From positions 159,371 to 223,370 of IMG/VR virus record IMGVR_UViG_3300033141_006329: 64,000 nucleotides of DNA; one strand, given 5' to 3'. Numbering within the stretch: the first letter of the stretch is position 1; each line of letters opens with the position of its first letter. Of this stretch, positions 1 through 64,000 are shown piece by piece. The position numbers were made by a program, and so were the translations under genes. The notes under the pieces are model-generated. The model worked only from the letters and a program-made list of their open reading frames with translations. It was not told the DNA's origin and searched no databases.

Positions 1-195
1 TAAGAAGTATGCACTAGTACTACCATCATAACTTATTCTTGCCCACCATGTTTCAGGGGATATTGTACTTAAAGATATGGTAGCATTTACATTAAATTTA
101 GAATTGGTTCTATATGTAATATAACGTTTCCTGCTATTGTTATTACTATAAGATTTGATTGTCCATGTTATACCATTTCGTTTGAAACGATTCAT
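1..195 (-). CDS. Small protein running off the window edge; possible member of the array family
   Basis: GGAG RBS then ATG at 195. Translated by hand as MNRFKRNGITWTIKSY..., open to position 1. Has the early I-x-W seen in many array proteins. Confidence 0.55.
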   Translation of the reverse strand, partial: MNRFKRNGITWTIKSYSNNNSRKRYITYRTNSKFNVNATISLSTISPETWWARISYDGSTSAYFL

Positions 196-241
196 AAGGT
201 CTCCCAAAAAAATTAAAACTAATAATCCGTAATTTCTCATT

Positions 242-275
242 AAAAGAAATTCCCCGCCACGATAATGACAGGGAA
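242..275 (-). terminator. Intrinsic terminator after ligA
   Basis: On the minus strand, TTCCCTGTCA-ttatcg-TGGCGGGGAA followed by TTTCTTTT. Confidence 0.65.
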
Positions 276-352
276 ATAATATATTATCACATGATATGAT
301 ATAAAAGGGCTCTACCCCTGAATAGAACCCTGATTATAAACAGATTGAAATA

Positions 353-2146
353 CTAACCAATCATTTCCATAAATGCATCCAGCGTCACTACAGGCACATT
401 ATATTTTATAGCCTTATCAATTTTACCCGATGTAAAATCTGAGTCGGGTTTAACTAATAATGATAGAGTCTTAGTAACAGATTTAGAAGGTGACCATCCC
501 CACACCTCTGCTAATTTGTGATAATGCGCTTTCTTTTTAGGAAATGTTCCTGTAAAACAAATTGTTTTTACTTCCATGTTTATTTCCTCCTTTTTGCGAA
601 TTTTTAATATGCTTTTTAACGCATCGATATAATTCCCTAATATATTTAAACTCAGGAAAATTTCCCCTGAGCGTTCTATACCAATGCCCTCAATTTCCAT
701 TAATTCATCTGTTGACATTTTCCTCAGATCCGATAAAGAACGAGTTTTGAGGACAGATTCACTCATTCTTATCCCAACGCCCTCAATATTAAGAGAGGCG
801 AGGATTTGCCATTCATATACTCCATTGTCTATAACCTTATGTATTTCATCATATAGGTTTTGAGCCGAACTATTTGCAAATCCATCCAGCTCCAAAATAT
901 CTTCTTTAGTGAGATTAAAAATATCAATCAGACTGTTACAGTCCTTATTGTCTATTAATTTTTTCAGGGTGGGTTCTCCTAATCTCTCTATGCCTATACG
1001 AACAACAGAATCAGAGAGGCATTGTAATAGCTTACCAGTACACTCATCGTTACTACATCTCAATACAGGCTCGTCATATATGACTTTTTCACCACAAGCA
1101 GGACACATGTCCAGTTTTATCTCAATTCTATTCTTGCCTGGAATAACTTTTTGGACATCAGGAATTATATCACCACATCGTTCGACTATGATCTCATCCC
1201 CTATATGTATATCGTTATCCAATACATACTTATAGTTATGAAGATTGACATTAGATACTATGACTCCACTAATCTCTACAGGCTCAACTTTGCCTACGGG
1301 GGTAATAACATTCTTTCCCGAACTCCAGAATATATCTATCAACTTAGTTCTACCTGTAGGGTTTTTGAATTTTAGTGCCATCTGCCCTTTTGGATGATGA
1401 GAGGTTGCGCCTAAAGATTTAGAATATTCCTCATCATGCAATTTAATGACCAGACCATCTGTGGGATATTTATTCATGATAGCTTTTTGTATCAAAGTAT
1501 TCCAATCTAATTTGGCCATGTGTTTATATTTCACAGATAGATTGACATGATTAAATGGAACAAAGGTTAATATTTTTCCTAAAGAATCATCTATATCATC
1601 TCTATTAAACAAACCAGCACACGCGTTCCTAGGAGTCTTATATGCCTCACCATTTTTTCTACAGATCTTATCTCGTATTCGATCAAAATCTTTAAGGGTC
1701 ATAACAATCTCACCGACAACATATTTGGGATTTTCATTGCCCTCAAATTTGATTATTGGTAATTTATCGGATATATTCACACCTATATATCCGTTACCTC
1801 TTGTCGATAAAACACCAGCATTAAACTCACCAGTTGCTCCATCCAATTTTAATTGAATGTCAAATAATTCATTATCGGTCCTCGCTGTTTTTCCACACCA
1901 TTCTAATATTTCATTTACAGAATATTTTTTGGCTAATGATAGCATAGGATTTTTATGTGTAATCTTACCTGCTGGTATGGATACAGGTGTATTAATCTCA
2001 TTTAATAGAGGATGTTTTGGATCAATTGCTCGCAACTCTTCTACCAGTACATCATACTCTGAATCAGATATGTTCGAGTCATCATCCTCCCAATATAGGC
2101 GATCGTGATAGGTAATTAATCTTTCTAATTCTTCTTTTCTATTCAT
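353..2146 (-). CDS. ligA: NAD-dependent DNA ligase
   Basis: Ia domain YHDRLYW..ISDSEYD, KLDG adenylation motif, RGNG, TPRNACAG, DGLVIK, C4 Zn finger, HhH repeats and C-terminal BRCT. Confidence 0.97.
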   Translation of the reverse strand: MNRKEELERLITYHDRLYWEDDDSNISDSEYDVLVEELRAIDPKHPLLNEINTPVSIPAGKITHKNPMLSLAKKYSVNEILEWCGKTARTDNELFDIQLKLDGATGEFNAGVLSTRGNGYIGVNISDKLPIIKFEGNENPKYVVGEIVMTLKDFDRIRDKICRKNGEAYKTPRNACAGLFNRDDIDDSLGKILTFVPFNHVNLSVKYKHMAKLDWNTLIQKAIMNKYPTDGLVIKLHDEEYSKSLGATSHHPKGQMALKFKNPTGRTKLIDIFWSSGKNVITPVGKVEPVEISGVIVSNVNLHNYKYVLDNDIHIGDEIIVERCGDIIPDVQKVIPGKNRIEIKLDMCPACGEKVIYDEPVLRCSNDECTGKLLQCLSDSVVRIGIERLGEPTLKKLIDNKDCNSLIDIFNLTKEDILELDGFANSSAQNLYDEIHKVIDNGVYEWQILASLNIEGVGIRMSESVLKTRSLSDLRKMSTDELMEIEGIGIERSGEIFLSLNILGNYIDALKSILKIRKKEEINMEVKTICFTGTFPKKKAHYHKLAEVWGWSPSKSVTKTLSLLVKPDSDFTSGKIDKAIKYNVPVVTLDAFMEMIG

Positions 2147-2158
2147 ATTTTTCTCCTT

Positions 2159-2428
2159 TTAATCAGGGTATTTCCCTTTTTGTATGTCCTCAACACTTCT
2201 AGACTTTTCTTTTTCCTTAGCCTCACATTCTTTTTTAGAACAACCTTTCTTAGCATAGTCGTTGCAATAAAACCCTGCCCCTTTAAAAATTATACCTGTA
2301 CCACCTGTAATAATCCTTCTTATTTCCTCACCACATTTTGGACAAATTGTTAGAGGTTCTTCAACCATTTTTTGGAATATCTCAAATTGGTATCCGCATC
2401 CTTCACATTTATAATCATAATTTGGCAT
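2159..2428 (-). CDS. FmdB-family zinc-ribbon protein
   Basis: MPNYDYKCEGCG..CPKCG..IIFKGAGFY signature. Confidence 0.9.
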   Translation of the reverse strand: MPNYDYKCEGCGYQFEIFQKMVEEPLTICPKCGEEIRRIITGGTGIIFKGAGFYCNDYAKKGCSKKECEAKEKEKSRSVEDIQKGKYPD

Positions 2429-2657
2429 TCGATTTCTCCTTATTGATAATTGAACCTACAATGGCTCCATATGTAACACAGCATAAACATGCTACTATGA
2501 AAGGAAACCAAGGTATGCCATTGTTCTTCGTGGTACATAGCCACCCAATATATATGGGCGCACCTATAGCAGCAGGTATAAAAAGGTATCTATCCTTTCC
2601 TGTAGTTTTGTATTTTCTTGCGGGCCAAATAACAATATCCTTTAATTTTTTAAGCAT
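2415..2657 (-). CDS. Small two-TM membrane protein
   Basis: Likely start MLKKLKD after a GGAGAAAG RBS; two hydrophobic segments. Confidence 0.6.
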   Translation of the reverse strand: MLKKLKDIVIWPARKYKTTGKDRYLFIPAAIGAPIYIGWLCTTKNNGIPWFPFIVACLCCVTYGAIVGSIINKEKSNAKL

Positions 2658-2889
2658 TTTCTTTCTCCTTATTGATAAGATATTTGCACATTTGCGGGTA
2701 AAAGAATGCAAATACATACCATATCCCCATAAACGAAATGGAAAATAATCTTTCATCAAATATACCAAATATCACAAACACACAAATAGGCGGGACAAAG
2801 ACAAATATTAAAAATAATAATATCTCTATGTAAGTGGTTCTGGCCCCTGTAAATTTTCTCCAATACCAAGTAAACATCTTTTTAAACAT
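2650..2889 (-). CDS. Small membrane protein
   Basis: Long hydrophobic stretch; overlaps both neighbours. Confidence 0.55.
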   Translation of the reverse strand: MFKKMFTWYWRKFTGARTTYIEILLFLIFVFVPPICVFVIFGIFDERLFSISFMGIWYVFAFFYPQMCKYLINKEKENA

Positions 2890-3412
2890 TCTGCTCCTCC
2901 TTTATTTTTTGAATATATGGTTTTAATTCCTCAAACGATACGGGTTTATAATCCCAAACATCTACTCCCACATTTATTACATTTTTTTGAATTTTAAACA
3001 GATCGTGTACATGGGCACATATAAAAATCTTAGATCTGTCAATACAACTCAAGGCAGGATCATGACACAATATTAAATCAATACCATCAATAGTAATTTC
3101 TAAACTTGTATGTACACTCCGAAACCCTATATTATTTACATATGAAAAAGGTTTAAGGGTATCATGATTTCCCAATATTAAAATTTTTATTCCTTTTAAT
3201 TTTCTAATAACCGACTGATAATAATTCATATGTTGGTTTGATCTGAGACTTAAATCACCAACAATATAAACAGTATCATCTTTTCCAACGACCTCATTAT
3301 GATTTTTTATTAAAGCTTTGTCCATCTCTTCGCTGGTTTTGTATGGGCGATTACAATACAGAATTGCATTGTAATGACCATAGTGTGGATCCGCCGTAAA
3401 GTATATACTCAT
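2882..3412 (-). CDS. Calcineurin-like metallophosphoesterase
   Basis: FTADPHYGH, IVGDL, ILGNHD, LCHDP and CAHVH motifs; likely start MSIYF at 3412. Confidence 0.92.
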   Translation of the reverse strand: MSIYFTADPHYGHYNAILYCNRPYKTSEEMDKALIKNHNEVVGKDDTVYIVGDLSLRSNQHMNYYQSVIRKLKGIKILILGNHDTLKPFSYVNNIGFRSVHTSLEITIDGIDLILCHDPALSCIDRSKIFICAHVHDLFKIQKNVINVGVDVWDYKPVSFEELKPYIQKIKEEQNV

Positions 3413-3462
3413 TATCCTCTCTCCTTTCTTTAAAAATAAAATTAGCAAACAAGGTTCTTCAT

Positions 3463-3482
3463 TCATAATTTAATATATATAG
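3463..3482 (-). promoter_or_regulatory. AT-rich motif class 2 (CTAT[TA]TATATATTAAATTATGA), candidate early/middle promoter
   Basis: Near-identical copies at 36506 and 60328. Confidence 0.5.
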
Positions 3483-3500
3483 TTGAACCGCATATTAGGT

Positions 3501-3515
3501 AGGACAAACTATAAA
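3501..3515 (+). promoter_or_regulatory. Putative late promoter motif
   Basis: AGGACAAACTATAAA, intergenic. Confidence 0.65.
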
Positions 3516-3546
3516 GAAAACATTGAATTAGGAGGGTATATGTATT

Positions 3547-4794
3547 ATGGGGTTTTGTCCTTTTTTATCATTGAGAAAAATAATACAAGTGAATGTTGCA
3601 CCAAGGACAATTGGTGGTAGCATCACAAGAGATAATGGGAGTACGGTAACGTCGTGGATTCCAGGAACAGAAGAAGCTGTTTATAAACCCACATCTATTT
3701 CTGCTGCTATAGACACAGTAGATTACAATTCGGCTATAACATATGAACCTTGTCAAACTACAGCATGTCAATTATGGGATGATAAAAATAGTAGATGTGG
3801 CGCAAGAAGTTCAGATTTTATATACAATGGCAACACAGTTGAATCTGATGCAATAGTTAATATTATAAAAGCTGTAGTAGGTTCATACAGTCAAATAACT
3901 TCAGGTAATACATTGGTCCAAGAATTTCAAGATGTTGTAGGAAAAAGCACAGAGCAAGATAATTCAAGTAGTTTATATAAATATCTTCAGGATGTTATAG
4001 GAACACATGCTGAGAAAGATGGTATTAATAATTCAACTAGTCTAATAAACTATCTACAGGATGTTGTAGGAAAAAATGCAGATAAGGATAATGATAAAAG
4101 TCTGTTATCATTCCTATCATCAATATTAGGGGCAAATACAGATAAGGATTCTGGTAATTCTTTTCTTAAACAGTTTACAGAAATAGTAGGATCAATAACA
4201 GACAAAGATGTAGCATCAGCTGATTGGGGAATTTTAACCAGTCTCCTGAGTACATTCAGATTAACACATGTACCATCTGGAGAAGCACCCGCACCCTCAA
4301 CACTGATAATGGAATTTTTAAATAAAACAGATGCAGATAAGGTGGATTTTAGTTCATTGGGAGTTTCGGGTAGTATATATGGTCACGAGTTTATGATATA
4401 TGAATCAAACCCGGATGATTTACCACCCATACTTAAAACGATACAGGAACATCCAGATTTTAAAACAGATGATATAGTAGATTTAGCAAATAGTAATTGT
4501 TCAGTGACTAATACTGTACCAGGGCATGATAGTACTGATGAATGGGAATATACAATAGAAGCGACTGATGGTACAACAGATTTTGTAGTTGATGGTATAA
4601 CTACGGATATGTATGTATTCGTTGAAAGCATAAATAAAGTGGGAACCATAACTGAAGTTGCTCCGGATAGTGTTGCTACAAAATTAAAAATAAATATGGG
4701 CGTATATGATATTGATCCTTTACCAAACCTGTCATATTTCTTTATAGCAGGTAGGAAAAGAATATCATTTGCAGAATATGAATCCATGTTTTGA
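3547..4794 (+). CDS. Putative virion protein with Cys-rich N-terminus and about five 20-23 aa repeats
   Basis: MGFCPF..CQTTACQLWD; repeats of QDVVGK..DKD..SL..(Y/F)L; lies behind the late motif and before PAAR. Confidence 0.6.
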   Translation: MGFCPFLSLRKIIQVNVAPRTIGGSITRDNGSTVTSWIPGTEEAVYKPTSISAAIDTVDYNSAITYEPCQTTACQLWDDKNSRCGARSSDFIYNGNTVESDAIVNIIKAVVGSYSQITSGNTLVQEFQDVVGKSTEQDNSSSLYKYLQDVIGTHAEKDGINNSTSLINYLQDVVGKNADKDNDKSLLSFLSSILGANTDKDSGNSFLKQFTEIVGSITDKDVASADWGILTSLLSTFRLTHVPSGEAPAPSTLIMEFLNKTDADKVDFSSLGVSGSIYGHEFMIYESNPDDLPPILKTIQEHPDFKTDDIVDLANSNCSVTNTVPGHDSTDEWEYTIEATDGTTDFVVDGITTDMYVFVESINKVGTITEVAPDSVATKLKINMGVYDIDPLPNLSYFFIAGRKRISFAEYESMF

Positions 4795-4809
4795 TAAGGA
4801 TAATATAAT

Positions 4810-5124
4810 ATGCCAGCAAATAGTAGATTGTTCGATCTATATGCAGGGGTAACACCATTACCTCCCCATCCACCAATCCCGCCTCCACCAATGGTCGGAG
4901 CAATAATAGCATTATGTTCAGGCGATCATACAGTAGAATCTTTTAGTCAAGCCACTATCGGAAGTATGGGGTTGGACAACTGTATGATTCATGTGACATT
5001 CATAGTAGCAGGAAGCGGGACATCTAAAACAAACGGGAAAGCAAAAGCTCGTGTTGGAGATCCTGTTGTCGGTGGTACTATAGGGGTAATGGTAACAGGC
5101 GCAGGGACAGAACAGACAGGATGA
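4810..5124 (+). CDS. PAAR-like spike tip protein
   Basis: SRLFD..HPP..PMVGAII and TNGKAKARVGD..G.MVTGA pattern. Confidence 0.8.
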   Translation: MPANSRLFDLYAGVTPLPPHPPIPPPPMVGAIIALCSGDHTVESFSQATIGSMGLDNCMIHVTFIVAGSGTSKTNGKAKARVGDPVVGGTIGVMVTGAGTEQTG

Positions 5125-5212
5125 TGATAATCATCTCAGCCACACATATTAACAAACCAATCTATCTTTAAAAATAATAAGCGTTTAGATAGTGCGCTTT
5201 GAGAGGAAAGTT

Positions 5213-6013
5213 ATGAACATGTATCAAGAAAAATTTGTAGCAGTGGTTAAATGTAATGGAAAAATTATGAGAGAAAGGGATGGAGTTATATCCTTACCAT
5301 TTGGATCAGAATATTCTATATTATTAAAAAATCTTAATACAGTAAAAGCATCTGTAGATATATCTGTAGATAGTATGGATGTGGTTGATGGTCATTCTAT
5401 TTTAATAGAACCTGAAAAATCTGTAGAGTTAGAAGGATTTATGAGAGGATCTGTTGCGAGGAATAGATTCAAATTTATAAATAAAACTAAGGAAATATCT
5501 GAATATAGGGGTGATAGAATAGATGATGGGTTAATACGAGTAGAGGTTACATTTGAGAAGAAAATAGAAAAAACAATTACAATATCAGATGGTACTTATT
5601 ATACTTATTATCCTCCAGTTTATAATCATTTTACATGGACAGATGGTGGAAGTGGCAGTACTGGTGGTTTATTATCAGAAATGGATTTTTCGATCTCTAA
5701 TACATGTAGTACCAAATTGGGATCAGGTCATGTATCATGTAGTGCCGCCCAGAGTGACATGAGCGAGCCATTATCAGATGAGGGTATAACAGTTAAAGGA
5801 TCTTCTTGTAATCAAGCATTCGCCCCGGCATCAATAGGAATGTTGGAAGATAATTCCTCAGTTATAATATTACAGTTGAGTGGTTATAATGCTGAGGGTA
5901 TTAAAGTAAAAAGTCCTATAACAGTTAACACCAAGATAACATGTGAAACCTGCGGTAAGGGTTCCAAATCTAATTTAAAATTTTGTGGGAATTGTGGAAC
6001 CTCACTAATATAG
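5213..6013 (+). CDS. Conserved hypothetical with C-terminal zinc ribbon
   Basis: LPFGSEYSILLKN..ELEGF..RFKF; ends in CETCG..KFCGNCG. Confidence 0.75.
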   Translation: MNMYQEKFVAVVKCNGKIMRERDGVISLPFGSEYSILLKNLNTVKASVDISVDSMDVVDGHSILIEPEKSVELEGFMRGSVARNRFKFINKTKEISEYRGDRIDDGLIRVEVTFEKKIEKTITISDGTYYTYYPPVYNHFTWTDGGSGSTGGLLSEMDFSISNTCSTKLGSGHVSCSAAQSDMSEPLSDEGITVKGSSCNQAFAPASIGMLEDNSSVIILQLSGYNAEGIKVKSPITVNTKITCETCGKGSKSNLKFCGNCGTSLI

Positions 6014-6089
6014 TACAATCTTGTGGCTGAGGTATTATTATATTTTTTGAGGATATTATTTTTTATAGTTAATTATCGGAGGATTAAAA

Positions 6090-6368
6090 ATGAAAGAACA
6101 AACCGTTAAACAATCTGAGGAATTAAAACAAGCAATAGAATCAAGGGATAAATTTTTACAAAGACATCCTAACCTAAAAATATTTCAAATGGAAATCGAC
6201 AATGCTTTAGATAGGGTAAAGGACCCCTTAGAGAGATTGAGAATTCTATTCAAGTTAATAACTAAAAGAAATAATGAGCTACAGGAGGCAATAAACGAAT
6301 ACAAAATTGAATATACTTCATTACCTGAGGATGTCAAGAAAGAAGTAGAACCTGTAACAATGTTGTGA
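6090..6368 (+). CDS. Coiled-coil protein whose 3-prime end is interrupted by the IS
   Basis: GGAG RBS; the stop codon TGA (6366-6368) lies inside the IS right end. Confidence 0.65.
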   Translation: MKEQTVKQSEELKQAIESRDKFLQRHPNLKIFQMEIDNALDRVKDPLERLRILFKLITKRNNELQEAINEYKIEYTSLPEDVKKEVEPVTML

Positions 6369-6500
6369 ACTACCACAACTTCAAGTTGCAGCTTCCTGCT
6401 TCGCTGAAATCCACTTGACAAGGTTCTATACAAGCAACCAAGTTAGAGGTTGATCTCTCAGCAGGCGTTGAACTGATGCGTCCCGCACCAGTTTGATTTA
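6365..6500 (-). ncRNA. Predicted TnpB reRNA scaffold overlapping the tnpB 3-prime end
   Basis: Inferred from known TnpB architecture plus the right-end hairpin; 5-prime boundary is a guess. Confidence 0.5.
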
Positions 6501-7620
6501 ACCCTTTATAGAGGATGTTCTTTGCAGCATGAATGTCACGATCTTTTCTATAACCACAGTCGCAGACGAACATCCTATCTTTTAAGGTTAGTGATTTGTT
6601 AATTGCGTTACACGCAGGACATAATTTAGTGGAGGGATAGTATCTATCTACGAGCCTTAGAGTATGTGACTTTTTCTTTAAGTCACTCATTATTCCTCCA
6701 AGGATTGAATGTTGAACTGATTTTCCAAACCACTTCTCGCTCCACCCTTTAATATTCTCGTCTTGCACACAGACAATTTTATACTTCTTTGTGATATGCG
6801 AAACAATTTTGTTTTTCGCATCTTTCTTCTGATTAGTTAACTTGTTGTATTTCTTAGCTATCTTCGAATTGAGTTTCCTATTATTCTTAGAGCCTTTCTT
6901 CTTGTGTTTCTTCTTTCGTTGAAGACGTTTTAGACTTTCTGGTATTGGGAATGAGAAGCTATGCTTCTCACCATTATCAAAAGTAAGAGAAGTCTTGATG
7001 CCGAAGTCAATGCCTATAGCTTCCTGTTCAAACACTTTCTCTTCCTTCGGTAAATAGCAAGTGACATGTAAGAAATAATCTTCGCATTTTCGTACGAGGT
7101 TCGCTGTTGCAATCTCTGCATTTGAAGGGATTTGTTTCAAACCTATCAGTTTGAAACTACCCTTAAATCCTTGCAGCTTGAGATACTTGCCTCGCAGCTT
7201 ATGCGTACTATTGAATTGCTTCAGATAAATGCTATTCGATCTACTCTTGAACTTCAATCTACCTACTTTCTTACCTTTCTTCTTCTTAGCAGATAGTCCA
7301 CAAATGTTGTGAAACAACCTCTCTCGAACGCCCTGCTTCATCTGAGAAGAAATCGCTTCAAGCGAACGAGTTTCGGCGATTTTATCTTTTCCGCAAATTG
7401 AGATCTCGTTCACTTTAGTATTAAAATTTACCGGGTTATCTGTACCTAACATACAATTATACAACCACTTAGCTTCTAAGAATAAACGATCCAGGTACTC
7501 TCGTTTTTTCTTGGAGAGATGTGATTTATCAAACTTCAGCTCGTAAACTTTACAAATCAAAGACTTACGTCTTTCTCTTGTAGCCTTACCAGCCAGTTTG
7601 ATTCTTTCGTTTTTTGTCAT
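6370..7620 (-). CDS. tnpB: TnpB RNA-guided endonuclease
   Basis: RuvC-I AIGIDFG, RuvC-II variant VCVQDEN, PSTKLCPAC..CDCG Zn finger, RuvC-III DRDIHAAKNI. Confidence 0.93.
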   Translation of the reverse strand: MTKNERIKLAGKATRERRKSLICKVYELKFDKSHLSKKKREYLDRLFLEAKWLYNCMLGTDNPVNFNTKVNEISICGKDKIAETRSLEAISSQMKQGVRERLFHNICGLSAKKKKGKKVGRLKFKSRSNSIYLKQFNSTHKLRGKYLKLQGFKGSFKLIGLKQIPSNAEIATANLVRKCEDYFLHVTCYLPKEEKVFEQEAIGIDFGIKTSLTFDNGEKHSFSFPIPESLKRLQRKKKHKKKGSKNNRKLNSKIAKKYNKLTNQKKDAKNKIVSHITKKYKIVCVQDENIKGWSEKWFGKSVQHSILGGIMSDLKKKSHTLRLVDRYYPSTKLCPACNAINKSLTLKDRMFVCDCGYRKDRDIHAAKNILYKGLNQTGAGRISSTPAERSTSNLVACIEPCQVDFSEAGSCNLKLW

Positions 7621-7638
7621 TTACAGATTTCCTCTTTA

Positions 7639-7653
7639 TTTGTAGTTTGTCCT
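7639..7653 (-). promoter_or_regulatory. Late promoter motif inside the IS, upstream of tnpB
   Basis: AGGACAAACTACAAA about 19 nt before the ATG. Confidence 0.6.
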
Positions 7654-7763
7654 CTGAGAAGGCTGGGAAAAAACAACAGAATTCATCCACAGCTTCAGGT
7701 TGTGGTATTCTTCTTGGATGGGAGGAATAATATCCTTAGATAAAAATGTGTCTGATTTTATAA

Positions 7764-7778
7764 AGGACAAACTGTAAA
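7764..7778 (+). promoter_or_regulatory. Putative late promoter motif
   Basis: AGGACAAACTGTAAA. Confidence 0.65.
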
Positions 7779-7865
7779 GAAGAATTTAAATTTTATTTCT
7801 TGTGAGGAAATAGAAATTAAGAGTTAGTTTTATAAGGAACTCAAAAAATTGAAAGGAGAATTAAA

Positions 7866-8903
7866 ATGAGTTTTGAATTATTAGATGATGTTTTGTTAGA
7901 GTCTGGGTATAAAACTCCAGATGAAGAGAAAAAAGAAGAGGAAGTTGTCAATACTGAAGATAATGATATATTCGAGGAATTAGATGGAATGATCGAAGGG
8001 GCTATGAGAGAATCCCTGAGAAATACTGTTTTTTGTAGTGAAAATGATAGTGATGTTAAATTAGAGCATCTCGAAGTAGTTGAGAGTGCTGAATTTACCG
8101 AAGAGCAAATGACTAAGTTTATGGATACTACGATATATCCTATATTGGAGATGTCTGGTTCATTAGAAGATAATGATAATGAAACTGTATCGTTGCCAAT
8201 ATTTGAAATAGTTGGTCTCTTAGAGGATTTAGGTTCAGATGAAATAACTGAGGAAAATGCTGATATAGAATTAGAAGCAATATGCGAATTCTATGGTATA
8301 AATGATGAAGATAGGGAAACTATCATTGCAGAGGCTACAGAATTGTTAGAATCACATGGTATAGATAAGCTTGATCCTTCAATGCAGGATGTTAGTCTTT
8401 TAGTATGTGAGACTATAGTTATTTTAGGCGAAGTTGATACGAGTGAAAATTTGGAAGAAGCAAAGAAGAAGGGTGGACGACCTACAAAGAAACAGGTTCA
8501 AATGAGAATACTCAGAGGACGCATAAAAGATGCACCTGGAAAGGCTTTGGCTTATAGTAAAGAAAAAGGAAAAGAAGTTGGAAGTTGGGTTGCTGCTAAA
8601 GGTAAGGCAGGTTTGGCTAAAGGAAAAGAAGCTTTGGGTACGAAAAAAGGTAAGATTATAGCTGGTGCTATTACAATGGCTGCTGTAGCTGCTGCTGCTG
8701 CTCTTGCATATAGACGTAAGGGAGATAAATGTAAAGGTCTTGATGGCGATGCGAAATCTAAATGTAAAGCCGCCGCTGTTAATGATGCAATCAAAGCATT
8801 GAACCAACAGAAATCACAATGTAAAAAAGCAAAAAATCCCGCCAAGTGTGCTGCTGGTGTTGATAAACAAATAGCAAAATGGAAAGGCCGCATGGCTGCA
8901 TAA
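7866..8903 (+). CDS. Putative head-internal or processed virion protein
   Basis: Very acidic first ~200 aa, junction NLEE|AKKK, Lys/Ala-rich basic C-half with paired Cys. Confidence 0.55.
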   Translation: MSFELLDDVLLESGYKTPDEEKKEEEVVNTEDNDIFEELDGMIEGAMRESLRNTVFCSENDSDVKLEHLEVVESAEFTEEQMTKFMDTTIYPILEMSGSLEDNDNETVSLPIFEIVGLLEDLGSDEITEENADIELEAICEFYGINDEDRETIIAEATELLESHGIDKLDPSMQDVSLLVCETIVILGEVDTSENLEEAKKKGGRPTKKQVQMRILRGRIKDAPGKALAYSKEKGKEVGSWVAAKGKAGLAKGKEALGTKKGKIIAGAITMAAVAAAAALAYRRKGDKCKGLDGDAKSKCKAAAVNDAIKALNQQKSQCKKAKNPAKCAAGVDKQIAKWKGRMAA

Positions 8904-8933
8904 GTAAGGATAAATATATTTTATAGGATAGAA

Positions 8934-8968
8934 GGGGTCGGGTTTTAAATCCTGACCCCGCTTTTTCT
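8934..8968 (+). terminator. Intrinsic terminator
   Basis: GGGGTCGGG-ttttaaat-CCTGACCCC-gcTTTTTCTT. Confidence 0.85.
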
Positions 8969-8986
8969 TAAGAGGAGTTTTGAAAG

Positions 8987-9376
8987 ATGCATTATTTAAA
9001 AAGATGGTTCGAGGAGTTAGGTAGTGGTAATTGCTCACAATCCGTATCCACATATGAGACTCCTGCCAAACCCATTTTGAGACCCGAAACTGAAGATGAA
9101 ATTACAACCGAAGAAGATGATGAACAAGAAGATATAAATGAAGGCACCACAGATAGGATAGATAAAAAAATACATGGGAGAAAAGATTATTGGGACCGAC
9201 GAATAGAATATATTAGCAAGTTAATGGATGATATAAAGACAGAGAGTAGGAAATGCAGAGATATGGGAGACCCCAAGAAATCTAGAGATTGTGTAGAGAA
9301 ATGGAGAAAGGAAATGATTAGGGCTAGAGAGAGTATGGATAAAGCACAGACTGCATTGAGAAAGACAGAAGACTAG
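8987..9376 (+). CDS. Acidic-then-basic small protein related in layout to 7866..8903
   Basis: Acidic tract, DINE|G, then helical CRDMGDPKK..CVEKW. Confidence 0.55.
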   Translation: MHYLKRWFEELGSGNCSQSVSTYETPAKPILRPETEDEITTEEDDEQEDINEGTTDRIDKKIHGRKDYWDRRIEYISKLMDDIKTESRKCRDMGDPKKSRDCVEKWRKEMIRARESMDKAQTALRKTED

Positions 9377-10062
9377 TGTCAATACCAAAACATCTCAATA
9401 CAGTAGTGGTAAAAAATAAATACTACCCTGGAGGTTTAACCGAAGGTCAAGTTTGGTCACATTATCTAAAAAATAAACCTGAGATATTAAAGGAGATAAA
9501 TAGAAAACCCGTAACTCTATTTATATTTACAGATATAAATGAATGGATCGTCAAAAGAAAATTATTTAATTCTCCGTTCACATTAGATAATAGTAATTTT
9601 TCCTCAGTTCTTACGGGTCGCACTGTTTCAATATCCGCCGAACAAGGAAAGATGACAGAATTTTGGATAATAGATATAGACCCCGGTCCAAGTGCAAATG
9701 AGATGTTGTTGAAGGATTGTATAACAGATTTAATATCCTCAACTATTTTTAAGATCCCTACAGTAAAGGGTATGAGAATAATTTCTACTTCTAAAGGATA
9801 TCATTTTTATGTTTTATTAAAAAAGAAAATGAATATCGATGTATCTAGAAGGATATTATTTAAAATGCTGACCTCAGAATTCACCGGCAAATATCTAATC
9901 AATAAAAAAAGTCCTAAAGGTCCAGAAATTAATTTGGATTTATCTCCCACTTCTTTTAGAGGATCTCATGTAGTTCCTGGTGCCCTTACAAGAAATGGTT
10001 TAGTGGCAGTAGATTGTACAAGAAATTGGGAATCCTTTACCAGACAAAGGGCGATAATATAA
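9376..10062 (+). CDS. Archaeo-eukaryotic primase superfamily protein (LigD polymerase-like)
   Basis: LTEGQVWSHY..RKPVTL N-terminus, motif I IIDID, motif II STSKGYHFY, motif III LDLS; GTG start. Confidence 0.8.
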   Translation: MSIPKHLNTVVVKNKYYPGGLTEGQVWSHYLKNKPEILKEINRKPVTLFIFTDINEWIVKRKLFNSPFTLDNSNFSSVLTGRTVSISAEQGKMTEFWIIDIDPGPSANEMLLKDCITDLISSTIFKIPTVKGMRIISTSKGYHFYVLLKKKMNIDVSRRILFKMLTSEFTGKYLINKKSPKGPEINLDLSPTSFRGSHVVPGALTRNGLVAVDCTRNWESFTRQRAII

Positions 10063-11003
10063 TGAAACAATATATACCTGAGCTGGATTATCATTTCGAT
10101 CAATATTGGTCAACCAGAGGTGAGATACGTATTAATAATGTGTTTCTTCCCGAAGTCGAAACTGAAGAAAACAATATCCCGACTGGATCATTTATAGAAT
10201 TATTATTTAGTCAGGCATTTGTATATGATGATTACAAGTATCGATTTGAGGAAATTGCATATACTTTATTTACTAAACCCATACGAGAAAGATTACAAAA
10301 TAGTTCCACCCTGATAAATTGTTATATATCCACAGACTCGACATCTGAAACTAATTTATTTTCCTTAGAAACAACCGACCTTATTCTATTGGATAAACTT
10401 AAGGATTATAGACAAGATGTTGAGGGTTTAAATTTAGATGATGTAATTTATGATGACCTCACCACAGCATTATCAAAACTAATTTATATATATTTGGATA
10501 TAATGCTACACAATTCATACGAACGATTTAATACAATTGATACCTTAAGTACTGAGGATAATCTATTGTGTAACTTGTTTGAAACATATGTAGTTAACGA
10601 AGCATACAAGGCTATGAAAAACTGGTCATTCTTAATAGATGCTAATTTATTGGAATTAAGATTGGTACATGACGCAGTTGTTTTGAATGAGGAGCAGATA
10701 GAAAACGAACAAGCTCCAATGTCAACCTCTACATATGATTTGGATATTTGGGTTTGGTGGAATGGTAGAAAATTAACATATGAAGAGGAGTATGATTTGT
10801 ATAGGATATGGGATGGTCAAGATGGCCGCTTCTATACGCGAGTTGGTTGGCACGATAAGGGATTGGATATAAAATTAGGACATACTATAACTATGGAATA
10901 TTATGTTGTTGTTCAACCATTGGATGCAGAAAAAGATCCTTTTGTTGATGGTGAAGAATATTCAGAAATAATGACCTGGTTACTAGATGGAGGTCTTTTT
11001 TAG
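10062..11003 (+). CDS. Putative virion structural protein
   Basis: Acidic; first of a coupled run leading to baseplate-type genes; likely start MKQY at 10062. Confidence 0.5.
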   Translation: MKQYIPELDYHFDQYWSTRGEIRINNVFLPEVETEENNIPTGSFIELLFSQAFVYDDYKYRFEEIAYTLFTKPIRERLQNSSTLINCYISTDSTSETNLFSLETTDLILLDKLKDYRQDVEGLNLDDVIYDDLTTALSKLIYIYLDIMLHNSYERFNTIDTLSTEDNLLCNLFETYVVNEAYKAMKNWSFLIDANLLELRLVHDAVVLNEEQIENEQAPMSTSTYDLDIWVWWNGRKLTYEEEYDLYRIWDGQDGRFYTRVGWHDKGLDIKLGHTITMEYYVVVQPLDAEKDPFVDGEEYSEIMTWLLDGGLF

Positions 11004-13415
11004 ATGGCTAATGAACATGAGAGAATAGATCAATTTTTCGAACTATTGGAATGGTTAAAACAGACTGACAGTATACCAGAAGAAGATATAGAAACATGGT
11101 TACACAGAAGTCCTGAACTCGAATATAAACAAAAGCAACTGGCATATGATGATAAACAAAAAACAGTAGAATTTTTTGAAACAATTATAGATCAACCCGC
11201 ATTCTCCTCCAACGATCATAAAAGATTAAGAAAATTCCTCATAGATTGGTATGCGAGTCATAGGTCATATGTAACCCAAATGTTTAAAAGTACTGATCCA
11301 TTCAGTATGAGTTCAGAAGCCTTAAATGAAATAATCCTAAGTTTTGGTTTTCCTTACCCTCAGAAAATAATATCAACCTCAAGAAAAGCTCAGTTTATAT
11401 TAGATCTTATAAACATGTATCAAAAGAAAGGCACACCATCAGTTCTAGTAAAAGCACTACAAACGTATTTTGGTTTAAGCAATGTTATTTTATCTGAGTG
11501 GTGGATAAATAGAAGACCTAACGGTGAATTTTATGCTGTATCTGAACCAATATTTCCTGTAGGTTTGCAAGGGAATCCTTTATATAGAACAGAAATAAGT
11601 TATAGTGCATTTGCAGATGTCGATCCACTCTGGCATTTGAGTGAAGCAGAGTTGATATCAACTTATGCCAGTGCTAAAATTAAATTACCATCTATAACCT
11701 CACATATATCATTACAAGCAACAGTTAGTATATTTGGAGTAAATGCAGCTCTGGCAATATTAAATAGAAAATTACAGGAATCATATGAATATTGGTCAGG
11801 GACAGGAGACCTTAATAGAGATATATCGTTATCAAAATATGCGTGGACAATATCTCCTTTAGAATTAACCTTACTGATTGATTATGTTTTTAACAGCACA
11901 ACTGATACTGCGGATAAGAGATTTATATTTTATAATGGTAGACATACACCCTTAGACATACCCGAATTAGATGAATCACGGGACGATATCGATGATGTGG
12001 AATTTAGTCTCATCATAGATGAATATAATCAAATAGTAAGGAAACCCGGAACCAGAGCAGAACGAGATGAATTATTAGCATTAAAAAAAGAAAGTTTTTC
12101 AGGAGTTATATCAGAACAATCTGTAACTGATACCCTTAGAGATTCGGGTACCGTGTTAAATAGTATAAATCCAGAACTCAAAAGTGAATTTGATATATTG
12201 CTTGCAGCTGTAGGTAGTAATAGAAGAGATATATTAGATTCTCTATTGAGAGATTTGGAATATTATTTAATGGATACTTTAGGTGTCATGGAATATCCTA
12301 TAAGTTATCTCATAACAGGATCTCCTATACAAGATACATTAAAGGATGTTATGGATTTCTTTAAACCTTATAGAGCAAGAATAAGAGAATTTATAAGTTC
12401 TATGGCATTTGATGATCCTTTGGAAGATTCACAGAGGGTTGATGATAGTCACTTTTATAATATGTATCTTCAAATGGTTGATAAAGGATATCTATCAGAT
12501 TTAACGTTTGAACAATGTATGGTGGAAGATCGTTTATACTTAGCATTGAATATGCCTTTCCATGAATATCTACTCAGTATGGGTGGGATTAAAGATTACC
12601 TATTTACAACAATTACTCACATGGCATCATCTGTATCAGAAGTAGAAGATAGTAAACTCATAACACTAGATCAATGGTTTGTGGAACAGAATTATAACAA
12701 ATTTGATTGGGGTATAGTTGAAGATAATTTGAGACATACCTTGATAACACAGAGATTGGGGTCTATATTACATATTCCTTACGACGCCACAACTGAAAAT
12801 TATGGAGAGCAATTAGAAGATAATTTAGAGGCAATAATATATCACACAGAGAGATCTCACCTAGAAGATTTGCGTGATTCAAAAATAATTTCAATAGGTA
12901 ATTCATTTCTAGAAACTAAACAGTTTGGATTCAATTGTGGTTTCAATAAGGACAAACTCTTGATAGAACAAAATCAATTGATATACGATAGAGTTATTTA
13001 TCCTGATGGATCTATAGGAACAATTAAGTGTGGAACAGATAGTTTAGGTTTATCTATTATTAGATTCTCCAACATAACTGATAATATTACACTTTCTGAA
13101 AATAGAATATATACTATTAATCAGCAATTCGTTGAAGAAGATAATAGAGGCTGGTGGGAAGATGGATTCTATTATGATAACATGATACCCGCAGTTAACA
13201 ACATAGTTCATGATGATGCTTTTAGAAACGGACTCGATGAAGGTGGTTTGGATTATTTTATAGAGCATATGGCGCAAAGGTTATCAGATACTTATAATCC
13301 AACTGAACAACCAATAATAGGAACACATATACGTTTAATAGAGCCCTCAAATAATGACTTCTTAGATATGTCTCATGTTGAGGATTCTATTGAAATAGAG
13401 ATTATAGATTTATAA
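11004..13415 (+). CDS. Putative baseplate wedge protein
   Basis: LINMYQKKGTPSVL..FG resembles the Y..KGT motif of wedge subunits; ends DFFKPYRAR. Confidence 0.55.
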   Translation: MANEHERIDQFFELLEWLKQTDSIPEEDIETWLHRSPELEYKQKQLAYDDKQKTVEFFETIIDQPAFSSNDHKRLRKFLIDWYASHRSYVTQMFKSTDPFSMSSEALNEIILSFGFPYPQKIISTSRKAQFILDLINMYQKKGTPSVLVKALQTYFGLSNVILSEWWINRRPNGEFYAVSEPIFPVGLQGNPLYRTEISYSAFADVDPLWHLSEAELISTYASAKIKLPSITSHISLQATVSIFGVNAALAILNRKLQESYEYWSGTGDLNRDISLSKYAWTISPLELTLLIDYVFNSTTDTADKRFIFYNGRHTPLDIPELDESRDDIDDVEFSLIIDEYNQIVRKPGTRAERDELLALKKESFSGVISEQSVTDTLRDSGTVLNSINPELKSEFDILLAAVGSNRRDILDSLLRDLEYYLMDTLGVMEYPISYLITGSPIQDTLKDVMDFFKPYRARIREFISSMAFDDPLEDSQRVDDSHFYNMYLQMVDKGYLSDLTFEQCMVEDRLYLALNMPFHEYLLSMGGIKDYLFTTITHMASSVSEVEDSKLITLDQWFVEQNYNKFDWGIVEDNLRHTLITQRLGSILHIPYDATTENYGEQLEDNLEAIIYHTERSHLEDLRDSKIISIGNSFLETKQFGFNCGFNKDKLLIEQNQLIYDRVIYPDGSIGTIKCGTDSLGLSIIRFSNITDNITLSENRIYTINQQFVEEDNRGWWEDGFYYDNMIPAVNNIVHDDAFRNGLDEGGLDYFIEHMAQRLSDTYNPTEQPIIGTHIRLIEPSNNDFLDMSHVEDSIEIEIIDL

Positions 13416-13427
13416 GGAGAGGGGCTA

Positions 13428-13607
13428 ATGGGTAAAGTTAAAAGGATTCCAATAATAATTGGAGACAATCAAAGGAAAAATATCAGAGATGAGTTTATTT
13501 CTGGGGATATTAAACCAAAAATAAATGTCATTAAAAAAGATATAGAAAAAAATGATGGAACAAAGGATAGTTTATACATTGTCAAGGAAAAGAGGAGGAT
13601 TGAATAA
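13428..13607 (+). CDS. Small protein (59 aa, not in ORF track)
   Basis: AGGAGAGGGG RBS; MGKVKRIPIIIGDNQ..; stop overlaps next ATG. Confidence 0.6.
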   Translation: MGKVKRIPIIIGDNQRKNIRDEFISGDIKPKINVIKKDIEKNDGTKDSLYIVKEKRRIE

Positions 13608-14338
13608 TGGGTAGTAAATATGAGACCCCTATAGTCGTGCCTAAAGATTATATTGTAAATCCCAAAGAACGTGGAATGTTTGGAAGGACTAATCTTGTTA
13701 ATATTAAGGTTCGAAATATTGTAACAGGGGAAATAGAAAGTGATCAAAATAGTAACCTTATAGTATACAGAGGAAGAGACTGGCTATTACAAAGGGCTTA
13801 TAATGCTGGATTTGGAAGCGGCACTAGAGATGGTGAACAATGGGAAGCTATGTGGATAAATTGGTTAGCAGTAGGTACGGGTGGGTCAGTAGGTGGAAAT
13901 CCATTGACTCCTACAAGTCCTGCATTACCAGATTATGTATTAAATACGCATGGAACTGTTGATGTGGGAAGTAATTATATTACAGTTGGCGGAAAGGAAT
14001 ATCATACATTTGATTCTGGATTCCCAAAATTCTTACACGATACGGATGTAACGGAGACTGTATATGGTCCTTCTTTTACTGATTATAACGGTACAACTAA
14101 TCCTAGTGACAGCGTATTGATAGGGCTGGTTAAAGTGACGCTCTCATCTGAAGAATGTAATGGTGGGGCACTGGATACAGATTATCAGGATATTTCTGAG
14201 GCAGGTTTATTTATAAGCAGCTCGGCTAGTGTTGGATCTCCTCCTACTCAGTTGGAATTATTTGCAAGAGTGTGCTTTTCAACAGTAAGAAAGAACAACG
14301 AAAGGGAAATTATCCTAAGTTGGTTCACGTATTTCTAA
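13607..14338 (+). CDS. Putative baseplate or tail-fibre attachment protein
   Basis: NLIVYRGR..AVGTGG..ISEAGLF..LFARV pattern typical of tail-collar/fibre-proximal proteins. Confidence 0.65.
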   Translation: MGSKYETPIVVPKDYIVNPKERGMFGRTNLVNIKVRNIVTGEIESDQNSNLIVYRGRDWLLQRAYNAGFGSGTRDGEQWEAMWINWLAVGTGGSVGGNPLTPTSPALPDYVLNTHGTVDVGSNYITVGGKEYHTFDSGFPKFLHDTDVTETVYGPSFTDYNGTTNPSDSVLIGLVKVTLSSEECNGGALDTDYQDISEAGLFISSSASVGSPPTQLELFARVCFSTVRKNNEREIILSWFTYF

Positions 14339-14345
14339 TGATTTC

Positions 14346-14372
14346 AATGAGTTGGAATATATCAACTCATTT
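14346..14372 (+). terminator. Hairpin, weak terminator candidate
   Basis: AATGAGTTG / CAACTCATT stem with a poor U-tract. Confidence 0.45.
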
Positions 14373-14389
14373 CATGGTAAAAATCAAAC

Positions 14390-14434
14390 AGGACAAACTC
14401 TAAACTTAAACAATTTAAGAGAGGGGTTTGTCCT
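14390..14434 (+). promoter_or_regulatory. Late motif that can pair with and occlude the downstream RBS
   Basis: AGGACAAAC(TCT) at 14390 is complementary to (GGG)GTTTGTCCT immediately before the ATG at 14435. Confidence 0.6.
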
Positions 14435-15628
14435 ATGGTTAGTTGTAAATTATGCGGTAAAAAATTTGAAACTTTAAGAGGTGTTGCTACGCATCTAAGA
14501 TTTTGTAAAAAGAATCTGAATGAAATGAAAATTGTAGATTATTATAATCAATTTATAAAACAAGGTATTGAAGGAAAGTGTGTACTGTGTGGAAAATATA
14601 CTAGATTTAACGGATTAGATATAGGTTTTTCTACGTATTGTGGGAGTCGATGTGCAGCACTTGGTGTAAATAAAGGATTAAAGGCAAATCCCAGAATAAA
14701 TGAACCAAAAAAGAAATCGGTTATCTGCAAAATGTGTAATAAAAAATTAAACAATATAAATAGCTTGGGGAACCATCTTAAATATTGTAAATCTAATATT
14801 GATAGATTAAATTCAAACCAATATTATAATAAATATATAAAGAAAGATGATGAAGAATTATGTAAAACATGTGGAAATGTTACTAAATTCAAAGGTCTGG
14901 AGAAAGGTTATGATGCATATTGTAGTAAGATTTGTTCAAACAGAGATAGACCGATTTCAGAAAAATTAAATAATACTATTATGTATACAGATAGATTACA
15001 AAAAATTGGACTTGAACCTATATATGAAGGTGAATATTTTACCGGACGCCAAGAGATAGAATTCAAGTGTTCAAAATGTAGTCGTATATTTAAAAATTAT
15101 ACATTTAATATATTAAAAATTAGAAACAAATGTCCATTTTGTACAGATAAAAGTAGATCAATATCTGAAAGATTAATATATTCATATCTAAAACATAAAT
15201 TTCATAAATATAATGTTTATAACAATTATAAAAAATTATTATATCCATTTGAAATAGATATAATAATGCCTTCTCTTAATATATCTTTAGAATATAATGG
15301 TCTTTATTATCATTCAAGTCAAAATTCTCAAAATAGAGATTTGTGGAAATCACATGGATGCATCAAAAATAATTTCAAGCATGTGGTTATATGGGAAGAC
15401 GAGTTTAATATACATAATAAAGATTATAAATTTATAGATACCATAATAAAAAATGCTATGGAATGTGATGTTAAAAAATACATGAAAAATACAAAATATT
15501 TTACAACATTTCCTATCAGTATAGCCGATATAGACAACTTCGATAAAACTAAAAGATTTAAACTTTTACAGTTGAGTGAATGTAATAAAAACTTTAAAAG
15601 ACCTCCAAGATCATTATTCGTCCCATAA
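14435..15628 (+). CDS. Zinc-finger homing-endonuclease-like protein (PD-(D/E)XK / DUF559-like)
   Basis: Two C2HC finger plus C..CG..T.F..L..G...YC modules; FEIDI..SLEYNGLYYH nuclease core. Confidence 0.8.
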   Translation: MVSCKLCGKKFETLRGVATHLRFCKKNLNEMKIVDYYNQFIKQGIEGKCVLCGKYTRFNGLDIGFSTYCGSRCAALGVNKGLKANPRINEPKKKSVICKMCNKKLNNINSLGNHLKYCKSNIDRLNSNQYYNKYIKKDDEELCKTCGNVTKFKGLEKGYDAYCSKICSNRDRPISEKLNNTIMYTDRLQKIGLEPIYEGEYFTGRQEIEFKCSKCSRIFKNYTFNILKIRNKCPFCTDKSRSISERLIYSYLKHKFHKYNVYNNYKKLLYPFEIDIIMPSLNISLEYNGLYYHSSQNSQNRDLWKSHGCIKNNFKHVVIWEDEFNIHNKDYKFIDTIIKNAMECDVKKYMKNTKYFTTFPISIADIDNFDKTKRFKLLQLSECNKNFKRPPRSLFVP

Positions 15629-15680
15629 TTTCTAAAAATAATCAAAAAGATATTAGGGAGGGGCTTTCGCCCCTTCCTTT

Positions 15681-16421
15681 TTATCCAACCATTTCTCCGG
15701 ATCCTAACCGTATATCCCAAGAATACTTCCCACTTATATCCGATAGTTCATCGCTTATTTGATCTTTACTTTTAACCACAACTCCGCTAAAACATCCTAA
15801 CGCAGTGTCTTGAAAACAACCTCTAATATGTTCGAATTGTGTCATATAGATCTCCTCTTGTATTGACTTGTTAATAGATAAATCGTTAAATATATCAATC
15901 AATGATGGTTTCTTAAAATCTATCCATACATAATTTATGATACTTTCTGCTTCACCTTTAGTCGCACAATACTCATCCTCAAGAAGTTTCTCCTGAAGAT
16001 CTTTCCTAGTAACTAGACATAAATCTCTATCATTTGAACCACAGATATTAGATATAAGTTCTCTGGGATTTATACTTATATTAAATTTCTTCACCAACTC
16101 ATGTAAAATAATACACATAGTCTCTGCTTTATCGTATTCTATTCTACGCAATAACCCAATTGCTCTCTGCCCTGGTTTTATTATCAATGCCTCTATACCT
16201 TCCGCCGATATAAATTTAATGGAAGGAATAATATTAATATTCAAATTATTACCTAAAACTTTTAAAGGATATTTAGTATACAAATCAAAATTTTCCGGAA
16301 CATTAAAACTGACGGTTATAGGTGAATTATTATATTTTATTGAACACACCTTCAGCCAATCAGCAACAGCAGAATAATTAGGAGAAGTTAAGCATACATT
16401 AAAGTCCTCTAAACATGTCAT
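15681..16421 (-). CDS. Hypothetical protein
   Basis: 246-aa ORF with GGAGG RBS; no family recognised. Confidence 0.6.
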   Translation of the reverse strand: MTCLEDFNVCLTSPNYSAVADWLKVCSIKYNNSPITVSFNVPENFDLYTKYPLKVLGNNLNINIIPSIKFISAEGIEALIIKPGQRAIGLLRRIEYDKAETMCIILHELVKKFNISINPRELISNICGSNDRDLCLVTRKDLQEKLLEDEYCATKGEAESIINYVWIDFKKPSLIDIFNDLSINKSIQEEIYMTQFEHIRGCFQDTALGCFSGVVVKSKDQISDELSDISGKYSWDIRLGSGEMVG

Positions 16422-17214
16422 CTTTGTCCTCCTCTTCTACTAGTTCTGTCCCTAATAAATTTTCATCTACTCCTAAATTAAAATATTCAGGACAAGATGT
16501 AATAAACTCTTTTTGTATAACTTCTTTGGTTTTGAATAAACCTTCAGTCATTAACATTTCCTCTACTATTGTGATAGCATCATTTATAGATATATTCTTA
16601 ATATGAGATACTCTGGGTAGAAGACTGAATACAATGCGATCAGAACTATGCCTAGTGTGAGTTTTTATTTCAACTCCACCAAAAACTGCCATTATGAAAA
16701 TATCACCACCTACTAAATTTACTACAAATTCATCATCCAACCAAGTGTATCTTTTAGATATAAAGGGTTTACCATTGAAGGTTTTTAAATTTGGTAGAGC
16801 TTTTAAAATATAGGATTGATGAAAAGGTATATCTGCATAGAGATGAACTAAATTTTTCAAATTACATAATGGAAGATAATTGTTGATACTATTGTTAGAT
16901 ATGTTTAGATATTGTAGAGTAGTCATATCTTTTAAGGGTGCTATATCACCTATACAGTTACTATACAAATCAATATGTTCTAAAGGAAGATTTTCTAAGG
17001 GTGTTAAATCACAAGCATACCCATTCTGCATCCTAAGAGATATTAAATTTCTACATTTATGTAATCCTGTAAGATTAGTAATATTATCCTTTATTATTAA
17101 TGATTTAACTTTTAAAAAATCCTCTTTAGTCAGTTTATGCATACAACTTAAACCAAGCATATGTTGTATACAACGCTTCATTACAGGATTAAGTGTTTTA
17201 TATTTGTGTGTCAT
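16399..17214 (-). CDS. Internalin-like LRR protein with ~110-aa C-terminal domain
   Basis: Repeats LTGLHKCRNL, DLTPLENL, DIAPLKDM, YLNISNN; likely start MTHKY after GGAGG. Confidence 0.85.
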   Translation of the reverse strand: MTHKYKTLNPVMKRCIQHMLGLSCMHKLTKEDFLKVKSLIIKDNITNLTGLHKCRNLISLRMQNGYACDLTPLENLPLEHIDLYSNCIGDIAPLKDMTTLQYLNISNNSINNYLPLCNLKNLVHLYADIPFHQSYILKALPNLKTFNGKPFISKRYTWLDDEFVVNLVGGDIFIMAVFGGVEIKTHTRHSSDRIVFSLLPRVSHIKNISINDAITIVEEMLMTEGLFKTKEVIQKEFITSCPEYFNLGVDENLLGTELVEEEDKDDMFRGL

Positions 17215-17306
17215 TTTTATTTCCTCCATTTTTAAATTTTTTAAAACCACCTTTATATATCTGTTTTTTAATGAGTTCCTCCTATTCAATCCAAACCCTT
17301 TTATAA

Positions 17307-17321
17307 AGGACAAATTAAAAA
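17307..17321 (+). promoter_or_regulatory. Putative late promoter motif
   Basis: AGGACAAATTAAAAA upstream of the sheath gene. Confidence 0.65.
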
Positions 17322-17383
17322 GACTAGGATAAACGTTTAGGATGATAATCCTATTTAAAACACTCATAAAAAAGGAGATTATA

Positions 17384-19078
17384 ATGGCTCATGTAGCACC
17401 CGGTGTATACACCAAGATAATTGACCTTTCCGAATATGTTGCAGGAATTCCCTCTACTATAGGGTTCCTACCAATCATATGCGAACAAGGTCCAGACAAT
17501 CAGTTAATTCAAACTAATGCTAAGGATTTCTATGTTGATTTTGGCGAACCTAACATTAGTTATGCAGGAAAAGCAGCAGGACAAGGTCCTTATATTGCAG
17601 GATCTTATCTAAGAGAAAGTGATTCTCTTTATGTAATCAGGTGTTTACCTGAAGATGCTAATTTTTCGAACTTAAGTATTTTAGCGGAAGCAGAAGGCGG
17701 CTATGGGGCGGATTCCACATCAGATGTAACCATTGATAGTGATACTGGTATTAACACAACTGGTGAGCTAGAAACATTACTAACGAGCGGTGACGCATGT
17801 ATAGTTTTTTACGGAGTAGGAAGAGGAGATTTTTATAATAATTTCCAAGTTAGTATAAGCAAACATTCTAATCCACAACTATCTGATCCTGCAATTATGG
17901 GTCATTATGATATGGTTTATGTGCTGGATTTATATAAGAGACAATCTGAGGATGATGAGGATGGTTTACCACAGTATGAAATCATATCTTCCTTTGAGGT
18001 ATCATTTAATCCTGTCCGGCTAGATGCGAGTGGAGAAAGTATGTTCATCGGGGATATCATAGATAGATATAGTCGATATGTAAAATGCGTTGTTGATAGA
18101 GATAAATGTGGCGTAGCCGTTAATGCTGGACATGCCGATTTTTCTCAACCATTTGTATCAGGTGCTATTAATCTGGACAATGGCGATGTGGGTAGCCTTT
18201 TTACTGCGACTGGTATTGACCTTGATGTTGCGAAGCAAATATTAGGTAAGGCTTATACAGGTACTTTACCTAAGACTCAGACAGGACTTTACGTTGACGA
18301 AGTTTTGGATACAGAAGATGTCTATTTTACTATCGTTTTGGATGGTGGATATGCAACGGATGTAAAGAGTCAGATATATACGCTAGTCCAAACTAGGAAG
18401 GATTGTGTTGCCCTGATTGATAACGGCGACAATACAACTCCTGCTAATGCTATAGTAGCTCGTGATGATAACCATACTTATAATACTAAGTATATGGCAT
18501 TATATGAGAGCTACAGTAAAATATACGATACTTATACCGGACGTGATATATGGGTCAGCCCAATATATCATATGGCTAATATCGTTCCTTATACTGATAA
18601 TGTAGCTGAGGTTTGGTGGGCACCTGCAGGATTTAATAGAGCCACTATCGGAACTATTAAGGAACTGCGTTATAGCCCCCGTCTAGGAGAGAGAGATAAT
18701 TTTTACTTAAAACAAATAAATCCAATCGTGAAATTTAATGTTGGGTATACAGTGTTTTCACAATTAACCACACAGAAGAGACCAAGTGCATTACAAGATT
18801 TAAATATCATACGTTTAGTGCTATATTGCAAAAGGGCCATAGAACAATTTGCCAAATTTTTTATTTTTGAGCAAAATGATGCCCTCACATGGTCATCAAT
18901 TTCTATACAAGTAAATAAATTCTTAAAAGTTATACAAGATAAGAGAGGTTTGTATAGTTACAGTGTTGATGTTGGGGCCTCAGAATATGAGTTAAAAAGC
19001 AAGCAAATACATCTGAACGTTACCCTTGAACCTACCCGCGTGGTGGAACAAATTTATCTAAATTTCTTCATTAAGTAA
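17384..19078 (+). CDS. Tail sheath protein
   Basis: APGVYTKIID N-terminus, WWAPAGFNRA, QINPIV, ALQDLNIIRL, V.LEPTR..EQI C-terminus. Confidence 0.95.
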   Translation: MAHVAPGVYTKIIDLSEYVAGIPSTIGFLPIICEQGPDNQLIQTNAKDFYVDFGEPNISYAGKAAGQGPYIAGSYLRESDSLYVIRCLPEDANFSNLSILAEAEGGYGADSTSDVTIDSDTGINTTGELETLLTSGDACIVFYGVGRGDFYNNFQVSISKHSNPQLSDPAIMGHYDMVYVLDLYKRQSEDDEDGLPQYEIISSFEVSFNPVRLDASGESMFIGDIIDRYSRYVKCVVDRDKCGVAVNAGHADFSQPFVSGAINLDNGDVGSLFTATGIDLDVAKQILGKAYTGTLPKTQTGLYVDEVLDTEDVYFTIVLDGGYATDVKSQIYTLVQTRKDCVALIDNGDNTTPANAIVARDDNHTYNTKYMALYESYSKIYDTYTGRDIWVSPIYHMANIVPYTDNVAEVWWAPAGFNRATIGTIKELRYSPRLGERDNFYLKQINPIVKFNVGYTVFSQLTTQKRPSALQDLNIIRLVLYCKRAIEQFAKFFIFEQNDALTWSSISIQVNKFLKVIQDKRGLYSYSVDVGASEYELKSKQIHLNVTLEPTRVVEQIYLNFFIK

Positions 19079-19095
19079 AATAATCAAAATTTAAT

Positions 19096-19128
19096 AAAAA
19101 GGGAGAGCAATATTACTCTCCCTTTTTT
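19096..19128. terminator. Bidirectional terminator
   Basis: AAAAAGGGAGAG-caatatta-CTCTCCCTTTTTT between convergent genes. Confidence 0.9.
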
Positions 19129-19164
19129 CTTCGTTATAAAATTACATTCTCTTTCAAAAACCTA

Positions 19165-20274
19165 TTATTCCATTAAAATCTTTTTAAATTCTTTATCATT
19201 TATATCTAAAATACTACCTTTTTTATTAACTTTAATTCTAATAAATCTACAACCCAACTCTTTAATTATTTCTTTCTGTCTTCTAACATCTTCAAGTTTG
19301 AGACACCCTCCCAGATAATGGTGAGACTCGTCTATTTCTATAGCAATATTTCTTTTCTTATCATACCCATCTAGAAAATACCCAATGACTCTATATTCAC
19401 CACCCCTCTCAGCATGCTGAAAATCAAATCCTTTATCATTTAGAATTTCTATTATATGGCAACCCTTAGAATTATAATAGGGAGTCACTTGACCATTACA
19501 ATTTTCAATTTTAGATAATGTCATTTCCCTTCTCTGTAGTCGAAATTCTTTTGTTTTTGAATAACTGTCTACACCATATTTTTTTAAACAAGTTTGTTTT
19601 CTATTAATTATTGCTTCGGGACTAAGTAATATTGCAGCCGCATCTCTATCTAAAGAAGCACAACTAATATTACAATAACTATCAACTGCAAAACCCTTAA
19701 TAAGACTAATAAATTTGGTAGCATTATTACAACTGTCTCTTTTACATTTTGAAGGTTTACCTCCTAAATATTTGATATGATATTCTTCCAGCTCTTTGTC
19801 ACCAAATCGATGTATACCATTATGAATAGAAAGATGTTTAGATAAATCATATTTATTTTCAAATCTTTTCTCAATACTATTCTCTAAACAAATCATACAA
19901 ACTTCTGGTAGTTCATAATATCCTTCCTCTATTTTCTTATGTTCTGCTTTATCCTTCCAGTTTTTAGATCTAATTTTCTTGGAGTCAGGGTTTAGATTTC
20001 TACAATGTTTACAATATTGATTACCGCTATTGCTTTTATTTGCCCGGTAACCATTATTTGTCTCATAAAAACTCATCTCCCCACCACAAACACAACAATA
20101 TTTTTCTTTCTTTAATTCATTAGGGTTATCTATAATATAAACATCAAAATATTTATTTTTTATATTTTTCAAACCCTGAATATTATGTGCATTTCTTAAA
20201 TGTTGTGCCAAACCATTTGCATTTGCAACCAGTTTTCCACATATTGCACATTTAGTTTTAAATTCTTCTCTCAT
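19165..20274 (-). CDS. Homing-endonuclease-like protein: C2H2 fingers + CLKKYG unit + PD-(D/E)XK nuclease
   Basis: CAIC..H..H and CMIC..H..H fingers; YFLDGYD..IAIEIDE core. Confidence 0.8.
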   Translation of the reverse strand: MREEFKTKCAICGKLVANANGLAQHLRNAHNIQGLKNIKNKYFDVYIIDNPNELKKEKYCCVCGGEMSFYETNNGYRANKSNSGNQYCKHCRNLNPDSKKIRSKNWKDKAEHKKIEEGYYELPEVCMICLENSIEKRFENKYDLSKHLSIHNGIHRFGDKELEEYHIKYLGGKPSKCKRDSCNNATKFISLIKGFAVDSYCNISCASLDRDAAAILLSPEAIINRKQTCLKKYGVDSYSKTKEFRLQRREMTLSKIENCNGQVTPYYNSKGCHIIEILNDKGFDFQHAERGGEYRVIGYFLDGYDKKRNIAIEIDESHHYLGGCLKLEDVRRQKEIIKELGCRFIRIKVNKKGSILDINDKEFKKILME

Positions 20275-21269
20275 ATACTACTTCCTTTAAACAACTCACT
20301 CTCAAAATCAAAACTAATAACAGGATTATCCTTAAGATAAGTCTTGAGTTTACATCTGCTCATACCTAAAATAAGAACCTTTAAAAAATCAAATAATTCA
20401 TATAAATTCACATCTTTGATGGTTGAATGTATATTTTCATCATTATCCTCAGGAGAATATAAAATTTCCCAATATAATTTCGACATAGGATAAATTGTCA
20501 ATATAGAATAAATCTCACCATAATATTCATGTGTTTCTTCCAACCACCATCTCTTCAAATTAGGTTGTGTGGCCCACACTACTCCATTTATAAATACATT
20601 ATCATAGTTTATACGGTTTAGCCCAGAAACATTATATAATTTTTTAACGATGTCATTTGAAATTCCACTGCCTTCATAATCAATATCCAATTCAGTCAGC
20701 TTTGGTAACTGTTCTAATATACTTAAATCTAAGGAAGAATTATTTGGAATACCTAAATAACTCAATTTATCTAAATTAGAAATAGGATATACATTTTTTA
20801 ATAATTCACAATATTGCAAATCCAATCTCCTCAATTTTAATAACCCACTGATTGGACATATATCAGTAATTGGATTATTGCTTAAATTCAATTCTTCTAA
20901 ATTTAATAGATTTTCAATCCCGCATATTGTGGGAATTTTATTATCAGCAATGTATAAGTATTTTAAATTATATAGACATACTAACGGGGATATGTCCATA
21001 ATTCTATTTGAAAATAAATCCAGTTTCTTCAGACTGATAAGATTTTTTAAAGGCTTTAAATCTGTTATTGTATTGTTAAACAAATCCAACTCTACCAAAT
21101 TAATAAAATATTCTAATCCACCTATCGATTCTAATTTCTTTTCAGATAAATCTAATTTTGTTATACTCTCTACTTCATCCTTATATACAGGATCATCAGA
21201 TCTTTTATTTAAAATTTCTTTTATAATATCTCTTAATTTTCCATATTCAAATTTCAATTCTTCTCTCAT
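20271..21269 (-). CDS. Internalin-like LRR protein with ~105-aa C-terminal domain
   Basis: N-cap FEYGKLRDIIK..ITKLDL; about 7 LRRs LxxLDLxxNxIxDIxPL. Confidence 0.9.
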   Translation of the reverse strand: MREELKFEYGKLRDIIKEILNKRSDDPVYKDEVESITKLDLSEKKLESIGGLEYFINLVELDLFNNTITDLKPLKNLISLKKLDLFSNRIMDISPLVCLYNLKYLYIADNKIPTICGIENLLNLEELNLSNNPITDICPISGLLKLRRLDLQYCELLKNVYPISNLDKLSYLGIPNNSSLDLSILEQLPKLTELDIDYEGSGISNDIVKKLYNVSGLNRINYDNVFINGVVWATQPNLKRWWLEETHEYYGEIYSILTIYPMSKLYWEILYSPEDNDENIHSTIKDVNLYELFDFLKVLILGMSRCKLKTYLKDNPVISFDFESELFKGSSI

Positions 21270-21307
21270 AACCCAACTTTATTCCTTCCTCTCTATTTAA
21301 CCTCTTG

Positions 21308-21325
21308 TTTTCTTTAGTATGTCCT
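21308..21325 (-). promoter_or_regulatory. Variant late motif upstream of the LRR gene
   Basis: AGGACATACTAAAGAAAA, identical 18-mer at 59648. Confidence 0.5.
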
Positions 21326-21379
21326 CTTCCTACTATGGTTTTCCATTCATTCTATCCTTTTTAATAGATTTTTTGGATA

Positions 21380-21766
21380 TCATGGGTGAATATCTACAAA
21401 TGTTAGGCTATCTCCCGGCCGACCATGATACCAAAACTGGTCACGTGTAGAATATTGATCTTTTTTGTATACAGCTTTGACGTGGTTGCGGAATTCCATA
21501 TAGGTTTCGGGTTTATCATCTTCCCATTTATATTTTATGTCATGTAAATCAGTAAAAAAGTATACTTTCCATGTTTTGTCAGTAACAACCTTACTTAGAA
21601 TTTGGGCCAAACAATGATGACAATCTAGTATAGATGGTGTAACATATATATTTTGAATTGTCCCACCAAATCTTGACCAAGTTATTCCTTCTACATATGC
21701 ACATTGCCCCAAACTACTATATAGTAATATAATTCCCAATAATATAATTATTATTTTTTCTTTCAT
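21380..21766 (-). CDS. Secreted or periplasmic hypothetical protein
   Basis: N-terminal signal-peptide-like MKEKIIIILLGIILLYSSLGQCA. Confidence 0.6.
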   Translation of the reverse strand: MKEKIIIILLGIILLYSSLGQCAYVEGITWSRFGGTIQNIYVTPSILDCHHCLAQILSKVVTDKTWKVYFFTDLHDIKYKWEDDKPETYMEFRNHVKAVYKKDQYSTRDQFWYHGRPGDSLTFVDIHP

Positions 21767-21866
21767 TTTAAATCTCCTATTATGTTATGATTTTTATTTG
21801 CAATTTTCTTTCTCATCCATTCTTATTTTTTAATACATTTCACCATTATTTTAAAGATCCAGCATC

Positions 21867-22226
21867 TTATCTTTTCCGACACTTCTCTTTAATTTTCATT
21901 CTTAACTCTGGAGATGGGAATGGGTTTTCTATACCATATTTTAGAGCTGTTGCTTTAATCTTCTCCTGAACCATATTCTTCTCCTTTTCAACCTTCAGTT
22001 CTTCCTGCTCCTTCTCATGTCCCCCACCAAACCAATATTCATGCAGTTCTGTTTTTGCCTTTTCTACTGCTTTATTATATTCCTTAAGTTTATATTTATA
22101 TATACTACTGCCCTTATCATCTCCAACAAATTTATGGGTTGAAAAATCATATTCTTTTCCATAATGCTCTGATATGTATTCTTTTATTTTCTTCTGTGTT
22201 TTTGATCCATAGTCGTCACCTAACAT
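21867..22226 (-). CDS. Chimeric or truncated protein ending in one LKYGIENP endonuclease-type repeat
   Basis: C-terminal KIKATALKYGIENPFPSPELR with no nuclease domain. Confidence 0.45.
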   Translation of the reverse strand: MLGDDYGSKTQKKIKEYISEHYGKEYDFSTHKFVGDDKGSSIYKYKLKEYNKAVEKAKTELHEYWFGGGHEKEQEELKVEKEKNMVQEKIKATALKYGIENPFPSPELRMKIKEKCRKR

Positions 22227-22240
22227 TTTAAATTCTCCTT

Positions 22241-23251
22241 TTATTGTTTATAATTTTCCATCAAAATATTTTTAAATTCTTCATCGTCTACATCCAAGAT
22301 ATTATTATCTTTATCAACCTTAACTCTCACAAATCTACACCCTAACTCCTCAGTTATCTCTTGTTGTCTTCTGATATCTTTCTTTTGACGATAATTATAA
22401 GAATGTTCGGGTTCATCTATCTCTATAGCTATATTCTTTTCCTCATCATAACCATCCAAAAAGTATCCTATAACTCTATACTCACCACCATTTTCAGCAT
22501 GTTGAAAATTAAAACCATTATCATTCAAATTTTCAATTATGTTGCAACCGCTTGGATTGTAGAGAGGTAAAATCTGACCATGACAATTTTTTATCCTTCT
22601 TAAATAACTATCACGGGCTCGTTGACGATTTTCTTTTGTTTTGGCGTAACAAACTTCACCATATTTTCTTAAACAAGTTTTTATAATTTTTTCTTTAATC
22701 ATTTCTGATTGTAGTGAACACCCCACACCATATTTTTTAAAACAAGTTTTTTTTACTTTCAATTTGAACCATATTGTCTGAGAGGGGTGTTCTACGTTAT
22801 ATTTTTTCAAACAAGTCTTTTTTATTTTATCCTGTATTTCATCATATTTTTCTAAACAAGTTTGTCTAAGTTTTTCTCTTACCTCTTCGATTTGTAACGG
22901 ACAACATACGCCATGGTTTTTAAAACAAGTCTTTTTCTTTTTTTCTTTTATTTCCTTAGACTGTGACGGATTTTCTACACCTCTATTTCTCATATTAGTT
23001 TGTTTCTTTTTTTCTTTTATTTCTTTAGACTGTGAGGGATGTTCTACATTATGATTTTCTAAACAAGTTTGTCTACGGTTTTCTCTTACCTCTTTTGTCC
23101 ATGCTCTTTGTTTTATTTTTTTTCTTGTTTCTGGACATTTACTTTGATTGGTTTCACAACACCACTTACCATTCTTAAACCTATGCTTCGCTTCCCTGCC
23201 ACATCCATACTCACACAACCTTACATTCTCTTTAACCTTAACTTCTTCCAT
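22241..23251 (-). CDS. Homing-endonuclease-like protein: TCLKKYGV repeats + PD-(D/E)XK nuclease
   Basis: About 7 KTC.KKYG/HNVE.P.Q repeats; nuclease domain closely similar to that of 19165..20274. Confidence 0.8.
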   Translation of the reverse strand: MEEVKVKENVRLCEYGCGREAKHRFKNGKWCCETNQSKCPETRKKIKQRAWTKEVRENRRQTCLENHNVEHPSQSKEIKEKKKQTNMRNRGVENPSQSKEIKEKKKKTCFKNHGVCCPLQIEEVREKLRQTCLEKYDEIQDKIKKTCLKKYNVEHPSQTIWFKLKVKKTCFKKYGVGCSLQSEMIKEKIIKTCLRKYGEVCYAKTKENRQRARDSYLRRIKNCHGQILPLYNPSGCNIIENLNDNGFNFQHAENGGEYRVIGYFLDGYDEEKNIAIEIDEPEHSYNYRQKKDIRRQQEITEELGCRFVRVKVDKDNNILDVDDEEFKNILMENYKQ

Positions 23252-23306
23252 AATTTATTCCTCTCTATTCTTCCTCTCGTATCCTTCCTACAAAATTAGA
23301 TTTTCC

Positions 23307-23711
23307 TTATATCTTCTCATATTTATTTTCAGCCACCTCTAATAATTCAGGAACTGTCCTTATCATCCTTAATAAAGTTACTCCGGCAGCTGGTATTAAA
23401 TCACCCTCCATCCACACTGTTAAAGTCCGTTGAGGTAAATCTAAAATTCTTTCCATAGTCGATAAGCTAACACCGGCCTCAACAAAATAATTTAATATAT
23501 TTATTACCGCTCTTTTTCTTTGTCTGATAATGACAACATTAATTTTTTCATCATTTTCACCGAAGAAATCGCCCTCTGTAAGACAAGTATTACATTTATA
23601 ATTAACAATAGTAATATATTCCTCATCAGAATAAGGTAATGAAATTAATTTTTTTTCTTCGGATTTTATAATATGCCCTGAACCACATGCTGGACAAATA
23701 TTGTTAGTCAT
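23307..23711 (-). CDS. MqsA-like antitoxin (Zn finger + HTH), no adjacent toxin
   Basis: CPACG..YKCNTC then MERILDLPQRTLTVW..AAGVTLLRMI..PELL. Confidence 0.7.
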   Translation of the reverse strand: MTNNICPACGSGHIIKSEEKKLISLPYSDEEYITIVNYKCNTCLTEGDFFGENDEKINVVIIRQRKRAVINILNYFVEAGVSLSTMERILDLPQRTLTVWMEGDLIPAAGVTLLRMIRTVPELLEVAENKYEKI

Positions 23712-23736
23712 TTTTTCTCCTCCAATCTTTTATTCA

Positions 23737-23916
23737 CTAATTCCCCATCCACCCATCTACTATAGATTTTGCTTTAGTATATTGTACCATTTTTTCTATT
23801 TCATCTCTAAAAGCATACTTAAGTGCTTCTAAGAATTTTTGGTCTAATTTTAGCTTAGCATATTCTTCTTCACTTATTGTTATTGTTTTTTTATTATCCA
23901 ATTTATTTCTTCCCAT
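23737..23916 (-). CDS. Small helical protein (59 aa, not in ORF track), paralog of 27285..27440
   Basis: TITISEEEYAKLKLDQKFLEALK. Confidence 0.55.
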   Translation of the reverse strand: MGRNKLDNKKTITISEEEYAKLKLDQKFLEALKYAFRDEIEKMVQYTKAKSIVDGWMGN

Positions 23917-23973
23917 TATCTGTTTAACTTATTTATATTTTTTAATTTGTTCAACCATCTCACTGGATTTCTC

Positions 23974-24273
23974 TCATTCATATTCTCCTCCTACCTCATA
24001 AAACGTTGTCAATAAATCCCCCACAATTATTTGACATCTATTAGTATATTCATTATTTTCATTTTGAAAGTCTCTAGGATTACATTTACTTAAATAATTA
24101 TGCACTATCATTTTTAATTCTGCTTCAAATCTTTCATTTGGTTCTTCAAATATACAATCCCAGCAACAATTGTCCCACTTACCAACTATCAGATACAAAA
24201 AACCAGATGCTTGCCCTCTGAAGGTACTCATAATACAGTTGTCAGTACAATCATTACACATCATATCCATCAT
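23974..24273 (-). CDS. Array family protein (pair with 24273)
   Basis: C-terminal GDLLTTFYEVGG. Confidence 0.7.
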   Translation of the reverse strand: MMDMMCNDCTDNCIMSTFRGQASGFLYLIVGKWDNCCWDCIFEEPNERFEAELKMIVHNYLSKCNPRDFQNENNEYTNRCQIIVGDLLTTFYEVGGEYE

Positions 24274-24563
24274 CAGTATTCCTCCCCCTCCTCCCAAAAT
24301 ATCCTAAATAAATTATCCTCAATATTTATAAATACGTCATCATTATATAAGTTGATCCGATATTTAAGTTCTTTACATGTATGATCCTTCAAATAATTAG
24401 AAACAATATTTCCCAACACATTTTTGAACTTTTCACTTCTCGTCTCAAAAGGATAAGAGGAATAAACCGAACCTCCACTATCCATCATTAAATACCAATA
24501 ATTACTGATTGGACCTCTGACAATAGATATGGTCCAACTATCTATATGAATTAATTTGTTCAT
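24273..24563 (-). CDS. Array family protein
   Basis: C-terminal EDNLFRIFWEEG. Confidence 0.7.
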   Translation of the reverse strand: MNKLIHIDSWTISIVRGPISNYWYLMMDSGGSVYSSYPFETRSEKFKNVLGNIVSNYLKDHTCKELKYRINLYNDDVFINIEDNLFRIFWEEGEEY

Positions 24564-24575
24564 TTTTCCTTTACC

Positions 24576-24872
24576 TCAATATAACCCCACACTTGTCTTT
24601 TTCCCTCTAAACTTTTTATTGTTGACTTTAGAAGGTTTAGTAATATATTTTCTAACTTCTGGTCTATTTTTAATAATGTCACAATAAGTTTTAGCCCAAT
24701 ATGAATTAGTTATTCTTCTCCACATTTCCTCTATATCATTTATATGTCTACAATATAAAAAAGCATCATTACTCTCGGTGATTAGTTTTCTTAGTTGTTC
24801 TGTCTCGACTCCTCTCAGACATTCGTTCACTGCCCAGTGACTCTTTTCATATTTGTTTGTTAATTTATTCAT
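24576..24872 (-). CDS. Short helical-repeat protein
   Basis: ITES..AFLYC and ITNS.WAKTYC repeats. Confidence 0.6.
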   Translation of the reverse strand: MNKLTNKYEKSHWAVNECLRGVETEQLRKLITESNDAFLYCRHINDIEEMWRRITNSYWAKTYCDIIKNRPEVRKYITKPSKVNNKKFRGKKTSVGLY

Positions 24873-24880
24873 AGTGCCCC

Positions 24881-25153
24881 CTAAAATGGATCCTTCCTCA
24901 CACTTATAAAATTTTCTGCATATCCTGAAAAATTCATTTCATAAACATCATCCACATCCGCCATCTCCTCTATAAAACCTTTCTCAATCATCCATGCAAT
25001 CAATGGTACACTGTAAGGATCTTTCCCAGTATCATCAGTATAATCAGTCTGGATAGAATTTTTATCTATTTCCTTTAGTGTCCTATATAATCCAAATATT
25101 ACAGAATCAGCACCCGCAGACGTTACAAATAATTTTCCTTTAGGTATTTTCAT
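24881..25153 (-). CDS. Hypothetical protein
   Basis: ATGA-coupled ORF. Confidence 0.6.
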   Translation of the reverse strand: MKIPKGKLFVTSAGADSVIFGLYRTLKEIDKNSIQTDYTDDTGKDPYSVPLIAWMIEKGFIEEMADVDDVYEMNFSGYAENFISVRKDPF

Positions 25154-25593
25154 TTTATTTCCCTTACCATATAACGTTTTTGCTCTACTAAATTTAGTTT
25201 CTTCCCTCTAATAACTGCTTCGGGGCGATCATCGATATAATCTCCTTCATCATCTTTTTCAAATTCCTGTAAAAACTTTAAAACTTTATCTTCATCATCA
25301 ACCCCAAATTCTTCAATCCTATAATAATTTTCATCGGGTCTATCTATACAACACGCCACATAAATCTTATCTGATTTTCTTGGCTTACTGTTTCCAAAAT
25401 CTAAAATATATTGATCTAACACCATAGGATTGGATTCTATTCCTCTAATCACACCGATAACATCTCCATCTTCATTGTCAATTTCATTTGCCCAATCCTC
25501 TGCTTTTTTTATTGTATCACACGATCCCGATTGTTGATAATGATGAGGATCTTGAAATATTACATATATTTTTTCACTATTTTCTTTTTTCAT
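25150..25593 (-). CDS. Internally duplicated hypothetical protein
   Basis: Two units, each KIYV.....VIRG. Confidence 0.6.
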   Translation of the reverse strand: MKKENSEKIYVIFQDPHHYQQSGSCDTIKKAEDWANEIDNEDGDVIGVIRGIESNPMVLDQYILDFGNSKPRKSDKIYVACCIDRPDENYYRIEEFGVDDEDKVLKFLQEFEKDDEGDYIDDRPEAVIRGKKLNLVEQKRYMVREIK

Positions 25594-26003
25594 TTTAATT
25601 CTCCTTCATAAAATATTCCTAATAAATTGTCTAAATCTATGTCTACTGGTTTCAATCCAACACGCCTAAAACTAACATTAGGCTCTCCACATCCCAATGT
25701 TGTAGATATTATTCTTGCTATGCTACCTTTTGATTTAAGATCCGTTTCACTAGATATCAATTCAGAAATTACCCTTGCCAAAACATAACCAAACTTAAAG
25801 TCATTGGTATCAAATCTTTGAGTATATAAACAACGACTACTAATATATTCAATGCACCATGCCTCTGGAAATCTTTGTAGAATAATACGAATATTATAGG
25901 ATACTTTTGGTGTAAAATAATCTACAACTAATCCTTTATGCTTCTCCCATATTATTCCTTCAAATTGTCTACATGTGGGTAATTCTTTTTCGAGGTTGCT
26001 CAT
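25590..26003 (-). CDS. Array family protein
   Basis: C-terminal LDNLLGIFYEG. Confidence 0.7.
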   Translation of the reverse strand: MSNLEKELPTCRQFEGIIWEKHKGLVVDYFTPKVSYNIRIILQRFPEAWCIEYISSRCLYTQRFDTNDFKFGYVLARVISELISSETDLKSKGSIARIISTTLGCGEPNVSFRRVGLKPVDIDLDNLLGIFYEGELK

Positions 26004-26305
26004 CTTAATTCTCCTCCACCATTAAATATTTCTCCCAACAAATTATTGGTAACATAATCATCAGTTCCGATATCTAATGCGCGATGAATCATGGGATCAA
26101 CATTAAAATAGCTATTGTAGTGAGATTTTACGTTTACATGCCAACCCTTATCATCCATAGATATACTATGAAATATCAAATACTCGAACTCATAGATTAG
26201 AGAATTTGCATTTGTACTATAACCAGTATATACATTTTCTTCCCCACAATTATGATCCAGCCAGAGTTCATTTTTTGTAAATCTTGCTTTTGCAAATTCT
26301 ATCAA
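26000..26305 (-). CDS. Array family protein, subfamily A
   Basis: SMDDKGW; RALDIGTDDYVTNNLLGEIFNGG. Confidence 0.75.
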   Translation of the reverse strand: MIEFAKARFTKNELWLDHNCGEENVYTGYSTNANSLIYEFEYLIFHSISMDDKGWHVNVKSHYNSYFNVDPMIHRALDIGTDDYVTNNLLGEIFNGGGELR

Positions 26306-26613
26306 TACGTTCCTCCCTCATAATAAACTCCCTCTATCAGTTTATCGATCCCTATATGTTTATCAACCGCAGTATCCAATGCTCGAAATAAAAATGCAGG
26401 AATAGTAGAATGTTCATAAGATGCTGACATTTGAGCCTGCCAACCTTTTTGAGTCATAAACAATCTATCAAAAATTAAATCCTTCTCGTAAAAATAATAA
26501 GTGAGAGGCTCTATGCGTTCCAAACGACCTCTACTTTGATGATAATTTTGATTTCCAAAATCATAATCCATGATAATCCCGGTTTCGTTGAAGTTCGCTT
26601 CTATAATATACAT
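26302..26613 (-). CDS. Array family protein, subfamily A
   Basis: LFMTQKGW; RALDTAVDKHIGIDKLIEGVYYEG. Confidence 0.75.
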   Translation of the reverse strand: MYIIEANFNETGIIMDYDFGNQNYHQSRGRLERIEPLTYYFYEKDLIFDRLFMTQKGWQAQMSASYEHSTIPAFLFRALDTAVDKHIGIDKLIEGVYYEGGTY

Positions 26614-26627
26614 CAATATTTTTCTCC

Positions 26628-26948
26628 CTATATCATCCATCTCACTACAGTTACCTTTAAATCATCTCCGGTCCCAGGATACATTATCTTAAAGAAGTTT
26701 AACATTTGTTCCCTGCCGGCAAAGCCATGATCAATACTGTCCCTTCTTTCTACTTCTCCTATAGTGATATGCTTAACAGAAATTATCCTTCTTATAACTG
26801 CCCAGCTGGGATCCTCATTTCCTATCAGGACAGTTCCTAGTTCATAATGACGATGACCTTTTCTTATAACCGTACTTTTCTTTTTATTTTGAACATCATC
26901 TCGCATATGATGTCCTCCTATTAATATTGCTTGTACTGGTGGTTTCAT
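26628..26948 (-). CDS. ASCH/PUA-like domain protein
   Basis: KKKSTVIRKG..DHGF..MYP..VTVVRW. Confidence 0.7.
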   Translation of the reverse strand: MKPPVQAILIGGHHMRDDVQNKKKSTVIRKGHRHYELGTVLIGNEDPSWAVIRRIISVKHITIGEVERRDSIDHGFAGREQMLNFFKIMYPGTGDDLKVTVVRWMI

Positions 26949-27283
26949 TTTTCTTCCTCCTTTCCTATCTCCATAAATTGTGTCAATAATTTATCTATAG
27001 TTATTTCATAATCTTCATCCTTTAAAATCTCATTCTTCAAAATTTGGATCCCACCCTTCTTCTTTGTAAGATCTGAAACAATTTGAAATAATATCTCACC
27101 AAAATTAAAATTACGAACGACAAAGAACAACCAACCTTGATTAACGAAACGAGTTGAAGAAAGATCGATAATATAGTTACCATCTATATTGGGAAATAAT
27201 TCAAACTTACACTTATTTTCATAATATAAAACCCAGCAATCATAATTACCATGTCTCTGATTCTTTATTTTATGCCATTTCAA
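26945..27283 (-). CDS. Array family protein (likely TTG start)
   Basis: LKW N-terminus after GGAGG; C-terminal IDKLLTQFMEIG. Confidence 0.65.
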   Translation of the reverse strand: MKWHKIKNQRHGNYDCWVLYYENKCKFELFPNIDGNYIIDLSSTRFVNQGWLFFVVRNFNFGEILFQIVSDLTKKKGGIQILKNEILKDEDYEITIDKLLTQFMEIGKEEEK

Positions 27284-27284
27284 A

Positions 27285-27440
27285 TTATTCTCCCTCCTTT
27301 TCCCATTCATCCAAAAGATTTGCTGCATCACTACATCCTTCCCAATTATCAAGTCCAGATTGTTCAAGTGCTTGTAACCATAGTCGATCCTTCAATAATT
27401 CATCATATTCTTTTTTGCTTATAGTTATTTGTTCTTCCAT
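27285..27440 (-). CDS. Small protein resembling phage gp5.9-type RecBCD-inhibitor annotations (51 aa, not in ORF track)
   Basis: MEEQITISKKEYDELLKDRLWLQALEQSGLDNWEGCSDA; GGAG RBS. Confidence 0.55.
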   Translation of the reverse strand: MEEQITISKKEYDELLKDRLWLQALEQSGLDNWEGCSDAANLLDEWEKEGE

Positions 27441-27452
27441 GATCTTCTCCTT

Positions 27453-27953
27453 CTAATATCTCAACTTATATAATCTGTTAAATTCATTACTCGGTTTAGC
27501 CCCTTCTATAATATCAATTAGTTCTTTCAATTGTTTAAGATATCTCATATTATAACCTTCCCATATATTTCGTTCCTTAAACTCACCATATCCCCTAACT
27601 ATACTAAAATCGATACCTAAACCAAAACGTATTTCAATGATAGCTGGTAGATTATACTTATTAGAGAAATAGTTTTTCCATCCCTCACAGGGTGTTCCAT
27701 AAAAATTATAATGATTGTTTTTTAATACATAATCAGATAGGTTGATATAAGTAAAACTATATTTATTTTCTGGATCTTTTCCTAATGGACCATATTTATA
27801 ACGTTTTGCCCAACTCTGTAATTTTTCTTCTGTTTTCTTTCTTTTTTCACAGTATAAAAAATGATATTCTGCATCATTGTTGTTTTCAAATGTATTTTTA
27901 CAAATGGGACATTCGTATTCAGTTAAGATAGTTTTTATCTGTTTGATTTTCAT
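27453..27953 (-). CDS. Zn-finger hypothetical protein
   Basis: YECPICKNTF..H..C. Confidence 0.6.
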   Translation of the reverse strand: MKIKQIKTILTEYECPICKNTFENNNDAEYHFLYCEKRKKTEEKLQSWAKRYKYGPLGKDPENKYSFTYINLSDYVLKNNHYNFYGTPCEGWKNYFSNKYNLPAIIEIRFGLGIDFSIVRGYGEFKERNIWEGYNMRYLKQLKELIDIIEGAKPSNEFNRLYKLRY

Positions 27954-27980
27954 TATTCTCCTTATTCAACTTAAAATTGT

Positions 27981-28205
27981 TCACCAAAACTTAAGGTCAT
28001 GTTTTGTTGCACTCACCATAAATAATGTAAATAATGTTATAGGTCCAAACAAACTCAGAAATAAAGATATTTTCATATTTGTCCAATAGTTTCGTTTTGC
28101 AAAGATGGGCCATTCTCCTTGGCACCAAGCAAAGTAAAAGCCGTGAGATAAAACACTACATATTAACCATCCTAAAATTATTACTATTATTATAATCTCT
28201 TTCAT
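27981..28205 (-). CDS. Small two-TM protein (paralog of next)
   Basis: Ends HDLKFW. Confidence 0.65.
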   Translation of the reverse strand: MKEIIIIVIILGWLICSVLSHGFYFAWCQGEWPIFAKRNYWTNMKISLFLSLFGPITLFTLFMVSATKHDLKFW

Positions 28206-28221
28206 AAGTCAACTCCTTTCT

Positions 28222-28443
28222 CTACCAAAATTTTAAACCATACTTAAGCCTGTGCATTAAAAAACTAATTACCAATCCTGGAAATCCAAAACCAAACCCT
28301 ATAATCATAGAACCAATCATATATCTATAATAATCTTTTTCAAAATATCCTGTAGGTTCTCTTATGAAATAGGCAAAGTTAATACCGTAAGAAATCACAC
28401 CACTCACAATCCATATAATAATAATTACCATATTCTCACTCAT
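28222..28443 (-). CDS. Small two-TM protein
   Basis: Ends YGLKFW. Confidence 0.65.
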   Translation of the reverse strand: MSENMVIIIIWIVSGVISYGINFAYFIREPTGYFEKDYYRYMIGSMIIGFGFGFPGLVISFLMHRLKYGLKFW

Positions 28444-28738
28444 ATTTTATACCTCTCTCCCATATCTCCTCTAATAAATTATCAGTTACATATTCATCAA
28501 CAGCATTTGATACAAGATTTAACAATTGTTCACACCGACTTACTAAGTTTTCGTTCTGATACATATCGAAATGCCAACCATTCTTAGTCATAATCAAACC
28601 ACTGAATACTAAGTCGTGAAATCTATAATATATCATCTCACACTCTAATCCAATTGTATTTCCCTCATGTTTATATGTAGCGGGATATTCAGTATTATAA
28701 TATATAGTCATAATATCTTTTTCAAATACAATTTTCAT
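28436..28738 (-). CDS. Array family protein, subfamily A
   Basis: MKIVF; IMTKNGW; NAVDEYVTDNLLEEIWERG. Confidence 0.75.
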   Translation of the reverse strand: MKIVFEKDIMTIYYNTEYPATYKHEGNTIGLECEMIYYRFHDLVFSGLIMTKNGWHFDMYQNENLVSRCEQLLNLVSNAVDEYVTDNLLEEIWERGIKYE

Positions 28739-29064
28739 AGGACCGATCCCCTACTACTAAAACCAACCAATAGTTCATCAAATCCTATATAATCATCCAC
28801 ACCAAAATCTATAGCTTTAAGAAGCTTCCACTGAAATTCTGTTTCCAGAGCGCGTTTATCGCTAAACCACCCCTGATTACGCATTACCAACTTATTGTAA
28901 TACGTAGTTCTAAACCTATACGATAGAAATTCATCTTCAATGCTCAAATAACCTATGTTAACTGAGCTAATGTCTGACCCTATATAATAGTTTATATACA
29001 ATTGATCCTCTTCAAAAACTGCTTGTAAGCTAAATCTATATGTCAGTTTCACTTTTCTTGTCAT
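28735..29064 (-). CDS. Array family protein, subfamily A
   Basis: VMRNQGW; FGVDDYIGFDELLVGFSSRG. Confidence 0.75.
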   Translation of the reverse strand: MTRKVKLTYRFSLQAVFEEDQLYINYYIGSDISSVNIGYLSIEDEFLSYRFRTTYYNKLVMRNQGWFSDKRALETEFQWKLLKAIDFGVDDYIGFDELLVGFSSRGSVL

Positions 29065-29366
29065 ACCTCTAACCCTTTCCCACTAAATCCTATTAACAAA
29101 TCATCCATCTTCAAATAATTATCCATCCCTTTAGGTATTGCTCTAACCGCAACAACCATTATGCTTTCAAACCCTTCTATAATAGAAGGATAGGACCACC
29201 CATCCTTATCCATTATTATTTTTTTAACGCACAGATCTTTATCAAAATCATATGAAATATTTTCATAATCAATACATAGATTGCCCTGATGAGCTGGAGC
29301 ATTGGCGTTGGGAAAATAAATAAATATTTCCTTATCTGTAACTGTTACTTCGACTGGTATATTCAT
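29061..29366 (-). CDS. Array family protein, subfamily A
   Basis: IMDKDGW; GMDNYLKMDDLLIGFSGKG. Confidence 0.75.
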   Translation of the reverse strand: MNIPVEVTVTDKEIFIYFPNANAPAHQGNLCIDYENISYDFDKDLCVKKIIMDKDGWSYPSIIEGFESIMVVAVRAIPKGMDNYLKMDDLLIGFSGKGLEV

Positions 29367-29668
29367 GATAATACTCCTGCTCCTTTCTCACCAAATTTCA
29401 ATAGTAAATCCTCAAATTTTATATATTTATCTATCCCTATTGATAGTGCCCTGTATAATTCATTCATGGCATTATCATACCCACCCTCGACATTAGGTAC
29501 ATTCCAACCATCTTTGGTTATAGTTAAATAATCGAAGCATATATCATCGAATTGATAAGTAGTGTATCCTTCTCCAACCATTCTTCCTTCATGCATTGTT
29601 TTGCTGAAGTCATAAAATAATATCATCTTTTTGTTTTCAAATGTTATCTCCAATCTTTCATATGCCAT
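29363..29668 (-). CDS. Array family protein, subfamily A
   Basis: ITKDGW; GIDKYIKFEDLLLKFGEKG. Confidence 0.75.
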   Translation of the reverse strand: MAYERLEITFENKKMILFYDFSKTMHEGRMVGEGYTTYQFDDICFDYLTITKDGWNVPNVEGGYDNAMNELYRALSIGIDKYIKFEDLLLKFGEKGAGVLS

Positions 29669-29990
29669 AGACTATTCCTCCCGTCCCAATATTAAACAAA
29701 AGATCCTCAAACTTTATGTATACATCAGTATAATAATCCATAGCCGCAAATAGATCATTCATAGCATCATTCTTATTTTTGGAAGTAATCCTATTAACAA
29801 CCCAGCCCTCTTCCCGCAGTGTTAGTGTATTAAAACAGACTCCTGAAAATTCATATGTAAGAAAATTTTCATCTCCAATACATATGGAACCCTCATAACT
29901 CGCATAACATCCACCATTTTTGTAGTAGTTTATCCTTATCGCAAATCCTGAAAAAGTTATATTTAGATCACAATCGTCTCCTGTATCCAT
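29658..29990 (-). CDS. Array family protein, subfamily A
   Basis: LREEGW; TDVYIKFEDLLFNIGTGG. Confidence 0.75.
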   Translation of the reverse strand: MDTGDDCDLNITFSGFAIRINYYKNGGCYASYEGSICIGDENFLTYEFSGVCFNTLTLREEGWVVNRITSKNKNDAMNDLFAAMDYYTDVYIKFEDLLFNIGTGGIVYGI

Positions 29991-30003
29991 CAGATTTTCT
30001 CCT

Positions 30004-30345
30004 TCATATTGTTATTCCTTTCCTGCCGAAATTGTCCATAAATTCTATAATTCCTATATAATCATCTACCCCTGCATTTATCGCTTTGTATAAATAATTC
30101 ATCTCAACTATCTCCGAATCTTGATAGAGTATTTCATTTATGTACCAACCATTCTTATTCATTATTAGTCTATTGAAATATAGTTCATACTCTTTAGGAA
30201 ATGAATAGGTCATATCCTCAACTTTCAAAAACCCCATATATACTGCAGGTATATCGATCATTTTTCCTGTTATACTCGGCATATAAATAGATATTGTCAT
30301 GGCAAGTATATCATCTGTGAATTTCACCTTTGTAAGATACATCAC
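30004..30345 (-). CDS. Array family protein, subfamily A
   Basis: IMNKNGW; AGVDDYIGIIEFMDNFGRKG. Confidence 0.75.
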   Translation of the reverse strand: MMYLTKVKFTDDILAMTISIYMPSITGKMIDIPAVYMGFLKVEDMTYSFPKEYELYFNRLIMNKNGWYINEILYQDSEIVEMNYLYKAINAGVDDYIGIIEFMDNFGRKGITI

Positions 30346-30634
30346 TTATTCCTTTCTCTCCAAACTTCACTAATAAATCAGTTGTAAATACATCAACTCC
30401 TCTCATTGCTTCTCTTCGAAGATTAAGTTCGAATGCGCGTTCAATGCAACCGTTTATATCCACATACCAACTACCATCTTCACGCATTTCTATTCCTTTG
30501 ATACTTGTAAGTCCAAATTTGTAATATATGGGATCGCATTGAGTTAGATATCCTTCAATTGTATATTCATCATCAGAAAAAGATCCATACCCATAGGTCA
30601 CAATCATTTTATCATCCTCAAATCTTATTTTCAT
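30311..30634 (-). CDS. Array family protein, subfamily A
   Basis: MKIRF; MREDGSW; GVDVFTTDLLVKFGEKG. Confidence 0.75.
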   Translation of the reverse strand: MKIRFEDDKMIVTYGYGSFSDDEYTIEGYLTQCDPIYYKFGLTSIKGIEMREDGSWYVDINGCIERAFELNLRREAMRGVDVFTTDLLVKFGEKGISDVSYKGEIHR

Positions 30635-30644
30635 ATTTCATCCC
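30616..30644. repeat. 29-nt exact direct repeat spanning a gene junction (copy 1)
   Basis: CCTCAAATCTTATTTTCATATTTCATCCC, also at 30894-30922. Confidence 0.85.
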
Positions 30645-30912
30645 CTTTATAATATAACATAGTTAACAGATTATCAGTTATGTATTCATCAATTCCGCAA
30701 TTAGCCGATTTACAGAATAAGATAGAATCTTTTTTGGATGGGATTTTATGAGGTTCTGTGATAAAAATCCAACCCCCCTCATTCAAACTTAAAACGGTCT
30801 TAAAATTTTTAAAATCATAATATATATGATCGGAGTCAAAGTTTAGAGAGCCTATATTGTTGATATTAGTAAATTCTATGGTCATCTTTTTTGCCTCAAA
30901 TCTTATTTTCAT
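30631..30912 (-). CDS. Array family protein, subfamily A
   Basis: MKIRF; LNEGGW; GIDEYITDNLLTMLYYKG. Confidence 0.75.
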   Translation of the reverse strand: MKIRFEAKKMTIEFTNINNIGSLNFDSDHIYYDFKNFKTVLSLNEGGWIFITEPHKIPSKKDSILFCKSANCGIDEYITDNLLTMLYYKGDEI

Positions 30913-30922
30913 ATTTCATCCC
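30894..30922. repeat. 29-nt exact direct repeat (copy 2)
   Basis: Same sequence as 30616-30644. Confidence 0.85.
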
Positions 30923-31192
30923 CTTGTAATATATACTATTCAACAAATTATCAGTTACGTAATCGTCTATACCATCAGTTGTTTTTCTTAATACCATATA
31001 TATAATATCATTATAACCACCACTTACATTAGGTGTATCACAACATTTCTTTGTTATTATCAGGGTATCGAAACGCAAATTTTTAAATTTATAAGAAATA
31101 CATTCATCGTTATAATAATCTAAATTACCCATATGTTGATAATATTTATTATATGTCACAATCATCTGATCTTCTGTAAATTTCACCTTCAT
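30896..31192 (-). CDS. Array family protein, subfamily A
   Basis: MKVKF; GIDDYVTDNLLNSIYYKG. Confidence 0.75.
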   Translation of the reverse strand: MKVKFTEDQMIVTYNKYYQHMGNLDYYNDECISYKFKNLRFDTLIITKKCCDTPNVSGGYNDIIYMVLRKTTDGIDDYVTDNLLNSIYYKGMKYENKI

Positions 31193-31488
31193 ATTTCATC
31201 TCCTATTTGATACATACCTTCCAGAATATTATCTGTTACATATTTATCAACAGCTACTGACATTGCCTTATATAATTTACACATGCTATCATTATCATCA
31301 GAGTTATCTTTATAATCATGTGCAACCCAACCATTCTCGGTCATCTCTAAACTTTGAAAAATTAACTCATGTGTAAAATCATATATTAACCATTCACGCA
31401 ATAATCCAGCAAGTGTAATTGTATCATCGCCGCCACTATTACAGGTTATAAACATCTTTTTTGGTTTAAATTCTACTACCATATCCAT
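31189..31488 (-). CDS. Array family protein, subfamily A
   Basis: EMTENGW; AVDKYVTDNILEGMYQIG. Confidence 0.75.
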   Translation of the reverse strand: MDMVVEFKPKKMFITCNSGGDDTITLAGLLREWLIYDFTHELIFQSLEMTENGWVAHDYKDNSDDNDSMCKLYKAMSVAVDKYVTDNILEGMYQIGDEI

Positions 31489-31817
31489 CCACCTATTCCT
31501 CCCTCAAATAACACATTCAATAATTCATCTGTATTGATACTAATCCAAATATTATGGAATGCTGTTTTCATAATAATTTTTATCATATCTCCAAGTTCAT
31601 TATCTACAAAAAACTCATCCAATATCTTAACTAAAACTTCTACAAAATGGGGGGAAGTATTGGAAAAGGATATGTTATAATGAAAAACACTTTTGAGATA
31701 TATAGTAGTAAACCTATGATTCCAAAATATCTGCAAATTTCTATTTTTACCCAATCCCATATAATAACAAAGTTTGCTATTCTCAGTTTTTCTAATCCTG
31801 CGTCCTGCCGGTTTCAT
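31476..31817 (-). CDS. Array family protein
   Basis: C-terminal TDELLNVLFEGG. Confidence 0.7.
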   Translation of the reverse strand: MKPAGRRIRKTENSKLCYYMGLGKNRNLQIFWNHRFTTIYLKSVFHYNISFSNTSPHFVEVLVKILDEFFVDNELGDMIKIIMKTAFHNIWISINTDELLNVLFEGGIGGWIW

Positions 31818-32140
31818 ATCTTGACTCCTTTCTCATACATCTCTCCCACAAAAGAATCGATATCTACCGATACAGTAGCATGATTATTCCTAAGTAATAC
31901 ATCTTTAAAATAACTAAAGCCTTTCTTATCAATAGCATTCATCATAACTTCCTTAAGTATATTTCTAAAGGACTTTTCGCCCAATTCGAACGTAATAACG
32001 GCAAAGTCTGACTCCGCCCAATAATAATTACATGCTAAATGCCACCTATCTGAATAATATGAATGAATCACATCATTCCCCTCCAAACATTTATCAACAT
32101 CCATACAATAATCAATTGCGTTACTGCGAACCCATTCCAT
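31814..32140 (-). CDS. Array family protein (pair with 32121)
   Basis: MEW..CMDVDKCLEG; IDSFVGEMYEKG. Confidence 0.7.
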   Translation of the reverse strand: MEWVRSNAIDYCMDVDKCLEGNDVIHSYYSDRWHLACNYYWAESDFAVITFELGEKSFRNILKEVMMNAIDKKGFSYFKDVLLRNNHATVSVDIDSFVGEMYEKGVKI

Positions 32141-32462
32141 ATTCTCCTCCTTTCTCATACATTGTTTCAATTAATAAACTAATATCTATGATCAGCTCTG
32201 CGCCAATATTCCTATTGATCGAATCCTTAAAATCTTCAAATCCTTTTCTATCTACCGCATCTATCATAAATTCCTTAAGTGTATCTCTAAACGATTCTCC
32301 CACATGATTAAATATAATACAACAGTATTCAAAATGCAACATATAATTAGTAGAAAGTATCCACCTATCATCGGAACAATAAGAATAAATTATACAATCA
32401 CCCTCAACACACATATCCACATCTTTACAAAATCCTACAGAAGCTTCGTGATACCATCTCAT
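32121..32462 (-). CDS. Array family protein
   Basis: MRW..CKDVDMCVEG; ISLLIETMYEKGG. Confidence 0.7.
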   Translation of the reverse strand: MRWYHEASVGFCKDVDMCVEGDCIIYSYCSDDRWILSTNYMLHFEYCCIIFNHVGESFRDTLKEFMIDAVDRKGFEDFKDSINRNIGAELIIDISLLIETMYEKGGEYGMGSQ

Positions 32463-32752
32463 ATATTTGCTCCTTTCTCAAACATCTCAAGTAATAAATC
32501 ATCATTAAAGCCGAATACAGAATAATTAAATACACTGATAGATTCCTCAGTAAACTCGAAATTCTTAACAATATTTTTCAAATCTTTTTCAAGTTCTTTC
32601 ACCCGGCTGTTATTAACCAAAAATGCTATATAGCCCCAATCGTCTCCTAACTTCGTCCTTCCAATTCGTACCGTTACCCAACCATAATGAATATTTGGAA
32701 TATAACTCTCTGTACTATATACATTCAGAAACTTATCATCTTCAGGTATCAT
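32459..32752 (-). CDS. Array family protein
   Basis: C-terminal NDDLLLEMFEKG. Confidence 0.7.
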   Translation of the reverse strand: MIPEDDKFLNVYSTESYIPNIHYGWVTVRIGRTKLGDDWGYIAFLVNNSRVKELEKDLKNIVKNFEFTEESISVFNYSVFGFNDDLLLEMFEKGANI

Positions 32753-33119
32753 AACTAGTCCCTTCCTTATTAAAAATACGCATCAAATCATCAGTATCTA
32801 ATATTATAGTACCGATTTCCGGAATAAATTCACTTAGTAAACCACCCTTATAATATTTAGTCTCCATTATTTCAGTTAAGGATTTTATTTGTCCCATACT
32901 GATATTATGCATATAATAAAATGTAATATAATTTTGAATGTAATGACAATTTGAACTAGTATCCTTAAGCTGAAAGCTCACAGTATTTGATAAACTCAGT
33001 CCCACATAAAGAGATTTTGCCTTATCTGGAATATCTGCGCTATAAGATTTTACCCACCAATATTTAGTCGTGTCGACCTTCTTATATACCCACTCACCTA
33101 ATTTTTTTATGTGTTTCAT
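32742..33119 (-). CDS. Array family protein
   Basis: C-terminal TDDLMRIFNKEG. Confidence 0.7.
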   Translation of the reverse strand: MKHIKKLGEWVYKKVDTTKYWWVKSYSADIPDKAKSLYVGLSLSNTVSFQLKDTSSNCHYIQNYITFYYMHNISMGQIKSLTEIMETKYYKGGLLSEFIPEIGTIILDTDDLMRIFNKEGTSYDT

Positions 33120-33481
33120 ATCATAACTCCTTCAATACAAATAATATTCAAATATTCTTCGGTTTCAAACGATGTTGTTATGGGGTTGTAAATATTTTCA
33201 CCTGTAATAATTAATTTTTTTATATCCTGCTCTTTGTCATACTTCTCATCTAAAATAGTTTTTATATATTTGTGTAATCTTTCATCTGCATTTTGAAATT
33301 CTAATGTGTATAGAGACGACATGGCTGAGGGGCTAGTTTTTGTAACTGAAAGCAATACATCATTCACGCGATAATAATAATCTAATCTTATTGTCAAATC
33401 ACTATGATAACTAGTCTCGGTGCCATCTAAATATATATTTCCTGTCAATCCGCTTCTTTTCCAACTTAGCATATAATACAT
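33116..33481 (-). CDS. Array family protein (paralog of 62711)
   Basis: TGNIYL..LDYY; TEEYLNIICIEG. Confidence 0.7.
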   Translation of the reverse strand: MYYMLSWKRSGLTGNIYLDGTETSYHSDLTIRLDYYYRVNDVLLSVTKTSPSAMSSLYTLEFQNADERLHKYIKTILDEKYDKEQDIKKLIITGENIYNPITTSFETEEYLNIICIEGVMI

Positions 33482-33801
33482 CCTCCCGTTAACATAATGT
33501 TCAAGGTGTCTTTTTCCCTTAAGCGATAACTGTTCTTGTCCGGGTCTATATTATCTAATTTATTATACAATTCTTCCATACTCAAATCACTAAGAAGATC
33601 ACAAGCAATATCAACTAGTTTGCGCTTGTTTCTTCCCATATCGCACTCGAATATAATACCACTACCACGTTCTACCTCTCTTCTGAACATTATTATCTGT
33701 ATATATGTCTTCACGAAATACCTTATAATCAACTCAAACTCACCAGACCGATATGAATAGATATTTCCCTTGCATTTGAATTGATCTCTATTTATCCTCA
33801 T
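33466..33801 (-). CDS. Array family protein (pair with 33788)
   Basis: C-terminal KDTLNIMLTGG. Confidence 0.7.
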   Translation of the reverse strand: MRINRDQFKCKGNIYSYRSGEFELIIRYFVKTYIQIIMFRREVERGSGIIFECDMGRNKRKLVDIACDLLSDLSMEELYNKLDNIDPDKNSYRLREKDTLNIMLTGGCIIC

Positions 33802-34126
33802 ATCCTACACCCTCCCCTATCATAATTTCTAATATATCAACCTCCTTAAATGTTGGGCTATATTTTTCTGGATCTACTTTTTCAAAATTCTCATACAATA
33901 TATTCATAGGTGTTTCACTAATTATCTCACACATAATATCGGTAACTTTATCGATGCAATTTTCCAGATAATACTTAAAGCGAATGCCAAACCCTATCTC
34001 CTCATTGTCCTTAAAAATTAATACCTGGGGCTGATCAAATCGTATAACAACGACAAACTTACCGTGTTGATACCTTCGATAATTACTATTGCGAGAAACC
34101 TCAAATAAATCCTTATAATTTTTCAT
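33788..34126 (-). CDS. Array family protein
   Basis: C-terminal VDILEIMIGEG. Confidence 0.7.
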   Translation of the reverse strand: MKNYKDLFEVSRNSNYRRYQHGKFVVVIRFDQPQVLIFKDNEEIGFGIRFKYYLENCIDKVTDIMCEIISETPMNILYENFEKVDPEKYSPTFKEVDILEIMIGEGVGYEDK

Positions 34127-34484
34127 AACTCTCTCCTGAATAATAAAAACAGTTAATGATCCCACATAGATTAATATACATACTTTCCATTGTACAATCT
34201 TTATAATGCATCTTATTCAAATGCCAATATAATCGTTCAAAACCAAATGTTGATAATAGAGAGGAAATCATATACAGATTAAAATCTAATATACCCGGCA
34301 ACCTAAAGTTTAAATTTATTGCATTATTGCTATTATTAAAAATACGTAACAGAATCCGATCAATAGGATCATGTATTATGTAATATATAGGGCTAATTCC
34401 CAACTTCTCTGTTTTATGATATGTAAAACCAAAATAATCCTTGCTCACCTGCCAATTGATGTTATATCTAACTATATCTTTCAT
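34113..34484 (-). CDS. Array family protein
   Basis: INW N-terminus; LCGIINCFYYSG. Confidence 0.65.
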   Translation of the reverse strand: MKDIVRYNINWQVSKDYFGFTYHKTEKLGISPIYYIIHDPIDRILLRIFNNSNNAINLNFRLPGILDFNLYMISSLLSTFGFERLYWHLNKMHYKDCTMESMYINLCGIINCFYYSGESYEKL

Positions 34485-34836
34485 CCATACCTACCCCCTT
34501 AAATATCCAATCCTCATCATGTTCAATATAATAAACATCTTCCATAATATCCCCAATATGCGGATATGCTCCTAACATACCTGCCTCAATACAATTCCTA
34601 ATAATACTAAATAAGTAGATCAGATCAATATGATTTAATCCTTTAACAGTGCATATTACTTGCATGTTACTAGACCCCTCTACATTCGGAGCTATTAAAA
34701 CCACATATTTATAGTTACCATATAATTTTATGTATACAGGATAATCATACTTATTTTCAAAGTTACTCTCTGTAGTCCATACATCATCATCTCTAAACCT
34801 CCATTCATATCCTAAACAAACTATATATCTATTCAT
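34468..34836 (-). CDS. Array family protein (divergent tag)
   Basis: YEW N-terminus; HDEDWIFKG. Confidence 0.6.
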   Translation of the reverse strand: MNRYIVCLGYEWRFRDDDVWTTESNFENKYDYPVYIKLYGNYKYVVLIAPNVEGSSNMQVICTVKGLNHIDLIYLFSIIRNCIEAGMLGAYPHIGDIMEDVYYIEHDEDWIFKGVGMDERYS

Positions 34837-35165
34837 ATTTCCACCCCCTCATACATGAAATCGATCTCATAATATGTCATATGTAAAGCCGACATAAAAT
34901 GATCAAACTGTTCAATGCCATAATGTAACAAATCTAGTATACAATTAATAAAAATCCGAGCCTCGTTAGTATCACAATTCATAGTCAATACTGAATAAGG
35001 ATGAGAAAAGTTAATAGCACACCCGCCAGTACATTTGAATATCTCGATGGATTTATTTTCAATATTCATCTTATAATATGTCTCATTATCGATATCATAT
35101 CCTGAACTCCAGCTAGAATTTCTCTTCATATCCCACGCCTCCATGCATGAAATCAATTTCCTCAT
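34833..35165 (-). CDS. Array family protein (pair with 35113)
   Basis: FSHPYSVLTMNC; YEIDFMYEG. Confidence 0.65.
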   Translation of the reverse strand: MRKLISCMEAWDMKRNSSWSSGYDIDNETYYKMNIENKSIEIFKCTGGCAINFSHPYSVLTMNCDTNEARIFINCILDLLHYGIEQFDHFMSALHMTYYEIDFMYEGVEI

Positions 35166-35415
35166 GATGTATATATAATTTTGTCATAAAATACTCAATA
35201 TTCATGTCCAATAATTTCCTAACAATATCAATGAAAATTACACCATCTAATATATTACAACTCATTGTTAAACACTGGTAAGGGTGAGAATAAACAACAA
35301 CACAACCACCAAGATAACATTCAAATAGGTCTAATCTCTTTTTACCACCAAATGTATAATATAAATTACTATCAGTGTCATGATCACTCATCCAACCATT
35401 CGGATAATTTTTCAT
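35113..35415 (-). CDS. Array family protein, first gene of the array
   Basis: YSHPYQCLTMSC; EEIDFMHGG; start MKNYP after AAAGGAG. Confidence 0.65.
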   Translation of the reverse strand: MKNYPNGWMSDHDTDSNLYYTFGGKKRLDLFECYLGGCVVVYSHPYQCLTMSCNILDGVIFIDIVRKLLDMNIEYFMTKLYIHHEEIDFMHGGVGYEEKF

Positions 35416-35444
35416 TTTTATATCTCCTTTCAAAAATTAACAAT

Positions 35445-35459
35445 AAAATATTTTGTCCT
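35445..35459 (-). promoter_or_regulatory. Degenerate late-like motif facing the array
   Basis: AGGACAAAATATTTT. Confidence 0.35.
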
Positions 35460-35470
35460 CTTAATCATAA

Positions 35471-35485
35471 AGGACAAATTATAAA
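35471..35485 (+). promoter_or_regulatory. Putative late promoter motif
   Basis: AGGACAAATTATAAA. Confidence 0.6.
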
Positions 35486-35562
35486 GACATGTCACCTCAA
35501 TAAAGCCCCTCATAGGTGACACATAGGGTCGGTTCCTTATATGGATCCGGCCCATTTATTTA
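35486..35562 (+). ncRNA. Candidate small two-hairpin RNA
   Basis: TGTCACCT/AGGTGACA stem then GGGTCGG..CCGGCCC stem and T-rich tail, directly behind a promoter motif; no ORF. Confidence 0.4.
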
Positions 35563-35614
35563 TATCAAAATCCACATACCTAAACATATAATCCCTCTCA
35601 GATAAGAATTATAA

Positions 35615-35629
35615 AGGACAAACTATAAA
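35615..35629 (+). promoter_or_regulatory. Putative late promoter motif
   Basis: AGGACAAACTATAAA upstream of the tube gene. Confidence 0.65.
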
Positions 35630-35677
35630 CAAGATTATTTCATATAGTTAATCATATATTAAAAAGGAGAATTAGAA

Positions 35678-36412
35678 ATGGGATTACCAAATAGTTTTAA
35701 AAGTATTACAGAGAATGGTTTTTCTAGAAAATGGGGAGGCGCACAATCAAGTACTGTTGATCCTTATATTTCAGGATATTTTCATACTAACTGGGCATAT
35801 ATACCAAATACATTGGTAGATCAAGTCAAAGTACCCGCAGGACCGGATGGGATAGAAAATATAGGCAATATTCAAGAGATACTAAGATCATCTTGTCTTG
35901 CTGTAACACTACCTGGTGGTACGGTAAACAAGGCTGAGTTTTCAGGGCTTGGTGGGATCAAATGGGCCGCGCCTACAAATGTAGAATTCGATAATACAGT
36001 AACCGTAAAATTCTTAGAATTTTCTGGATTACCAATAATGTCTATTGTTAGTGGTTGGGTAAGATTGATAAGAGATTATAGAGCAGGTGTCAGTCCACTT
36101 AAAGCCGGTACCTATGGTAAATCCAATTATGCTGGTACTATGTATTACTGGACCACTCAACCAGATGGTATACAGGTTGAGTATGCTGCTTGTATATCAG
36201 GCATGTTTCCAATGAAGGATCCTATGGATCAATTTGGTGGAGATCTTACTACTTATGATAAATTAGAAATGGATATTGATTTTAATGCTGATTACGTATG
36301 GCGAGAGAGTTGGGTTTACGATAGATGCACAACATTGTCTGCGGCATTGGCTGCACAGATTGAAACGCCGATTAATGCTTATGGTGCTACTACTGAACCT
36401 GCTGGCGCATAA
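35678..36412 (+). CDS. Tail tube protein (T4 gp19-like)
   Basis: CLAVTLPG..PTNVEFDNTVTVKFLE..GMFP..MDIDFNADY pattern. Confidence 0.85.
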   Translation: MGLPNSFKSITENGFSRKWGGAQSSTVDPYISGYFHTNWAYIPNTLVDQVKVPAGPDGIENIGNIQEILRSSCLAVTLPGGTVNKAEFSGLGGIKWAAPTNVEFDNTVTVKFLEFSGLPIMSIVSGWVRLIRDYRAGVSPLKAGTYGKSNYAGTMYYWTTQPDGIQVEYAACISGMFPMKDPMDQFGGDLTTYDKLEMDIDFNADYVWRESWVYDRCTTLSAALAAQIETPINAYGATTEPAGA

Positions 36413-36436
36413 ATAATATTACAATAAAAAATCAAT

Positions 36437-36467
36437 GGGGTAGAGCATTTGTCTCTGCCCCTCTTTT
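36437..36467 (+). terminator. Intrinsic terminator
   Basis: GGGGTAGAG..CTCTGCCCC-TCTTTT. Confidence 0.8.
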
Positions 36468-36505
36468 CCTCAATAAAAAATTTAAATAAAAACTCATTTC
36501 TCTTA

Positions 36506-36528
36506 TCATAATTTAATATATATAATAG
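36506..36528 (-). promoter_or_regulatory. Motif class 2, no downstream gene
   Basis: CTATTATATATATTAAATTATGA. Confidence 0.5.
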
Positions 36529-36537
36529 AATTCAATA

Positions 36538-36552
36538 AGGACAAACTAAAAA
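36538..36552 (+). promoter_or_regulatory. Putative late promoter motif
   Basis: AGGACAAACTAAAAA. Confidence 0.6.
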
Positions 36553-36601
36553 CAAAAGTTAAATCACGAGGGAATTAAAACAATTAAGAGGAGGGGTAAG
36601 T

Positions 36602-37645
36602 ATGCCTATATTCAAAGGATTTAATATTGAGTATCCACATTATACAGTAGTGTGCCCGCAAACAGGATATACGTATGATGTAAGATCATTGAATGTCATG
36701 GAGACGGAAAAGCTTAAGGGATCATTAACAGTTCCTGCAAAAACATCAGCTCTATTAAATGAGATGTTGTGGAAATCGTTAGTAGCAAAACCTAACGGTA
36801 TAACATCATTTGATAATTTTAAACAAGAAACAACTTTGAGAGACAGAGAAGCTCTAGTGTATGCATTGTATATTTCTACATTTGGAGAGGATCGAGATTT
36901 TGATGTTAGGTGCAGGTCTTGTAGTAAAGAACAAACTATAAAAATTAATCTATCAAAAATATTTTCTATGGAAGCATATCCTGTCAGCATGGCTATGAAG
37001 AATTCATATAAAGTCGCAAAGGCAGTAGATGATGAAGTATATGATCCAATTGTAGAAAATTCTATATTGAAAAATCAAAAACCTGAAGGTATGCCAGCGC
37101 ATTTATCCAATCTCGAATTTGGAGATGATGATGACGATGGTATAACATTAGGTTCTAAACCAGGACAACCAAAAGTAGAAATACCAAAGGTTGAGGAGAA
37201 AAAAGAAGAAAAACCCGAAGAAGAAAATAATCCAGACAGCATATTAACCAAAAGAATTGATTTGGAATTACCAATATCCAAAGTACACGCTATCTTAAAA
37301 CAACCTACTCTAATAGATGAGGAAAAAGTATTAAATTCAATCCCATTTGCACAAAGGAAGCAAACAGATCTTATGAGCGAGACTCTTATAATAGATAGAT
37401 TTGAACAATATGAGTTGGGAGCAAAAGTACCTTCAATTATAGTAGCAGATAGAAATGATGTTCTTTATGGATATCAGACCTTGCCACCTTTAGATAAAAT
37501 AGAGATATACAAAAAATTTAGAGATACATTTGGTAAATATGGTATAGAATTAAAAACAGGCTATGTTTGTTCAAGCTGTGGTGAGAGCCAGGAATTGGAG
37601 GTGGACATTGTTGTCCAGTTCTTTCGAATCCTTGCAACGATGTAA
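36602..37645 (+). CDS. Baseplate hub / tail assembly chaperone (T4 gp26/gp51-like)
   Basis: YTVVCPQTG..VRSL.V, CRSC and CSSCG Zn knuckles, ends QFFR; follows the tube gene. Confidence 0.7.
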   Translation: MPIFKGFNIEYPHYTVVCPQTGYTYDVRSLNVMETEKLKGSLTVPAKTSALLNEMLWKSLVAKPNGITSFDNFKQETTLRDREALVYALYISTFGEDRDFDVRCRSCSKEQTIKINLSKIFSMEAYPVSMAMKNSYKVAKAVDDEVYDPIVENSILKNQKPEGMPAHLSNLEFGDDDDDGITLGSKPGQPKVEIPKVEEKKEEKPEEENNPDSILTKRIDLELPISKVHAILKQPTLIDEEKVLNSIPFAQRKQTDLMSETLIIDRFEQYELGAKVPSIIVADRNDVLYGYQTLPPLDKIEIYKKFRDTFGKYGIELKTGYVCSSCGESQELEVDIVVQFFRILATM

Positions 37646-37871
37646 TGATATAGAAAATTTTAGGAAAGTTTTACATGAGAATATAAGGTCTCTGATGGAA
37701 ATGATGCACGAGTCATGGTTATCAATAATGTATATGCCTTATAGATTTTTTATGGATACACTTCAATGGAAGATAGATTTAGAAGAAGAAAAGAAGAAAC
37801 GTTTAGAAGAGCAGACCAAGGGCGATAGAATAACAGGACATTCTACTCCAAGACATCTGAAGAAAGGTTAA
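37563..37871 (+). CDS. Overlapping +1-frame ORF, possible frameshift extension of the chaperone
   Basis: ENIRSLMEMMHESWLSIMYMPY; no good RBS; TTC TTT CGA at 37619-37627. Confidence 0.6.
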   Translation: MFVQAVVRARNWRWTLLSSSFESLQRCNDIENFRKVLHENIRSLMEMMHESWLSIMYMPYRFFMDTLQWKIDLEEEKKKRLEEQTKGDRITGHSTPRHLKKG

Positions 37872-37874
37872 ATA

Positions 37875-38201
37875 ATGACGCTGAAGAAATTTGCGGCTAT
37901 AGTATCAATTATTACTGGGTTGGTTGCGATAATAGCAATTGGTACAAGAGTTGATAGTAGATGGGCCAAAGCAGATGATGTTGAGATAGTAATGATGCAG
38001 CAACAACAGTTATCAATGCGATTAGATAGGAAAATTCTCGAGGATAGTGCGCAAGGCATTCAAAATAGAATTTGGAAGTTGGAGGACAGGTATGGAACAA
38101 TTGATAAGATGCCCGCCGTTGTTAGAGAAGAATACAGACAATTGAAAGTCAGGCTAGATCAGATTTATAAACAGTTGGATACCTACAATAAGATACAATA
38201 G
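37875..38201 (+). CDS. Single-TM coiled-coil protein (holin/spanin-like, unresolved)
   Basis: N-terminal TM then coiled coil. Confidence 0.5.
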   Translation: MTLKKFAAIVSIITGLVAIIAIGTRVDSRWAKADDVEIVMMQQQQLSMRLDRKILEDSAQGIQNRIWKLEDRYGTIDKMPAVVREEYRQLKVRLDQIYKQLDTYNKIQ

Positions 38202-38211
38202 TTGGTGTAGT

Positions 38212-38242
38212 GGGGCTGTCTTTTTGGGCAGCCCTTTCTTTT
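38212..38242 (+). terminator. Intrinsic terminator
   Basis: GGGCTGTC-ttttt-GGGCAGCCC-TTTCTTTT. Confidence 0.8.
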
Positions 38243-38249
38243 CATCATA

Positions 38250-38264
38250 AGGACAAACTATAAA
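38250..38264 (+). promoter_or_regulatory. Putative late promoter motif
   Basis: AGGACAAACTATAAA. Confidence 0.65.
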
Positions 38265-38278
38265 CAGAGGAATTATAT

Positions 38279-38704
38279 ATGGCAAATAAGGGATTGGAAG
38301 CATTTCTTAAGAAGGTACCAGGAACAAAAAAAGAATTGCGAGACGTAGATGATAGAATAACACAGTCTGGTGATCTGAAAGAACTTAGTGGTATTGATGT
38401 AATAATAAAAAGTTTATCCAGATTATTATTGATACCATCTGGAACCTATATACACGATCCAGAAATAGGTACCAGTCTATATAAGTATATATTTGAGCCG
38501 GTAGACGAAAGGACAAAAACTTCTATAGAACAAGTAATTGCTGCTGCCATATCTCGTTTTGAAAATAGGGCAAAAATAGATTTTGAGGTATTATTCTTTT
38601 CTAATAAGAAAGGATTTCGTATAGATTTATTTATAGAATATGATGGTAAGAAAAAATCTGTTTCTATAAATGTAGATGAGTCAATGCTCAAGACATTGAC
38701 ATAG
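38279..38704 (+). CDS. Baseplate wedge protein (gp25-like)
   Basis: IIKSLSRLLL...GT..HDPEIGT.L..YIFEP..RFE.R. Confidence 0.88.
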   Translation: MANKGLEAFLKKVPGTKKELRDVDDRITQSGDLKELSGIDVIIKSLSRLLLIPSGTYIHDPEIGTSLYKYIFEPVDERTKTSIEQVIAAAISRFENRAKIDFEVLFFSNKKGFRIDLFIEYDGKKKSVSINVDESMLKTLT

Positions 38705-38714
38705 CGAGGATATA

Positions 38715-39233
38715 ATGATAAGCAAAAAATATATTGACAAACTTGCACATGCTGCTGCCACGTCCCCTAAAAATAATTTACCAGAACCAACTGAACAACA
38801 GAAAAAATCCGGCCTATATAAAAAGGGTCATATTAAGTTGCAAGGGTTGGACATAAGCATAGAAAATCCTGAGGGAAGTTTCCGCACAGGAGTCAGTCCG
38901 GCTGGTAAAACCTGGAAGAGTAAACTATACTCACACTATGGTTATATTAAAGGAAAAGATAATATAGGTAAGGATGGAGATCCCGTAGATGTGTTCATTG
39001 GACCAAAACCAGAAAGTAAAATGGTTTATATTGTAAATCAAAAAAATGATAAAGATGAATTTGATGAGCATAAAATTATGGTAGGATGGGATAAAATAAA
39101 GGATGCGGTGGGTGGATATCTTAAAAATTATGAGCCAAATTGGGATGGTATAATGTCTGTTCATAGATTATCTATGGATGGATTTAAGAACTGGTTGGAT
39201 AATGGTAATAAGAAGAGGCCATTTAAGGAATAA
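38715..39233 (+). CDS. Stand-alone inorganic-pyrophosphatase-like domain (polyvalent-protein type)
   Basis: ISIENP.GS.R.G..W..HYGYI..DGDPVDVFIG..FDEHK.M.G. Confidence 0.85.
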   Translation: MISKKYIDKLAHAAATSPKNNLPEPTEQQKKSGLYKKGHIKLQGLDISIENPEGSFRTGVSPAGKTWKSKLYSHYGYIKGKDNIGKDGDPVDVFIGPKPESKMVYIVNQKNDKDEFDEHKIMVGWDKIKDAVGGYLKNYEPNWDGIMSVHRLSMDGFKNWLDNGNKKRPFKE

Positions 39234-39235
39234 TT

Positions 39236-39898
39236 ATGGAACCATATATTCGCAATTTTAATTATTTTCAAAATTATTACGATACTGTATATGACATATA
39301 TTCCGAACACTATCCCGCATATCCGGTTATATACTATTCGATAAATTGGGGAGATTCCATTTATGATAAGGGCACACTAGATGCTGGAACGTATGAAAAA
39401 AACGGTGTAGGAGAGCTTACAGGGATAAAGTTTAAGAAGATACTATTCTTGCCTGTCTATGGGATAGAACAAGTTCAGCCTACGTATAATGCCGATGAAA
39501 AGGGCCATAATATGTTCGAATCAGAGAGAACTCAAGTTATAATCCCTAGTAATTATGGATTGGTTCCTGGTGAATGGGATGTTGTACATTTCATACAAGA
39601 TTTCACATCACCAGAAAATTTTGAGAATGGTCCTATATTTGTAGTACATAATGTTAATACTGCAACTATGGGAAACCTGACACACTATCAGTGTAAATTA
39701 AAAGCAGCACCATACAGTCTACAATATGTTAAAGATCAAGTAACAAGTTACTATATGTTTGTAGACCTTACAAAAAGAATACACAGATTAGATACTGCAC
39801 ATATAATGAACAAATTACAACAGAGATCCGGCACGATAACAGATAGACTAAGTAGTTTATTTGATTGTTGCACAGGTTTTTATTTAAAAGAGGGGTAG
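39236..39898 (+). CDS. Putative neck or baseplate structural protein
   Basis: Operon context only. Confidence 0.45.
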   Translation: MEPYIRNFNYFQNYYDTVYDIYSEHYPAYPVIYYSINWGDSIYDKGTLDAGTYEKNGVGELTGIKFKKILFLPVYGIEQVQPTYNADEKGHNMFESERTQVIIPSNYGLVPGEWDVVHFIQDFTSPENFENGPIFVVHNVNTATMGNLTHYQCKLKAAPYSLQYVKDQVTSYYMFVDLTKRIHRLDTAHIMNKLQQRSGTITDRLSSLFDCCTGFYLKEG

Positions 39899-39910
39899 GT
39901 GAAAAAATAA

Positions 39911-42556
39911 ATGTTCGAAGACAAGACTGTAAATATATTTAGTTCTAGGGATAAAATTAGAGACCAGATGATAGAATATACAAAACAATATCTGGAATTG
40001 GAAGGTATTGATTTTTCTAAATTATCATATTTGTCTTATGTTGTAAATATCATGAGTGCTCTCACAGCTAATTTATTATATTATACTACATCGACATATA
40101 AGGAGATGTTTTTAACAAAGGCTGTACAAAAAGAAAGTGTATTAAATTTGAGTGCCATGTTAGGATACACACCACCCTGGGCAGTTCCCTCCACCGCATC
40201 CGTCCTGGTAGCAATACCTATAGATTTTGCAGATGATGTATATTTTACATTACCTGCAGGGCATAAATATTATGCCAGCAAAATCGTATTCACACAGAAT
40301 AATTCCATACATGTAGATATACAAAGAGATGATACAGGAACAATAACATCAACTACAGTTACAGAGGAAGTATCTTCGGGTGGTACTCGATCTGTAAGAT
40401 ATGAAATACAAACAGTGGATGATAAAACTACATTATATTTTATGGTAAATCTTACCCAACAAGAAATTACAACTTTAGAAGTTCCTATACCCGAACTAAA
40501 AGCATATGAATTCCACATAGTACCATTAACATTTTCAGGGCAGGTTGCTAGTGTAGAAATGGTTATTTCAGAAGAATGGAATATGTATGATTCTCTATTC
40601 CTTATACCCTGGAGTGAGAAAGGGTTTGCTATAAGATTGACAGAAGCGGGCGCACAAATATTTTTTGGCAATGGTGTTATTGGGCAACAACCACCCGCAG
40701 GAGAAGTAGCAAACATAGAACTTAATATTACAAATGGTGCAGATGGTAATGTAATATCTGGATCTATTAATAAAGCTGATAAAATATATATAAGAGACTA
40801 TGATCCTAATGGTAATGCTATGGATGATACAGGTCCATATGCAGGCATTCCTTACATCATGAAGCCCTTAAAATTAACAGTTATAAATACAGCTCCTGCT
40901 TCTGGAGGAAAAGATTTTCCCACTATAGATGAAATAAGAAGTGCAGCAATTGCAAACATAAGTTCGTTGAAACGACTGGTAACAAAAAATGATTTTGATA
41001 ATATAAAGGAAATTATTCCGAATTTGCCGATAGAACATGCTATTCATATGATAAAAAGAAGTGATTTAAAAAGTAATGAAATTAATTTATTTACAGATTT
41101 AATTTTTGATGAGACTATAGTACCAACAAGAAATGTAATATGGCCCACAGATAGTACATCAAACCCATCTCTAAAAATATATACTGAGGATACTATAGAA
41201 ATAGATGGTGTATATTATTATAGTATGTTTAATATAAATATAGATCCCGCCCTTGGTAAATGTGATTATTATTATTTAGCAAATTCTGTAGAAAAATCAG
41301 TTACTATAAGTAATACTAGCGAGGGTTTAACAGGAGTCATACCAACATATGCAAGATTTGAAACTATAATAACAGATAGTACGTCAGGAGAGATTTTACC
41401 TATAGCCGATCAGAAATTAGATATAGAATTGAATTATGATGTTCTTATAGAAAATGCAGATAGTGGATTAAATTGTCAACTGGTGACGGGATGGGATGGA
41501 ATGGCTTATGCTATGGACCAAGAAATAGTAGGTGATGTTACCAAGTTTACATTAGCTACATCTTCACTTGATCTCTTGAATGTAGAAAATGGTGCGCAAA
41601 CATACTTCTTCAAAATGTATTTTCTAATTCCAGATCCTGATAATCCAGGAAACTATATACCACAACTCCCATATCTAAATGAGTCTCAAGTAGAGGTTAT
41701 AATAAAAGATGATCTAAGTGAATATATGTATAGTCAGGTAGATGTGACGGGAGCAACAGATGATTATGATGTGATATTATATGATGTACCAGTAATTAAA
41801 AAATCATATTATGACTCAATTGATCACAATGCATTCACAACACAGATATATAATAAAATAATAACTTTCGATACTACTGATTATAAGATGACGACAGATT
41901 TCATAAATCTGAAATTTAGCAATACTACGGGCGCACTTGATAATATGAAATATAATTTGGAAAGTAAAAGCCCAGTCAATAGTGTGAATCCTACCAGTTG
42001 GGCAGTAGTGGATTCTACTAATGATGGCTCTAGATATTTGGTTTCGGATGATGTGTGCGGAAATCCTTGGGGGTCAGCTCCTTGGAATAGGGAACCACCA
42101 TTTATAGCTGAATATATAAGTGATACTACTAGCTGGTCATTTGAAACTATTATAACAAATGATATTATAAAGGTAAACGATATTGACAAGAAAGTTATAT
42201 ATAACGGTAGAGATGTTTTAATACCTATAAATACTATTCCTCTAGTTTTGAATATAATTGTATGGCGCAATCCTAGTTATTCTAGTACCTCAAGGGCTAT
42301 AGTATCTAATGTTAAGACGGGGTTGATTAATGGATTATATCAAAAGTTTGGATTTGATAAGGATATATTTATAACAGAGATTGTGGATATAGTTCAATCC
42401 GTACCGGGTGTCTCGCATTGTAAAGTGATGGAACCTTCCCATGATATATTTTTTAATTACGATTTAAGGAAAGATTTAACTGAGCAGGAGCTATTAGAAT
42501 ATTCACCCCAGTTGGTTTGGTTTGATAGTACATCTATATATGTAGAGGTTAGGTAG
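39911..42556 (+). CDS. Baseplate wedge subunit (T4 gp6-like)
   Basis: SVLNLSAMLGYTP, IFFGNG..G, GADGN, SGGKD..IDEIR, RLVT.NDF. Confidence 0.85.
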   Translation: MFEDKTVNIFSSRDKIRDQMIEYTKQYLELEGIDFSKLSYLSYVVNIMSALTANLLYYTTSTYKEMFLTKAVQKESVLNLSAMLGYTPPWAVPSTASVLVAIPIDFADDVYFTLPAGHKYYASKIVFTQNNSIHVDIQRDDTGTITSTTVTEEVSSGGTRSVRYEIQTVDDKTTLYFMVNLTQQEITTLEVPIPELKAYEFHIVPLTFSGQVASVEMVISEEWNMYDSLFLIPWSEKGFAIRLTEAGAQIFFGNGVIGQQPPAGEVANIELNITNGADGNVISGSINKADKIYIRDYDPNGNAMDDTGPYAGIPYIMKPLKLTVINTAPASGGKDFPTIDEIRSAAIANISSLKRLVTKNDFDNIKEIIPNLPIEHAIHMIKRSDLKSNEINLFTDLIFDETIVPTRNVIWPTDSTSNPSLKIYTEDTIEIDGVYYYSMFNINIDPALGKCDYYYLANSVEKSVTISNTSEGLTGVIPTYARFETIITDSTSGEILPIADQKLDIELNYDVLIENADSGLNCQLVTGWDGMAYAMDQEIVGDVTKFTLATSSLDLLNVENGAQTYFFKMYFLIPDPDNPGNYIPQLPYLNESQVEVIIKDDLSEYMYSQVDVTGATDDYDVILYDVPVIKKSYYDSIDHNAFTTQIYNKIITFDTTDYKMTTDFINLKFSNTTGALDNMKYNLESKSPVNSVNPTSWAVVDSTNDGSRYLVSDDVCGNPWGSAPWNREPPFIAEYISDTTSWSFETIITNDIIKVNDIDKKVIYNGRDVLIPINTIPLVLNIIVWRNPSYSSTSRAIVSNVKTGLINGLYQKFGFDKDIFITEIVDIVQSVPGVSHCKVMEPSHDIFFNYDLRKDLTEQELLEYSPQLVWFDSTSIYVEVR

Positions 42557-42558
42557 TA

Positions 42559-43638
42559 GTGAACATTTTAGAGTATAGTCAGGTTTCGATAGAGCCTAAA
42601 TCAGATGCCAATATCTATAGGTATATGTCTAAGATAGTAGGAACAGAATTATCTAATATGGTAAAACCCTGTTACTATCCTAAACCTGTAATATATTTTA
42701 AAGATATTCAGGAACAATTGGGCGTTACCCCAGAGGATATAAAAAAGTTTAAGAGTGGGATAGAAGCAAAATATAAAACCTTTGATATATATAATGACAA
42801 ATATACAATCATGTTGATGTTAGCTATATTGCATTATGCTCAAAAGAAAAAATATGAAATTTCTAAGATGTTCTTTTTGTTTCTTGCTATTAAATTTTAT
42901 TCCAGCCGATTGCATACTCATTTAAAATCTTTTTGCAATGAAGATTTATGGATAGTAACTCTAGATAGATTATCCCCCCGACATTTATTTAAAACAAAGA
43001 AAGGCATACCAAATGCTATACGGTATGTATCGGATTTTGATTTTAATAAACAAAAAAATAAATTATCACAAGACATATTAAGCGACAAAGACTTAATATC
43101 CATAGTTTATGGTCTGAGACGAAAAATAGCACAGTCATTACGGTCGTTTGCTCAGTTGTACTATAAGTTATATGAAGAGGGTAAAACCGCAAAATCCGCC
43201 CCTTTAGAAGATGCAGAAGTGGAAGGATCACAGTTGGTTGCAGATAAAGTAAGTATGACAATGTGCGTTTTTGGTCAGATAGATAGAGATGCGTTAAAGA
43301 AAGCAATAATACAAGGAAGGGTAAGGAAAGATTTAGCCTCAACTATAATAACCGAATTTTCTGTTACAGAATATAAAGATAAAATGAGATTCATTATAAT
43401 ATTGATGAGTCGATTGATGAGTTTGAAATCAGTGTGTGTAGAAAAAGATAGAGGCAAACTCATAAGAAAAATAAATTCAAATGTAAAAATAGGTGGTAAG
43501 TATATAATACGAGATGAGATATTAGAGATGTTATATTCTTTGGAGTCTGGTTATCAATTGAAGAGTATATATGAAAATCAACTAGTTATGTTTTTTAGTA
43601 GTTATATTACAAATTATCTAAGAAATAGAATTTGCTAA
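42559..43638 (+). CDS. Hypothetical protein (GTG start)
   Basis: 359-aa ORF after an AGGT RBS. Confidence 0.6.
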   Translation: MNILEYSQVSIEPKSDANIYRYMSKIVGTELSNMVKPCYYPKPVIYFKDIQEQLGVTPEDIKKFKSGIEAKYKTFDIYNDKYTIMLMLAILHYAQKKKYEISKMFFLFLAIKFYSSRLHTHLKSFCNEDLWIVTLDRLSPRHLFKTKKGIPNAIRYVSDFDFNKQKNKLSQDILSDKDLISIVYGLRRKIAQSLRSFAQLYYKLYEEGKTAKSAPLEDAEVEGSQLVADKVSMTMCVFGQIDRDALKKAIIQGRVRKDLASTIITEFSVTEYKDKMRFIIILMSRLMSLKSVCVEKDRGKLIRKINSNVKIGGKYIIRDEILEMLYSLESGYQLKSIYENQLVMFFSSYITNYLRNRIC

Positions 43639-43653
43639 ACAGATATTTTCTTT

Positions 43654-44853
43654 TTAAGGTTCGGAGTCTTCCGACCAATTGGCTAAATCGTTAGCCAGAG
43701 AACTAGTTGCAGAAGGTATTCTGGCTGGGGCAGTATCTGTAGATTCTGGAGTGCTTCCGGTTGTGGAGGCAGGTGCACTGCTAAAAGATGGATAATCTAC
43801 TGTGGATATTTTGCCTATCTTTGCTGTACTTTTGGCCAGATGTTCTATATAATCACCAAATAGGGGTCTGCCTTTATCTTTAATAGCATCACTATTTGGA
43901 TCAACTGCGATCATAGTATTATATAAATCATTAATTGTCAATTTGATATCAACCATACCAGGTCTTTGTACATATGATATATTATTTGCATCACCACCCT
44001 TTATAATATCTATAGATGATACATAACCCGCCTTAACTTTAAATAGACCAGGACAAGTCACAGAACATAATACAGGAAATGTAAATGTAGACGCACTATC
44101 GGATATCGGCATAACAAAGGCTAATAATTTTGCTATAGGATCAACTATGTATTGAATATGGGCTTGATCATCTGACGGGACGGGATTATATAATCTAACT
44201 GTAACTGAGTAAGACGGTGAATAACCCGATCCTTTCCACATTTGAGGAAAATCTATTTTACTACCTGTTAGTAATTTGGTAACTCCCGAGTTCCCAGATA
44301 GACTTTTCATTATGCCACCCATCCCTCCAATTCCTTTTCCTACTCCCTTTGTTAGCATACCCAAACCTTTACTAAATAATCCACCCTCTTTCATTTTATC
44401 ACCAGCTTTTTGAAGAATATCTCCACCACCACTGGCCCCAGTTAAATATCTCATCTCCGCTAGACCAGAACTCGCTATATTTCCAATTTCTTCAAATTTG
44501 GACTCACCATATTCCACAGAAAAAGATTCAGATATACTAGCATCATTCTGAAAAGCTACATATAAACAATTACCATCTATAATAGGAACACTTGCCGAAC
44601 CTAATATATCATTATATTTGGCAAGACCAGTTCCATAATCCAATGAAAATAATTGTAAACCGCCTTTCAAATCCTTTGGAAGCATCGGATATGCTGGGTA
44701 CATTGCCATTACTGCCATAGATGCAAGTGTTAAATTGTGTTCATCTCCCCCTGTTATATTGGGTTCGAATATATACGATGGAGGAAGTCCTATTATATTT
44801 TCTATATCACTACCTTTTTTTGTAAATGAATCTAGTATAGCTGAATTTCCCAT
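43654..44853 (-). CDS. Baseplate tail-tube cap or initiator (gp48/gp54-like)
   Basis: PQMWKGS..SYSVTVRLYNP..VDIKLTINDL; follows the tape measure gene. Confidence 0.65.
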   Translation of the reverse strand: MGNSAILDSFTKKGSDIENIIGLPPSYIFEPNITGGDEHNLTLASMAVMAMYPAYPMLPKDLKGGLQLFSLDYGTGLAKYNDILGSASVPIIDGNCLYVAFQNDASISESFSVEYGESKFEEIGNIASSGLAEMRYLTGASGGGDILQKAGDKMKEGGLFSKGLGMLTKGVGKGIGGMGGIMKSLSGNSGVTKLLTGSKIDFPQMWKGSGYSPSYSVTVRLYNPVPSDDQAHIQYIVDPIAKLLAFVMPISDSASTFTFPVLCSVTCPGLFKVKAGYVSSIDIIKGGDANNISYVQRPGMVDIKLTINDLYNTMIAVDPNSDAIKDKGRPLFGDYIEHLAKSTAKIGKISTVDYPSFSSAPASTTGSTPESTDTAPARIPSATSSLANDLANWSEDSEP

Positions 44854-44862
44854 AATTTCTCC

Positions 44863-47800
44863 TTATAACCTCCCACCAAGAATTTTTTCAGTATCATCAT
44901 CAAATCCTACAGATGATGCACCAGCAGTTGTAACACTATTAACACTGCTATTATTACTACTCATATTATTATTTACTATGGTTGCTGTTTGATTTGTAGA
45001 TGTCATAACTTTCTCTAATGTATCTTTAAGATCCTTATTTGATTTAACAGTCGCTGTTCCTTCCATATTTGCACGAGCCATTTCCAACCCTGCCTCGTGG
45101 TGAGCAATGGCTTCAGAACCAGCCATATTAATTGGCCCAGATTCCTTAAATGTTGGTCCGCCTTTAACCAATCCTGTTCTTAAAGTTTCCATAAATACAT
45201 CTGTCATGGCCCTACCAAATTGAGGATTGTCTGGAGCTATAACCATCTCCCCACCTTTTACCATAGTAGGATATTCGCCAGAGCCTGTAAATATTGCACC
45301 ACTGTGTGATTTTGGTATATTGGCTGGATCCATTGTTGGTCCTTCTTTTTTATCAGATCTCCAGGACCAAGGTTTATACCAACTCGAACTACCTTCCTCC
45401 GTAGGTTTGAGTTCTCCTTCTTCCTCTTCTCGCTTTCCTGCCATCCAACTATAAACTTTACCAATGCCCGGAATCTTTCGAATTTTTTCATCTGCCCAAT
45501 CTTTTGCTGCACTTAATATTTCCATCATTTTTTTGAAAGGCCAAGTTATCAAATCTACAACAGGTTTCATTTTTTCTGCGATCCATGCTGCTCCAGGAAC
45601 TTTTTCAAGAACCCAGTCTTTAGCTGCTTTGATACCTTTCAACATCATTCTATTTGGCCATGTTAAGAAGTTGACTACCATTATGCCCAATGCTTTTATC
45701 TTCTCCCAAGGAGTCTTATCAGAAGTTATAAAATCCTTAGCCTTTTTTATGACGCTCCATATTAACTTAAAGGGGAATAATATAAAATTCGTTATGGCTT
45801 TAATTGGTTTTTCTATTTTTTTCCAAACCCATTGTAATGCCTTTGCTATATTCTTACCACCTATTGCTCCTAATATACCACCAGCGATTGCGCCAATGCC
45901 TGCGCCTATTGCTGCACCTATTGGTCCACCTACAGCAAACCCTATACCCGTACCTAATAATGCTCCTTTTCCGGCACCCAGAGCAGCAGATTTTAATCCA
46001 CCCTCACCAGCTCCTCCGAGAGCAGCTCCTATGCCCGCTGTCCATTTGTGCGATGTTTTTAATTTTTCTCCCTCTTTTAAATCATGCATTTTTCTAGCGT
46101 CTTTCACACCCTTAAAAGCATCAAGAGCCATCCATGCGGCACCAGCCAATCCAGCAGCAGCAGCACCAAGGGGCCCTGCAAGTGCTGATAACTTCGTACC
46201 AAGAGTTGCGAGAGCCGGAGCAACTTGAGCAATCATAACAGGAACTTTTAAAGCAGTATTTTTTAAAGCTGACCATGCCTTCATCAAACCCTGTAATATC
46301 CACTTTCTCCAAATCTTTTTAAACCACCCACCAATATTGGCTAGACCTCCCCTGATTTTACCCCAAGTCCTTTTCATTGTTGCCCTGAACCCTAATTCCT
46401 CATCGTGTCTATCACCACCAATCTTCTGATCTTTTTTCAAAATTCTTTTTATTTGAGTTAACAATGAAACTATTTTCATAGGCCATCTGGCATATACGGG
46501 TTTTCCATCTTTATCAACAGCCACAACATCCTTACCTTTAGCTCGTTGAAACAAACCTGCAAATACACCCTTTACTTTAGTCTTTATTTTCCCTTTGATA
46601 TCTGTATACTTATCTTTGATTGCTTGTACTGGTCTCATAATAAATCTACCAACAGCCTTAAATGGAGCAGTAATTATAGCCCAACCTGCTTTTAACCCAG
46701 CCCTAAGACTTGCAAAGCCTGCCTTCAAAACATGATGTAATCCTTTAAATCCCATACTCATTGTATGGCCTACACCCTTAGCTGCTAAAACTATCCCCTC
46801 TCTCACCCCCGTTAACCCTGTTAATATAGTTGAACCAAATACATTTATTCCTTTAGTTATTAAGCCAATTGCTGGACCAAATGCATGTTTAAATGCTGAT
46901 CCCATCCCCTGAAAAAAATTGGCAGTTAGAGTAAATGGCAATTTAGCAAAAGATATAGCAACATCAGTCATACTACCTGCAACTTTGCCCAATATACCTT
47001 CCCCTTCCACCTTACCAATTGTACCTCCCAATAGATTAATCATAGTATCTAATCTATTAATAACAATCAATTGAAAATTATCCCCAATAGTCTTATCTTT
47101 TGTAAATCCTAATTTTCCTAAAGCGCGAGAAAACATCCCAGCAACCCTATCGGTTGCTCTTGGATCATCAAGGGGTAGAACTGCTTCGGGCCCAGCTTCG
47201 CCAACAACAATACCATTGGCAGCATATATAAGACCACCTTTTGCCATAGCTGTTACGGGTTTTTGTAATTTAGCAAGTGAAAATTCAGTAATATCTCTTG
47301 TCATTTTGCCTATAGATAAAACAAAATCTTTGGTATTACCACCTAATGTTTTAACCTGCTCTGCAAAAGTCGATACAAAATTTTTAAGTTTACTTGCAGG
47401 TCCTTCAGACATCTCTTTGATCATTGATCCAAAGCTTTTTATATTTTCCCATACATTTCCTAGCAAAGATGTTATAGGCGTAATAGCTTTCATGACTGTA
47501 TCTTTCATTGTACCAACTACTTCAGATAAAAATAGAGGTATTCCTTTTTTACCTTTTTCTGTTTCTTCCTCTACATTTTCTTTAAAAGTCTTTCCAATGC
47601 TCGTAATAGATCCTAGTACACTACTCATTAAATTCATTGACATAAAATGTATATCAGTAAGTCTGTCTTCTATTTTTTCATATATCTCATACCATTTGGA
47701 TGGTAGAAATTTTTTTACTATAGCCTTTCTTAATTTGACAAAAGTTCTACGCAATAACATAGTTAATTCGAATGCCAATCCAGTTAGATTAAAAAATACT

Positions 47801-50607
47801 CTACCTAGAGGTCTTATTAATCCCATTATTGCATTTCCTGTAGAGTTCATACCTTTAATCAAACCTTTACCCACTGTTATAAGAGTTCCGGGTATTTCTT
47901 TAAGAGACTTTTTTAGTTTTTCTACAAAACTCTCATCTGATCCCCATATCTCTTTGAACGGTTTTATTATAGTACTACCTATTTCTAAAAATTCATTTTT
48001 AAGATCGTCTATTGTTAATAATATATCAGAAAAACCATGAACAATTGTATATATTGTAGTTTTGACTATTTTAAAAGACTCGGTAAATCCAGATTTGACA
48101 GTTTCGGGTATAGTATCCTGATATACTCTACGGATGACATCCATAATAGATCCTGCTCCCTCGCCCGTTTCTTTATTTAACTCTTCAGATACTCTTTTTG
48201 CAATATCATTCACAGATTTGAGAACCATCTTTGGAAGTCGTTCTAAGAAATGTCTAAACCCACCATCAAACCATTCATTAATTTTATTCCACATGCTCAT
48301 CCATAGAGGTTTGATGCCTTCGATCCATACATCTGATATGCCACCCTTTAAATTTTGATATTTTTCTTTCATGTATACGCTAATATCATTAAATATTTTT
48401 TTAATAGTATCCATTGGTGCAGTCCAAGCAGGTTTTATATACTCTTCCCAGATATTAAGGATACCATCAGTTATTTTTCCAGGTATGTCTACTATAGCAT
48501 TATACATCTTTTTGAAAAATGATTTAATACCACCAACCAATCCACTAAATATTGCTCCTGCGCCGCCCATTAGTGAACCAAGAAATCCCTTTTTTGGTTT
48601 CGCTTCTGTTTGTTCTTCTTGACTTGTTTTAAGTTTATCACGAATGGGTTCAACTTTCTTAAAAATATTCTCTTTTTGAGTCTGATAACCTTCCTTAATT
48701 TTCTCCGATGCAGGTCTCGCCATTTCAACTATAGACTCTTTAATTTTGGCAGTACTATCACCCACACCTTTTTTTATCTCTGCGAATTTTCCAACAATTT
48801 CACCTTTATCTACAAATGCTAATCCACCCTCTTTAATAAGATATGGTTTCAACAGGGCCTTTTTTAATTTAGGTATACCCCCATCTATAGGCTCTACTTT
48901 AGCAGACTCACCTATAAATGTCATACGTTCATTTAGCAATGTTAATTCTGTTTTTAATATATCTCTGATGTCAGTTAGTAGCTCAATTCGTTTTATAAGA
49001 GACGGGGATCGTTTAAATTCTTGTTCTTTGGTTGCTTCTTCCTTTTTTTTCTGCCAATCGCCATATCCAGGTATAAGACTTTGAAGTAATCCACCACCTT
49101 TTTTATCACCTTTGCCAAATCCCAATAGATTACCAAATAATCCTTTTACTTTCCCGGTAACCATATCTTTTAGATACGAAAAAGGTCCACCTTCTCCACC
49201 AAGTTTATCACCTATAGCTTGGCCCATCCATTCGGATAAAGATCTAGGGCCGGGTCTTTTAAGTGTTCCTGGAATTTCAAAACCAATTTGTAATAATTTG
49301 GATTGTTGTAATATCAAATTATTTACTTCATGTGATGCAGATCTATTTGCAACATATATAAGTCCTAAAGTTTTAAGCATAGCACCAAACACACCAAACT
49401 TCCCAGGTTTAGGCAGTTGTGCTTTATATGCAGCTCCAAATATTGGCACAACATAACCTATGGTTGCACCTATTCCAAAAACAGATTCCAACGATTTTCC
49501 AAAGATACCTTTCTTTCCAGAATCTCCCATTCCTTTTGTTATAGCATCTGCTAAAATTGGACCAATTTTTGAACCGGTTATACTATTTTCTTCCAATGTC
49601 TTTTTCATCTCTTTTGAAGGTGACATGTACATGGGATGTTCCGGAGTTTGCATTTCTCCCAGAGCTGAAGACGTATCGCCTATACCCTGATCTAGTGATT
49701 TTAGATTTTCTGTGAATACTGGATCTGGTCTTACATTCATAATACCCCGACCAACATGCATGGCGCCCTTACCAACTTTTTTACCCGCCCCTACAAAAAA
49801 ATCAGCTATTTTCCCTATACCTTTTGACATTCCAGATACCGACCCATCATCTCCCTTTGGCGCTCCACTAAAAAGAGATTGAGATATTAAACCAGGAGCT
49901 AGTCCCATTGTTCCTGCAGCTAAACCAACCCCTATAGTTTTTTTAATGCCAGTTGTTACTTCACTTCTCATGTCTCCTGCATACTCGTGTGCTACTTGAC
50001 CGGGGGCGTCTGCAACTGAACCTGCTGCTCTACCAACTGCTCTGATCGGAGCTGTACCCGCTCTCAGAGCTTTTCCTCCAACATATTTTCCTGCTTTATA
50101 TGCGCCATATCCAGCAACTGCCGCCAATGGTATTGCCACTGCTGATATCTTTGCAGTAGTCATGAGTAAAGATTTGGAGAATTTTTTATAAGTCTTTTCA
50201 TTACTCTCTGAAAATTCATCCATAGAAGTCGATAAATCTTTGGTAGAGTTTGACATATTCATTGCAGCAGATTCCATAACCTTATTAGACTCTACTAATT
50301 TGGAAGTACTATTATTCAAACCTTTTACAGTTTTATCTAAACCTTTAGTGCTTATAGAAATTTCACTATTAATTGCACCTGATTTTAATCTTTTTGTGGC
50401 CAGAACAGTTTCTTTAGTATGATCCTGTAGAACCTTTTTATTTATAGCACCTGTTTTTTTTAAACCTGTTATATGCTCTTTTTTGGCAGCATCCATACCT
50501 TTCGTATAAGAACTCAAAGATTTATTGAGGCTACCTAGACTCTTGGTAAACTTTTTTTGTTCTTTACTAAACTCATCATTGATGGATTCTGGTTTCTTGG
50601 GTAACAT
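44863..50607 (-). CDS. Tape measure protein
   Basis: 1914 aa, Gly/Ala-rich TM-like segments, amphipathic W-periodic repeats, AKGG..VGEAGPEAVLP motif. Confidence 0.88.
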   Translation of the reverse strand: MLPKKPESINDEFSKEQKKFTKSLGSLNKSLSSYTKGMDAAKKEHITGLKKTGAINKKVLQDHTKETVLATKRLKSGAINSEISISTKGLDKTVKGLNNSTSKLVESNKVMESAAMNMSNSTKDLSTSMDEFSESNEKTYKKFSKSLLMTTAKISAVAIPLAAVAGYGAYKAGKYVGGKALRAGTAPIRAVGRAAGSVADAPGQVAHEYAGDMRSEVTTGIKKTIGVGLAAGTMGLAPGLISQSLFSGAPKGDDGSVSGMSKGIGKIADFFVGAGKKVGKGAMHVGRGIMNVRPDPVFTENLKSLDQGIGDTSSALGEMQTPEHPMYMSPSKEMKKTLEENSITGSKIGPILADAITKGMGDSGKKGIFGKSLESVFGIGATIGYVVPIFGAAYKAQLPKPGKFGVFGAMLKTLGLIYVANRSASHEVNNLILQQSKLLQIGFEIPGTLKRPGPRSLSEWMGQAIGDKLGGEGGPFSYLKDMVTGKVKGLFGNLLGFGKGDKKGGGLLQSLIPGYGDWQKKKEEATKEQEFKRSPSLIKRIELLTDIRDILKTELTLLNERMTFIGESAKVEPIDGGIPKLKKALLKPYLIKEGGLAFVDKGEIVGKFAEIKKGVGDSTAKIKESIVEMARPASEKIKEGYQTQKENIFKKVEPIRDKLKTSQEEQTEAKPKKGFLGSLMGGAGAIFSGLVGGIKSFFKKMYNAIVDIPGKITDGILNIWEEYIKPAWTAPMDTIKKIFNDISVYMKEKYQNLKGGISDVWIEGIKPLWMSMWNKINEWFDGGFRHFLERLPKMVLKSVNDIAKRVSEELNKETGEGAGSIMDVIRRVYQDTIPETVKSGFTESFKIVKTTIYTIVHGFSDILLTIDDLKNEFLEIGSTIIKPFKEIWGSDESFVEKLKKSLKEIPGTLITVGKGLIKGMNSTGNAIMGLIRPLGRVFFNLTGLAFELTMLLRRTFVKLRKAIVKKFLPSKWYEIYEKIEDRLTDIHFMSMNLMSSVLGSITSIGKTFKENVEEETEKGKKGIPLFLSEVVGTMKDTVMKAITPITSLLGNVWENIKSFGSMIKEMSEGPASKLKNFVSTFAEQVKTLGGNTKDFVLSIGKMTRDITEFSLAKLQKPVTAMAKGGLIYAANGIVVGEAGPEAVLPLDDPRATDRVAGMFSRALGKLGFTKDKTIGDNFQLIVINRLDTMINLLGGTIGKVEGEGILGKVAGSMTDVAISFAKLPFTLTANFFQGMGSAFKHAFGPAIGLITKGINVFGSTILTGLTGVREGIVLAAKGVGHTMSMGFKGLHHVLKAGFASLRAGLKAGWAIITAPFKAVGRFIMRPVQAIKDKYTDIKGKIKTKVKGVFAGLFQRAKGKDVVAVDKDGKPVYARWPMKIVSLLTQIKRILKKDQKIGGDRHDEELGFRATMKRTWGKIRGGLANIGGWFKKIWRKWILQGLMKAWSALKNTALKVPVMIAQVAPALATLGTKLSALAGPLGAAAAGLAGAAWMALDAFKGVKDARKMHDLKEGEKLKTSHKWTAGIGAALGGAGEGGLKSAALGAGKGALLGTGIGFAVGGPIGAAIGAGIGAIAGGILGAIGGKNIAKALQWVWKKIEKPIKAITNFILFPFKLIWSVIKKAKDFITSDKTPWEKIKALGIMVVNFLTWPNRMMLKGIKAAKDWVLEKVPGAAWIAEKMKPVVDLITWPFKKMMEILSAAKDWADEKIRKIPGIGKVYSWMAGKREEEEGELKPTEEGSSSWYKPWSWRSDKKEGPTMDPANIPKSHSGAIFTGSGEYPTMVKGGEMVIAPDNPQFGRAMTDVFMETLRTGLVKGGPTFKESGPINMAGSEAIAHHEAGLEMARANMEGTATVKSNKDLKDTLEKVMTSTNQTATIVNNNMSSNNSSVNSVTTAGASSVGFDDDTEKILGGRL

Positions 50608-50618
50608 ATTCTCCTCTG

Positions 50619-50633
50619 TTTATAGTTTGTCCT
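50619..50633 (-). promoter_or_regulatory. Putative late promoter motif
   Basis: AGGACAAACTATAAA before the tape measure RBS. Confidence 0.65.
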
Positions 50634-50644
50634 TTAGGCGCAAG

Positions 50645-50680
50645 AAATACGCCCAGGATATTGTGAAACCCGGGCGATAT
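50645..50680 (-). terminator. Probable terminator
   Basis: CGCCCGGG..CCTGGGCG-TATTTCTT on the minus strand. Confidence 0.55.
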
Positions 50681-50717
50681 AATCTCTTATTTTGCAAAGT
50701 CAAAGATGTGGAAATTA

Positions 50718-50885
50718 TTAATCTTCCTCTTTTTCCTCATCCTCTTTTTCTTCGCCTTTTTCCTCACCCTTACCATCCTTCTTGAATGGTTTAGCTTTCT
50801 TCCCACCAAATCTTTTTAGCAATTCTTCCTTACTAGGTTTTTCTTCTACTAATAAACTTTCTAAAAATTCTTGTGATATACTCAT
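50718..50885 (-). CDS. Small highly charged protein (55 aa, not in ORF track)
   Basis: AGGAG RBS; MSISQEFLESLLVEEKPSK..EEKEED. Confidence 0.6.
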   Translation of the reverse strand: MSISQEFLESLLVEEKPSKEELLKRFGGKKAKPFKKDGKGEEKGEEKEDEEKEED

Positions 50886-50967
50886 TACTTCTCCTTCTCT
50901 AAAATCTTGTATCCCTTCCCAGGGAATGGTTTTGTAATCTAAGGTTAATTCCTCATTTTTCTAATCG

Positions 50968-51870
50968 TTATACGAATCTTGAATGATTAATATTGTTTAT
51001 CAATTTAGCAACTAACCCCGAAAGTTGCCATTGTGATAATACACTAACTATTTCAGATGGATAGGAAAATTCCTGCCCAACATGACTCCATTTACATACA
51101 TTTTGACCCATCTTAGAATATGCTTTACAATGTGTAGCATAAGATTGTTTAGCTATACCCATATTGCCAGAATTTTTTAATTTTCCTGCTAATAATAATT
51201 TCAAGGGTAATCCCATACGTAGTATTATCTGATCTGTTTCTTTAGTGTCATATTCTTGAGAAATGTAAGATCTCCATATATTAACTGCATTTTTCATGTC
51301 ATATGCTAAAGGATTCTCTTCATTCTGTATACCTAAATTCAGAATTGTTTTCAACAGATATCTATCATCCATGTGTGCAACTTTTGGAGCCATTACTTCA
51401 AATAGATTATTATAAAAAGGTAATAAAAATTTGTTTGCCGTCATATGCACAAAAGAACGAATATCATTAAAGGCTGCAAAATGGCACAACTCATGGGTAA
51501 TAACAGGTGGTATTTCTACTAGAGCTTTTCCTAAAATGCTAACATTATCATCTAACATTATAACCAATTTTCTATCCTTAGAAGAGAAATAACCCAACAC
51601 ATATGTCCCGGAAGAAGTATCTTTTATTTGTCGCCATTTCCTTAATAAAAATGATAACTTACCCCTATTTTCATACCCTATTAGAATAGTGCGTTTTTCT
51701 ATACCTTCTAATATGGATTTGGTTATGGGTTTAGTTATGTTAGATTTATTTAGCCAACCAATCACACTATTTATTATTTTCTCATTTGAGTATATTGGTT
51801 GCCCTCCTATATGACCATATACTTCTAATCCTATAGGTGCTAAATCTAAAAACTCTTCTATTTGATCCAT
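50968..51870 (-). CDS. Putative zincin-like metallopeptidase
   Basis: VITHELCHF (HExxH). Confidence 0.6.
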   Translation of the reverse strand: MDQIEEFLDLAPIGLEVYGHIGGQPIYSNEKIINSVIGWLNKSNITKPITKSILEGIEKRTILIGYENRGKLSFLLRKWRQIKDTSSGTYVLGYFSSKDRKLVIMLDDNVSILGKALVEIPPVITHELCHFAAFNDIRSFVHMTANKFLLPFYNNLFEVMAPKVAHMDDRYLLKTILNLGIQNEENPLAYDMKNAVNIWRSYISQEYDTKETDQIILRMGLPLKLLLAGKLKNSGNMGIAKQSYATHCKAYSKMGQNVCKWSHVGQEFSYPSEIVSVLSQWQLSGLVAKLINNINHSRFV

Positions 51871-51892
51871 AGTTACCTCATGTTAAATTCTC

Positions 51893-51907
51893 TTTATAGT
51901 TTGTCCT
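51893..51907 (-). promoter_or_regulatory. Putative late promoter motif
   Basis: AGGACAAACTATAAA. Confidence 0.65.
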
Positions 51908-51979
51908 ATGTTAACCAAAAAATAAACCCACTCATGCAACTGGACAAATTAGAAAAAACTAATAAGAGGAGGGGTCAGA

Positions 51980-52372
51980 ATGACACGAGACAAGGAAGAA
52001 ATATTAATAAAAAAATATCCGAAATTATTCGTAGATACTAATAAACCACCAACTCAATCCGCAATGTGTTTTGGAATGGAGTGTGGTGATGGATGGTATG
52101 ATTTGATCGATGAGACTTGTTTAAAAATACAGAAGGTATTGAAAGGAAGAGAATTAAGATTTACTCAGGTTAAAGAGAAATTTGGAGGATTGAGAATATA
52201 CACTTATCCTTATATTGAGAAAGTAGAGGAAATTATTTGGAAAGCAGAGGAAGAATCCCTAAGAACATGTGAGAATTGTGGCTCAAAAGAAACAGCTAAG
52301 GTTAGAGGTGAAGGATGGGTATACACTCGATGTGATAAATGTTGGGAAAAATTGCAAGGAGAAAAAAAATGA
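51980..52372 (+). CDS. Conserved phage hypothetical
   Basis: ECGDGW..QVKEKFGGLR.Y..CE.CG motif. Confidence 0.75.
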   Translation: MTRDKEEILIKKYPKLFVDTNKPPTQSAMCFGMECGDGWYDLIDETCLKIQKVLKGRELRFTQVKEKFGGLRIYTYPYIEKVEEIIWKAEEESLRTCENCGSKETAKVRGEGWVYTRCDKCWEKLQGEKK

Positions 52373-52917
52373 GACGAAGAGGAGCAATTTTTCTAGATAG
52401 AGATGGGGTTATAAATGAGGAGGTAGGAGATTATGTTACAAGCTGGGAAAAGTTTATATTCAGACCAAGAATATTTGACATTCTAAAATTATTAAAGGAG
52501 AGAAAAATTAAGGTTTTTATTGTTACTAATCAATCTGCAATAGGTAGGAAATTAATGACGATAGATGATCTAGAAGATATACATGTGAAGATGCTTGATG
52601 AAATAGAAAAAAATGAAGGAGAAATAGAGCAGATATATTGTTGCCCCCACCTAAAAGAAAACAGATGTTATTGTAGGAAACCTAGTATAGGAATGATAAA
52701 AGCAGCAGTGGAGGAATATGATGTATCTCTATTACACTCAATAATGATTGGAGATGGCTCAAGTGATATTGTGGCAGGGTATAATGCGGGGTGTAGAACA
52801 ATGTTAACTATAACTGATCGCTCATTAAAATATGGTACGGTAATTGGGCCTAATTTTATAGCGAAAGATATGAATATTGTTTATGAGATATTGGAGAAGG
52901 AGACTAGAAAGTGGTAA
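52369..52917 (+). CDS. gmhB: D,D-heptose 1,7-bisphosphate phosphatase-like HAD
   Basis: FLDRDGVIN, VTNQSAIGR, CPH..CYCRKP, MIGD..SD. Confidence 0.9.
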   Translation: MRRRGAIFLDRDGVINEEVGDYVTSWEKFIFRPRIFDILKLLKERKIKVFIVTNQSAIGRKLMTIDDLEDIHVKMLDEIEKNEGEIEQIYCCPHLKENRCYCRKPSIGMIKAAVEEYDVSLLHSIMIGDGSSDIVAGYNAGCRTMLTITDRSLKYGTVIGPNFIAKDMNIVYEILEKETRKW

Positions 52918-53678
52918 TATTGAAATCTGAGGAAGAGATAGAAAAACTATACGTGAGTAATCAAATAGTGGCTGAAGGGTTGAAATTATTAAAAAGTATG
53001 GCTATACCAGGGATGAAAACAAAGGACTTAGACAGAGAGGTGGAAAATTTCATTTTAAAGAAGGGTGCAATACCAGCATTTAAAAATTTTGATGCTGGCG
53101 GCTCTACTCTATATCCAGCTTCAGTTTGTATATCAATAAATAACGAGGTTGTACATGGTATTCCGGGTAGGAGAAAACTAAAGGATGGTGATATAGTCAG
53201 CTTTGATTTGGGTGTCCTTAACGATGGATTTTATGGTGATTCGGCCATTACGGTTCCTGTCGGTAATAATGTTACAGAAGATGCAAAAAAATTGATAAGG
53301 GTTACTGAGGAATCATTGAGGAGGGCTATAGAAAAATGCAGGATAGGATGCAGGGTAGGAGATATATCAAGAGTTGTGCAGGGATTTGTGGAAGGGGAAG
53401 GATTCAGCGTAGTTAGGACATTTACAGGGCATGGAATTGGTCAAAGTCTTCATGAAGAGCCTTATATACCAAATTATTTTGACCCGAAAATGAATGGTAG
53501 ATTGAGGGAAGGTTTAGTGCTTGCCCTGGAGCCTATGGTAAATTTTGGCTCACATGAAACAAGAATTTTAAGGGATGGTTGGACGTGTGTGACTGCGGAT
53601 GGTAGTTTGTCAGCTCATTTTGAACATTCGATTGCTATAACAAAGGATGGGCCGAGGGTGTTGTCGATGCGAGCTTGA
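52911..53678 (+). CDS. map: Methionine aminopeptidase type I
   Basis: CISINNEVVHGIP, DLG, DSA, GHGIG..HEEP, LEPM, AHFEH. Confidence 0.96.
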   Translation: MVILKSEEEIEKLYVSNQIVAEGLKLLKSMAIPGMKTKDLDREVENFILKKGAIPAFKNFDAGGSTLYPASVCISINNEVVHGIPGRRKLKDGDIVSFDLGVLNDGFYGDSAITVPVGNNVTEDAKKLIRVTEESLRRAIEKCRIGCRVGDISRVVQGFVEGEGFSVVRTFTGHGIGQSLHEEPYIPNYFDPKMNGRLREGLVLALEPMVNFGSHETRILRDGWTCVTADGSLSAHFEHSIAITKDGPRVLSMRA

Positions 53679-53692
53679 GGACAAACTGTAAA
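53678..53692 (+). promoter_or_regulatory. Putative late promoter motif
   Basis: AGGACAAACTGTAAA before treT. Confidence 0.6.
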
Positions 53693-53706
53693 CAAAGGAG
53701 ATTAAA

Positions 53707-54912
53707 ATGTATAAGAACATAAACGATTATATTAATATAGTGGGGAGTAGGACAATTTCCACACTGTTGAAAAATGCGAGAAAACTATATGAGAAAAGAA
53801 TTTTAAATATTAACTCGACTTTTTTGGGCGGAGGAGTTTGTGAAATCCTTACCAGCATGATGCCTCTTATGAATAATCTAGGGCTGGAAACTGAGTGGAG
53901 AGTAATTCATGGAACTCTTCCTTATTATAATATTACAAAAAAAATGCATAATGGTTTGCAATCAGGTGATGTAGATTTCTCACCCGAAGAAAAATCTTTG
54001 TATCTATCTACTAATTTTGATTATAGCCTTTACACCAACTTTGATCATGACATAGTAGTCATCCATGACCCTCAGCCACTTCCGCTCGCATCGATGGTTA
54101 ATCAATACCAGCCTTGGATCTTTCGATGTCACATTGATTTGAGTAATCCCAATAAAAAATTATGGGAATTCCTCGAACCATTCATTCTCAGATATTCAAA
54201 AGTAATAGTCTCACGAGAAGAATATAAAAGACCAGGGCTACCAGTTGACCAAGTTGTCATACAACCGGCCATAGATCCCTTAACCCCAAAGAATAGATAC
54301 ATGTCAAAAGATGAAGCTGCTGATATATTGAAGGATATGATACCTTTAGATAAACCTTTCATCTCACAAATTTCGAGGATGGATGTGTGGAAAGATCCTG
54401 AAGGTTTATTAGAAATTTTTAGAAAAGTCAAGGAGAAAGTTGATTGTAGATTGCTCTATTGTTTCAATGCTGCAACTGATGATCCTGAAGGAGCGATGAT
54501 CCTAAATAAGATAAAAGAAAAAGCTAAGGATCTTATAGATACTGGGGATGTTTTATTTGTTATAGGCGACAACCCATTAGTAGTAAACGCGATACAGACA
54601 TATTCTGGTGTGGTTGTACAGAAATCCACACGGGAAGGTTTTGGGCTTGTTGTAACAGAGGCGCTCTGGAAGGGAACACCTGTAGTCGCTTCTAATGTTG
54701 GAGGAATTCCAAGTCAGATTATAGATAATGAAACAGGCTATCTTGTAGACCCATATAATTTTGATGGTTTTGCAGACCGTATAATAGAACTATTAAAAAA
54801 TAAAAAGAAAGGTGAAGAATTTGGAATAGCTGCGAGAGAACATGTAAGGGAAAATTTCTTGGTAACAAGACTTATGAACGACTATATGGAACTATTTTTG
54901 GAATTATTATAA
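53707..54912 (+). CDS. treT: Trehalose synthase TreT-like GT4 glycosyltransferase
   Basis: INST..GGGV.EIL, IHDPQP, ISR.D.WKDP, STREGFGLVVTEALWKG. Confidence 0.88.
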   Translation: MYKNINDYINIVGSRTISTLLKNARKLYEKRILNINSTFLGGGVCEILTSMMPLMNNLGLETEWRVIHGTLPYYNITKKMHNGLQSGDVDFSPEEKSLYLSTNFDYSLYTNFDHDIVVIHDPQPLPLASMVNQYQPWIFRCHIDLSNPNKKLWEFLEPFILRYSKVIVSREEYKRPGLPVDQVVIQPAIDPLTPKNRYMSKDEAADILKDMIPLDKPFISQISRMDVWKDPEGLLEIFRKVKEKVDCRLLYCFNAATDDPEGAMILNKIKEKAKDLIDTGDVLFVIGDNPLVVNAIQTYSGVVVQKSTREGFGLVVTEALWKGTPVVASNVGGIPSQIIDNETGYLVDPYNFDGFADRIIELLKNKKKGEEFGIAAREHVRENFLVTRLMNDYMELFLELL

Positions 54913-55136
54913 TGGCCAAAATTATAAAGATTATACATAAGAAGGTAGAGGATACTATTGATATAACCTGCGATATATGTGGGAAATCTTGTAGAGATGA
55001 TTTGGACGGAGTGCCCTTATTTAATTTTGCGAATATTAAAGGAGAGTTTGGGTATGGTTCTAAATTGGATGGTAAGGTATTATATGATAAGCATTTATGT
55101 GAGGACTGTTATATAAAATTGTTTGGAGAAGTATAA
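54912..55136 (+). CDS. Small Zn-binding protein
   Basis: CDICG..HLCEDC. Confidence 0.65.
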   Translation: MAKIIKIIHKKVEDTIDITCDICGKSCRDDLDGVPLFNFANIKGEFGYGSKLDGKVLYDKHLCEDCYIKLFGEV

Positions 55137-55164
55137 CCAAAAAAATAAAAATAGTATAAATTTG

Positions 55165-55195
55165 AAATGGGGTAGCTAACAACTACCCCATTTTT
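55165..55195. terminator. Bidirectional terminator
   Basis: AAATGGGGTAG-ctaacaa-CTACCCCATTTTT. Confidence 0.85.
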
Positions 55196-55209
55196 CACTA
55201 TTAATTCGA

Positions 55210-55506
55210 CTATCTCTTATATTTCAACTTATCGATTTTATCCAATAACACCTCTTCCAGATTAATATCATATTTGCTTGCAAGCAGCATGAGCATTATT
55301 ATACAATCTGATAGTTCAGCACCAAATTTTTGTAGTGAGAATTCCTTTCTTCTCAATCTCTCGTTGATTATTTCCCTAGACAGTTCCCCAACTTCTTCCA
55401 TCAGATGTAATAGTGTACTATCGGCATCTGGTGGGTTTATATTTCTGGATTTACAAATCTTATTCGATTCCCCTACAGCTCTTGCTTGAATTTCATTTAT
55501 ATCCAT
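55210..55506 (-). CDS. MazG-like nucleotide pyrophosphohydrolase
   Basis: HLMEEVGELS..ELSDC..Y.I.LEE. Confidence 0.88.
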   Translation of the reverse strand: MDINEIQARAVGESNKICKSRNINPPDADSTLLHLMEEVGELSREIINERLRRKEFSLQKFGAELSDCIIMLMLLASKYDINLEEVLLDKIDKLKYKR

Positions 55507-55683
55507 AATTATATTCCTCTAATCTAAATCCTATTTTTTCATCACTAAATTTCCTACATAATGTTTACAAAGTCCTGTATGTAACCCATTTTGAATTATT
55601 TCACAATGGTTTTGTTTTTCTAAATCAGTATAGCAAATACCATAACAAACAAGCTAAACCAACTAATACTGAAATTGTTACTA

Positions 55684-55941
55684 TCATTTTAAATCTCCAT
55701 TTTCTTCAATTTTTTTATCTTCGTATGGAGCAACAACCTTTCTATAAAATTCTTCCTTTGCACATTCGAGAACGCCCATACAAGAATTCAGATCTGCATA
55801 ATTATAATCCTTACCTAGATATTTCCTAACTAACATGGAAATACTATAGTTAAGATCCCCAATATTTTCAATTTGATGACTCAGTAAATCTATGGTAGGA
55901 TTCATAAAATTTCTTGCTTCCTGTTTTATATATGGCATCAC
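55684..55941 (-). CDS. Conserved phage protein (DUF6899-like)
   Basis: MPYI..GDLNY..GVLECAK.EFYR..APYED.KI.ENGD. Confidence 0.8.
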   Translation of the reverse strand: MMPYIKQEARNFMNPTIDLLSHQIENIGDLNYSISMLVRKYLGKDYNYADLNSCMGVLECAKEEFYRKVVAPYEDKKIEENGDLK

Positions 55942-56099
55942 CCAGTCTCCTGCAAGGCATTTCGTCTGGTTATCAACTGATCCAAATAATGAGAGGTATC
56001 CCTTTTTGCTTGAAGCCGCGCTATCTCAGATAAAATTTCACTCATAGGTTTTCGGTTGACCTTCTCAGGTCGGTCTGGGTTGATTTCTTTTTTCATCAT
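55938..56099 (-). CDS. Small hypothetical (53 aa, not in ORF track)
   Basis: AAAGGAG RBS; stop overlaps next ATG. Confidence 0.5.
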   Translation of the reverse strand: MMKKEINPDRPEKVNRKPMSEILSEIARLQAKRDTSHYLDQLITRRNALQETG

Positions 56100-56127
56100 T
56101 ATCTCCTTTCACTTTAGTTAAATTATT

Positions 56128-56496
56128 TTAAGGATTTAAAGGTAATATGTTCGGATCGGCTACCCCCAAATCTGGGATGTGACGCACTTCTGTAAATCGT
56201 AGAACTGATAGACTACTACGAATCACTCTGGTATCAAAATCCTCATCTGAACTACCTCCATGTTCCCAGTTATTTTGAGGGTCAAGACTACCAACGAAAT
56301 TGAATAAGTCATATACACCCAGTTGTGATAATTGGTTTACGGCGCTAAGTAGAATGGAAGAGATATCGCGTTTTGTAATATACTTGCATTCTATGCCACT
56401 TCTTTCTGCCACTATAATTTTCAAATCATTGATCATATCATTTTTTTCATAATGACCTTTAGCGTATAAATATAAATGAGTATCACAATTCATCAT
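56128..56496 (-). CDS. Hypothetical protein
   Basis: Coupled ORF. Confidence 0.65.
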   Translation of the reverse strand: MMNCDTHLYLYAKGHYEKNDMINDLKIIVAERSGIECKYITKRDISSILLSAVNQLSQLGVYDLFNFVGSLDPQNNWEHGGSSDEDFDTRVIRSSLSVLRFTEVRHIPDLGVADPNILPLNP

Positions 56497-57176
56497 GTTC
56501 TCCTAGTTTGTTTCTTTAATATTGCACCTTTTTTAATAACAGGGTTTGATGGTTCATATTTAACTTTCCCTCTTCCACCACATGTTGGACATATTTTCTC
56601 AATCTCTTTATCCTCATAAGTTGTACCAAAATCATAATAATTATTAATTAACCTCCAGAATAAACCTGCCCTAGAATATTTACTATCAGAACAATTATTA
56701 CAAAATACCTCTTTCCATACCCCAGTCCCGCCGCATCTTCTACAAGGAATTTTATACCCGCTCTTAGTAGTATATGTTCCATTATCACAAAATTTACATT
56801 TTAATTTTACCATCCCGCTACCTCCACATTTAGGACATGTCTTGGAAACAGTAATAGTCTCATGTACTACTCTTCTCCCATTACATTCTAGACAAGGATT
56901 ATATAAGGTAAATATATCCTCTTCCTCTAATTCAAATTTCTTTTTCAACTCATCTGATAAGGAGGTTTCTATATTTATTTCTTCTAGGGCAATCTTTGAA
57001 AGATTTTGAAATGCTACATTGATTGTTTTAATCTTATCCTCTTGTATGTCTGGGTGCTTATCAGGATGATACTGCATCACCAAATCTCGATATCGTTTTT
57101 TCAGGTTATTTTTGGTAAAAGGGTATGTAATTTTAAATAATTTTAAATCATTTTTTGTATCAATTGAAAAATCCAT
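56493..57176 (-). CDS. J-domain protein with CxxCxGxG zinc repeats (DnaJ-like, lacking substrate-binding domain)
   Basis: YHPDKH; CLECNG, CPKCGGSG, CRRCGGTG, CPTCGGRG. Confidence 0.85.
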   Translation of the reverse strand: MDFSIDTKNDLKLFKITYPFTKNNLKKRYRDLVMQYHPDKHPDIQEDKIKTINVAFQNLSKIALEEINIETSLSDELKKKFELEEEDIFTLYNPCLECNGRRVVHETITVSKTCPKCGGSGMVKLKCKFCDNGTYTTKSGYKIPCRRCGGTGVWKEVFCNNCSDSKYSRAGLFWRLINNYYDFGTTYEDKEIEKICPTCGGRGKVKYEPSNPVIKKGAILKKQTRRT

Positions 57177-57194
57177 TTTTAATTCTCCCTCATA

Positions 57195-58517
57195 TTATTT
57201 TTTATATCCTTTCAAATACTCCAATAAGTATTCCATGTTATTTAATTCAGGTTTATCTAAAACCAAATCCTCCAACTCTTTCTTTATCCTACCAACTTCT
57301 TTTCCTGGTTTTAACCCAAGTAATTCCATTATATCATTACCACTTATCTTCAATTTCATAAAGGATAGTTCTGCTTCCCTATTTAATTCCTTTCTATACT
57401 TCAACAGAAACCCTCTTATATCCCCGAATGAATAATGGTTCTTATTCAAGTTAGCAATCCTATCGGCTATTTTTATTTTTAACAGATCCCTGTAATCAAG
57501 ATTATGTTCATCGAGCTTTTTTAATAATCTCCTGATAGCTCTCGGTCCTGATTGCTTGATGCCCCTCATATGATATCTAACTAAATTAGTAACATATTTA
57601 ATCTCATTATTGGAAAAAGTAAGATTTTTTAATTCCTCCTTTAATATATCGCAACCCACATACTCATGCTGTATGAAAGACCTACCCTCAGGTGTATCCT
57701 GATAACATTCAGATTTCCCACAGTCGTGGACATATGCTGTAAGTTTTAATAATGGGTATTTGATTGATATACAATTGCCTGCCAACATATTATGAGTGAA
57801 TACATCTTCCTTATGATACTTTCCATGTTCCATATTAAAACAATTATTTAGAGCTGGAAAGATATGAGCTAACATGCCTAGCGCATAAAGAGACCTAAAG
57901 AAAATAGAAGCTTTTTTAATTTTCATAGCTTTCATTAACTCTTCTTTTATTCTCTCCTTTGCTATAAATTCAAAACTACTATTTGTAAATTTCTTCATAG
58001 CCATAAAAGTATAAGGATCAAATATTCCCTGTATTTTTGCTTGGAAACGACATGCTCTCACTATTCTATTTGTGTCCTCGAATATTCTTTTTTCTGGATC
58101 ACCAACTAATCTTATTATTCCTCTCTCTAAATCTTCTCTACCATTAAATAGATCTATTATCTTATCAGTTGATGGGTCTAACGCCATAGAATTTATAGTT
58201 AAATCTCTTCTTTCCAAATCCTCTTCTAATGTATCAGCATAGGTTATTTCAACATCTTTATCTCCGCCTCCAAAATACCTATCTTTTCTATAGGTAGCAA
58301 CTTCTATACCATCTATCATCATAACTTTAAAAGTTTCACCCACAGATTTTAGAGATCTATCAGAAAATATTTCTTTTATTTCATCTGGTTTGGCATTAGT
58401 AACAATATCGACATCATAGGATTTTATGCCTAATAATTTATCTCTGACATATCCCCCAACTATATATCGTTCAAACCCTTTATTTTTCAATCTGTCAAGA
58501 ATTAATTGCACTGACAT
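57195..58517 (-). CDS. cca: Class II CCA tRNA nucleotidyltransferase with HD domain
   Basis: VGGYVRD..DVDIVT, RRDLTINSM, ED..RI.RA.RF, H...HDCGK. Confidence 0.92.
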   Translation of the reverse strand: MSVQLILDRLKNKGFERYIVGGYVRDKLLGIKSYDVDIVTNAKPDEIKEIFSDRSLKSVGETFKVMMIDGIEVATYRKDRYFGGGDKDVEITYADTLEEDLERRDLTINSMALDPSTDKIIDLFNGREDLERGIIRLVGDPEKRIFEDTNRIVRACRFQAKIQGIFDPYTFMAMKKFTNSSFEFIAKERIKEELMKAMKIKKASIFFRSLYALGMLAHIFPALNNCFNMEHGKYHKEDVFTHNMLAGNCISIKYPLLKLTAYVHDCGKSECYQDTPEGRSFIQHEYVGCDILKEELKNLTFSNNEIKYVTNLVRYHMRGIKQSGPRAIRRLLKKLDEHNLDYRDLLKIKIADRIANLNKNHYSFGDIRGFLLKYRKELNREAELSFMKLKISGNDIMELLGLKPGKEVGRIKKELEDLVLDKPELNNMEYLLEYLKGYKK

Positions 58518-58518
58518 A

Positions 58519-58851
58519 TTATATCCTTCCACCTTTTAACCAACAATTATTCAATATCAGATCCACATCAATCGAAATATTGGCATTATCATTACTAAAA
58601 ATAAGCTTTTCAAATCGATCAAAATTAAGCATAACCTTATCTATAATATTTGCAAAAATTTTCAACATTTTATAATCATAACAACCTTCAAATCTCAAAA
58701 ATTTATATGGTTTGCCTAATGTTTGACAGCGAGTGCTTATACATAGTGTGTGATGAAAATTATAGAATATATTGATGTATATACACTCCTTAATTGGACC
58801 AAATCTTTTCAATACATTATGCGGATATATTGTCCAACCGTTCTCACACAT
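58519..58851 (-). CDS. Array family protein
   Basis: C-terminal ISIDVDLILNNCWLKGG. Confidence 0.65.
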   Translation of the reverse strand: MCENGWTIYPHNVLKRFGPIKECIYINIFYNFHHTLCISTRCQTLGKPYKFLRFEGCYDYKMLKIFANIIDKVMLNFDRFEKLIFSNDNANISIDVDLILNNCWLKGGRI

Positions 58852-59086
58852 TTTCAAAAAACACCGAGTTAAATGGCACAGTAGGAAATTCCTCAAGATA
58901 TATATTCGTATGCCAATTATGTACATCAATCATATTAACCGTATATACACCATTGTAAACCAAATGGTCCTTGGCTTTATCCTGATCATATTTATAACCA
59001 TTTTCGGGATATTTGAAAACAATCTTATCCCCCTTTTTCACTTCTAATTCTTTCACGATTATCTCCTTTATAACCTTAAAATTCAA
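58844..59086 (-). CDS. Hypothetical (SH3-like beta protein)
   Basis: KGDKIVF..GVYTV..YLEE..FNSVFF. Confidence 0.65.
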   Translation of the reverse strand: MNFKVIKEIIVKELEVKKGDKIVFKYPENGYKYDQDKAKDHLVYNGVYTVNMIDVHNWHTNIYLEEFPTVPFNSVFFENV

Positions 59087-59366
59087 ATCTTTGTTGCTTA
59101 AATTTCTTAAGCTCTTCCTGATTTTTCTTTATGCCTTTTATTATTTCTTTTATCTCATCGAGCTTGCGATATGCATGTTGTTTCATCTTTTCAGGATTTT
59201 CAAATTCTTCGGATTCATATACCTTCTGTCTAATACCCTTATCATTAGGAATTATGCAGGTCGGGAATCCACCATAGCTCTTTTCAGTCTCAATCTTATA
59301 TTTGCAGTAACCATGATCCGTCAAGGCATAATCAATAATGATATCAATATTAAAACTTTCAATCAT
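59076..59366 (-). CDS. Hypothetical protein
   Basis: Coupled ORF. Confidence 0.6.
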   Translation of the reverse strand: MIESFNIDIIIDYALTDHGYCKYKIETEKSYGGFPTCIIPNDKGIRQKVYESEEFENPEKMKQHAYRKLDEIKEIIKGIKKNQEELKKFKQQRFEF

Positions 59367-59402
59367 ATATTTATCCTCTAATCAATATTTTAATTATTTA
59401 CA

Positions 59403-59612
59403 TTATTTATAATCCTCATTATTAACAAATACCTCCTCATTATTAGTAGGTTCATCCCAAGGACAATTTTCACAATCGTCCCCAGTTTCCCAATTTTTAT
59501 CATTGATTTTGTTTGCTTTATCATTCCTCTGTATTAGATATATCTCATACAAACCAAAACAAAATAATCCTACAACTATTAAAAGTATAATCCAGCCTAA
59601 TATATTTGGCAT
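59403..59612 (-). CDS. Single-TM small protein
   Basis: N-terminal hydrophobic helix. Confidence 0.6.
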   Translation of the reverse strand: MPNILGWIILLIVVGLFCFGLYEIYLIQRNDKANKINDKNWETGDDCENCPWDEPTNNEEVFVNNEDYK

Positions 59613-59647
59613 ATTATATTCTCCTTTGTTAAAATTAATTCACCGTT

Positions 59648-59665
59648 AGGACATACTAAAGAAAA
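59648..59665 (+). promoter_or_regulatory. Variant late motif
   Basis: AGGACATACTAAAGAAAA, same as 21308-21325. Confidence 0.5.
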
Positions 59666-59675
59666 GGACCCAACT

Positions 59676-59840
59676 ATGAATGATGAATTAGTTATGAAAA
59701 TAAAAATGGCGAAATCTGAGATAGCCAGACTCAAAAGGGATCTGGCATATCACAAATGTAAAATAAAACTCACTGTAAAAGAACTTGAGGAAATTAAGGA
59801 AGAACTCCGACAACTTACGTCTGATCATTATGTGTATTGA
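59676..59840 (+). CDS. Small coiled-coil protein (54 aa, not in ORF track)
   Basis: MNDELVMKIKMAKSEIARLKR..; behind the variant motif; opposite strand to its neighbours. Confidence 0.5.
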   Translation: MNDELVMKIKMAKSEIARLKRDLAYHKCKIKLTVKELEEIKEELRQLTSDHYVY

Positions 59841-60009
59841 AATATTTCTCTGTTATTTTATCAAGACCAGCATTAGCAACCTCGATAACTTTCCTATTAT
59901 ATTTTAACTCTTTTGCTAACTTAAATACTTCCTTATGATATTCTATCATTTCTTTATCACAATGTTGTGATGTGTACTCTGCTTGTGCTATTACCTCATC
60001 GATTGTCAT
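59815..60009 (-). CDS. Hypothetical protein
   Basis: AAAGGAG RBS. Confidence 0.6.
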   Translation of the reverse strand: MTIDEVIAQAEYTSQHCDKEMIEYHKEVFKLAKELKYNRKVIEVANAGLDKITEKYFNTHNDQT

Positions 60010-60048
60010 AATATTTCTCCTTTCTAATTTATAAAAAAATTTAGGTTG

Positions 60049-60073
60049 AGAGGGGAGTTTGCAGCTCCCCTCT
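60049..60073 (-). terminator. Hairpin terminator
   Basis: AGAGGGGAG / CTCCCCTCT stem just after the stop at 60078. Confidence 0.6.
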
Positions 60074-60077
60074 AAAA

Positions 60078-60284
60078 TTAAATACGAAAAAATCCTGAAT
60101 ATTTAGCATCCTCCCAAATATGGATTTCTGCCCCAACTTTCTCTTCAAGCTTTTCTTTTAATAAGGTTTGAAGATGAAAGGGAGTTTTTGCAACAGGGGC
60201 TAACTTTTCAATAATTTCAACTGGCCCATCGGTAGGGTATCCTACTACAGTGTTTTTACATTGCGTTAATATCTCGTATAACAT
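60078..60284 (-). CDS. Hypothetical protein
   Basis: AGGAG RBS, behind a class-2 motif. Confidence 0.6.
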   Translation of the reverse strand: MLYEILTQCKNTVVGYPTDGPVEIIEKLAPVAKTPFHLQTLLKEKLEEKVGAEIHIWEDAKYSGFFRI

Positions 60285-60327
60285 TTTTTTAAATCTCCTA
60301 TAAAAGATTAATAAAAATTATCTCTGT

Positions 60328-60350
60328 TCATAATTTAATATATATAATAG
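60328..60350 (-). promoter_or_regulatory. Motif class 2
   Basis: CTATTATATATATTAAATTATGA. Confidence 0.5.
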
Positions 60351-60356
60351 AAATCA

Positions 60357-60689
60357 TTAATATACAAATCCCTTCTCATTGAAATCATCAAACAAATCAT
60401 AATCATTGATCGGTTTTATATAACTATTATTTTCAAAAATATCAAGTATATTCAGAGAGTCTTTAGAAAGTTCTTCTGTTAAATAATCTGTAATGATTAA
60501 GAGTTGTTTTTCGGTTATACCATCACAACACATAATATTTCTACTCGCATGAAACAAATATCCACTCCTCAACAAATTCAAATATATGCCTCTAAACAAT
60601 CTCCAATACGACATTCGATACGAAGTGATTACGATTGTCCAATCATCATTCCTCTGTACTCTTCTTTCCATATTATCCCTCTTCCTCAT
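60357..60689 (-). CDS. Array family protein
   Basis: C-terminal YDLFDDFNEKG. Confidence 0.65.
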   Translation of the reverse strand: MRKRDNMERRVQRNDDWTIVITSYRMSYWRLFRGIYLNLLRSGYLFHASRNIMCCDGITEKQLLIITDYLTEELSKDSLNILDIFENNSYIKPINDYDLFDDFNEKGFVY

Positions 60690-61063
60690 TCCAGACTAAC
60701 CCCTAAATTGAAAATATTATCAAACAACTCCTCGAAATGAATATCAACTGCCCTGTGTCCTGGCCCTATAATAAGAGAAATATCATCAACCCTTAAATAT
60801 TTTTCGTCTAACACGCCTTGTAGATAATCTTTGAATTTGGAAGACAATTCAACATTGTGGCTATTAAATACTAATGTGTATGAATCCTTTGAATTAAACC
60901 AGTTGCTGTCCACCGTATTAACAACAACACCGAACTCAAAAGATGTTCCCGTTACATTATCCCAAGGAGTATATTCCCACAGATTGATTTGCCTATTACA
61001 TATTGGATCGTTAAGTACTAACATGTTCACAATTTGTTTCCTTTTTGTTTTTACCCAATTCAT
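60686..61063 (-). CDS. Array family protein
   Basis: MNW; FEELFDNIFNLG. Confidence 0.7.
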   Translation of the reverse strand: MNWVKTKRKQIVNMLVLNDPICNRQINLWEYTPWDNVTGTSFEFGVVVNTVDSNWFNSKDSYTLVFNSHNVELSSKFKDYLQGVLDEKYLRVDDISLIIGPGHRAVDIHFEELFDNIFNLGVSLE

Positions 61064-61064
61064 G

Positions 61065-61445
61065 CTATACCTCCTTTCCTTTCCCAAATAAATTCTCTAT
61101 AATACTATCTGTAATGCCCTCAAAACTCTTTTCAATATGAATTTTCAAGTTATCAGGTGTAGCATCGGAGGGATCTGTAAATAATTTGTTGCACTCTTCG
61201 ATTATTATAGCTAAAAAACAAATGAATATCTCCCTGTTATATTTGTTTGGATCAAACTCATGATTAGAAAGTTGTATCATGGTCGGTTTGAATTGACCAC
61301 ATTCATCATGCGCCCAAATTATAAAACCCGAACTAACACCATGTATCAATGCATTTAAAAATGGGAGCTTACAACTCCAACTAGAATAACCATCTCTGTC
61401 AATTCTTTCCCAATTCCAATATAAAAATCGTTCAAGTTCAATCAT
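61065..61445 (-). CDS. Array family protein
   Basis: YWNW; TDSIIENLFGKG. Confidence 0.7.
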   Translation of the reverse strand: MIELERFLYWNWERIDRDGYSSWSCKLPFLNALIHGVSSGFIIWAHDECGQFKPTMIQLSNHEFDPNKYNREIFICFLAIIIEECNKLFTDPSDATPDNLKIHIEKSFEGITDSIIENLFGKGKEV

Positions 61446-61455
61446 AATTATGCCC

Positions 61456-61794
61456 TCAAATTGTTGTTCCAAAGTCTCCCAATAATATTTTGTCTGCTAT
61501 CTCATGACAATTATAGTTAAAATCATGACCAGGATATAATACTTTTCGAATTAAACCTTTCCTTTTATGCCTCTCGTTTAAAATGACCTTTAACTCTTCT
61601 GTAAATTTATCTATATGAGCAATATGGATAAAATACAAACCATCAAAAGATAGTTGTGCGTTTTTGTGTATATAAACTGTTACGCCATGATTATATTTAT
61701 CTTTTTGTATCACAATATCACCATAAGGTATATTTCCTTCATAACGACTACGAAAAGAGTTACTTTCGTCAAACCATTTAATATCTTCAATCAT
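61456..61794 (-). CDS. Array family protein
   Basis: IKW; HEIADKILLG. Confidence 0.65.
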   Translation of the reverse strand: MIEDIKWFDESNSFRSRYEGNIPYGDIVIQKDKYNHGVTVYIHKNAQLSFDGLYFIHIAHIDKFTEELKVILNERHKRKGLIRKVLYPGHDFNYNCHEIADKILLGDFGTTI

Positions 61795-62119
61795 AATCGT
61801 GTCCCTTGAAATTAAATATATCAAACATGTGTTCAAATGTCATATCATATCTAATATAATCATGTGTAAAAATTTTTGATATATTACCACCATACTCATA
61901 ATACACATCGAATAATCCTATAATATCAATGATTAATAATTTTTTAGAATTACTAATATTAAGCCGAATTGCCCGACGAGAATAAAATTCATTATAAAAT
62001 TCTATCTCGATCACATGTCTACAATTCCACACATCCAATTTACAATTTCCAACTCTGGTTTTATGACAAAACTTACCTATACCCAAATCAATTTTTTCCC
62101 ATCGTAATTCATCTCTCAT
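61787..62119 (-). CDS. Array family protein
   Basis: LRW; FEHMFDIFNFKG. Confidence 0.7.
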   Translation of the reverse strand: MRDELRWEKIDLGIGKFCHKTRVGNCKLDVWNCRHVIEIEFYNEFYSRRAIRLNISNSKKLLIIDIIGLFDVYYEYGGNISKIFTHDYIRYDMTFEHMFDIFNFKGHDYD

Positions 62120-62442
62120 AATCCAACTCCTTCACACCATATAGTATTTAAAATTTCGTCAGGTTCAAATTTATGATAACCTTGATGTATTATCTCTAAT
62201 ATGTTTGGGTGTTTCTCAACCTGTTGACTCAATATATTCCTAAGTTCGTGTATAAAAGTTTCAGGAATATTTTTTACACCCAAATCAAAATGCAGCATAG
62301 GATAAACACGACCAAATTTATAATCATCGGGTTCATATAAAACTACTTCCGTATCTCGTTTGAATATCCTCAAATATAAACCTCTTGCAATCGGTAATTT
62401 GGCATAATGGACATTAAACAAAACTGTCCATTTCAATTTCAT
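62116..62442 (-). CDS. Array family protein
   Basis: LKW; PDEILNTIWCEG. Confidence 0.7.
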   Translation of the reverse strand: MKLKWTVLFNVHYAKLPIARGLYLRIFKRDTEVVLYEPDDYKFGRVYPMLHFDLGVKNIPETFIHELRNILSQQVEKHPNILEIIHQGYHKFEPDEILNTIWCEGVGL

Positions 62443-62714
62443 GGTGGTGCGCCCCCTTCCTCAAATAAATCGAAAATCATATCATCAGGAAACCAATATT
62501 CAAATAATGCAACATTTAACTCGAATGAAACATGATCGTGTGTATGTCTTTCTGATGCTCTAAATATCCAATTCCCCCTAACTTCTGAAATTATATCCGA
62601 GTATTTCTTTTTGAATCCACAAATACTCAATGGGAGACATCGTACTCTACTCTCCAAAAATAAAAAACCACCAGCCAAATCCCCAACTATTAACAACTTT
62701 CGATAATTAATCAC
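62439..62714 (-). CDS. Array family protein
   Basis: C-terminal DDMIFDLFEEGG. Confidence 0.65.
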   Translation of the reverse strand: MINYRKLLIVGDLAGGFLFLESRVRCLPLSICGFKKKYSDIISEVRGNWIFRASERHTHDHVSFELNVALFEYWFPDDMIFDLFEEGGAPP

Positions 62715-63073
62715 AATATAATTCCTCCCCCAATCATAATTGCTAAATATTCCTCATCTGATAAAAGATAAATTAGCTTTACATCATGACATCCTGCGAA
62801 TGGTAGTAATGTCGCAATATTGCCCGTTTTTTCATAATTATCTTCTATCAATACTTTCAAGTAATCCCTAAATTTGATACTGGTTTTAGAAAATGTGATG
62901 TATGTAAACCCTGTAACATCTGCTCCGAAATGCCCACATTTCCATAGTTTTAGTGTAGTGTCCTCAAGTTGACCATAAAAATCAAGTTCAATTACATAAT
63001 CATTATCGTCGTAGAATGTAAGATATACAGATCCTGTCCTCTCATTGAAATAATCTTGCCTAATGTGCATCAT
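62711..63073 (-). CDS. Array family protein (paralog of 33116)
   Basis: TGSVYL..LDFY; DEEYLAIMIGGG. Confidence 0.7.
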   Translation of the reverse strand: MMHIRQDYFNERTGSVYLTFYDDNDYVIELDFYGQLEDTTLKLWKCGHFGADVTGFTYITFSKTSIKFRDYLKVLIEDNYEKTGNIATLLPFAGCHDVKLIYLLSDEEYLAIMIGGGIIL

Positions 63074-63444
63074 ATTATAACTCCCCCATATCCAATAACA
63101 TTTAAATATTCTTCATCTTCTAAATTCAAAGGATCTTCGGGTAAGGCAGGAATCATATAATCTATACAAGTCCCCTTCCTATATTCCTTATTTATTATCC
63201 TCACAAGTTCAAGGACAAGATTGGTCCCATAATCACCAACGAACCCATATATCTCTATACAACCCGGTATATCATTATCATCTTTAGTATTATATACAAA
63301 TATCATTATGTCGCCAGCTTCTGAATGCCATGTTACATCTATCTCGCAATCGTGTCTAGGTACCTTTCCTAAATACGTATATCCAGGTATCACAAAAAAT
63401 CTTTTCTCCCATTTTATAGGGAGAATTTTATCGTTATATCTCAA
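63070..63444 (-). CDS. Array family protein
   Basis: IKW; DEEYLNVIGYGG. Confidence 0.7.
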   Translation of the reverse strand: MRYNDKILPIKWEKRFFVIPGYTYLGKVPRHDCEIDVTWHSEAGDIMIFVYNTKDDNDIPGCIEIYGFVGDYGTNLVLELVRIINKEYRKGTCIDYMIPALPEDPLNLEDEEYLNVIGYGGVII

Positions 63445-63731
63445 ATTTCTTCTCCTCTATAATAGAAAATATCAAACAGCTTATTCATACTAAGTAGATA
63501 TTCAAGTGCTTTACCATACAACCCGTATATAAAAAGTTTTTTATCGTAGGGTTGTATATATTCTAATATCGTATGAATATTTACCCTATGCTTAAAAATC
63601 CCAATATCATCAAAATAGGAATAACTAATATTAACCATACCCCCAGGCTCTATATCTGCACTAACAACCGTAGCATTATGTTTCATAATATTGATCCTCC
63701 TTCTAAAAGAATATCTAAAGGTTCGACGCAA
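63441..63731 (-). CDS. Array family protein
   Basis: C-terminal MNKLFDIFYYRG. Confidence 0.65.
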   Translation of the reverse strand: MRRTFRYSFRRRINIMKHNATVVSADIEPGGMVNISYSYFDDIGIFKHRVNIHTILEYIQPYDKKLFIYGLYGKALEYLLSMNKLFDIFYYRGEEI

Positions 63732-64000
63732 CCATATAAATAATTCTTATCAATAACTAATTCCTTACCTTTATCATACAAATCATCAATTATTTTTGCA
63801 AGTTCATGAAATTGTTTCTTATCAATATTAAAACTATAGAATATATGACCATACCCTGTAGTTGCATCACTATCTAAAGTTCGTATTATGTAAAGGCTAG
63901 ATAATAAAGGATTAAAACTTATGCATACCCTATGACTACCATAATGTCGTATGTATTTAATATCGCCCCACCAATTAGGTTTAAATTCCCAATGACTCAT
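63683..64000 (-). CDS. Array family protein
   Basis: SHW; PLDILLEGG; ATG at the window edge. Confidence 0.6.
   Translation of the reverse strand: MSHWEFKPNWWGDIKYIRHYGSHRVCISFNPLLSSLYIIRTLDSDATTGYGHIFYSFNIDKKQFHELAKIIDDLYDKGKELVIDKNYLYGCVEPLDILLEGGSIL

What the first reader, a model, noticed from the sequence alone, without database searches (positions are those of the whole stretch)
23974..35415. Array of about 28 divergent small proteins sharing one C-terminal tag: a candidate phage effector repertoire with a common docking signal
Seen: about 28 co-oriented ORFs of ~90-137 aa, mostly joined by ATGA or short overlaps. Their bodies often cannot be aligned by eye, yet almost all end in the same amphipathic motif [DE]-x-L-[LIF]-x-x-[FIM]-x-x-x-G. 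Examples: DLLTTFYEVG, DNLFRIFWEEG, DNLLGIFYEG, DKLLTQFMEIG, DDLLIGFSGKG, DELLNVLFEGG, DDLLLEMFEKG. The terminal G/GG is probably forced by the next gene's overlapping GGAG RBS, but the D-x-L-L-x-x-F helix sits upstream of the RBS and is not explained by it. Known: short terminal peptides act as address tags in phages, such as the T4 internal-protein capsid targeting sequence and the C-terminal LDFL clamp-binding motif of T4 gp43/gp55/gp33; the PIP box ends L-x-x-F-F. Inference: a variable body plus constant tag system that docks many different effectors on one hub (capsid, clamp, oligomer or secretion partner), plausibly for anti-defence or host takeover. I do not recognise a described family.
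Basis: partly seen in the sequence, partly recalled or inferred. Interest (0 to 1): 0.9.

Follow-up and report, generated by a model that had tools for sequence, protein, structure and literature searches.

The report
Giant small-protein family in jumbo phage
An uncultivated 306-kb phage gives about an eighth of its genome to roughly a hundred tandemly duplicated genes for small proteins that differ widely but end in the same short helix; the family has no relatives outside this phage lineage, and the shared ending may be a common docking or pairing surface.

Summary
On the minus strand, 23974-35433 holds 36 coupled small ORFs, and 28 end in h-x-h-x-[DE]-x-[LI]-[LF]-x-x-[FLI]-[YWF]-x-x-G. A second array lies at 58519-64000 and a third just upstream of the window. 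Together they hold about 90-100 such genes, about 13% of a 306-kb T4-like jumbo phage contig.

With RBS codons masked, the motif occurs in 30/67 array ORFs against 1/207 controls. It occurs in 0/12 coupled non-family genes embedded in the arrays. Conservation sits in codon positions 1 and 2, so it is selected at protein level.

The bodies are not unrelated. With tails removed, at least 41 genes form one superfamily and 12 form family A, alongside several small groups. AlphaFold gives a beta-meander plus helices, with the tail helix least confident. The same domain ends three LRR proteins.

Three of five indels against a close relative have endpoints inside tail/SD-coding homology, so the arrays change size by unequal recombination there.

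There are no homologues in Pfam, PHROGs, PDB or BFVD. Large protein searches found only this phage lineage. A shared docking or pairing role for the tail is plausible but untested.

The parts
23974..35433 (-). Array 1: 36 translationally coupled small ORFs. 28 carry the C-terminal tail helix. The array sits between the sheath and tube-like genes.
   Evidence: related phages have sheath and tube adjacent
28436..31488 (-). Family A block, 10 paralogues: 31189-31488, 30896-31192, 30631-30912, 30311-30634, 30004-30345, 29658-29990, 29363-29668, 29061-29366, 28735-29064, 28436-28738
   Evidence: BLAST cluster. Alignment A1 shows 22-37% identity. AF2 gives six strands plus a long helix 63-95.
26000..26640 (-). 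Two more family A genes (26302-26640, 26000-26305)
23974..24563 (-). Family B genes 24273-24563 and 23974-24297 (core of superfamily B)
   Evidence: AF2 gives four strands, helices 44-58 and 63-73, and the tail helix 85-92.
31814..32462 (-). Family B genes 32121-32462 and 31814-32170
25590..26003 (-). Superfamily B member with a long Pro/Gly-rich linker before the tail
26945..27367 (-). Superfamily B member. The listed TTG start overlaps the gp5.9-like gene, so the real start is probably an internal ATG.
31476..31817 (-). Superfamily B member. Its counterpart in the relative is only 39% identical, while neighbouring genes are 72-87% identical.
32459..33119 (-). Two tail-bearing genes (32742-33119, 32459-32752) with at most borderline body similarity to superfamily B
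33116..34165 (-). Superfamily B members 33116-33481, 33466-33801 and 33788-34165
34113..34836 (-). Two singletons with degenerate tails (34468-34836, 34113-34484)
34833..35433 (-). Paralogue pair with a short tail variant (E-I-D-F-M-x-x-G). It is homologous to the C-terminal domain of an LRR protein located upstream of the window.
   Evidence: A6
24576..25593 (-). Three embedded coupled genes without the tail (25150-25593, 24881-25153, 24576-24872)
26628..26948 (-). Embedded coupled gene without the tail
27285..27440 (-). Embedded T7 gp5.9-type RecBCD inhibitor homologue. It is not a member of the tail family.
   Evidence: PF25708 at 57.1 bits against a cut-off of 24.5, matching profile positions 4-46 of 46. 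The PHROG hits are annotated as RecBCD inhibitors.
27453..28443 (-). Embedded non-family genes: a 166-aa protein (27453-27953) and two small hydrophobic paralogues ending in LKFW (27981-28205, 28222-28443)
30351..30379 (-). Crossover tract in the tail of 30311-30634. It pairs with 29382-29410 in the tail of 29363-29668. The relative L011 lacks the 969 nt (three genes) in between.
29382..29410 (-). Partner crossover tract of 30351-30379
31178..31242 (-). Crossover tract in the tail of 31189-31488. It pairs with 30897-30961 in the tail of 30896-31192. The relative L013 lacks that gene.
30897..30961 (-). Partner crossover tract of 31178-31242
27280..27296 (-). 17-nt SD-region homology. It pairs with 26303-26319. 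The relative lacks the 961 nt (three genes) in between.
26303..26319 (-). Partner tract of 27280-27296
58519..64000 (-). Array 2, window part. Tail-bearing genes: 58519-58929, 60357-60689, 60686-61087, 61065-61472, 61456-61836, 61787-62119, 62116-62442, 62439-62714, 62711-63073, 63070-63444, 63441-63731 and 63683-64000 (cut by the window end). Small non-family ORFs lie at 59403-60284. The array continues about 6.4 kb beyond the window.
16399..17367 (-). LRR protein whose C-terminal ~110 aa look like a superfamily B unit and end in tail-like segments
   Evidence: Pfam LRR_4; sequence read by eye
20271..21269 (-). LRR protein whose C-terminal ~110 aa look like a superfamily B unit with a short tail (E-L-F-K-G)
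   Evidence: Pfam LRR families; sequence read by eye
17342..19078 (+). Tail sheath gene, left landmark of the insertion site
35678..36412 (+). Virion structural (tube-position) gene, right landmark of the insertion site

Best explanation
The finding is part of a multigene family restricted to one phage lineage. It comprises about 90-100 genes in at least three arrays, about 40 kb of a 306-kb T4-like jumbo phage contig.

Shown:
- Each gene encodes a small, mildly acidic protein of about 80-140 aa. In the two families modelled, it has an N-terminal beta-meander of 4-6 strands followed by helices.
- The last helix is short, acid-capped and Gly-capped. Its hydrophobic residues fall at i, i+1, i+4 and i+5.
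- This tail is conserved at amino-acid level.
- Most bodies are paralogues: superfamily B has at least 41 members, family A has 12, and there are several small groups.
- The same domain is fused to the C-terminus of an LRR protein.
- The arrays gain and lose genes by unequal homologous recombination inside the tail/SD-coding junction. The process is accordion-like.
- Orthologues are under purifying selection.

Inferred:
- The proteins form a diversified repertoire of binders directed at the host, for host takeover or counter-defence.
- They are made from long coupled transcripts.
- The variable sheet and loops give target specificity.
- The conserved amphipathic tail is a common interaction surface, either pairing family members with each other or docking them on one shared partner.
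For: - Real coding genes: dN/dS is 0.24-0.56 in 12 orthologue pairs against a relative.
- Protein-level tail: information lies in codon positions 1 and 2 only, and Leu codon usage in the motif equals the background. Codon identity at positions with the same amino acid is only 1.13 times expectation. The enrichment holds with the RBS masked, p = 2.7e-20. The Gly is kept without a coupled downstream start.
- Paralogy.
- Fold. The tail helix has the lowest pLDDT (39-59) although it is the best-conserved segment. That pattern suits a surface that is not packed in the monomer.
- Variable Pro/Gly-rich linkers of about 5-20 aa precede the tail in superfamily B.
- LRR fusion: an LRR protein carries a C-terminal unit 47% identical (E 1e-22 to 1e-24) to small array proteins.
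- Recombination: three of five indels against the relative end in shared tracts of 17-65 nt in tail/SD-coding sequence.
- Context: a gp5.9-type RecBCD inhibitor lies inside array 1. The arrays are on the strand opposite the structural genes. The sheath-tube site holds other accessory genes in relatives.
- Lineage restriction.
Against: - No partner has been identified, and no multimer modelling or experiment was possible.
- Between orthologues the tail is only slightly more conserved than the body (84% against 79% amino-acid identity, p = 0.21).
- Low pLDDT at a C-terminus with a shallow alignment is weak evidence.
- Early expression is inferred from orientation only; the promoter scan was uninformative.
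- Family A and superfamily B may simply be one very old fold whose last helix evolves slowest.
Confidence: 0.55

Rival explanations
1. Ordinary fold element. The tail is simply the last core helix of one ancient small fold and packs on its own sheet. It is the slowest-evolving part because it must fold. It also overlaps the next gene's SD and start, and it is the crossover site that every surviving duplicate must keep intact. There is no shared partner.
For: - Bodies are largely homologous.
- The two AF2 models have parallel layouts, with strands at nearly the same positions followed by helices.
- Crossovers fall in the tails.
- The i, i+1, i+4, i+5 hydrophobic pattern with capping residues is what a helix packing against a sheet looks like.
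- The tail is not significantly more conserved than the body between orthologues.
Against: - The tail has the lowest model confidence despite the highest conservation.
- Variable-length loop-like linkers precede it.
- Families A, C and D share nothing detectable with superfamily B except the tail.
- There is no nucleotide-level constraint that overlap or gene conversion would leave.
Confidence: 0.3
2. Clamp-binding tail. The acidic-hydrophobic C-terminal helix tethers the proteins to the phage's gp45-type sliding clamp or the host beta clamp, as the C-terminal epitopes of T4 gp43, gp55 and gp33 do.
For: - T4 clamp ligands use short, interchangeable, hydrophobic and acidic C-terminal motifs (PMC2988020, read).
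- The tail register [DE]-x-x-h-x-x-h-aromatic can be laid on the PIP-box pattern Q-x-x-[LIM]-x-x-[FY]-[FY] (own knowledge; for the tail).
- The phage is T4-like: gp23-type capsid protein, sheath and baseplate.
Against: - The motif is followed by 6-8 more residues, so it is not at the extreme end.
- About a hundred competing clamp ligands would seem harmful to replication.
- No clamp, polymerase or gp55 gene was found in the ~93 kb examined, so their C-termini could not be compared.
Confidence: 0.06
3. Immunity-type or inhibitor array. The proteins are paralogous inhibitors of nucleases or toxins, like the arrays of immunity genes in polymorphic toxin loci. The tail is a family hallmark without a hub.
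For: - The organisation is tandem arrays of small, divergent alpha/beta proteins.
- The family A profile weakly and colinearly matches a T6SS immunity protein (4noo_B, E 0.27).
- Family B resembles small inhibitor-like folds weakly (MmoD with probability 0.72 and E 0.18, plus an AcrF1 complex).
Against: - None of these matches is significant.
- No toxin genes are adjacent.
- PADLOC finds nothing.
Confidence: 0.05
4. Packaging address. The tail targets the proteins into the capsid or tail for injection, like T4 internal proteins.
For: The arrays lie next to structural genes (sheath, tube and gp23). T4 internal proteins combine a constant address with variable bodies (own knowledge).
Against: - The T4 address is N-terminal and removed by the prohead protease. 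Here the N-termini differ between families and the constant part is C-terminal.
- The genes run opposite to the late structural genes.
- About a hundred cargo species is implausible.
Confidence: 0.03
5. By-product of translational coupling or an RNA/DNA signal in the junction.
For: The Gly codons coincide with a GGAG-type SD 7-10 nt before the next start, and many junctions are ATGA.
Against: - Twelve coupled non-family genes in the same arrays lack the motif.
- Third codon positions carry almost no information in the helix.
- dS is not reduced there.
- The Gly persists without a coupled start.
Confidence: 0.01

Closest known systems
Genomic accordions and lineage-specific multigene families of large DNA viruses (poxvirus gene amplification; giant-virus paralogue families; also proposed for large phages, PMC13359090)
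   Same: The family is tandemly amplified, copy number differs between close relatives, expansion is lineage-specific, and the presumed setting is a host arms race.
   Different: Here the repeat unit is a ~330-nt gene, and the crossover homology is a short tract of 17-65 nt coding the protein's own C-terminal helix plus the next gene's SD. The copies are ancient and saturated at synonymous sites rather than recent amplicons. The scale, about 100 copies in a phage, is unusual to my knowledge.
Poxvirus ankyrin-repeat/PRANC (F-box-like) families (own knowledge)
   Same: This is a large viral paralogue family with variable binding bodies and one short, constant, helical C-terminal element that docks on a shared cellular hub. 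The LRR fusions seen here parallel repeat-domain plus docking-motif architectures.
   Different: No F-box domain is present; the tail has about 12 residues, not 40-50. Bacteria have no SCF ligase. No hub is known here. No Pfam family is hit.
Sliding-clamp-binding C-terminal epitopes of T4 gp43, gp55 and gp33 (PMC2988020)
   Same: Both are short, acidic plus hydrophobic, C-terminal and transferable between unrelated bodies. The phage is T4-like.
   Different: The tail is not at the extreme C-terminus, it is present on about 100 small proteins, and binding is untested.
PeSL cassettes that mediate modular shuffling in T4-type hyperplastic regions (PMC2839356, PMC4122927)
   Same: Short conserved junction sequences between small accessory genes act as recombination sites for insertion, deletion and replacement.
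   Different: PeSLs are intergenic promoter plus stem-loop cassettes. Here the genes overlap, there is no intergenic cassette, and the homology is coding sequence. Promoter-like and terminator-like sites are only slightly above shuffled expectation, by about 2 sd and under 1 sd.
T4 internal proteins with a capsid targeting sequence (own knowledge)
   Same: Both combine a constant address with variable bodies in a hyperplastic locus.
   Different: The T4 address is N-terminal and cleaved. Here the constant part is C-terminal.

Membership tests
Tandem paralogue (accordion-type) multigene family | Members are homologous to each other | tested here: met
   Family A has 12 members at 22-37% identity. 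Superfamily B has 41-42 members by HMM iteration on bodies only at E < 1e-3. Several small groups remain unlinked.
Tandem paralogue (accordion-type) multigene family | Copy number varies between close relatives, with breakpoints in repeat homology | tested here: met
   There are five indels against L011/L013. Three have endpoints in tail/SD tracts of 17-65 nt shared by paralogues.
T7 gp5.9 RecBCD inhibitor (PF25708) | Pfam score above the gathering cut-off over the whole profile | tested here: met
   This holds only for 27285-27440: 57.1 bits against a cut-off of 24.5, profile positions 4-46 of 46. No tail-family member hits it.
T4 internal proteins / capsid targeting sequence | Conserved N-terminal targeting peptide shared by otherwise different proteins | tested here: not met
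   N-termini are conserved only within families, and the shared element is C-terminal.
T4 internal proteins / capsid targeting sequence | Presence in virions | not testable with these tools
   The phage is uncultivated and no proteome is available.
Clamp-binding motif proteins (T4 gp43/gp55/gp33 type; PIP-like) | Short hydrophobic and acidic motif at the C-terminus | tested here: inconclusive
   Composition and register are compatible, but 6-8 residues follow the motif. The definition is taken from PMC2988020.
Clamp-binding motif proteins (T4 gp43/gp55/gp33 type; PIP-like) | Same motif on the phage's own polymerase or late sigma factor, and binding to the clamp | not tested
   These genes are not in the ~93 kb of the contig that was read (window, L012, L015, L017).
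PeSL recombination cassettes | Intergenic early promoter plus stem-loop between genes | tested here: not met
   The genes overlap. There are 131 promoter-like sites against 110 +/- 10 expected, and 6 terminator-like sites against 4.5 +/- 2.
Immunity proteins of polymorphic toxin / T6SS systems | Significant sequence or fold similarity to a known immunity family, and an adjacent toxin | tested here: not met
   The best hit is 4noo_B at E 0.27. Foldseek gives no hit at E <= 0.001. No toxin gene is adjacent, and PADLOC is empty.
F-box / PRANC | Pfam F-box-type domain of about 40-50 aa | tested here: not met
   There is no Pfam hit for any of 47 members, and the tail is only about 12 residues.

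The most novel reading that the evidence does not exclude
The tail is a universal docking (or hetero-pairing) signal. On this reading, one phage plugs about a hundred diversified small binder domains, and LRR domains fused to such units, into a single hub through one 12-residue C-terminal helix. This would be a bacterial-virus counterpart of the poxvirus ankyrin/PRANC adaptor families. The tail-coding DNA would also serve as the crossover site that lets the repertoire expand and contract.
Probability: 0.25. Interest if true: 0.9.

Novelty: new variant of a known kind. Interest (0 to 1): 0.7.

Why it matters
- Multigene families of about a hundred members are familiar in giant eukaryotic viruses. 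I know of none on this scale in a phage, and this one takes about 13% of a 306-kb contig.
- The family gives a concrete, sequence-resolved example of how a jumbo phage genome grows: unequal crossover in a short coding junction.
- It offers a natural library of small folded proteins under selection, which may be counter-defence or host-takeover factors.
- If the shared helix is a docking or pairing signal, it would define a new address-tag system in phages and a handle for finding the hub.
- If the helix is only a fold element, the family is still a new orphan fold family and a clean case of accordion-type evolution in a phage.

Tried and rejected
- DNA similarity to 50,697 phage records gave no match, near or distant. 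The sheath protein is only about 25% identical to any isolate.
- Pfam, PHROGs, NCBIfam and PADLOC on 47 array members gave only the gp5.9-like gene.
- Foldseek of both models against PDB, and of the family A model against BFVD, gave nothing at E <= 0.001.
- PDB profile searches gave only non-significant hits.
- The family A profile against 1.84 billion representatives hit only its own lineage, plus one 1423-aa Gram-positive surface protein with tandem repeats (E 3.8e-5 over 6 stretches). I judged that hit spurious.
- The search for related loci failed on alignments A1 and A5 because no conserved stretch was long enough.
- The metagenome scan with 25150-25593 found nothing. The IMG/VR scans with 25150-25593 and with A6 returned only the phage itself, and the genome scan with A6 found nothing.
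- hhalign on bodies alone, window plus array 2 set, gave only weak links with a best probability of 58%. Links became clear only after the third array and the relative were added.
- An RNA/DNA-level signal was rejected.
- A nascent-peptide effect at the stop codon was considered. I rejected it because genes with long overlaps, such as 30311-30634, place the motif by the next gene's start and not by their own stop.
- The tail-like ending of the structural gene 10014-11003, and the loose-regex hits at 39236 and 57195, are at chance frequency: 3/46 against 7% of internal windows.
- The first two of the five literature searches found nothing relevant on phage paralogue arrays.
- The first full hhalign run timed out.

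Full report
**Where the window comes from**

The window is the last 64 kb of IMG/VR contig IMGVR_UViG_3300033141_006329 (223,370 nt). That contig is itself the first part of a 306,137-nt JGI contig, Ga0366833_1000001; window position 1 is near record position 159,372.

The genome is a T4-like jumbo myovirus:
- tail sheath, T4-type baseplate hub and wedge, NAD-dependent ligase and CCA-adding enzyme lie in the window;
- a gp23-type major capsid gene lies just upstream of the window.

No isolate is close. There is no DNA match in 50,697 phage records, and the sheath protein is about 25% identical to the best isolate.

**The observation**

On the minus strand, 23974-35433 holds 36 co-oriented ORFs.

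Anchoring the tails gives the consensus h-x-h-x-[DE]-x-[LI]-[LF]-x-x-[FLI]-[YWF]-x-x-G followed by 3-5 residues. The first Leu most often lies 12 residues before the stop.

The motif is far from chance:
- With the last six residues masked (SD and spacer codons), it is present in 30 of 67 array ORFs. It is present in 1 of 207 ORFs from the rest of the window and from nine related phage loci (Fisher p = 2.7e-20).
- It occurs in 3.4% of internal 16-residue windows.
- It occurs in none of 12 coupled but unrelated genes embedded in the arrays.

**Protein level or nucleotide level**

- In 42 anchored tails the information sits in codon positions 1 and 2. Third positions are near background, and Leu codon usage in the motif equals usage elsewhere.
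- Where two tails have the same amino acid, they share the codon only 1.13 times as often as codon usage predicts.
- Between orthologues, dS is not reduced in the helix.

The helix is therefore kept by selection on the protein.

However:
- it is present in 97% of tail genes against 26% of other genes;
- coupled non-family genes encode their SD with other residues;
- five tail genes whose next gene starts 27-210 nt away still keep it.

The Gly is thus also part of the protein motif, plausibly a helix C-cap (inference).

**The feature is much larger than reported**

- A second array begins in the window (58519-64000, 12 tail genes). It continues for 6.4 kb beyond the window with about 15 more, interrupted by a TnpB-like gene. 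There, two families alternate, which shows duplication of a two-gene unit.
- A third array starts just upstream of the window, beyond the ligase gene. It runs about 16.6 kb, with about 45 genes of which about 40 have the tail, up to a DUF559 endonuclease and the capsid gene.
- Across 115 array ORFs, 68 show all five scored motif features and 100 show at least four. That looser criterion also passes 5 of the 12 embedded non-family genes, so the honest total is about 90-100.
- The three arrays cover about 40 kb, or 13% of the contig.

**Are the bodies unrelated?**

Not mostly.
- BLAST gives a 12-member family A at 22-37% identity and several small clusters.
- With the last 18-20 residues removed, profile comparison within the window set was weak.
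- After adding the relative and the third array, HMM iteration on bodies alone at E < 1e-3 gathers 41-42 genes from all three arrays into one superfamily B.
- The superfamily B alignment shows a shared N-terminal Trp, a central helix of pattern F-x-x-x-L-x-x-I-[LI], a variable Pro/Gly-rich linker, and then the tail.
- Family A, a four-member family C, a family D of 4-9 members and a five-member group around 34833-35433 stay separate by sequence.

**Structure**

- AlphaFold2 on family A (16 sequences, pLDDT 72.9) gives six strands and one long helix, residues 63-95, that includes the tail.
- AlphaFold2 on family B (6 sequences, pLDDT 73.7) gives four strands, two helices and a separate tail helix at 85-92.
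- The first four strands fall at nearly the same positions in both models, so one ancient fold is possible.
- In both models the tail has the lowest confidence (39-59) although it is the best-conserved segment.
- Neither model has a significant structural neighbour in the libraries searched (both against PDB, family A also against BFVD). The best hits are beta-beta-beta-beta-alpha units such as PUR repeats and MmoD, at E 0.18-0.6.
- PDB sequence profiles give only a non-significant match to a T6SS immunity protein.

**LRR fusions**

A 324-aa LRR protein in the third array carries a C-terminal unit of about 100 aa. That unit is 47% identical (E 1e-22 to 1e-24) to two neighbouring small proteins and 31% identical to 34833-35165. 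The two LRR proteins in the window (16399-17367, 20271-21269) also end in a unit of the same look with a short tail; this is judged by eye only. The small protein is therefore a domain that can be combined with a repeat-type binding domain.

**Dynamics**

A close relative (Logan SRR3715733, loci L011 and L013) has orthologues at 58-93% identity but a shorter array. Five indels separate the two arrays. In three of them the two flanks overlap on a tract shared by two paralogues:
- 29 nt in the tails of 30311-30634 and 29363-29668 (three genes lost or gained);
- 65 nt in the tails of 31189-31488 and 30896-31192 (one gene);
- 17 nt in an SD region (three genes).

Unequal homologous recombination in the tail/SD junction therefore changes copy number. 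Two positions hold counterparts only 31-39% identical among neighbours at 72-87%, which suggests replacement or fast divergence. Orthologues are under purifying selection: dN/dS is 0.46 for the body, 0.24 for the helix and 0.56 for the SD tail. The body-helix difference in amino-acid identity is not significant, p = 0.21.

**Context**

More distant relatives have the sheath and tube genes adjacent, or other small accessory genes between them. So the 16-kb block 19165-35433 occupies a variable site. Array 1 contains a bona fide T7 gp5.9-type RecBCD inhibitor homologue whose own C-terminus belongs to that family's profile. All arrays run opposite to the structural genes. The proteins are mildly acidic, with a median pI of 5.1.

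**Distribution**

- The family A profile against 1.84 billion representative proteins finds only this lineage.
- Word-indexed searches with A1 and A5 find the same.
- IMG/VR, GTDB genomes and JGI metagenome scans find no further relative.

**Interpretation**

Shown:
- This is a very large, lineage-restricted family of real protein-coding genes.
- Its tail is conserved at protein level.
- Its bodies are mostly paralogous.
- It grows and shrinks by crossover in the tail-coding junction.

Inferred:
- It is a repertoire of host-directed binders.
- The amphipathic tail is a common interaction surface, used for pairing or docking.

The main rival is that the tail is only the last core helix of the fold. 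The clamp-binding reading remains open because the clamp ligand genes were not within reach. T4 clamp ligands do use interchangeable acidic-hydrophobic C-terminal motifs (PMC2988020). Related concepts are PeSL-mediated shuffling (PMC2839356, PMC4122927) and accordion-type expansion in large viruses (PMC13359090).

Noticed in passing
window 6370-7620 (-); L012 7578-8654: A TnpB/IS605 OrfB-type gene (PF01385, PF07282) sits among the structural genes. A second TnpB-like gene interrupts array 2 beyond the window.
   Followed up: partly
window 14435-15628 (+), 19165-20274 (-), 22241-23251 (-): Three paralogous genes combine repeated DUF7487 motifs with a restriction-endonuclease-like C-terminus (the Pfam hits are on the latter two; the first is linked by BLAST). 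They are probably homing endonucleases. They flank the sheath gene and array 1, and the relative L011 has one at the same place.
   Followed up: partly
window 23737-23916 (-): A 59-aa ORF just downstream of array 1 weakly matches the N-terminal half of the gp5.9 RecBCD-inhibitor profile (E 3.5e-4, below the cut-off). It may be a second, diverged copy.
   Followed up: partly
window 27981-28205 and 28222-28443 (-): Two small hydrophobic paralogues (73-74 aa) both end in G-L-K-F-W or D-L-K-F-W. They are embedded in array 1 and conserved in the relative. Their function is unknown.
   Followed up: no
window 23307-23711 (-): A 134-aa protein has an N-terminal CxxC...CxxC and a weak MqsA-antitoxin-like match (E 0.005, below the cut-off).
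   Followed up: no
L010 7577-9775 (-): A distant relative (tube-like protein 49% identical) has a different array at the same sheath-tube site. It holds about nine Cys-rich 67-111-aa paralogues that begin M-K-L-I and share their own C-terminal pattern. Locus L007 has yet another small paralogue set ending in E-Y-N-G-T.
   Followed up: partly
window 19096-19127: A perfect 12-14-bp hairpin is flanked by A and T runs. It reads as a terminator on both strands, between the sheath gene and the first endonuclease-like gene.
   Followed up: no
window 44863-50607 (-): A 1914-aa ORF downstream of the baseplate genes was not analysed.
   Followed up: no
window 64000 = end of the IMG/VR contig: The IMG/VR entry (223,370 nt) stops in the middle of array 2, while the JGI contig continues to 306,137 nt. 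The viral-database record is therefore a truncated genome.
   Followed up: yes
L015 15209-15976; L012 1-181 and 15898-16581: Auxiliary genes lie next to the arrays outside the finding: an RNA ligase inside array 3, and a NAMPT-type enzyme and a DnaJ-domain protein near array 2.
   Followed up: no

What the first reader, a model, noticed from the sequence alone, without database searches (positions are those of the whole stretch)
26000..31488. Twelve-member subfamily A: tandem paralogs with conserved scaffold and variable loops
Seen: ORFs at 26000, 26302, 28436, 28735, 29061, 29363, 29658, 30004, 30311, 30631, 30896 and 31189 align by eye. The pattern is MK(I/V)xFxxxxMxIxY..GxL....I.Y.F..L.F..L.(M/I)TxxGW..(helix)..A...G(V/I)DxY(V/I)xxxLL. 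The segments between these anchors differ in length and sequence, and all frames are intact. Inference: a beta-sheet scaffold with diversified surface loops, resembling a binder repertoire under diversifying selection rather than decaying duplicates.
Basis: partly seen in the sequence, partly recalled or inferred. Interest (0 to 1): 0.75.

Follow-up and report, generated by a model that had tools for sequence, protein, structure and literature searches.

The report
Twelve-copy orphan gene family, jumbo phage
An uncultured giant phage from marine sediment carries twelve old, intact copies of a small protein with no relatives outside its own lineage, packed into one long accessory operon; they probably bind different host targets, but nothing shows they are under diversifying selection.

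Summary
Twelve ORFs of 93-113 aa, all on the minus strand, form one family at 19-36 % pairwise identity. Each is recovered by a leave-one-out HMM at E 8e-14 to 8e-23. There are exactly 12 in the 223-kb genome record.

The family is an orphan. Pfam, PHROGs, NCBIfam and PADLOC give nothing. Searches of 1.84 and 5.8 billion proteins find only this phage and one sister phage, which holds 6 of the 12.

AlphaFold (pLDDT 76) gives a six-stranded beta meander plus a C-terminal helix, with no significant structural match.

The genes are cassettes in an 11.5-kb, 36-gene operon that also encodes a T7 Gp5.9-like RecBCD inhibitor. The operon fills a hotspot between the tail-sheath and baseplate modules.

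The "invariant" C-terminal glycine is largely the Shine-Dalgarno site of the next gene. An 18-residue C-terminal tail is shared by 46 small proteins in the genome.

Whole cassettes are gained or lost by crossovers in the conserved gene junctions.

Orthologue dN/dS is 0.30 at conserved sites and 0.47 at variable sites. The copies are maintained, not decaying, but diversifying selection is not shown.

The likely role is an early host-takeover or counter-defence binder set. This is inferred, not shown.

The parts
31189..31488 (-). family A member, 99 aa; orthologue present in the sister phage
30896..31192 (-). family A member, 98 aa (GW motif replaced by CC); absent from the sister phage, a 280-nt whole-cassette indel
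30631..30912 (-). family A member, 93 aa; orthologue (partial) in the sister phage
30311..30634 (-). family A member, 107 aa, with a C-terminal extension overlapping the next gene; orthologue in the sister phage
30004..30342 (-). family A member, 112 aa from the ATG at 30342; absent from the sister phage
29658..29990 (-). family A member, 110 aa; absent from the main sister contig, but a 202-nt low-depth contig of the same run carries a copy
29363..29668 (-). family A member, 101 aa; absent from the sister phage
29061..29366 (-). family A member, 101 aa; orthologue in the sister phage
28735..29064 (-). family A member, 109 aa; orthologue in the sister phage
28436..28738 (-). family A member, 100 aa (query of structure model 2); absent from the sister phage
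26302..26640 (-). family A member, 112 aa; absent from the sister phage
26000..26305 (-). family A member, 101 aa, TTG start; orthologue in the sister phage
23974..35433 (-). The operon-like block that holds the family: 36 small genes with overlapping or abutting stops and starts. No gap exceeds 30 nt and there is no internal terminator-like site.
27285..27440 (-). T7 Gp5.9-like RecBCD inhibitor gene inside the block, between the two groups of family A
   Evidence: Pfam PF25708 E 1.7e-15, above the curated cut-off; PHROG 'host RecBCD nuclease inhibitor' 2.5e-11
30593..30654 (-). Junction repeat (tail codons + Shine-Dalgarno + start + first codons). Further copies lie at 30871-30932 and 31151-31212. 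It is the crossover site of the 280-nt cassette indel.
29378..29414 (-). Tail-coding repeat (DLL.KFGEKG + Shine-Dalgarno). A second copy lies at 30347-30383. It is the crossover site of the 969-nt three-cassette indel.
35464..35622 (-). Two copies of the promoter-like motif TTTGTCCTTTATRAT (35608-35622 and 35464-35478) upstream of the first gene of the block

Best explanation
Family A is a lineage-specific, anciently duplicated multigene family. Its members are small (93-113 aa), acidic and soluble, and they belong to an uncultured ~306-kb myovirus from marine sediment.

Each protein is predicted to be a six-stranded antiparallel beta meander whose conserved face is covered by a C-terminal helix. 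The opposite sheet face, the loops and the start of the helix differ between copies.

The genes are cassettes in an 11.5-kb leftward operon of 36 tightly packed small genes. Each cassette carries the Shine-Dalgarno site of the next one inside its last codons, so the cassettes are probably translated as a coupled chain.

The operon also encodes a T7 Gp5.9-like RecBCD inhibitor. It fills a hotspot between the tail-sheath and baseplate modules that is only 3 kb long in more distant relatives. I therefore read it as an accessory host-takeover or counter-defence module. On this reading the twelve copies are stoichiometric binders with different targets (host or defence proteins), each kept by purifying selection.

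The array changes by birth and death. Unequal homologous crossovers in the conserved junctions (tail codons, Shine-Dalgarno, start) remove or add whole cassettes, so related phages carry different subsets (12 against 6).

Shown: the family, its restriction to this lineage, its age, purifying selection, the dual-coded tail, the cassette indels and the genomic context.

Inferred: early expression, binding, and counter-defence as the role.
For: - Family and copy number.
- Orphan status: no Pfam, PHROGs, NCBIfam or PADLOC family. hmmsearch of 1.84 billion representatives and a search of 5.8 billion proteins find only this phage and a sister phage.
- Fold: (pLDDT 68 and 76.5, same strand order). 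Conservation is periodic in the strands.
- Acidic and soluble: median pI 4.7.
- Age: paralogue branches of 1-2 substitutions per site against 0.1-0.3 for orthologues.
- Selection: gene-wide dN/dS 0.18-0.76; conserved sites 0.30, variable sites 0.47.
- Translational coupling: a Shine-Dalgarno site 6-13 nt before 10-11 of 12 starts, lying in the previous gene's last codons. At the tail, Glu is GAG in 23 of 26 cases. Gly is GGA or GGG in 37 of 43 and never GGC, while the genome prefers GGT.
- Context: Gp5.9-like gene inside the block. No terminator-like site inside the block.
- Hotspot: the sheath-to-baseplate interval is 16.6 kb here against 3.0 kb in L017.
- Cassette indels with crossovers in the junction repeats.
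Against: - There are no expression data and no experimental data. The phage is known only from metagenomes.
- The functional reading rests on guilt by association with a single annotatable neighbour (Gp5.9-like) and on general properties (small, acidic, accessory, variable in copy number).
- The block lies between structural modules, which would also suit virion-associated proteins.
- The structure model has only moderate confidence, and its last 15 residues are poorly defined.
- The selection analysis has five orthologue pairs from two genomes, so it could miss positive selection on a few sites.
Confidence: 0.45

Rival explanations
1. The proteins are packaged in the virion and ejected, like T4 internal proteins or the paralogous ejection-protein families of giant phages. 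The shared C-terminal tail would then be a packaging address.
For: - The block lies between the tail-sheath gene and the baseplate genes.
- Forty-six small proteins share a position-specific C-terminal tail that could be an address.
- Paralogous families of ejection proteins are described in giant phages such as SPN3US (PMC5694885, listed; abstract only read).
Against: - The block is on the opposite strand to the structural genes.
- It contains a Gp5.9-like cytoplasmic inhibitor.
- It is missing from relatives that keep the same structural modules.
- Known capsid-targeting signals are N-terminal and followed by a protease site (established knowledge of T4). No such motif is seen here.
- Half of the copies are dispensable in the sister phage.
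Confidence: 0.15
2. The array is a poly-immunity locus. Each copy would neutralise a different toxin (toxin-antitoxin or abortive-infection toxins, or polymorphic toxins), as in the heterogeneous tandem arrays of small immunity proteins in bacteria.
For: - Weak profile match to the type VI immunity protein TsiV3 over nearly the full length (4noo_B, E 0.11).
- Weak structural resemblance to two CdiI-type immunity proteins of the same size (9l5u_D Z 5.0, 8ssm_D Z 4.6).
- Tandem, divergent, small and acidic.
Against: - None of these matches is significant. The aligner's own note puts a typical best chance match at Z 7-8.
- Foldseek did not list TsiV3 among the top 50 PDB hits for either model.
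- TsiV3 is periplasmic by established knowledge. No N-terminal hydrophobic stretch is evident by eye in the twelve alignment rows; no signal-peptide predictor was run.
- No toxin gene is recognisable nearby.
Confidence: 0.1
3. The copies have no individual function. The array would be a by-product of recombination-prone junctions, persisting because it costs little.
For: - Six of twelve copies are absent from the sister phage.
- Three orthologue pairs have dN/dS of 0.60-0.76.
- Crossovers at the junctions make gain and loss easy.
Against: - All twelve frames are intact after divergence of 1-2 substitutions per site.
- Core residues are invariant.
- dN/dS is below 1 in all five pairs, with a clear contrast between core and surface.
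- Each gene keeps its own ribosome-binding site.
Confidence: 0.1
4. One reading: a binder repertoire shaped by diversifying (positive) selection on surface loops.
For: - Variation is concentrated on the exposed sheet face, the loops and the helix start.
- dN/dS is higher there than in the core, 0.47 against 0.30.
- Array content differs between strains.
Against: - dN/dS at the variable sites is well below 1, with a 95 % interval of 0.32-0.70.
- The values are no higher than in unrelated neighbouring genes.
- The core/surface contrast is what any folded protein shows.
Confidence: 0.15

Closest known systems
Host-takeover / early accessory gene clusters of large lytic phages (Bacillus phage SPO1 host-takeover module, T4 and T7 early small-gene clusters including gp5.9; from established knowledge)
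   Same: Many small, tightly packed genes with strong ribosome-binding sites. They are accessory, on their own transcription unit, and contain inhibitors of host nucleases. Here a Gp5.9-like gene sits inside the block.
   Different: Those clusters are mostly unrelated single genes. Here one gene has twelve old paralogues, and 46 genes share a C-terminal tail. Early timing is not shown here.
Multigene families of large DNA viruses that evolve by birth and death in tandem arrays (African swine fever virus MGF110/360, poxvirus gene 'accordions'; from established knowledge)
   Same: Tandem paralogues, copy number that differs between close strains, and gain and loss by unequal recombination.
   Different: No sequence relationship. 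The duplications here are old, not recent amplifications. The hosts are bacteria.
Superfamily S of the same genome (families B, C, D, E, F and I; 31 members aligned in A3)
   Same: Same size, same arrays, same strand and the same 18-residue C-terminal tail in register. Also confined to this phage lineage.
   Different: Profile-profile comparison aligns only the last ~19 residues (probability 15 %). The bodies are not detectably related, whereas families B-I relate to each other at 85-96 %.
Helix-grip (START / SRPBCC / AHSA1 / Bet v 1) fold
   Same: An antiparallel sheet packed by a long C-terminal helix. These are the best structural neighbours in three libraries.
   Different: Only TM 0.45-0.55 and Z up to 5.2, which is within the chance range. 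The family is 40-60 residues shorter, lacks the N-terminal beta-alpha-alpha part, and has no sequence signal.
Small immunity proteins in tandem arrays (CdiI, TsiV3, poly-immunity loci)
   Same: About 90-110 aa, divergent tandem copies, weak sequence and fold resemblance.
   Different: The matches are not significant, no toxin partner is recognisable nearby, and no N-terminal signal-like stretch is evident by eye.

Membership tests
Phage T7 Gp5.9 RecBCD inhibitor (PF25708) | Match to the Pfam model above its gathering score | tested here: not met
   None of ten family A members scanned against Pfam matches. Only the neighbouring 51-aa gene at 27285-27440 does (E 1.7e-15).
START / SRPBCC helix-grip superfamily | Fold match clearly above background that covers the domain, including the N-terminal beta-alpha-alpha and a ligand cavity | tested here: not met
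   VIA-align Z up to 5.2, where the tool's typical chance best is 7-8. Foldseek E is at least 0.085 and Atlas TM at most 0.55. The proteins are only 93-113 aa. No Pfam START-type hit.
TsiV3 (TsaB) type VI immunity protein | Significant sequence or fold similarity to 4noo_B / 4nso_B | tested here: not met
   Profile E 0.11. Not among the top 50 Foldseek PDB matches for either model, nor among the top 50 VIA-align matches for the one model tested that way.
CdiI-type immunity proteins | Fold match above background, and an adjacent toxin | tested here: inconclusive
   9l5u_D Z 5.0 and 8ssm_D Z 4.6 over 69 residues, within the chance range. No toxin gene is recognisable in the block.
Superfamily S of the same genome | Profile-profile similarity over the body of the protein, not the tail alone | tested here: inconclusive
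   hhalign aligns only residues 89-107 of 109, at probability 15 %. The tail is in register in 46 proteins. Common descent is neither shown nor excluded.
Gene family under diversifying selection | dN/dS above 1 at a class of sites | tested here: not met
   Variable sites 0.47 (0.32-0.70), conserved sites 0.30, from five orthologue pairs. Power is low because only two genomes are available.
Translationally coupled operon | Stop and start overlapping or abutting, with a Shine-Dalgarno site inside the upstream coding sequence | tested here: met
   Coupling itself (dependence of downstream translation on upstream translation) is not testable here.
Early / host-takeover module | Expression in the first minutes of infection | not testable with these tools
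   No RNA run was listed, and the phage is uncultured.

The most novel reading that the evidence does not exclude
The 18-residue C-terminal tail shared by at least 46 small proteins of this phage would be a common docking or address module. It consists of a strand, an Asp cap, an amphipathic LL..hh helix and a Gly. It would tie a large library of different heads to one hub, either a host machine or a phage-encoded partner. Family A would be the largest set of heads. The same DNA stretch would serve three roles at once: protein module, ribosome-binding site of the next cistron, and crossover site for cassette exchange. That would be a built-in system for shuffling an effector library.
Probability: 0.15. 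Interest if true: 0.75.

Novelty: new variant of a known kind. Interest (0 to 1): 0.42.

Why it matters
Large phages carry hundreds of small genes of unknown function, and many counter-defence proteins have come from such regions. This case has several useful properties:
- It is an unusually regular example: twelve old, intact paralogues with one scaffold and different surfaces.
- The paralogues sit next to a known nuclease inhibitor.
- The array's content differs between sister phages.
- It gives a small set of related proteins that can be synthesised and screened against defence systems or host proteomes.

It also gives two general lessons. First, part of a "conserved protein motif" at the end of tightly packed phage genes can be the ribosome-binding site of the next gene. 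Second, conserved gene junctions can act as crossover points for whole-cassette gain and loss.

Tried and rejected
- **Family libraries.** Pfam, PHROGs, NCBIfam and PADLOC scans of the members gave only scattered hits with E above 0.001.
- **Spurious protein hits.** Two long proteins hit by the profile (P0016, P0017; E 5e-6 and 3e-4, six stretches each) are repetitive cadherin-like and MucBP adhesins. I treated them as composition or repeat artefacts.
- **Structure searches.** Two models were compared with PDB, BFVD, AlphaFold DB clusters, the ESM Atlas and VIA-align wide. Nothing was significant.
- **ESM Atlas by features.** Scores up to 0.86, in the range of shuffled proteins.
- **TsiV3 lead.** E 0.11, rejected as not significant. 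A review I consulted gave no structural detail.
- **Neighbouring genes as members.** Neither the HMM nor hhalign supports membership for any of the 24 neighbouring small genes. Only the tail aligns.
- **DNA-level homogenisation of gene ends (gene conversion).** Identical residues use identical codons in 0.59 (N-end) and 0.53 (C-end) of cases against 0.49 in the middle. This is too small a difference to claim.
- **Sigma-70 promoter scan.** 91 sites against 84 expected, so uninformative.
- **Rfam and tRNA scans.** Nothing.
- **Sequencing runs.** None was listed for the array itself. The tail-sheath gene found a marine-sediment run.
- **More distant relatives.** Phages with 52-60 % identical sheath have no family A, S or tail matches in the parts held. 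These records are 10-17 % complete, so absence is weak evidence.
- **Literature.** Searches for comparable phage paralogue arrays gave nothing specific.


Full report
**1. What is there**

The window is the last 64 kb of a 223-kb IMG/VR virus record. The same sequence, 100 % identical over 20.3 kb, lies on a 306,137-bp JGI metagenome contig.

The genome is a low-GC (about 32 %) myovirus. It has a tail sheath, gp25-like and T4-baseplate-like genes on the plus strand. Its tail sheath is at most about 27 % identical to that of any phage in the GenBank phage collection searched. A public run that holds a close relative is labelled marine sediment metagenome.

The twelve ORFs of the finding are all present and all on the minus strand.

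**2. The family is real**

- Pairwise identity is 19-36 %.
- BLASTP clustering gives exactly these twelve.
- An HMM finds only these twelve in the window and in the whole record.
- A leave-one-out HMM recovers each omitted member at E 8e-14 to 8e-23.

**3. The family is an orphan**

- Pfam, PHROGs, NCBIfam and PADLOC give nothing.
- A profile search of 1.84 billion representative proteins returns twelve real hits. All are this phage's own proteins or their orthologues in one sister phage, from Logan contigs of SRR3715733 (L001, L003).
- The same search returns two repetitive adhesins, which I regard as artefacts.
- A word-indexed search of 5.8 billion proteins gives the same picture.
- Phages whose tail sheath is 52-60 % identical have no match in the parts available.

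**4. Structure**

Two AlphaFold runs with different query members agree on six antiparallel strands in a meander, followed by a C-terminal helix.

- Model 1 (pLDDT 68) breaks the helix at about residue 80.
- Model 2 (pLDDT 76.5, pTM 0.66) makes it continuous from residue 63 to 95.
- The last 10-15 residues are poorly defined in both.

Conservation in the strands alternates. F5, M10/I12/Y14, G26/L28, I36/Y38/F40, F45/L48/M50 and G54-W55 are conserved, and the positions between them are free. The most variable stretch is strand 6, the following loop and the first half of the helix. So one sheet face is buried and the other is exposed and variable.

No structural neighbour is significant:

| Library | Best result |
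|---|---|
| Foldseek PDB | E 0.085 |
| BFVD and AlphaFold DB | E above 0.1 |
| VIA-align wide | Z 5.2 |
| ESM Atlas | TM up to 0.55 |

The nearest shapes are truncated START/AHSA1-like helix-grip domains and two CdiI immunity proteins. All are within the chance range stated by the tools. A PDB sequence-profile hit to TsiV3 (E 0.11) is not significant.

The proteins are acidic, with a median pI of 4.7.

**5. Context**

The twelve genes lie in two groups, 28436-31488 (ten genes) and 26000-26640 (two genes). Both groups are inside a block of 36 small minus-strand genes (23974-35433). In this block stops and starts overlap or abut, no gap exceeds 30 nt, and no terminator-like site occurs.

Between the two groups sit six other genes. 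One is a 51-aa T7 Gp5.9-like RecBCD inhibitor (Pfam E 1.7e-15, above the curated cut-off; PHROG 'host RecBCD nuclease inhibitor'). Two are small proteins that look membrane-spanning by eye. No other gene of the block can be named.

Upstream of the first gene lie two copies of the motif TTTGTCCTTTATRAT. The motif occurs five times in the record, always on the minus strand.

In L017, a relative with a 60 % identical sheath, the interval between the sheath gene and the orthologue of window 35678-36412 is 3.0 kb. Here it is 16.6 kb. The block therefore fills an expandable hotspot between conserved structural modules.

**6. The conserved C-terminus has two layers**

Every gene of the block carries the Shine-Dalgarno site of the next gene in its last codons.

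An ungapped profile of the last 18 residues up to the conserved Gly has the consensus h.h.h-D-x-h-L-x-x-h-h-E-x-G.

- It scores at least 8 bits in 47 ORFs of the record.
- Forty-six of these hits are at the C-terminus, all on the minus strand and all in three arrays.
- Shuffled ORFs reach 5.9 bits at most, and reversed ORFs give one hit above 8.

Codon use separates the two layers:

- The Glu at -2 is GAG in 23 of 26 cases, in a genome of 32 % GC.
- The Gly is GGA or GGG in 37 of 43 cases and never GGC, while long genes prefer GGT. These residues are therefore largely a ribosome-binding site read as protein.
- The Leu at -7 uses five different codons, so the LL..hh part is conserved as protein.

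Outside family A, families B, C, D, E, F and I of the same genome are related to each other (hhalign 85-96 %). They form a superfamily of at least 31 members (A3), also confined to this lineage. Family A matches that superfamily only in the tail.

**7. History and selection**

The tree is star-like. Paralogue branches are 1-2 substitutions per site and orthologue branches 0.1-0.3. The duplications are therefore several-fold older than the split from the sister phage.

The sister phage has six of the twelve copies. Its contigs join 26307 to 27288, 29396 to 30366 (969 nt, three cassettes) and 30906 to 31187 (280 nt, one cassette). Three-way alignments place the crossovers as follows:

- The 969-nt event crosses over in the shared tail-coding stretch (GATTTA..AAATTTGGTGAGAAAGG).
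- The 280-nt event crosses over in the Shine-Dalgarno/start stretch (GATGAAATATGAA).
- Both stretches are direct repeats in the window.

A low-depth 202-nt contig of the same run carries a copy of 29658-29990. Array content is therefore polymorphic in that sample.

Orthologue dN/dS is 0.18-0.76 for five family members and 0.17-0.69 for neighbouring genes. Split by paralogue conservation, it is 0.30 at conserved sites and 0.47 at variable sites (95 % interval 0.32-0.70). This shows maintenance by purifying selection that is weaker on the surface. It gives no sign of positive selection at the power available.

**8. Reading**

The descriptive picture is firm: an old, maintained orphan multigene family, encoded as translationally coupled cassettes in an accessory operon, evolving by birth and death through junction crossovers.

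The functional reading is an inference. I take the family to be an early host-takeover or counter-defence set of small binders with different targets. This rests on five points: the Gp5.9-like neighbour, the accessory hotspot, small size and acidity, strain-variable content, and the pattern of conserved core with variable surface. I put it at about 0.45.

They are listed with their evidence in the Rival explanations section.

**9. Novelty**

Tandem paralogue arrays of small accessory genes are known in large phages and other large DNA viruses, so the kind is known. Four things are new here:

- the family itself, which has no relatives;
- its size and age;
- a tail shared by 46 genes that doubles as the next gene's ribosome-binding site;
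- the demonstration that the junctions are the crossover points of whole-cassette indels.

Noticed in passing
window 23974-34484 and 58519-63731; genome record 142957-159610 (locus L005): At least 46 small minus-strand proteins in three arrays share an 18-residue C-terminal tail (h.h.hD.hL..hhE.G). Thirty-one of them form a superfamily (families B, C, D, E, F, I) that is distinct from family A and also confined to this phage lineage.
   Followed up: partly
window 27285-27440 (-): A 51-aa T7 Gp5.9-like RecBCD inhibitor gene lies inside the array (Pfam PF25708, E 1.7e-15). It is conserved in the sister phage at 88 % identity.
   Followed up: yes
window 35608-35622, 35464-35478, 17300-17314 and 7757-7771 (all -); genome 121571: The motif TTTGTCCTTTATRAT occurs 8 times in the window with up to 2 mismatches, against 1.45 expected. 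There are five near-exact copies in the record, all on the minus strand and upstream of leftward gene blocks. It is a candidate phage promoter. The copy at 35452-35478 is also part of a hairpin.
   Followed up: partly
window 14435-15628 (+), 19165-20274 (-), 22241-23251 (-): Three paralogous proteins with zinc fingers, DUF7487 and a restriction-endonuclease-like C-terminus (PF18741-like). They look like homing-endonuclease-type genes flanking the tail-sheath gene.
   Followed up: no
window 16399-17367 (-), 20271-21269 (-): Two leucine-rich-repeat proteins next to the sheath gene. The first is 90 % identical in the sister phage. Its true start is probably downstream of the promoter-like motif at 17300-17314.
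   Followed up: no
window 27981-28205 and 28222-28443 (-): A pair of paralogous 73-74-aa proteins that look like two-pass membrane proteins lies between the two groups of family A. They are the fastest-diverging genes between the two phages (58-65 % identity).
   Followed up: no
window 19079-35677 compared with L017 11957-14942: The interval between the tail-sheath gene and the first baseplate-module gene is 16.6 kb here and 3.0 kb in a relative with a 60 % identical sheath. This is an expandable hotspot inside the structural region.
   Followed up: yes
genome record 156597-157094 (-), outside the window: A 165-aa ORF carries the tail motif internally (about residue 65), followed by ..EVIM... 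This may be two cassettes fused by loss of a stop codon.
   Followed up: no
window 23307-23711 (-): A 134-aa protein with a zinc ribbon and a weak MqsA-antitoxin-like match (E 0.005, below the Pfam cut-off) lies just downstream of the array.
   Followed up: no
whole record: IMG/VR classes the 223-kb record as a provirus at 71 % completeness. The identical JGI contig is 306 kb, so the 'provirus' trimming probably removed phage sequence.
   Followed up: no

Follow-up and report, generated by a model that had tools for sequence, protein, structure and literature searches.

Co-oriented arrays of small paralogous proteins in a huge marine-sediment phage, ending in a C-terminal tag that appears to overlap the next gene's ribosome-binding site

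Fast-turnover arrays of tandem, non-enzymatic paralogs, clustered at the genome ends or in particular regions, are known from large eukaryotic DNA viruses, as in the MGF families of ASFV and the host-range arrays of poxviruses. T4-type phages carry hyperplastic regions, in which small ORFs are shuffled through promoter/stem-loop cassettes, and coupling through a Shine–Dalgarno (SD) site in the upstream ORF together with an ATGA overlap is a general feature of bacterial and phage operons. Lineage-specific family expansion is already known in jumbo phages as well; in Bacillus phage G, a zinc ribbon expanded to about 35 copies was called 'unprecedented' in a 2021 survey of jumbo phages (PMC7824862). 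The family reported here was previously undescribed.

The present arrays share with those of ASFV and poxviruses the clustering of tandem paralogs and a copy number that varies between close relatives, but they belong to another virus realm, have no sequence relation to them, and encode much smaller proteins with bacterial-style coupling. They recall the immunity arrays of polymorphic toxins (SUKH/Imm, CdiI, TriTu) in their small, diverged alpha/beta proteins and weak structural neighbours, whereas they reside in a phage genome, give no significant sequence or fold match, and have no toxin gene among the neighbours scanned. Like T4-type regions, they are accessory zones rich in small orphan ORFs, the set of which changes from one related phage to another; unlike them, the ORFs are paralogous to each other, and intergenic cassettes are missing because the genes overlap. 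Promoter-like sites indeed occurred at chance level (43 versus 45.7 expected) and terminator-like sites numbered 5 versus 1.8, so T4-type cassettes were not supported. The SD-like purine run, the 4-nt overlap and a codon choice bent toward the signal are those of general translational coupling, but in the present arrays the signal has merged with a conserved protein helix and recurs in about 70 copies, and thus appears as a conserved peptide 'tag'. As for the phage G zinc ribbon, one small domain has been multiplied in a single jumbo-phage lineage and the function is guessed (PMC7824862); in contrast to it, the present proteins match no known fold or family and lack conserved metal-binding or other polar residues, and the family counts about 46 copies by strict profile linking, or about 90 with subfamilies, in three arrays of overlapping genes.

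The tag consists of an acidic cap followed by h-h-x-x-h-h-x-x-G and 2–4 further residues (h, hydrophobic). Coordinates below are positions in the window, that is, the whole 64,000-nucleotide stretch analysed, unless marked as genome positions. The three arrays are co-oriented on the minus strand and contain 11–35 members each, overlapping by 4 nt in most cases. Array 1 (23974–35433) comprises about 27 family ORFs and a few unrelated small ORFs, with members of core superfamily A, the 12-member subfamily B (26000–31488) and subfamily C (34833–35433). The preliminary description suspected that a partial ORF at the left edge might open another locus. Indeed, the minus-strand ORF at 1–240 belongs to a family member of 137 aa (genome 159197–159610), of which it is the 5' part, and this member is the first gene of array 3, whose about 35 members occupy 16.6 kb (genome 142957–159610) to the left of the window. 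Array 2 continues past the right edge, as also proposed: the parent contig of 306,137 bp, 100% identical to the last 11.3 kb of the window, carries beyond it a 128-aa ORF with the tag, a TnpB-like ORF and about 17 additional small ORFs that are also tagged. The right edge is artificial, an automatic trim having cut the phage genome inside array 2, so that counting genes in the trimmed record makes the family look too small. About 92 ORFs with a profile link or a tag lie in the 232 kb read, amounting to roughly one quarter of the listed ORFs and about 16% of the DNA; two extra singletons lie at genome 19556 and 41763. The strict regular expression for the tag matched 58 of 90 array genes, versus 9 expected from shuffled proteins, and 17 of 231 genes outside the arrays, versus 12 expected. 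The earlier view of a genome-wide family of more than about 40 members thus stood with regard to size (about 90) and failed with regard to distribution, since the members lie in three arrays and the tag is at chance level elsewhere. The family domain is also fused to leucine-rich-repeat (LRR) modules in three cases, including the minus-strand genes at 16399–17367, in which a subfamily C domain makes up the C-terminal ~115 aa and has a tag-like ending, and at 20271–21269, which likewise has a subfamily C C-terminal domain and ends in ...FDFESELFKGSSI.

Between 58519 and 64000, the 12 tag-bearing ORFs claimed earlier were all counted, each on the minus strand; their limits follow the genes called on the parent contig, which is identical here. 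An isolated core superfamily A member of 110 aa lies at 58519–58851 (the longest ORF extends to 58929), with a tag ending in ...DLILNNCWLKGGRI and a 3' end that overlaps the start of a CCA-adding enzyme gene. The contiguous part of the array has as its 3'-most gene 60357–60671 (tag ...YDLFDDFNEKGFVY), whose ortholog in the relative's contig L004 is 78% identical (dN/dS 0.36) and whose hhalign alignment to superfamily A is confined to the tag region (P 0.007). It is followed by 60686–61063, which jackhmmer started from 62711 finds at E 1e-3 with tags trimmed or not (ortholog dN/dS 0.30); 61065–61445, a singleton in jackhmmer clustering with the tag ...SIIENLFGKGKEV (ortholog dN/dS 0.14); 61456–61794, which has the degenerate tag ...KILLGDFGTTI, was linked to 62711 after tag trimming, and aligned by its trimmed body with superfamily A in hhalign (P 6e-4); and 61787–62119, which has the tag ...HMFDIFNFKGHDYD and no counterpart in L004. 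Beyond these lie 62116–62442, of core superfamily A (ortholog dN/dS 0.26); 62439–62714, of the short subfamily E (EYWFPxDMIFDLF...), with three paralogs past the right edge; 62711–63073, of core superfamily A, the member that was modelled; 63070–63444, linked by jackhmmer from 62711 (tag ...EEYLNVIGYGGVII, ortholog dN/dS 0.33); 63441–63686, of 81 aa, with the tag ...NKLFDIFYYRGEEI; and 63683–64000, again of core superfamily A, whose ATG forms the final 3 bases of both the window and the stored genome. For the four ORFs starting at 60357, 61065, 61787 and 63441, the tag is the sole detectable link to other arrays.

Paralogy across the arrays was established by profile searches. The ORF 62711–63073 aligns along its length with the array 1 ORF 33116–33481 (minus strand), as had been reported, with 24% identity over 112 aa (E 3e-7), and links between arrays are not limited to this pair. 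When the genome's ORFs were searched by jackhmmer together with shuffled and reversed decoys, 46 ORFs from all three arrays formed one component with no decoy matches. This component takes in the ORFs 58519, 62116, 62711 and 63683, and 60686, 61456 and 63070 were added at E 1e-3, so at least 4–7 array 2 ORFs are profile-linked to other arrays with the tag removed or not. The inter-array links persisted without the last 22 residues, the converged HMM recovered the 46 ORFs, and BLASTP clusters also grouped members. The early tryptophan noted previously was borne out, since W occurs within the first 20 residues in 53 of 88 family ORFs versus 36 of 231 other genes. Subfamilies B and D and many singletons aligned with core A by hhalign in the tag region (P 1e-4 to 1e-2, controls mostly >0.1), and for about 20 tag-only ORFs the similarity seen is limited to the tag. 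A single origin of all ~90 ORFs is thus plausible rather than proven by these comparisons, because B, D and many singletons join core A via the tag region only.

We then considered the tag itself. It was not retained as a wholly protein feature, part of it being the next gene's ribosome-binding site and ATGA overlap, read as amino acids. The tag HMM gave 37 matches, all 0–5 residues from the C-terminus, and no decoy matches. Endings of the D-x-L-F-x-x-F-Y type bear some resemblance to the C-terminal, PIP-like peptides that bind a sliding clamp. An SD-like 4-mer is present inside the upstream ORF in 68 of 70 tags, and the SD-like purine run lies 7–10 nt upstream of the next ATG, with a 4-nt stop/start overlap; the most frequent inter-gene gap is indeed -4. 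In 31 of 70 cases, the tag Gly codon is found 10–11 nt upstream of the next start (modal distance 11 nt), and its position is unchanged where the ORF extends 18–27 nt further to its own stop. Synonymous choice is skewed in the same region, with GGA or GGG in 58 of 70 tag Gly codons versus 49% genome-wide (p 5e-9) and GAG in 30 of 47 tag Glu codons versus 30% (p 3e-6), and the tag has a dS of 0.28, below the 0.46 of the body. The Gly is retained in 51 of 54 family genes regardless of the distance to the next gene.

These data suggest a tag of two layers. The first half, where the protein is conserved best, would form an h-x-h-D-h-D strand followed by D-x-L-L-x-x-h-h, the strand and amphipathic helix with which the fold ends; by the models, the hydrophobic residues form a genuine helix of the protein. 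The second half, E/K/G-G-x-x-L/I-stop, would be the in-frame reading of the next gene's SD site, spacer and ATGA overlap. That the G/E/K part is the SD site of the overlapping downstream gene, as read from the nucleotide sequence, is a point new here. Since the second half would encode the next gene's signals, it would be kept by selection on protein and nucleotide sequence alike, and the stop-on-start (ATGA) genes are predicted to form polycistronic, translationally coupled units.

The AlphaFold2 model of 62711–63073 (pLDDT 77.5, pTM 0.66) has five strands and then helices, the tag being the last helix (106–114), and that of the subfamily B member 28436–28738 (pLDDT 73) has six strands and a long C-terminal helix. 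The predicted fold would thus be an N-terminal antiparallel beta-meander followed by helices, with a common order of secondary-structure elements in the A and B models. Fold searches gave noise-level matches only (best Z 5.2, Foldseek E >0.01), and Pfam and PHROG gave no family match. A profile search against 1.84e9 representative proteins returned 44 matches, about 33 of which are the phage's own and the rest from one marine-sediment run; among these 1.84 billion representatives, the family is confined to the present phage and a single relative, which comes from a marine-sediment sample.

The array copies behave as real genes under purifying selection, as judged from eight ortholog pairs with L004 (dN/dS 0.14–0.66). 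The relative lacks 61787, 63441, 63683, the 128-aa member and the TnpB ORF, as well as three B copies, and carries a T7 Gp5.9-like ORF within its array 1. The closest paralogs share no more than 46% identity and their dS is saturated, so there is no sign of a recent burst; one paralog pair gave a dN/dS of 0.80. The copies are therefore old, individually kept under purifying selection, and gained or lost between close relatives.

The account that we favour, and consider moderately probable as a whole, is that these small (about 80–140 aa), soluble proteins form a single superfamily, old and very diverged, which tandem duplication would have spread into at least three co-oriented, coupled arrays with a two-layer tag in a huge tailed phage of marine sediment, whose genome measures at least 306 kb. 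The proteins are probably non-enzymatic, because no column is invariant and the nearly invariant ones are M1, F61 and G117 only; conserved polar residues are absent. By analogy, our best guess for their function is a diversified repertoire of host-interaction binders, acting in host take-over or anti-defence, with each copy kept for its own target; the LRR fusions would join the same domain to a recognition module.

A different and, in our judgement, unlikely reading is that the tag is an autonomous C-terminal signal for docking, targeting, packaging or degradation on otherwise unrelated small proteins and on larger ones, bringing about 90 cargoes to one partner, for example for capsid co-packaging and injection. 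Its strictly C-terminal position, its recurrence at the end of three LRR proteins, and its being the sole element aligned between core A and B, D and many singletons all agree with this, and model confidence is lowest at the tag (blocks with values of 61–70 in A and 40–61 in B). However, the A model shows the tag as a helix after a strand of the same domain, inter-array homology reaches well past it, the A and B models are alike in element order, half of it is explained by the next gene's ribosome-binding site, and the motif is at chance level outside the arrays. In its specific form, a common address label that delivers the ~90 small proteins and LRR fusions to a single phage or host hub, for instance as capsid-loaded and injected proteins, is distinctly unlikely; if true, it would represent a new kind of phage effector-library system, with coupled translation hard-wired via the same sequence.

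It is improbable that the arrays are poly-immunity loci encoding immunity-type inhibitors of varied toxins or defence effectors. Small alpha/beta proteins in diversified tandem arrays would suit such loci, as would the T7 Gp5.9-like ORF in the relative's array 1, a match to a TriTu-containing Atlas cluster (TM 0.38–0.42), a B-profile match to T6SS immunity chains (E 0.3), and the noise-level structural neighbours TriTu (Z 5.0), CdiI (Z 4.9 and 3.9), DddI (Z 4.2) and the anti-CRISPR AcrF1 (Z 4.4). Nevertheless, no structural match exceeded the level of unrelated models (typical best Z 7–8), and no Imm/SUKH Pfam family was matched by more than one of 42 members at E up to 5. No toxin gene adjoining the arrays or toxin domain was seen among the neighbours scanned (ten small ORFs in or beside the arrays, the CCA-adding enzyme, NAD ligase, LRR and DUF7487 proteins), and PHROG and Pfam gave no homolog of known anti-defence inhibitors, AcrF1 being met only at the above Z score.

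Finally, it is very improbable that the common ending is a mere by-product of SD and ATGA signals in packed genes, with the tag-only ORFs of array 2 as unrelated orphans: the synonymous codon skew is strong, the spacing to the next start is fixed and four array 2 ORFs have no other link, but an SD site does not account for the hydrophobic D-x-L-L-x-x-h-h part, Gly occurs in 41% of equally tightly spaced non-family genes (about 30% of distant ones, near chance) versus 93–100% in the family, all 7 family genes with a distant downstream gene keep it (at least 2 of the 7 being missed-ORF artefacts), and the tag-only ORFs outscore controls against profile A.

The case carries a caution, in that a peptide 'tag' conserved where packed genes end can largely be the next gene's ribosome-binding site in translation. 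With about 90 natural versions of a single small scaffold, the family also lends itself to binding or anti-defence screens. For the phage itself, turnover combined with individual retention is what one would expect of a repertoire directed at host targets that vary.

The 12 ORFs that the preliminary description had listed with a shared C-terminal ending in 58519-64000 were all recovered, four of them with starts adjusted by the gene calls of the parent contig (Ga0366833_1000001, JGI metagenome 3300033141). From ORF 60357 to position 64000, eleven genes follow one another without interruption, most of them overlapping by 4 nt (ATGA); ORF 58519 stands apart as an additional copy, and its 3' end runs into the start of the gene for the CCA-adding enzyme. 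The small ORF between this copy and array 2 (58844-59056, minus strand) carries Pfam Phage_T4_Y07B in the precomputed annotation of the parent contig, which may be a faint tie to T4-like accessory genes. The shared ending, or tag, consists of a short strand, h-x-h-D-h-D, followed by D-x-L-L-x-x-h-h-(E/K/G)-x-G and then 2-4 residues. It indeed occurs far above chance: the strict pattern was found in 58 of 90 array genes, where shuffled proteins led us to expect 9, and in 17 of the other 231 genes, where the expectation was 12. Furthermore, in all 37 ORFs matched by a tag HMM the match lay 0-5 residues from the C-terminus, and 1,474 decoys gave no match. The N-terminal tryptophan noticed earlier was likewise common, being present within the first 20 residues of 53 of 88 family ORFs, as against 36 of 231 other genes. 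Several large fibre-like or structural proteins outside the window (genome 61837-64992, 61597-61800, 126613-127170 and 67658-68380) end in ...(I/V)DGG(T/V)L, a different GG motif that lies outside the family tag by regular expression.

We investigated the extent of the family with jackhmmer, taking each array ORF in turn as the query; the target set comprised all ORFs of 50 aa or longer together with shuffled and reversed decoys, and no decoy was matched in any run. The core superfamily A comprised 46 ORFs, distributed over three arrays (array 1, window 23974-35433; array 2, from window 60357 onward; array 3, left of the window at genome 142957-159610), two singletons (genome 19556 and 41763) and an ORF past the right edge; ORFs 60686, 61456 and 63070 were gained at E 1e-3. 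Jackhmmer also delimited subfamily B (12 ORFs, window 26000-31488). Beside these stand subfamilies C (7, as stand-alone copies and as the C-terminal domain of three leucine-rich-repeat proteins), D (5 ORFs past the right edge) and E (ORF 62439 and three ORFs past the right edge), and two pairs, one in array 3 and one past the right edge. The proposed paralogy of 62711-63073 and 33116-33481 was borne out (112 aligned residues, 24% identity, E 3e-7), and the arrays are linked well beyond this pair, core A spanning all three. Since the cross-array links persisted after the last 22 residues were deleted, they are not due to the tag only.

In hhalign, B, D and many singletons joined A only across the tag, with P 1e-4 to 1e-2, as compared with 0.14-0.48 for eight control proteins, one of which gave 0.02; for ORFs 60357, 61065, 61787 and 63441, the tag was the sole link to the family. 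The unity of the subfamilies thus depends partly on a short motif. An address label common to unrelated cargoes, the main rival explanation, would suit such tag-only connections; given the core links that survive removal of the tag, we consider it unlikely. In AlphaFold2 model A (62711-63073; 42-sequence alignment, pLDDT 77.5, pTM 0.66), the tag is predicted to be the final helix (106-114), placed after a short strand of the same domain, in the order of five antiparallel strands, an 18-residue helix, two short helices, the short strand and the tag helix. Model B (28436-28738, pLDDT 73) has six predicted strands and a long C-terminal helix, the end of which is the tag. The same element order in both models is compatible with a single diverged superfamily, without proving it.

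The partial ORF at the left edge (1-240), suspected of starting another locus, is the beginning of a core member of 137 aa that opens a 16.6-kb array leftward with about 35 members. Array 2 also runs past the right edge, as had been anticipated, and on the parent contig it continues with a tagged 128-aa ORF, a TnpB-like ORF and about 17 more small tagged ORFs. Counting ORFs that are profile-linked or tagged, in 232 kb of the 306-kb contig, the family totals about 92 members, which is a lower bound: 35 in array 3, 27 in array 1, 11-12 in array 2 inside the window, 15 past the right edge and 4 elsewhere. On sequence grounds, the three arrays are probably translationally coupled.

The parent contig, on which protein 62711-63073 is also present, matches the final 11.3 kb of the window with 100% identity. 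It then runs on, and the stored genome stops exactly at the ATG of ORF 63683-64000 (window 63998-64000; continuation, L005 1-9073), so that the right edge cuts the array artificially where two genes meet. The stored genome of 223,370 bp thus looks like a truncation of the 306,137-bp contig by an automatic trim, not a genome end. It is a single contig of about 32% G+C, of which the window covers bases 159,371-223,370, requires no alternative genetic code, and encodes a 1,914-aa protein, an NAD-dependent DNA ligase, the CCA-adding enzyme and a TnpB/IS605 ORF. Its tail sheath shares only about 25% identity with any phage in the collection. From the sheath and the gene content, the source is a huge tailed phage with no close cultured relatives; a megablast search of phage records with a large neighbouring gene gave no match. 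Two TnpB/IS605 OrfB-type ORFs with a Cas12f1-like TNB domain were observed, at window 6370-7620 (minus strand) and L005 7578-8654. Three paralogous zinc-finger/DUF7487 proteins (window 14435-15628, plus strand; 19165-20274 and 22241-23251, minus strand) have a restriction-endonuclease-like, MTES_1575-like C-terminal part, and may be homing endonucleases dispersed around array 1.

We also searched for known relatives of the family. Neither Pfam nor PHROG gave a family match, the PDB sequence searches returned nothing usable (best E 0.08), and a single family protein searched in viral contigs had no relatives. Foldseek against the PDB (models A and B) and BFVD (model A) yielded E above 0.01 and nothing over noise, and VIA-align against a wide PDB set reached Z 5.2 for A and 5.1 for B, within the stated noise band of the tool. 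In the ESM Atlas, model A matched only unnamed clusters at TM about 0.5, and a look-up by features made no find, the Atlas's own model being poor (pLDDT 0.39). The weak, noise-level fold neighbours, to be read as leads only, include several immunity proteins, one anti-CRISPR and the WGR domain. These immunity proteins are what might speak for immunity arrays, a rival that we hold to be distinctly improbable. The TsiV3 immunity match of the B profile is taken as noise because its E was 0.3 and neither fold search with model B listed it. A WGR domain, suggested by a 'WGI' motif and Z 4.7 to PARP WGR, was dropped in view of the lack of a Pfam signal.

As for distribution, the profile of 42 members had 44 hits among 1.84 billion representative proteins, about 33 of them this phage's own. 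Six other hits (P0002, P0035, P0038, P0043, P0044 and the query) were traced to the parent contig or to contigs of one Logan run, and the other non-self hits had 61-83% identity to proteins of this phage; a word-indexed search started from the B profile agreed with this. The sequencing-run search found the stretch in one DNA run, a marine sediment metagenome (9% of sampled words), and in no RNA run. The family is a lineage-restricted superfamily.

The E/K/G-G part of the tag is, by its codons, a purine run of the GAGGA, AAAGGAG or GGAGG type. In 31 of 70 cases, the glycine codon begins 10 or 11 nt upstream of the next ATG, and this distance is unchanged where an ORF reads on for another 18-27 nt before stopping (genome 151804, 152132, 190266, 190846 and 193158), so that helix, purine run, spacer and the start of the next gene make up the fixed unit, whereas the stop of the ORF itself lies at no fixed distance. 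The glycine codon is GGA or GGG in 58 of 70 tags (49% genome-wide, p 5e-9), the glutamate codon is GAG in 30 of 47 (30%, p 3e-6), and a Shine-Dalgarno-like 4-mer lies within 68 of 70. This synonymous usage confirms selection on an RNA signal in the tag. The final residue is mostly L or I, whose TTA or ATA codon ahead of TGA provides the A needed for the ATGA overlap. Compared with the relative, a related marine-sediment phage, synonymous divergence is 0.28 in the tag, below the 0.46 of the body.

The tag glycine was kept in 51 of 54 family genes at any spacing, while in non-family genes it was found in 41% when equally tight and in about 30%, the chance level, when loosely spaced. That the tag is a pure by-product, as its ribosome-binding features might suggest, is very improbable, since the nucleotide signal gives no explanation for the hydrophobic D-x-L-L-x-x-h-h. 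The tag is not an RNA signal alone, and exists in two layers. A promoter scan gave chance level. A TATATATATTAAATTATGAA-like AT-rich motif of about 20 nt occurs at five intergenic sites, each in minus-strand orientation (window ~60330-60350, ~3460-3480 and ~36505-36530; genome ~27000 and ~44150), the first immediately following the final gene of array 2; the motif is a candidate for a promoter specific to this phage.

For eight pairs of orthologs shared by the window and a 7-kb contig of the relative, dN/dS was 0.14-0.66 (body 0.41, tag 0.33), indicating that the ORFs are genes under purifying but fairly relaxed selection. The nearest within-genome paralogs share no more than 46% identity, and their dS is saturated; the expansion is thus old, with copies kept individually, and paralog dN/dS is uninformative on positive selection because the synonymous sites are saturated. 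The relative lacks 61787, 63441, 63683, the 128-aa ORF and the TnpB ORF, and its array 1 version lacks three B copies. The TnpB ORF just past the right edge lies within array 2, and its absence from the relative along with three adjacent family genes marks a recent insertion or deletion. Copies are thus maintained, yet turn over between relatives. On L007, the contig with the relative's array 1 copy, an ORF at 1477-1671 inside the array matches T7 Gp5.9 of the RecBCD inhibitor family. A subfamily C domain forms the end of three leucine-rich-repeat proteins, a type that is uncommon in phages (window 16399-17367 and 20271-21269, genome 157906-158880, all minus strand), and one of them adjoins the tail sheath gene, likewise in the relative.

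No alignment column is invariant, M1, F61 and G117 being near-invariant, and no conserved catalytic or metal site was found in the family alignment. Since only core positions are conserved, the family has diversified and differs between relatives, it lies among accessory genes and shares its strand with the non-structural genes, leucine-rich-repeat modules are fused to one of its subfamilies, and the relative carries the Gp5.9-like ORF inside its array, we suggest, with moderate-to-low confidence, that the family members may be non-enzymatic binding proteins for host take-over or counter-defence.
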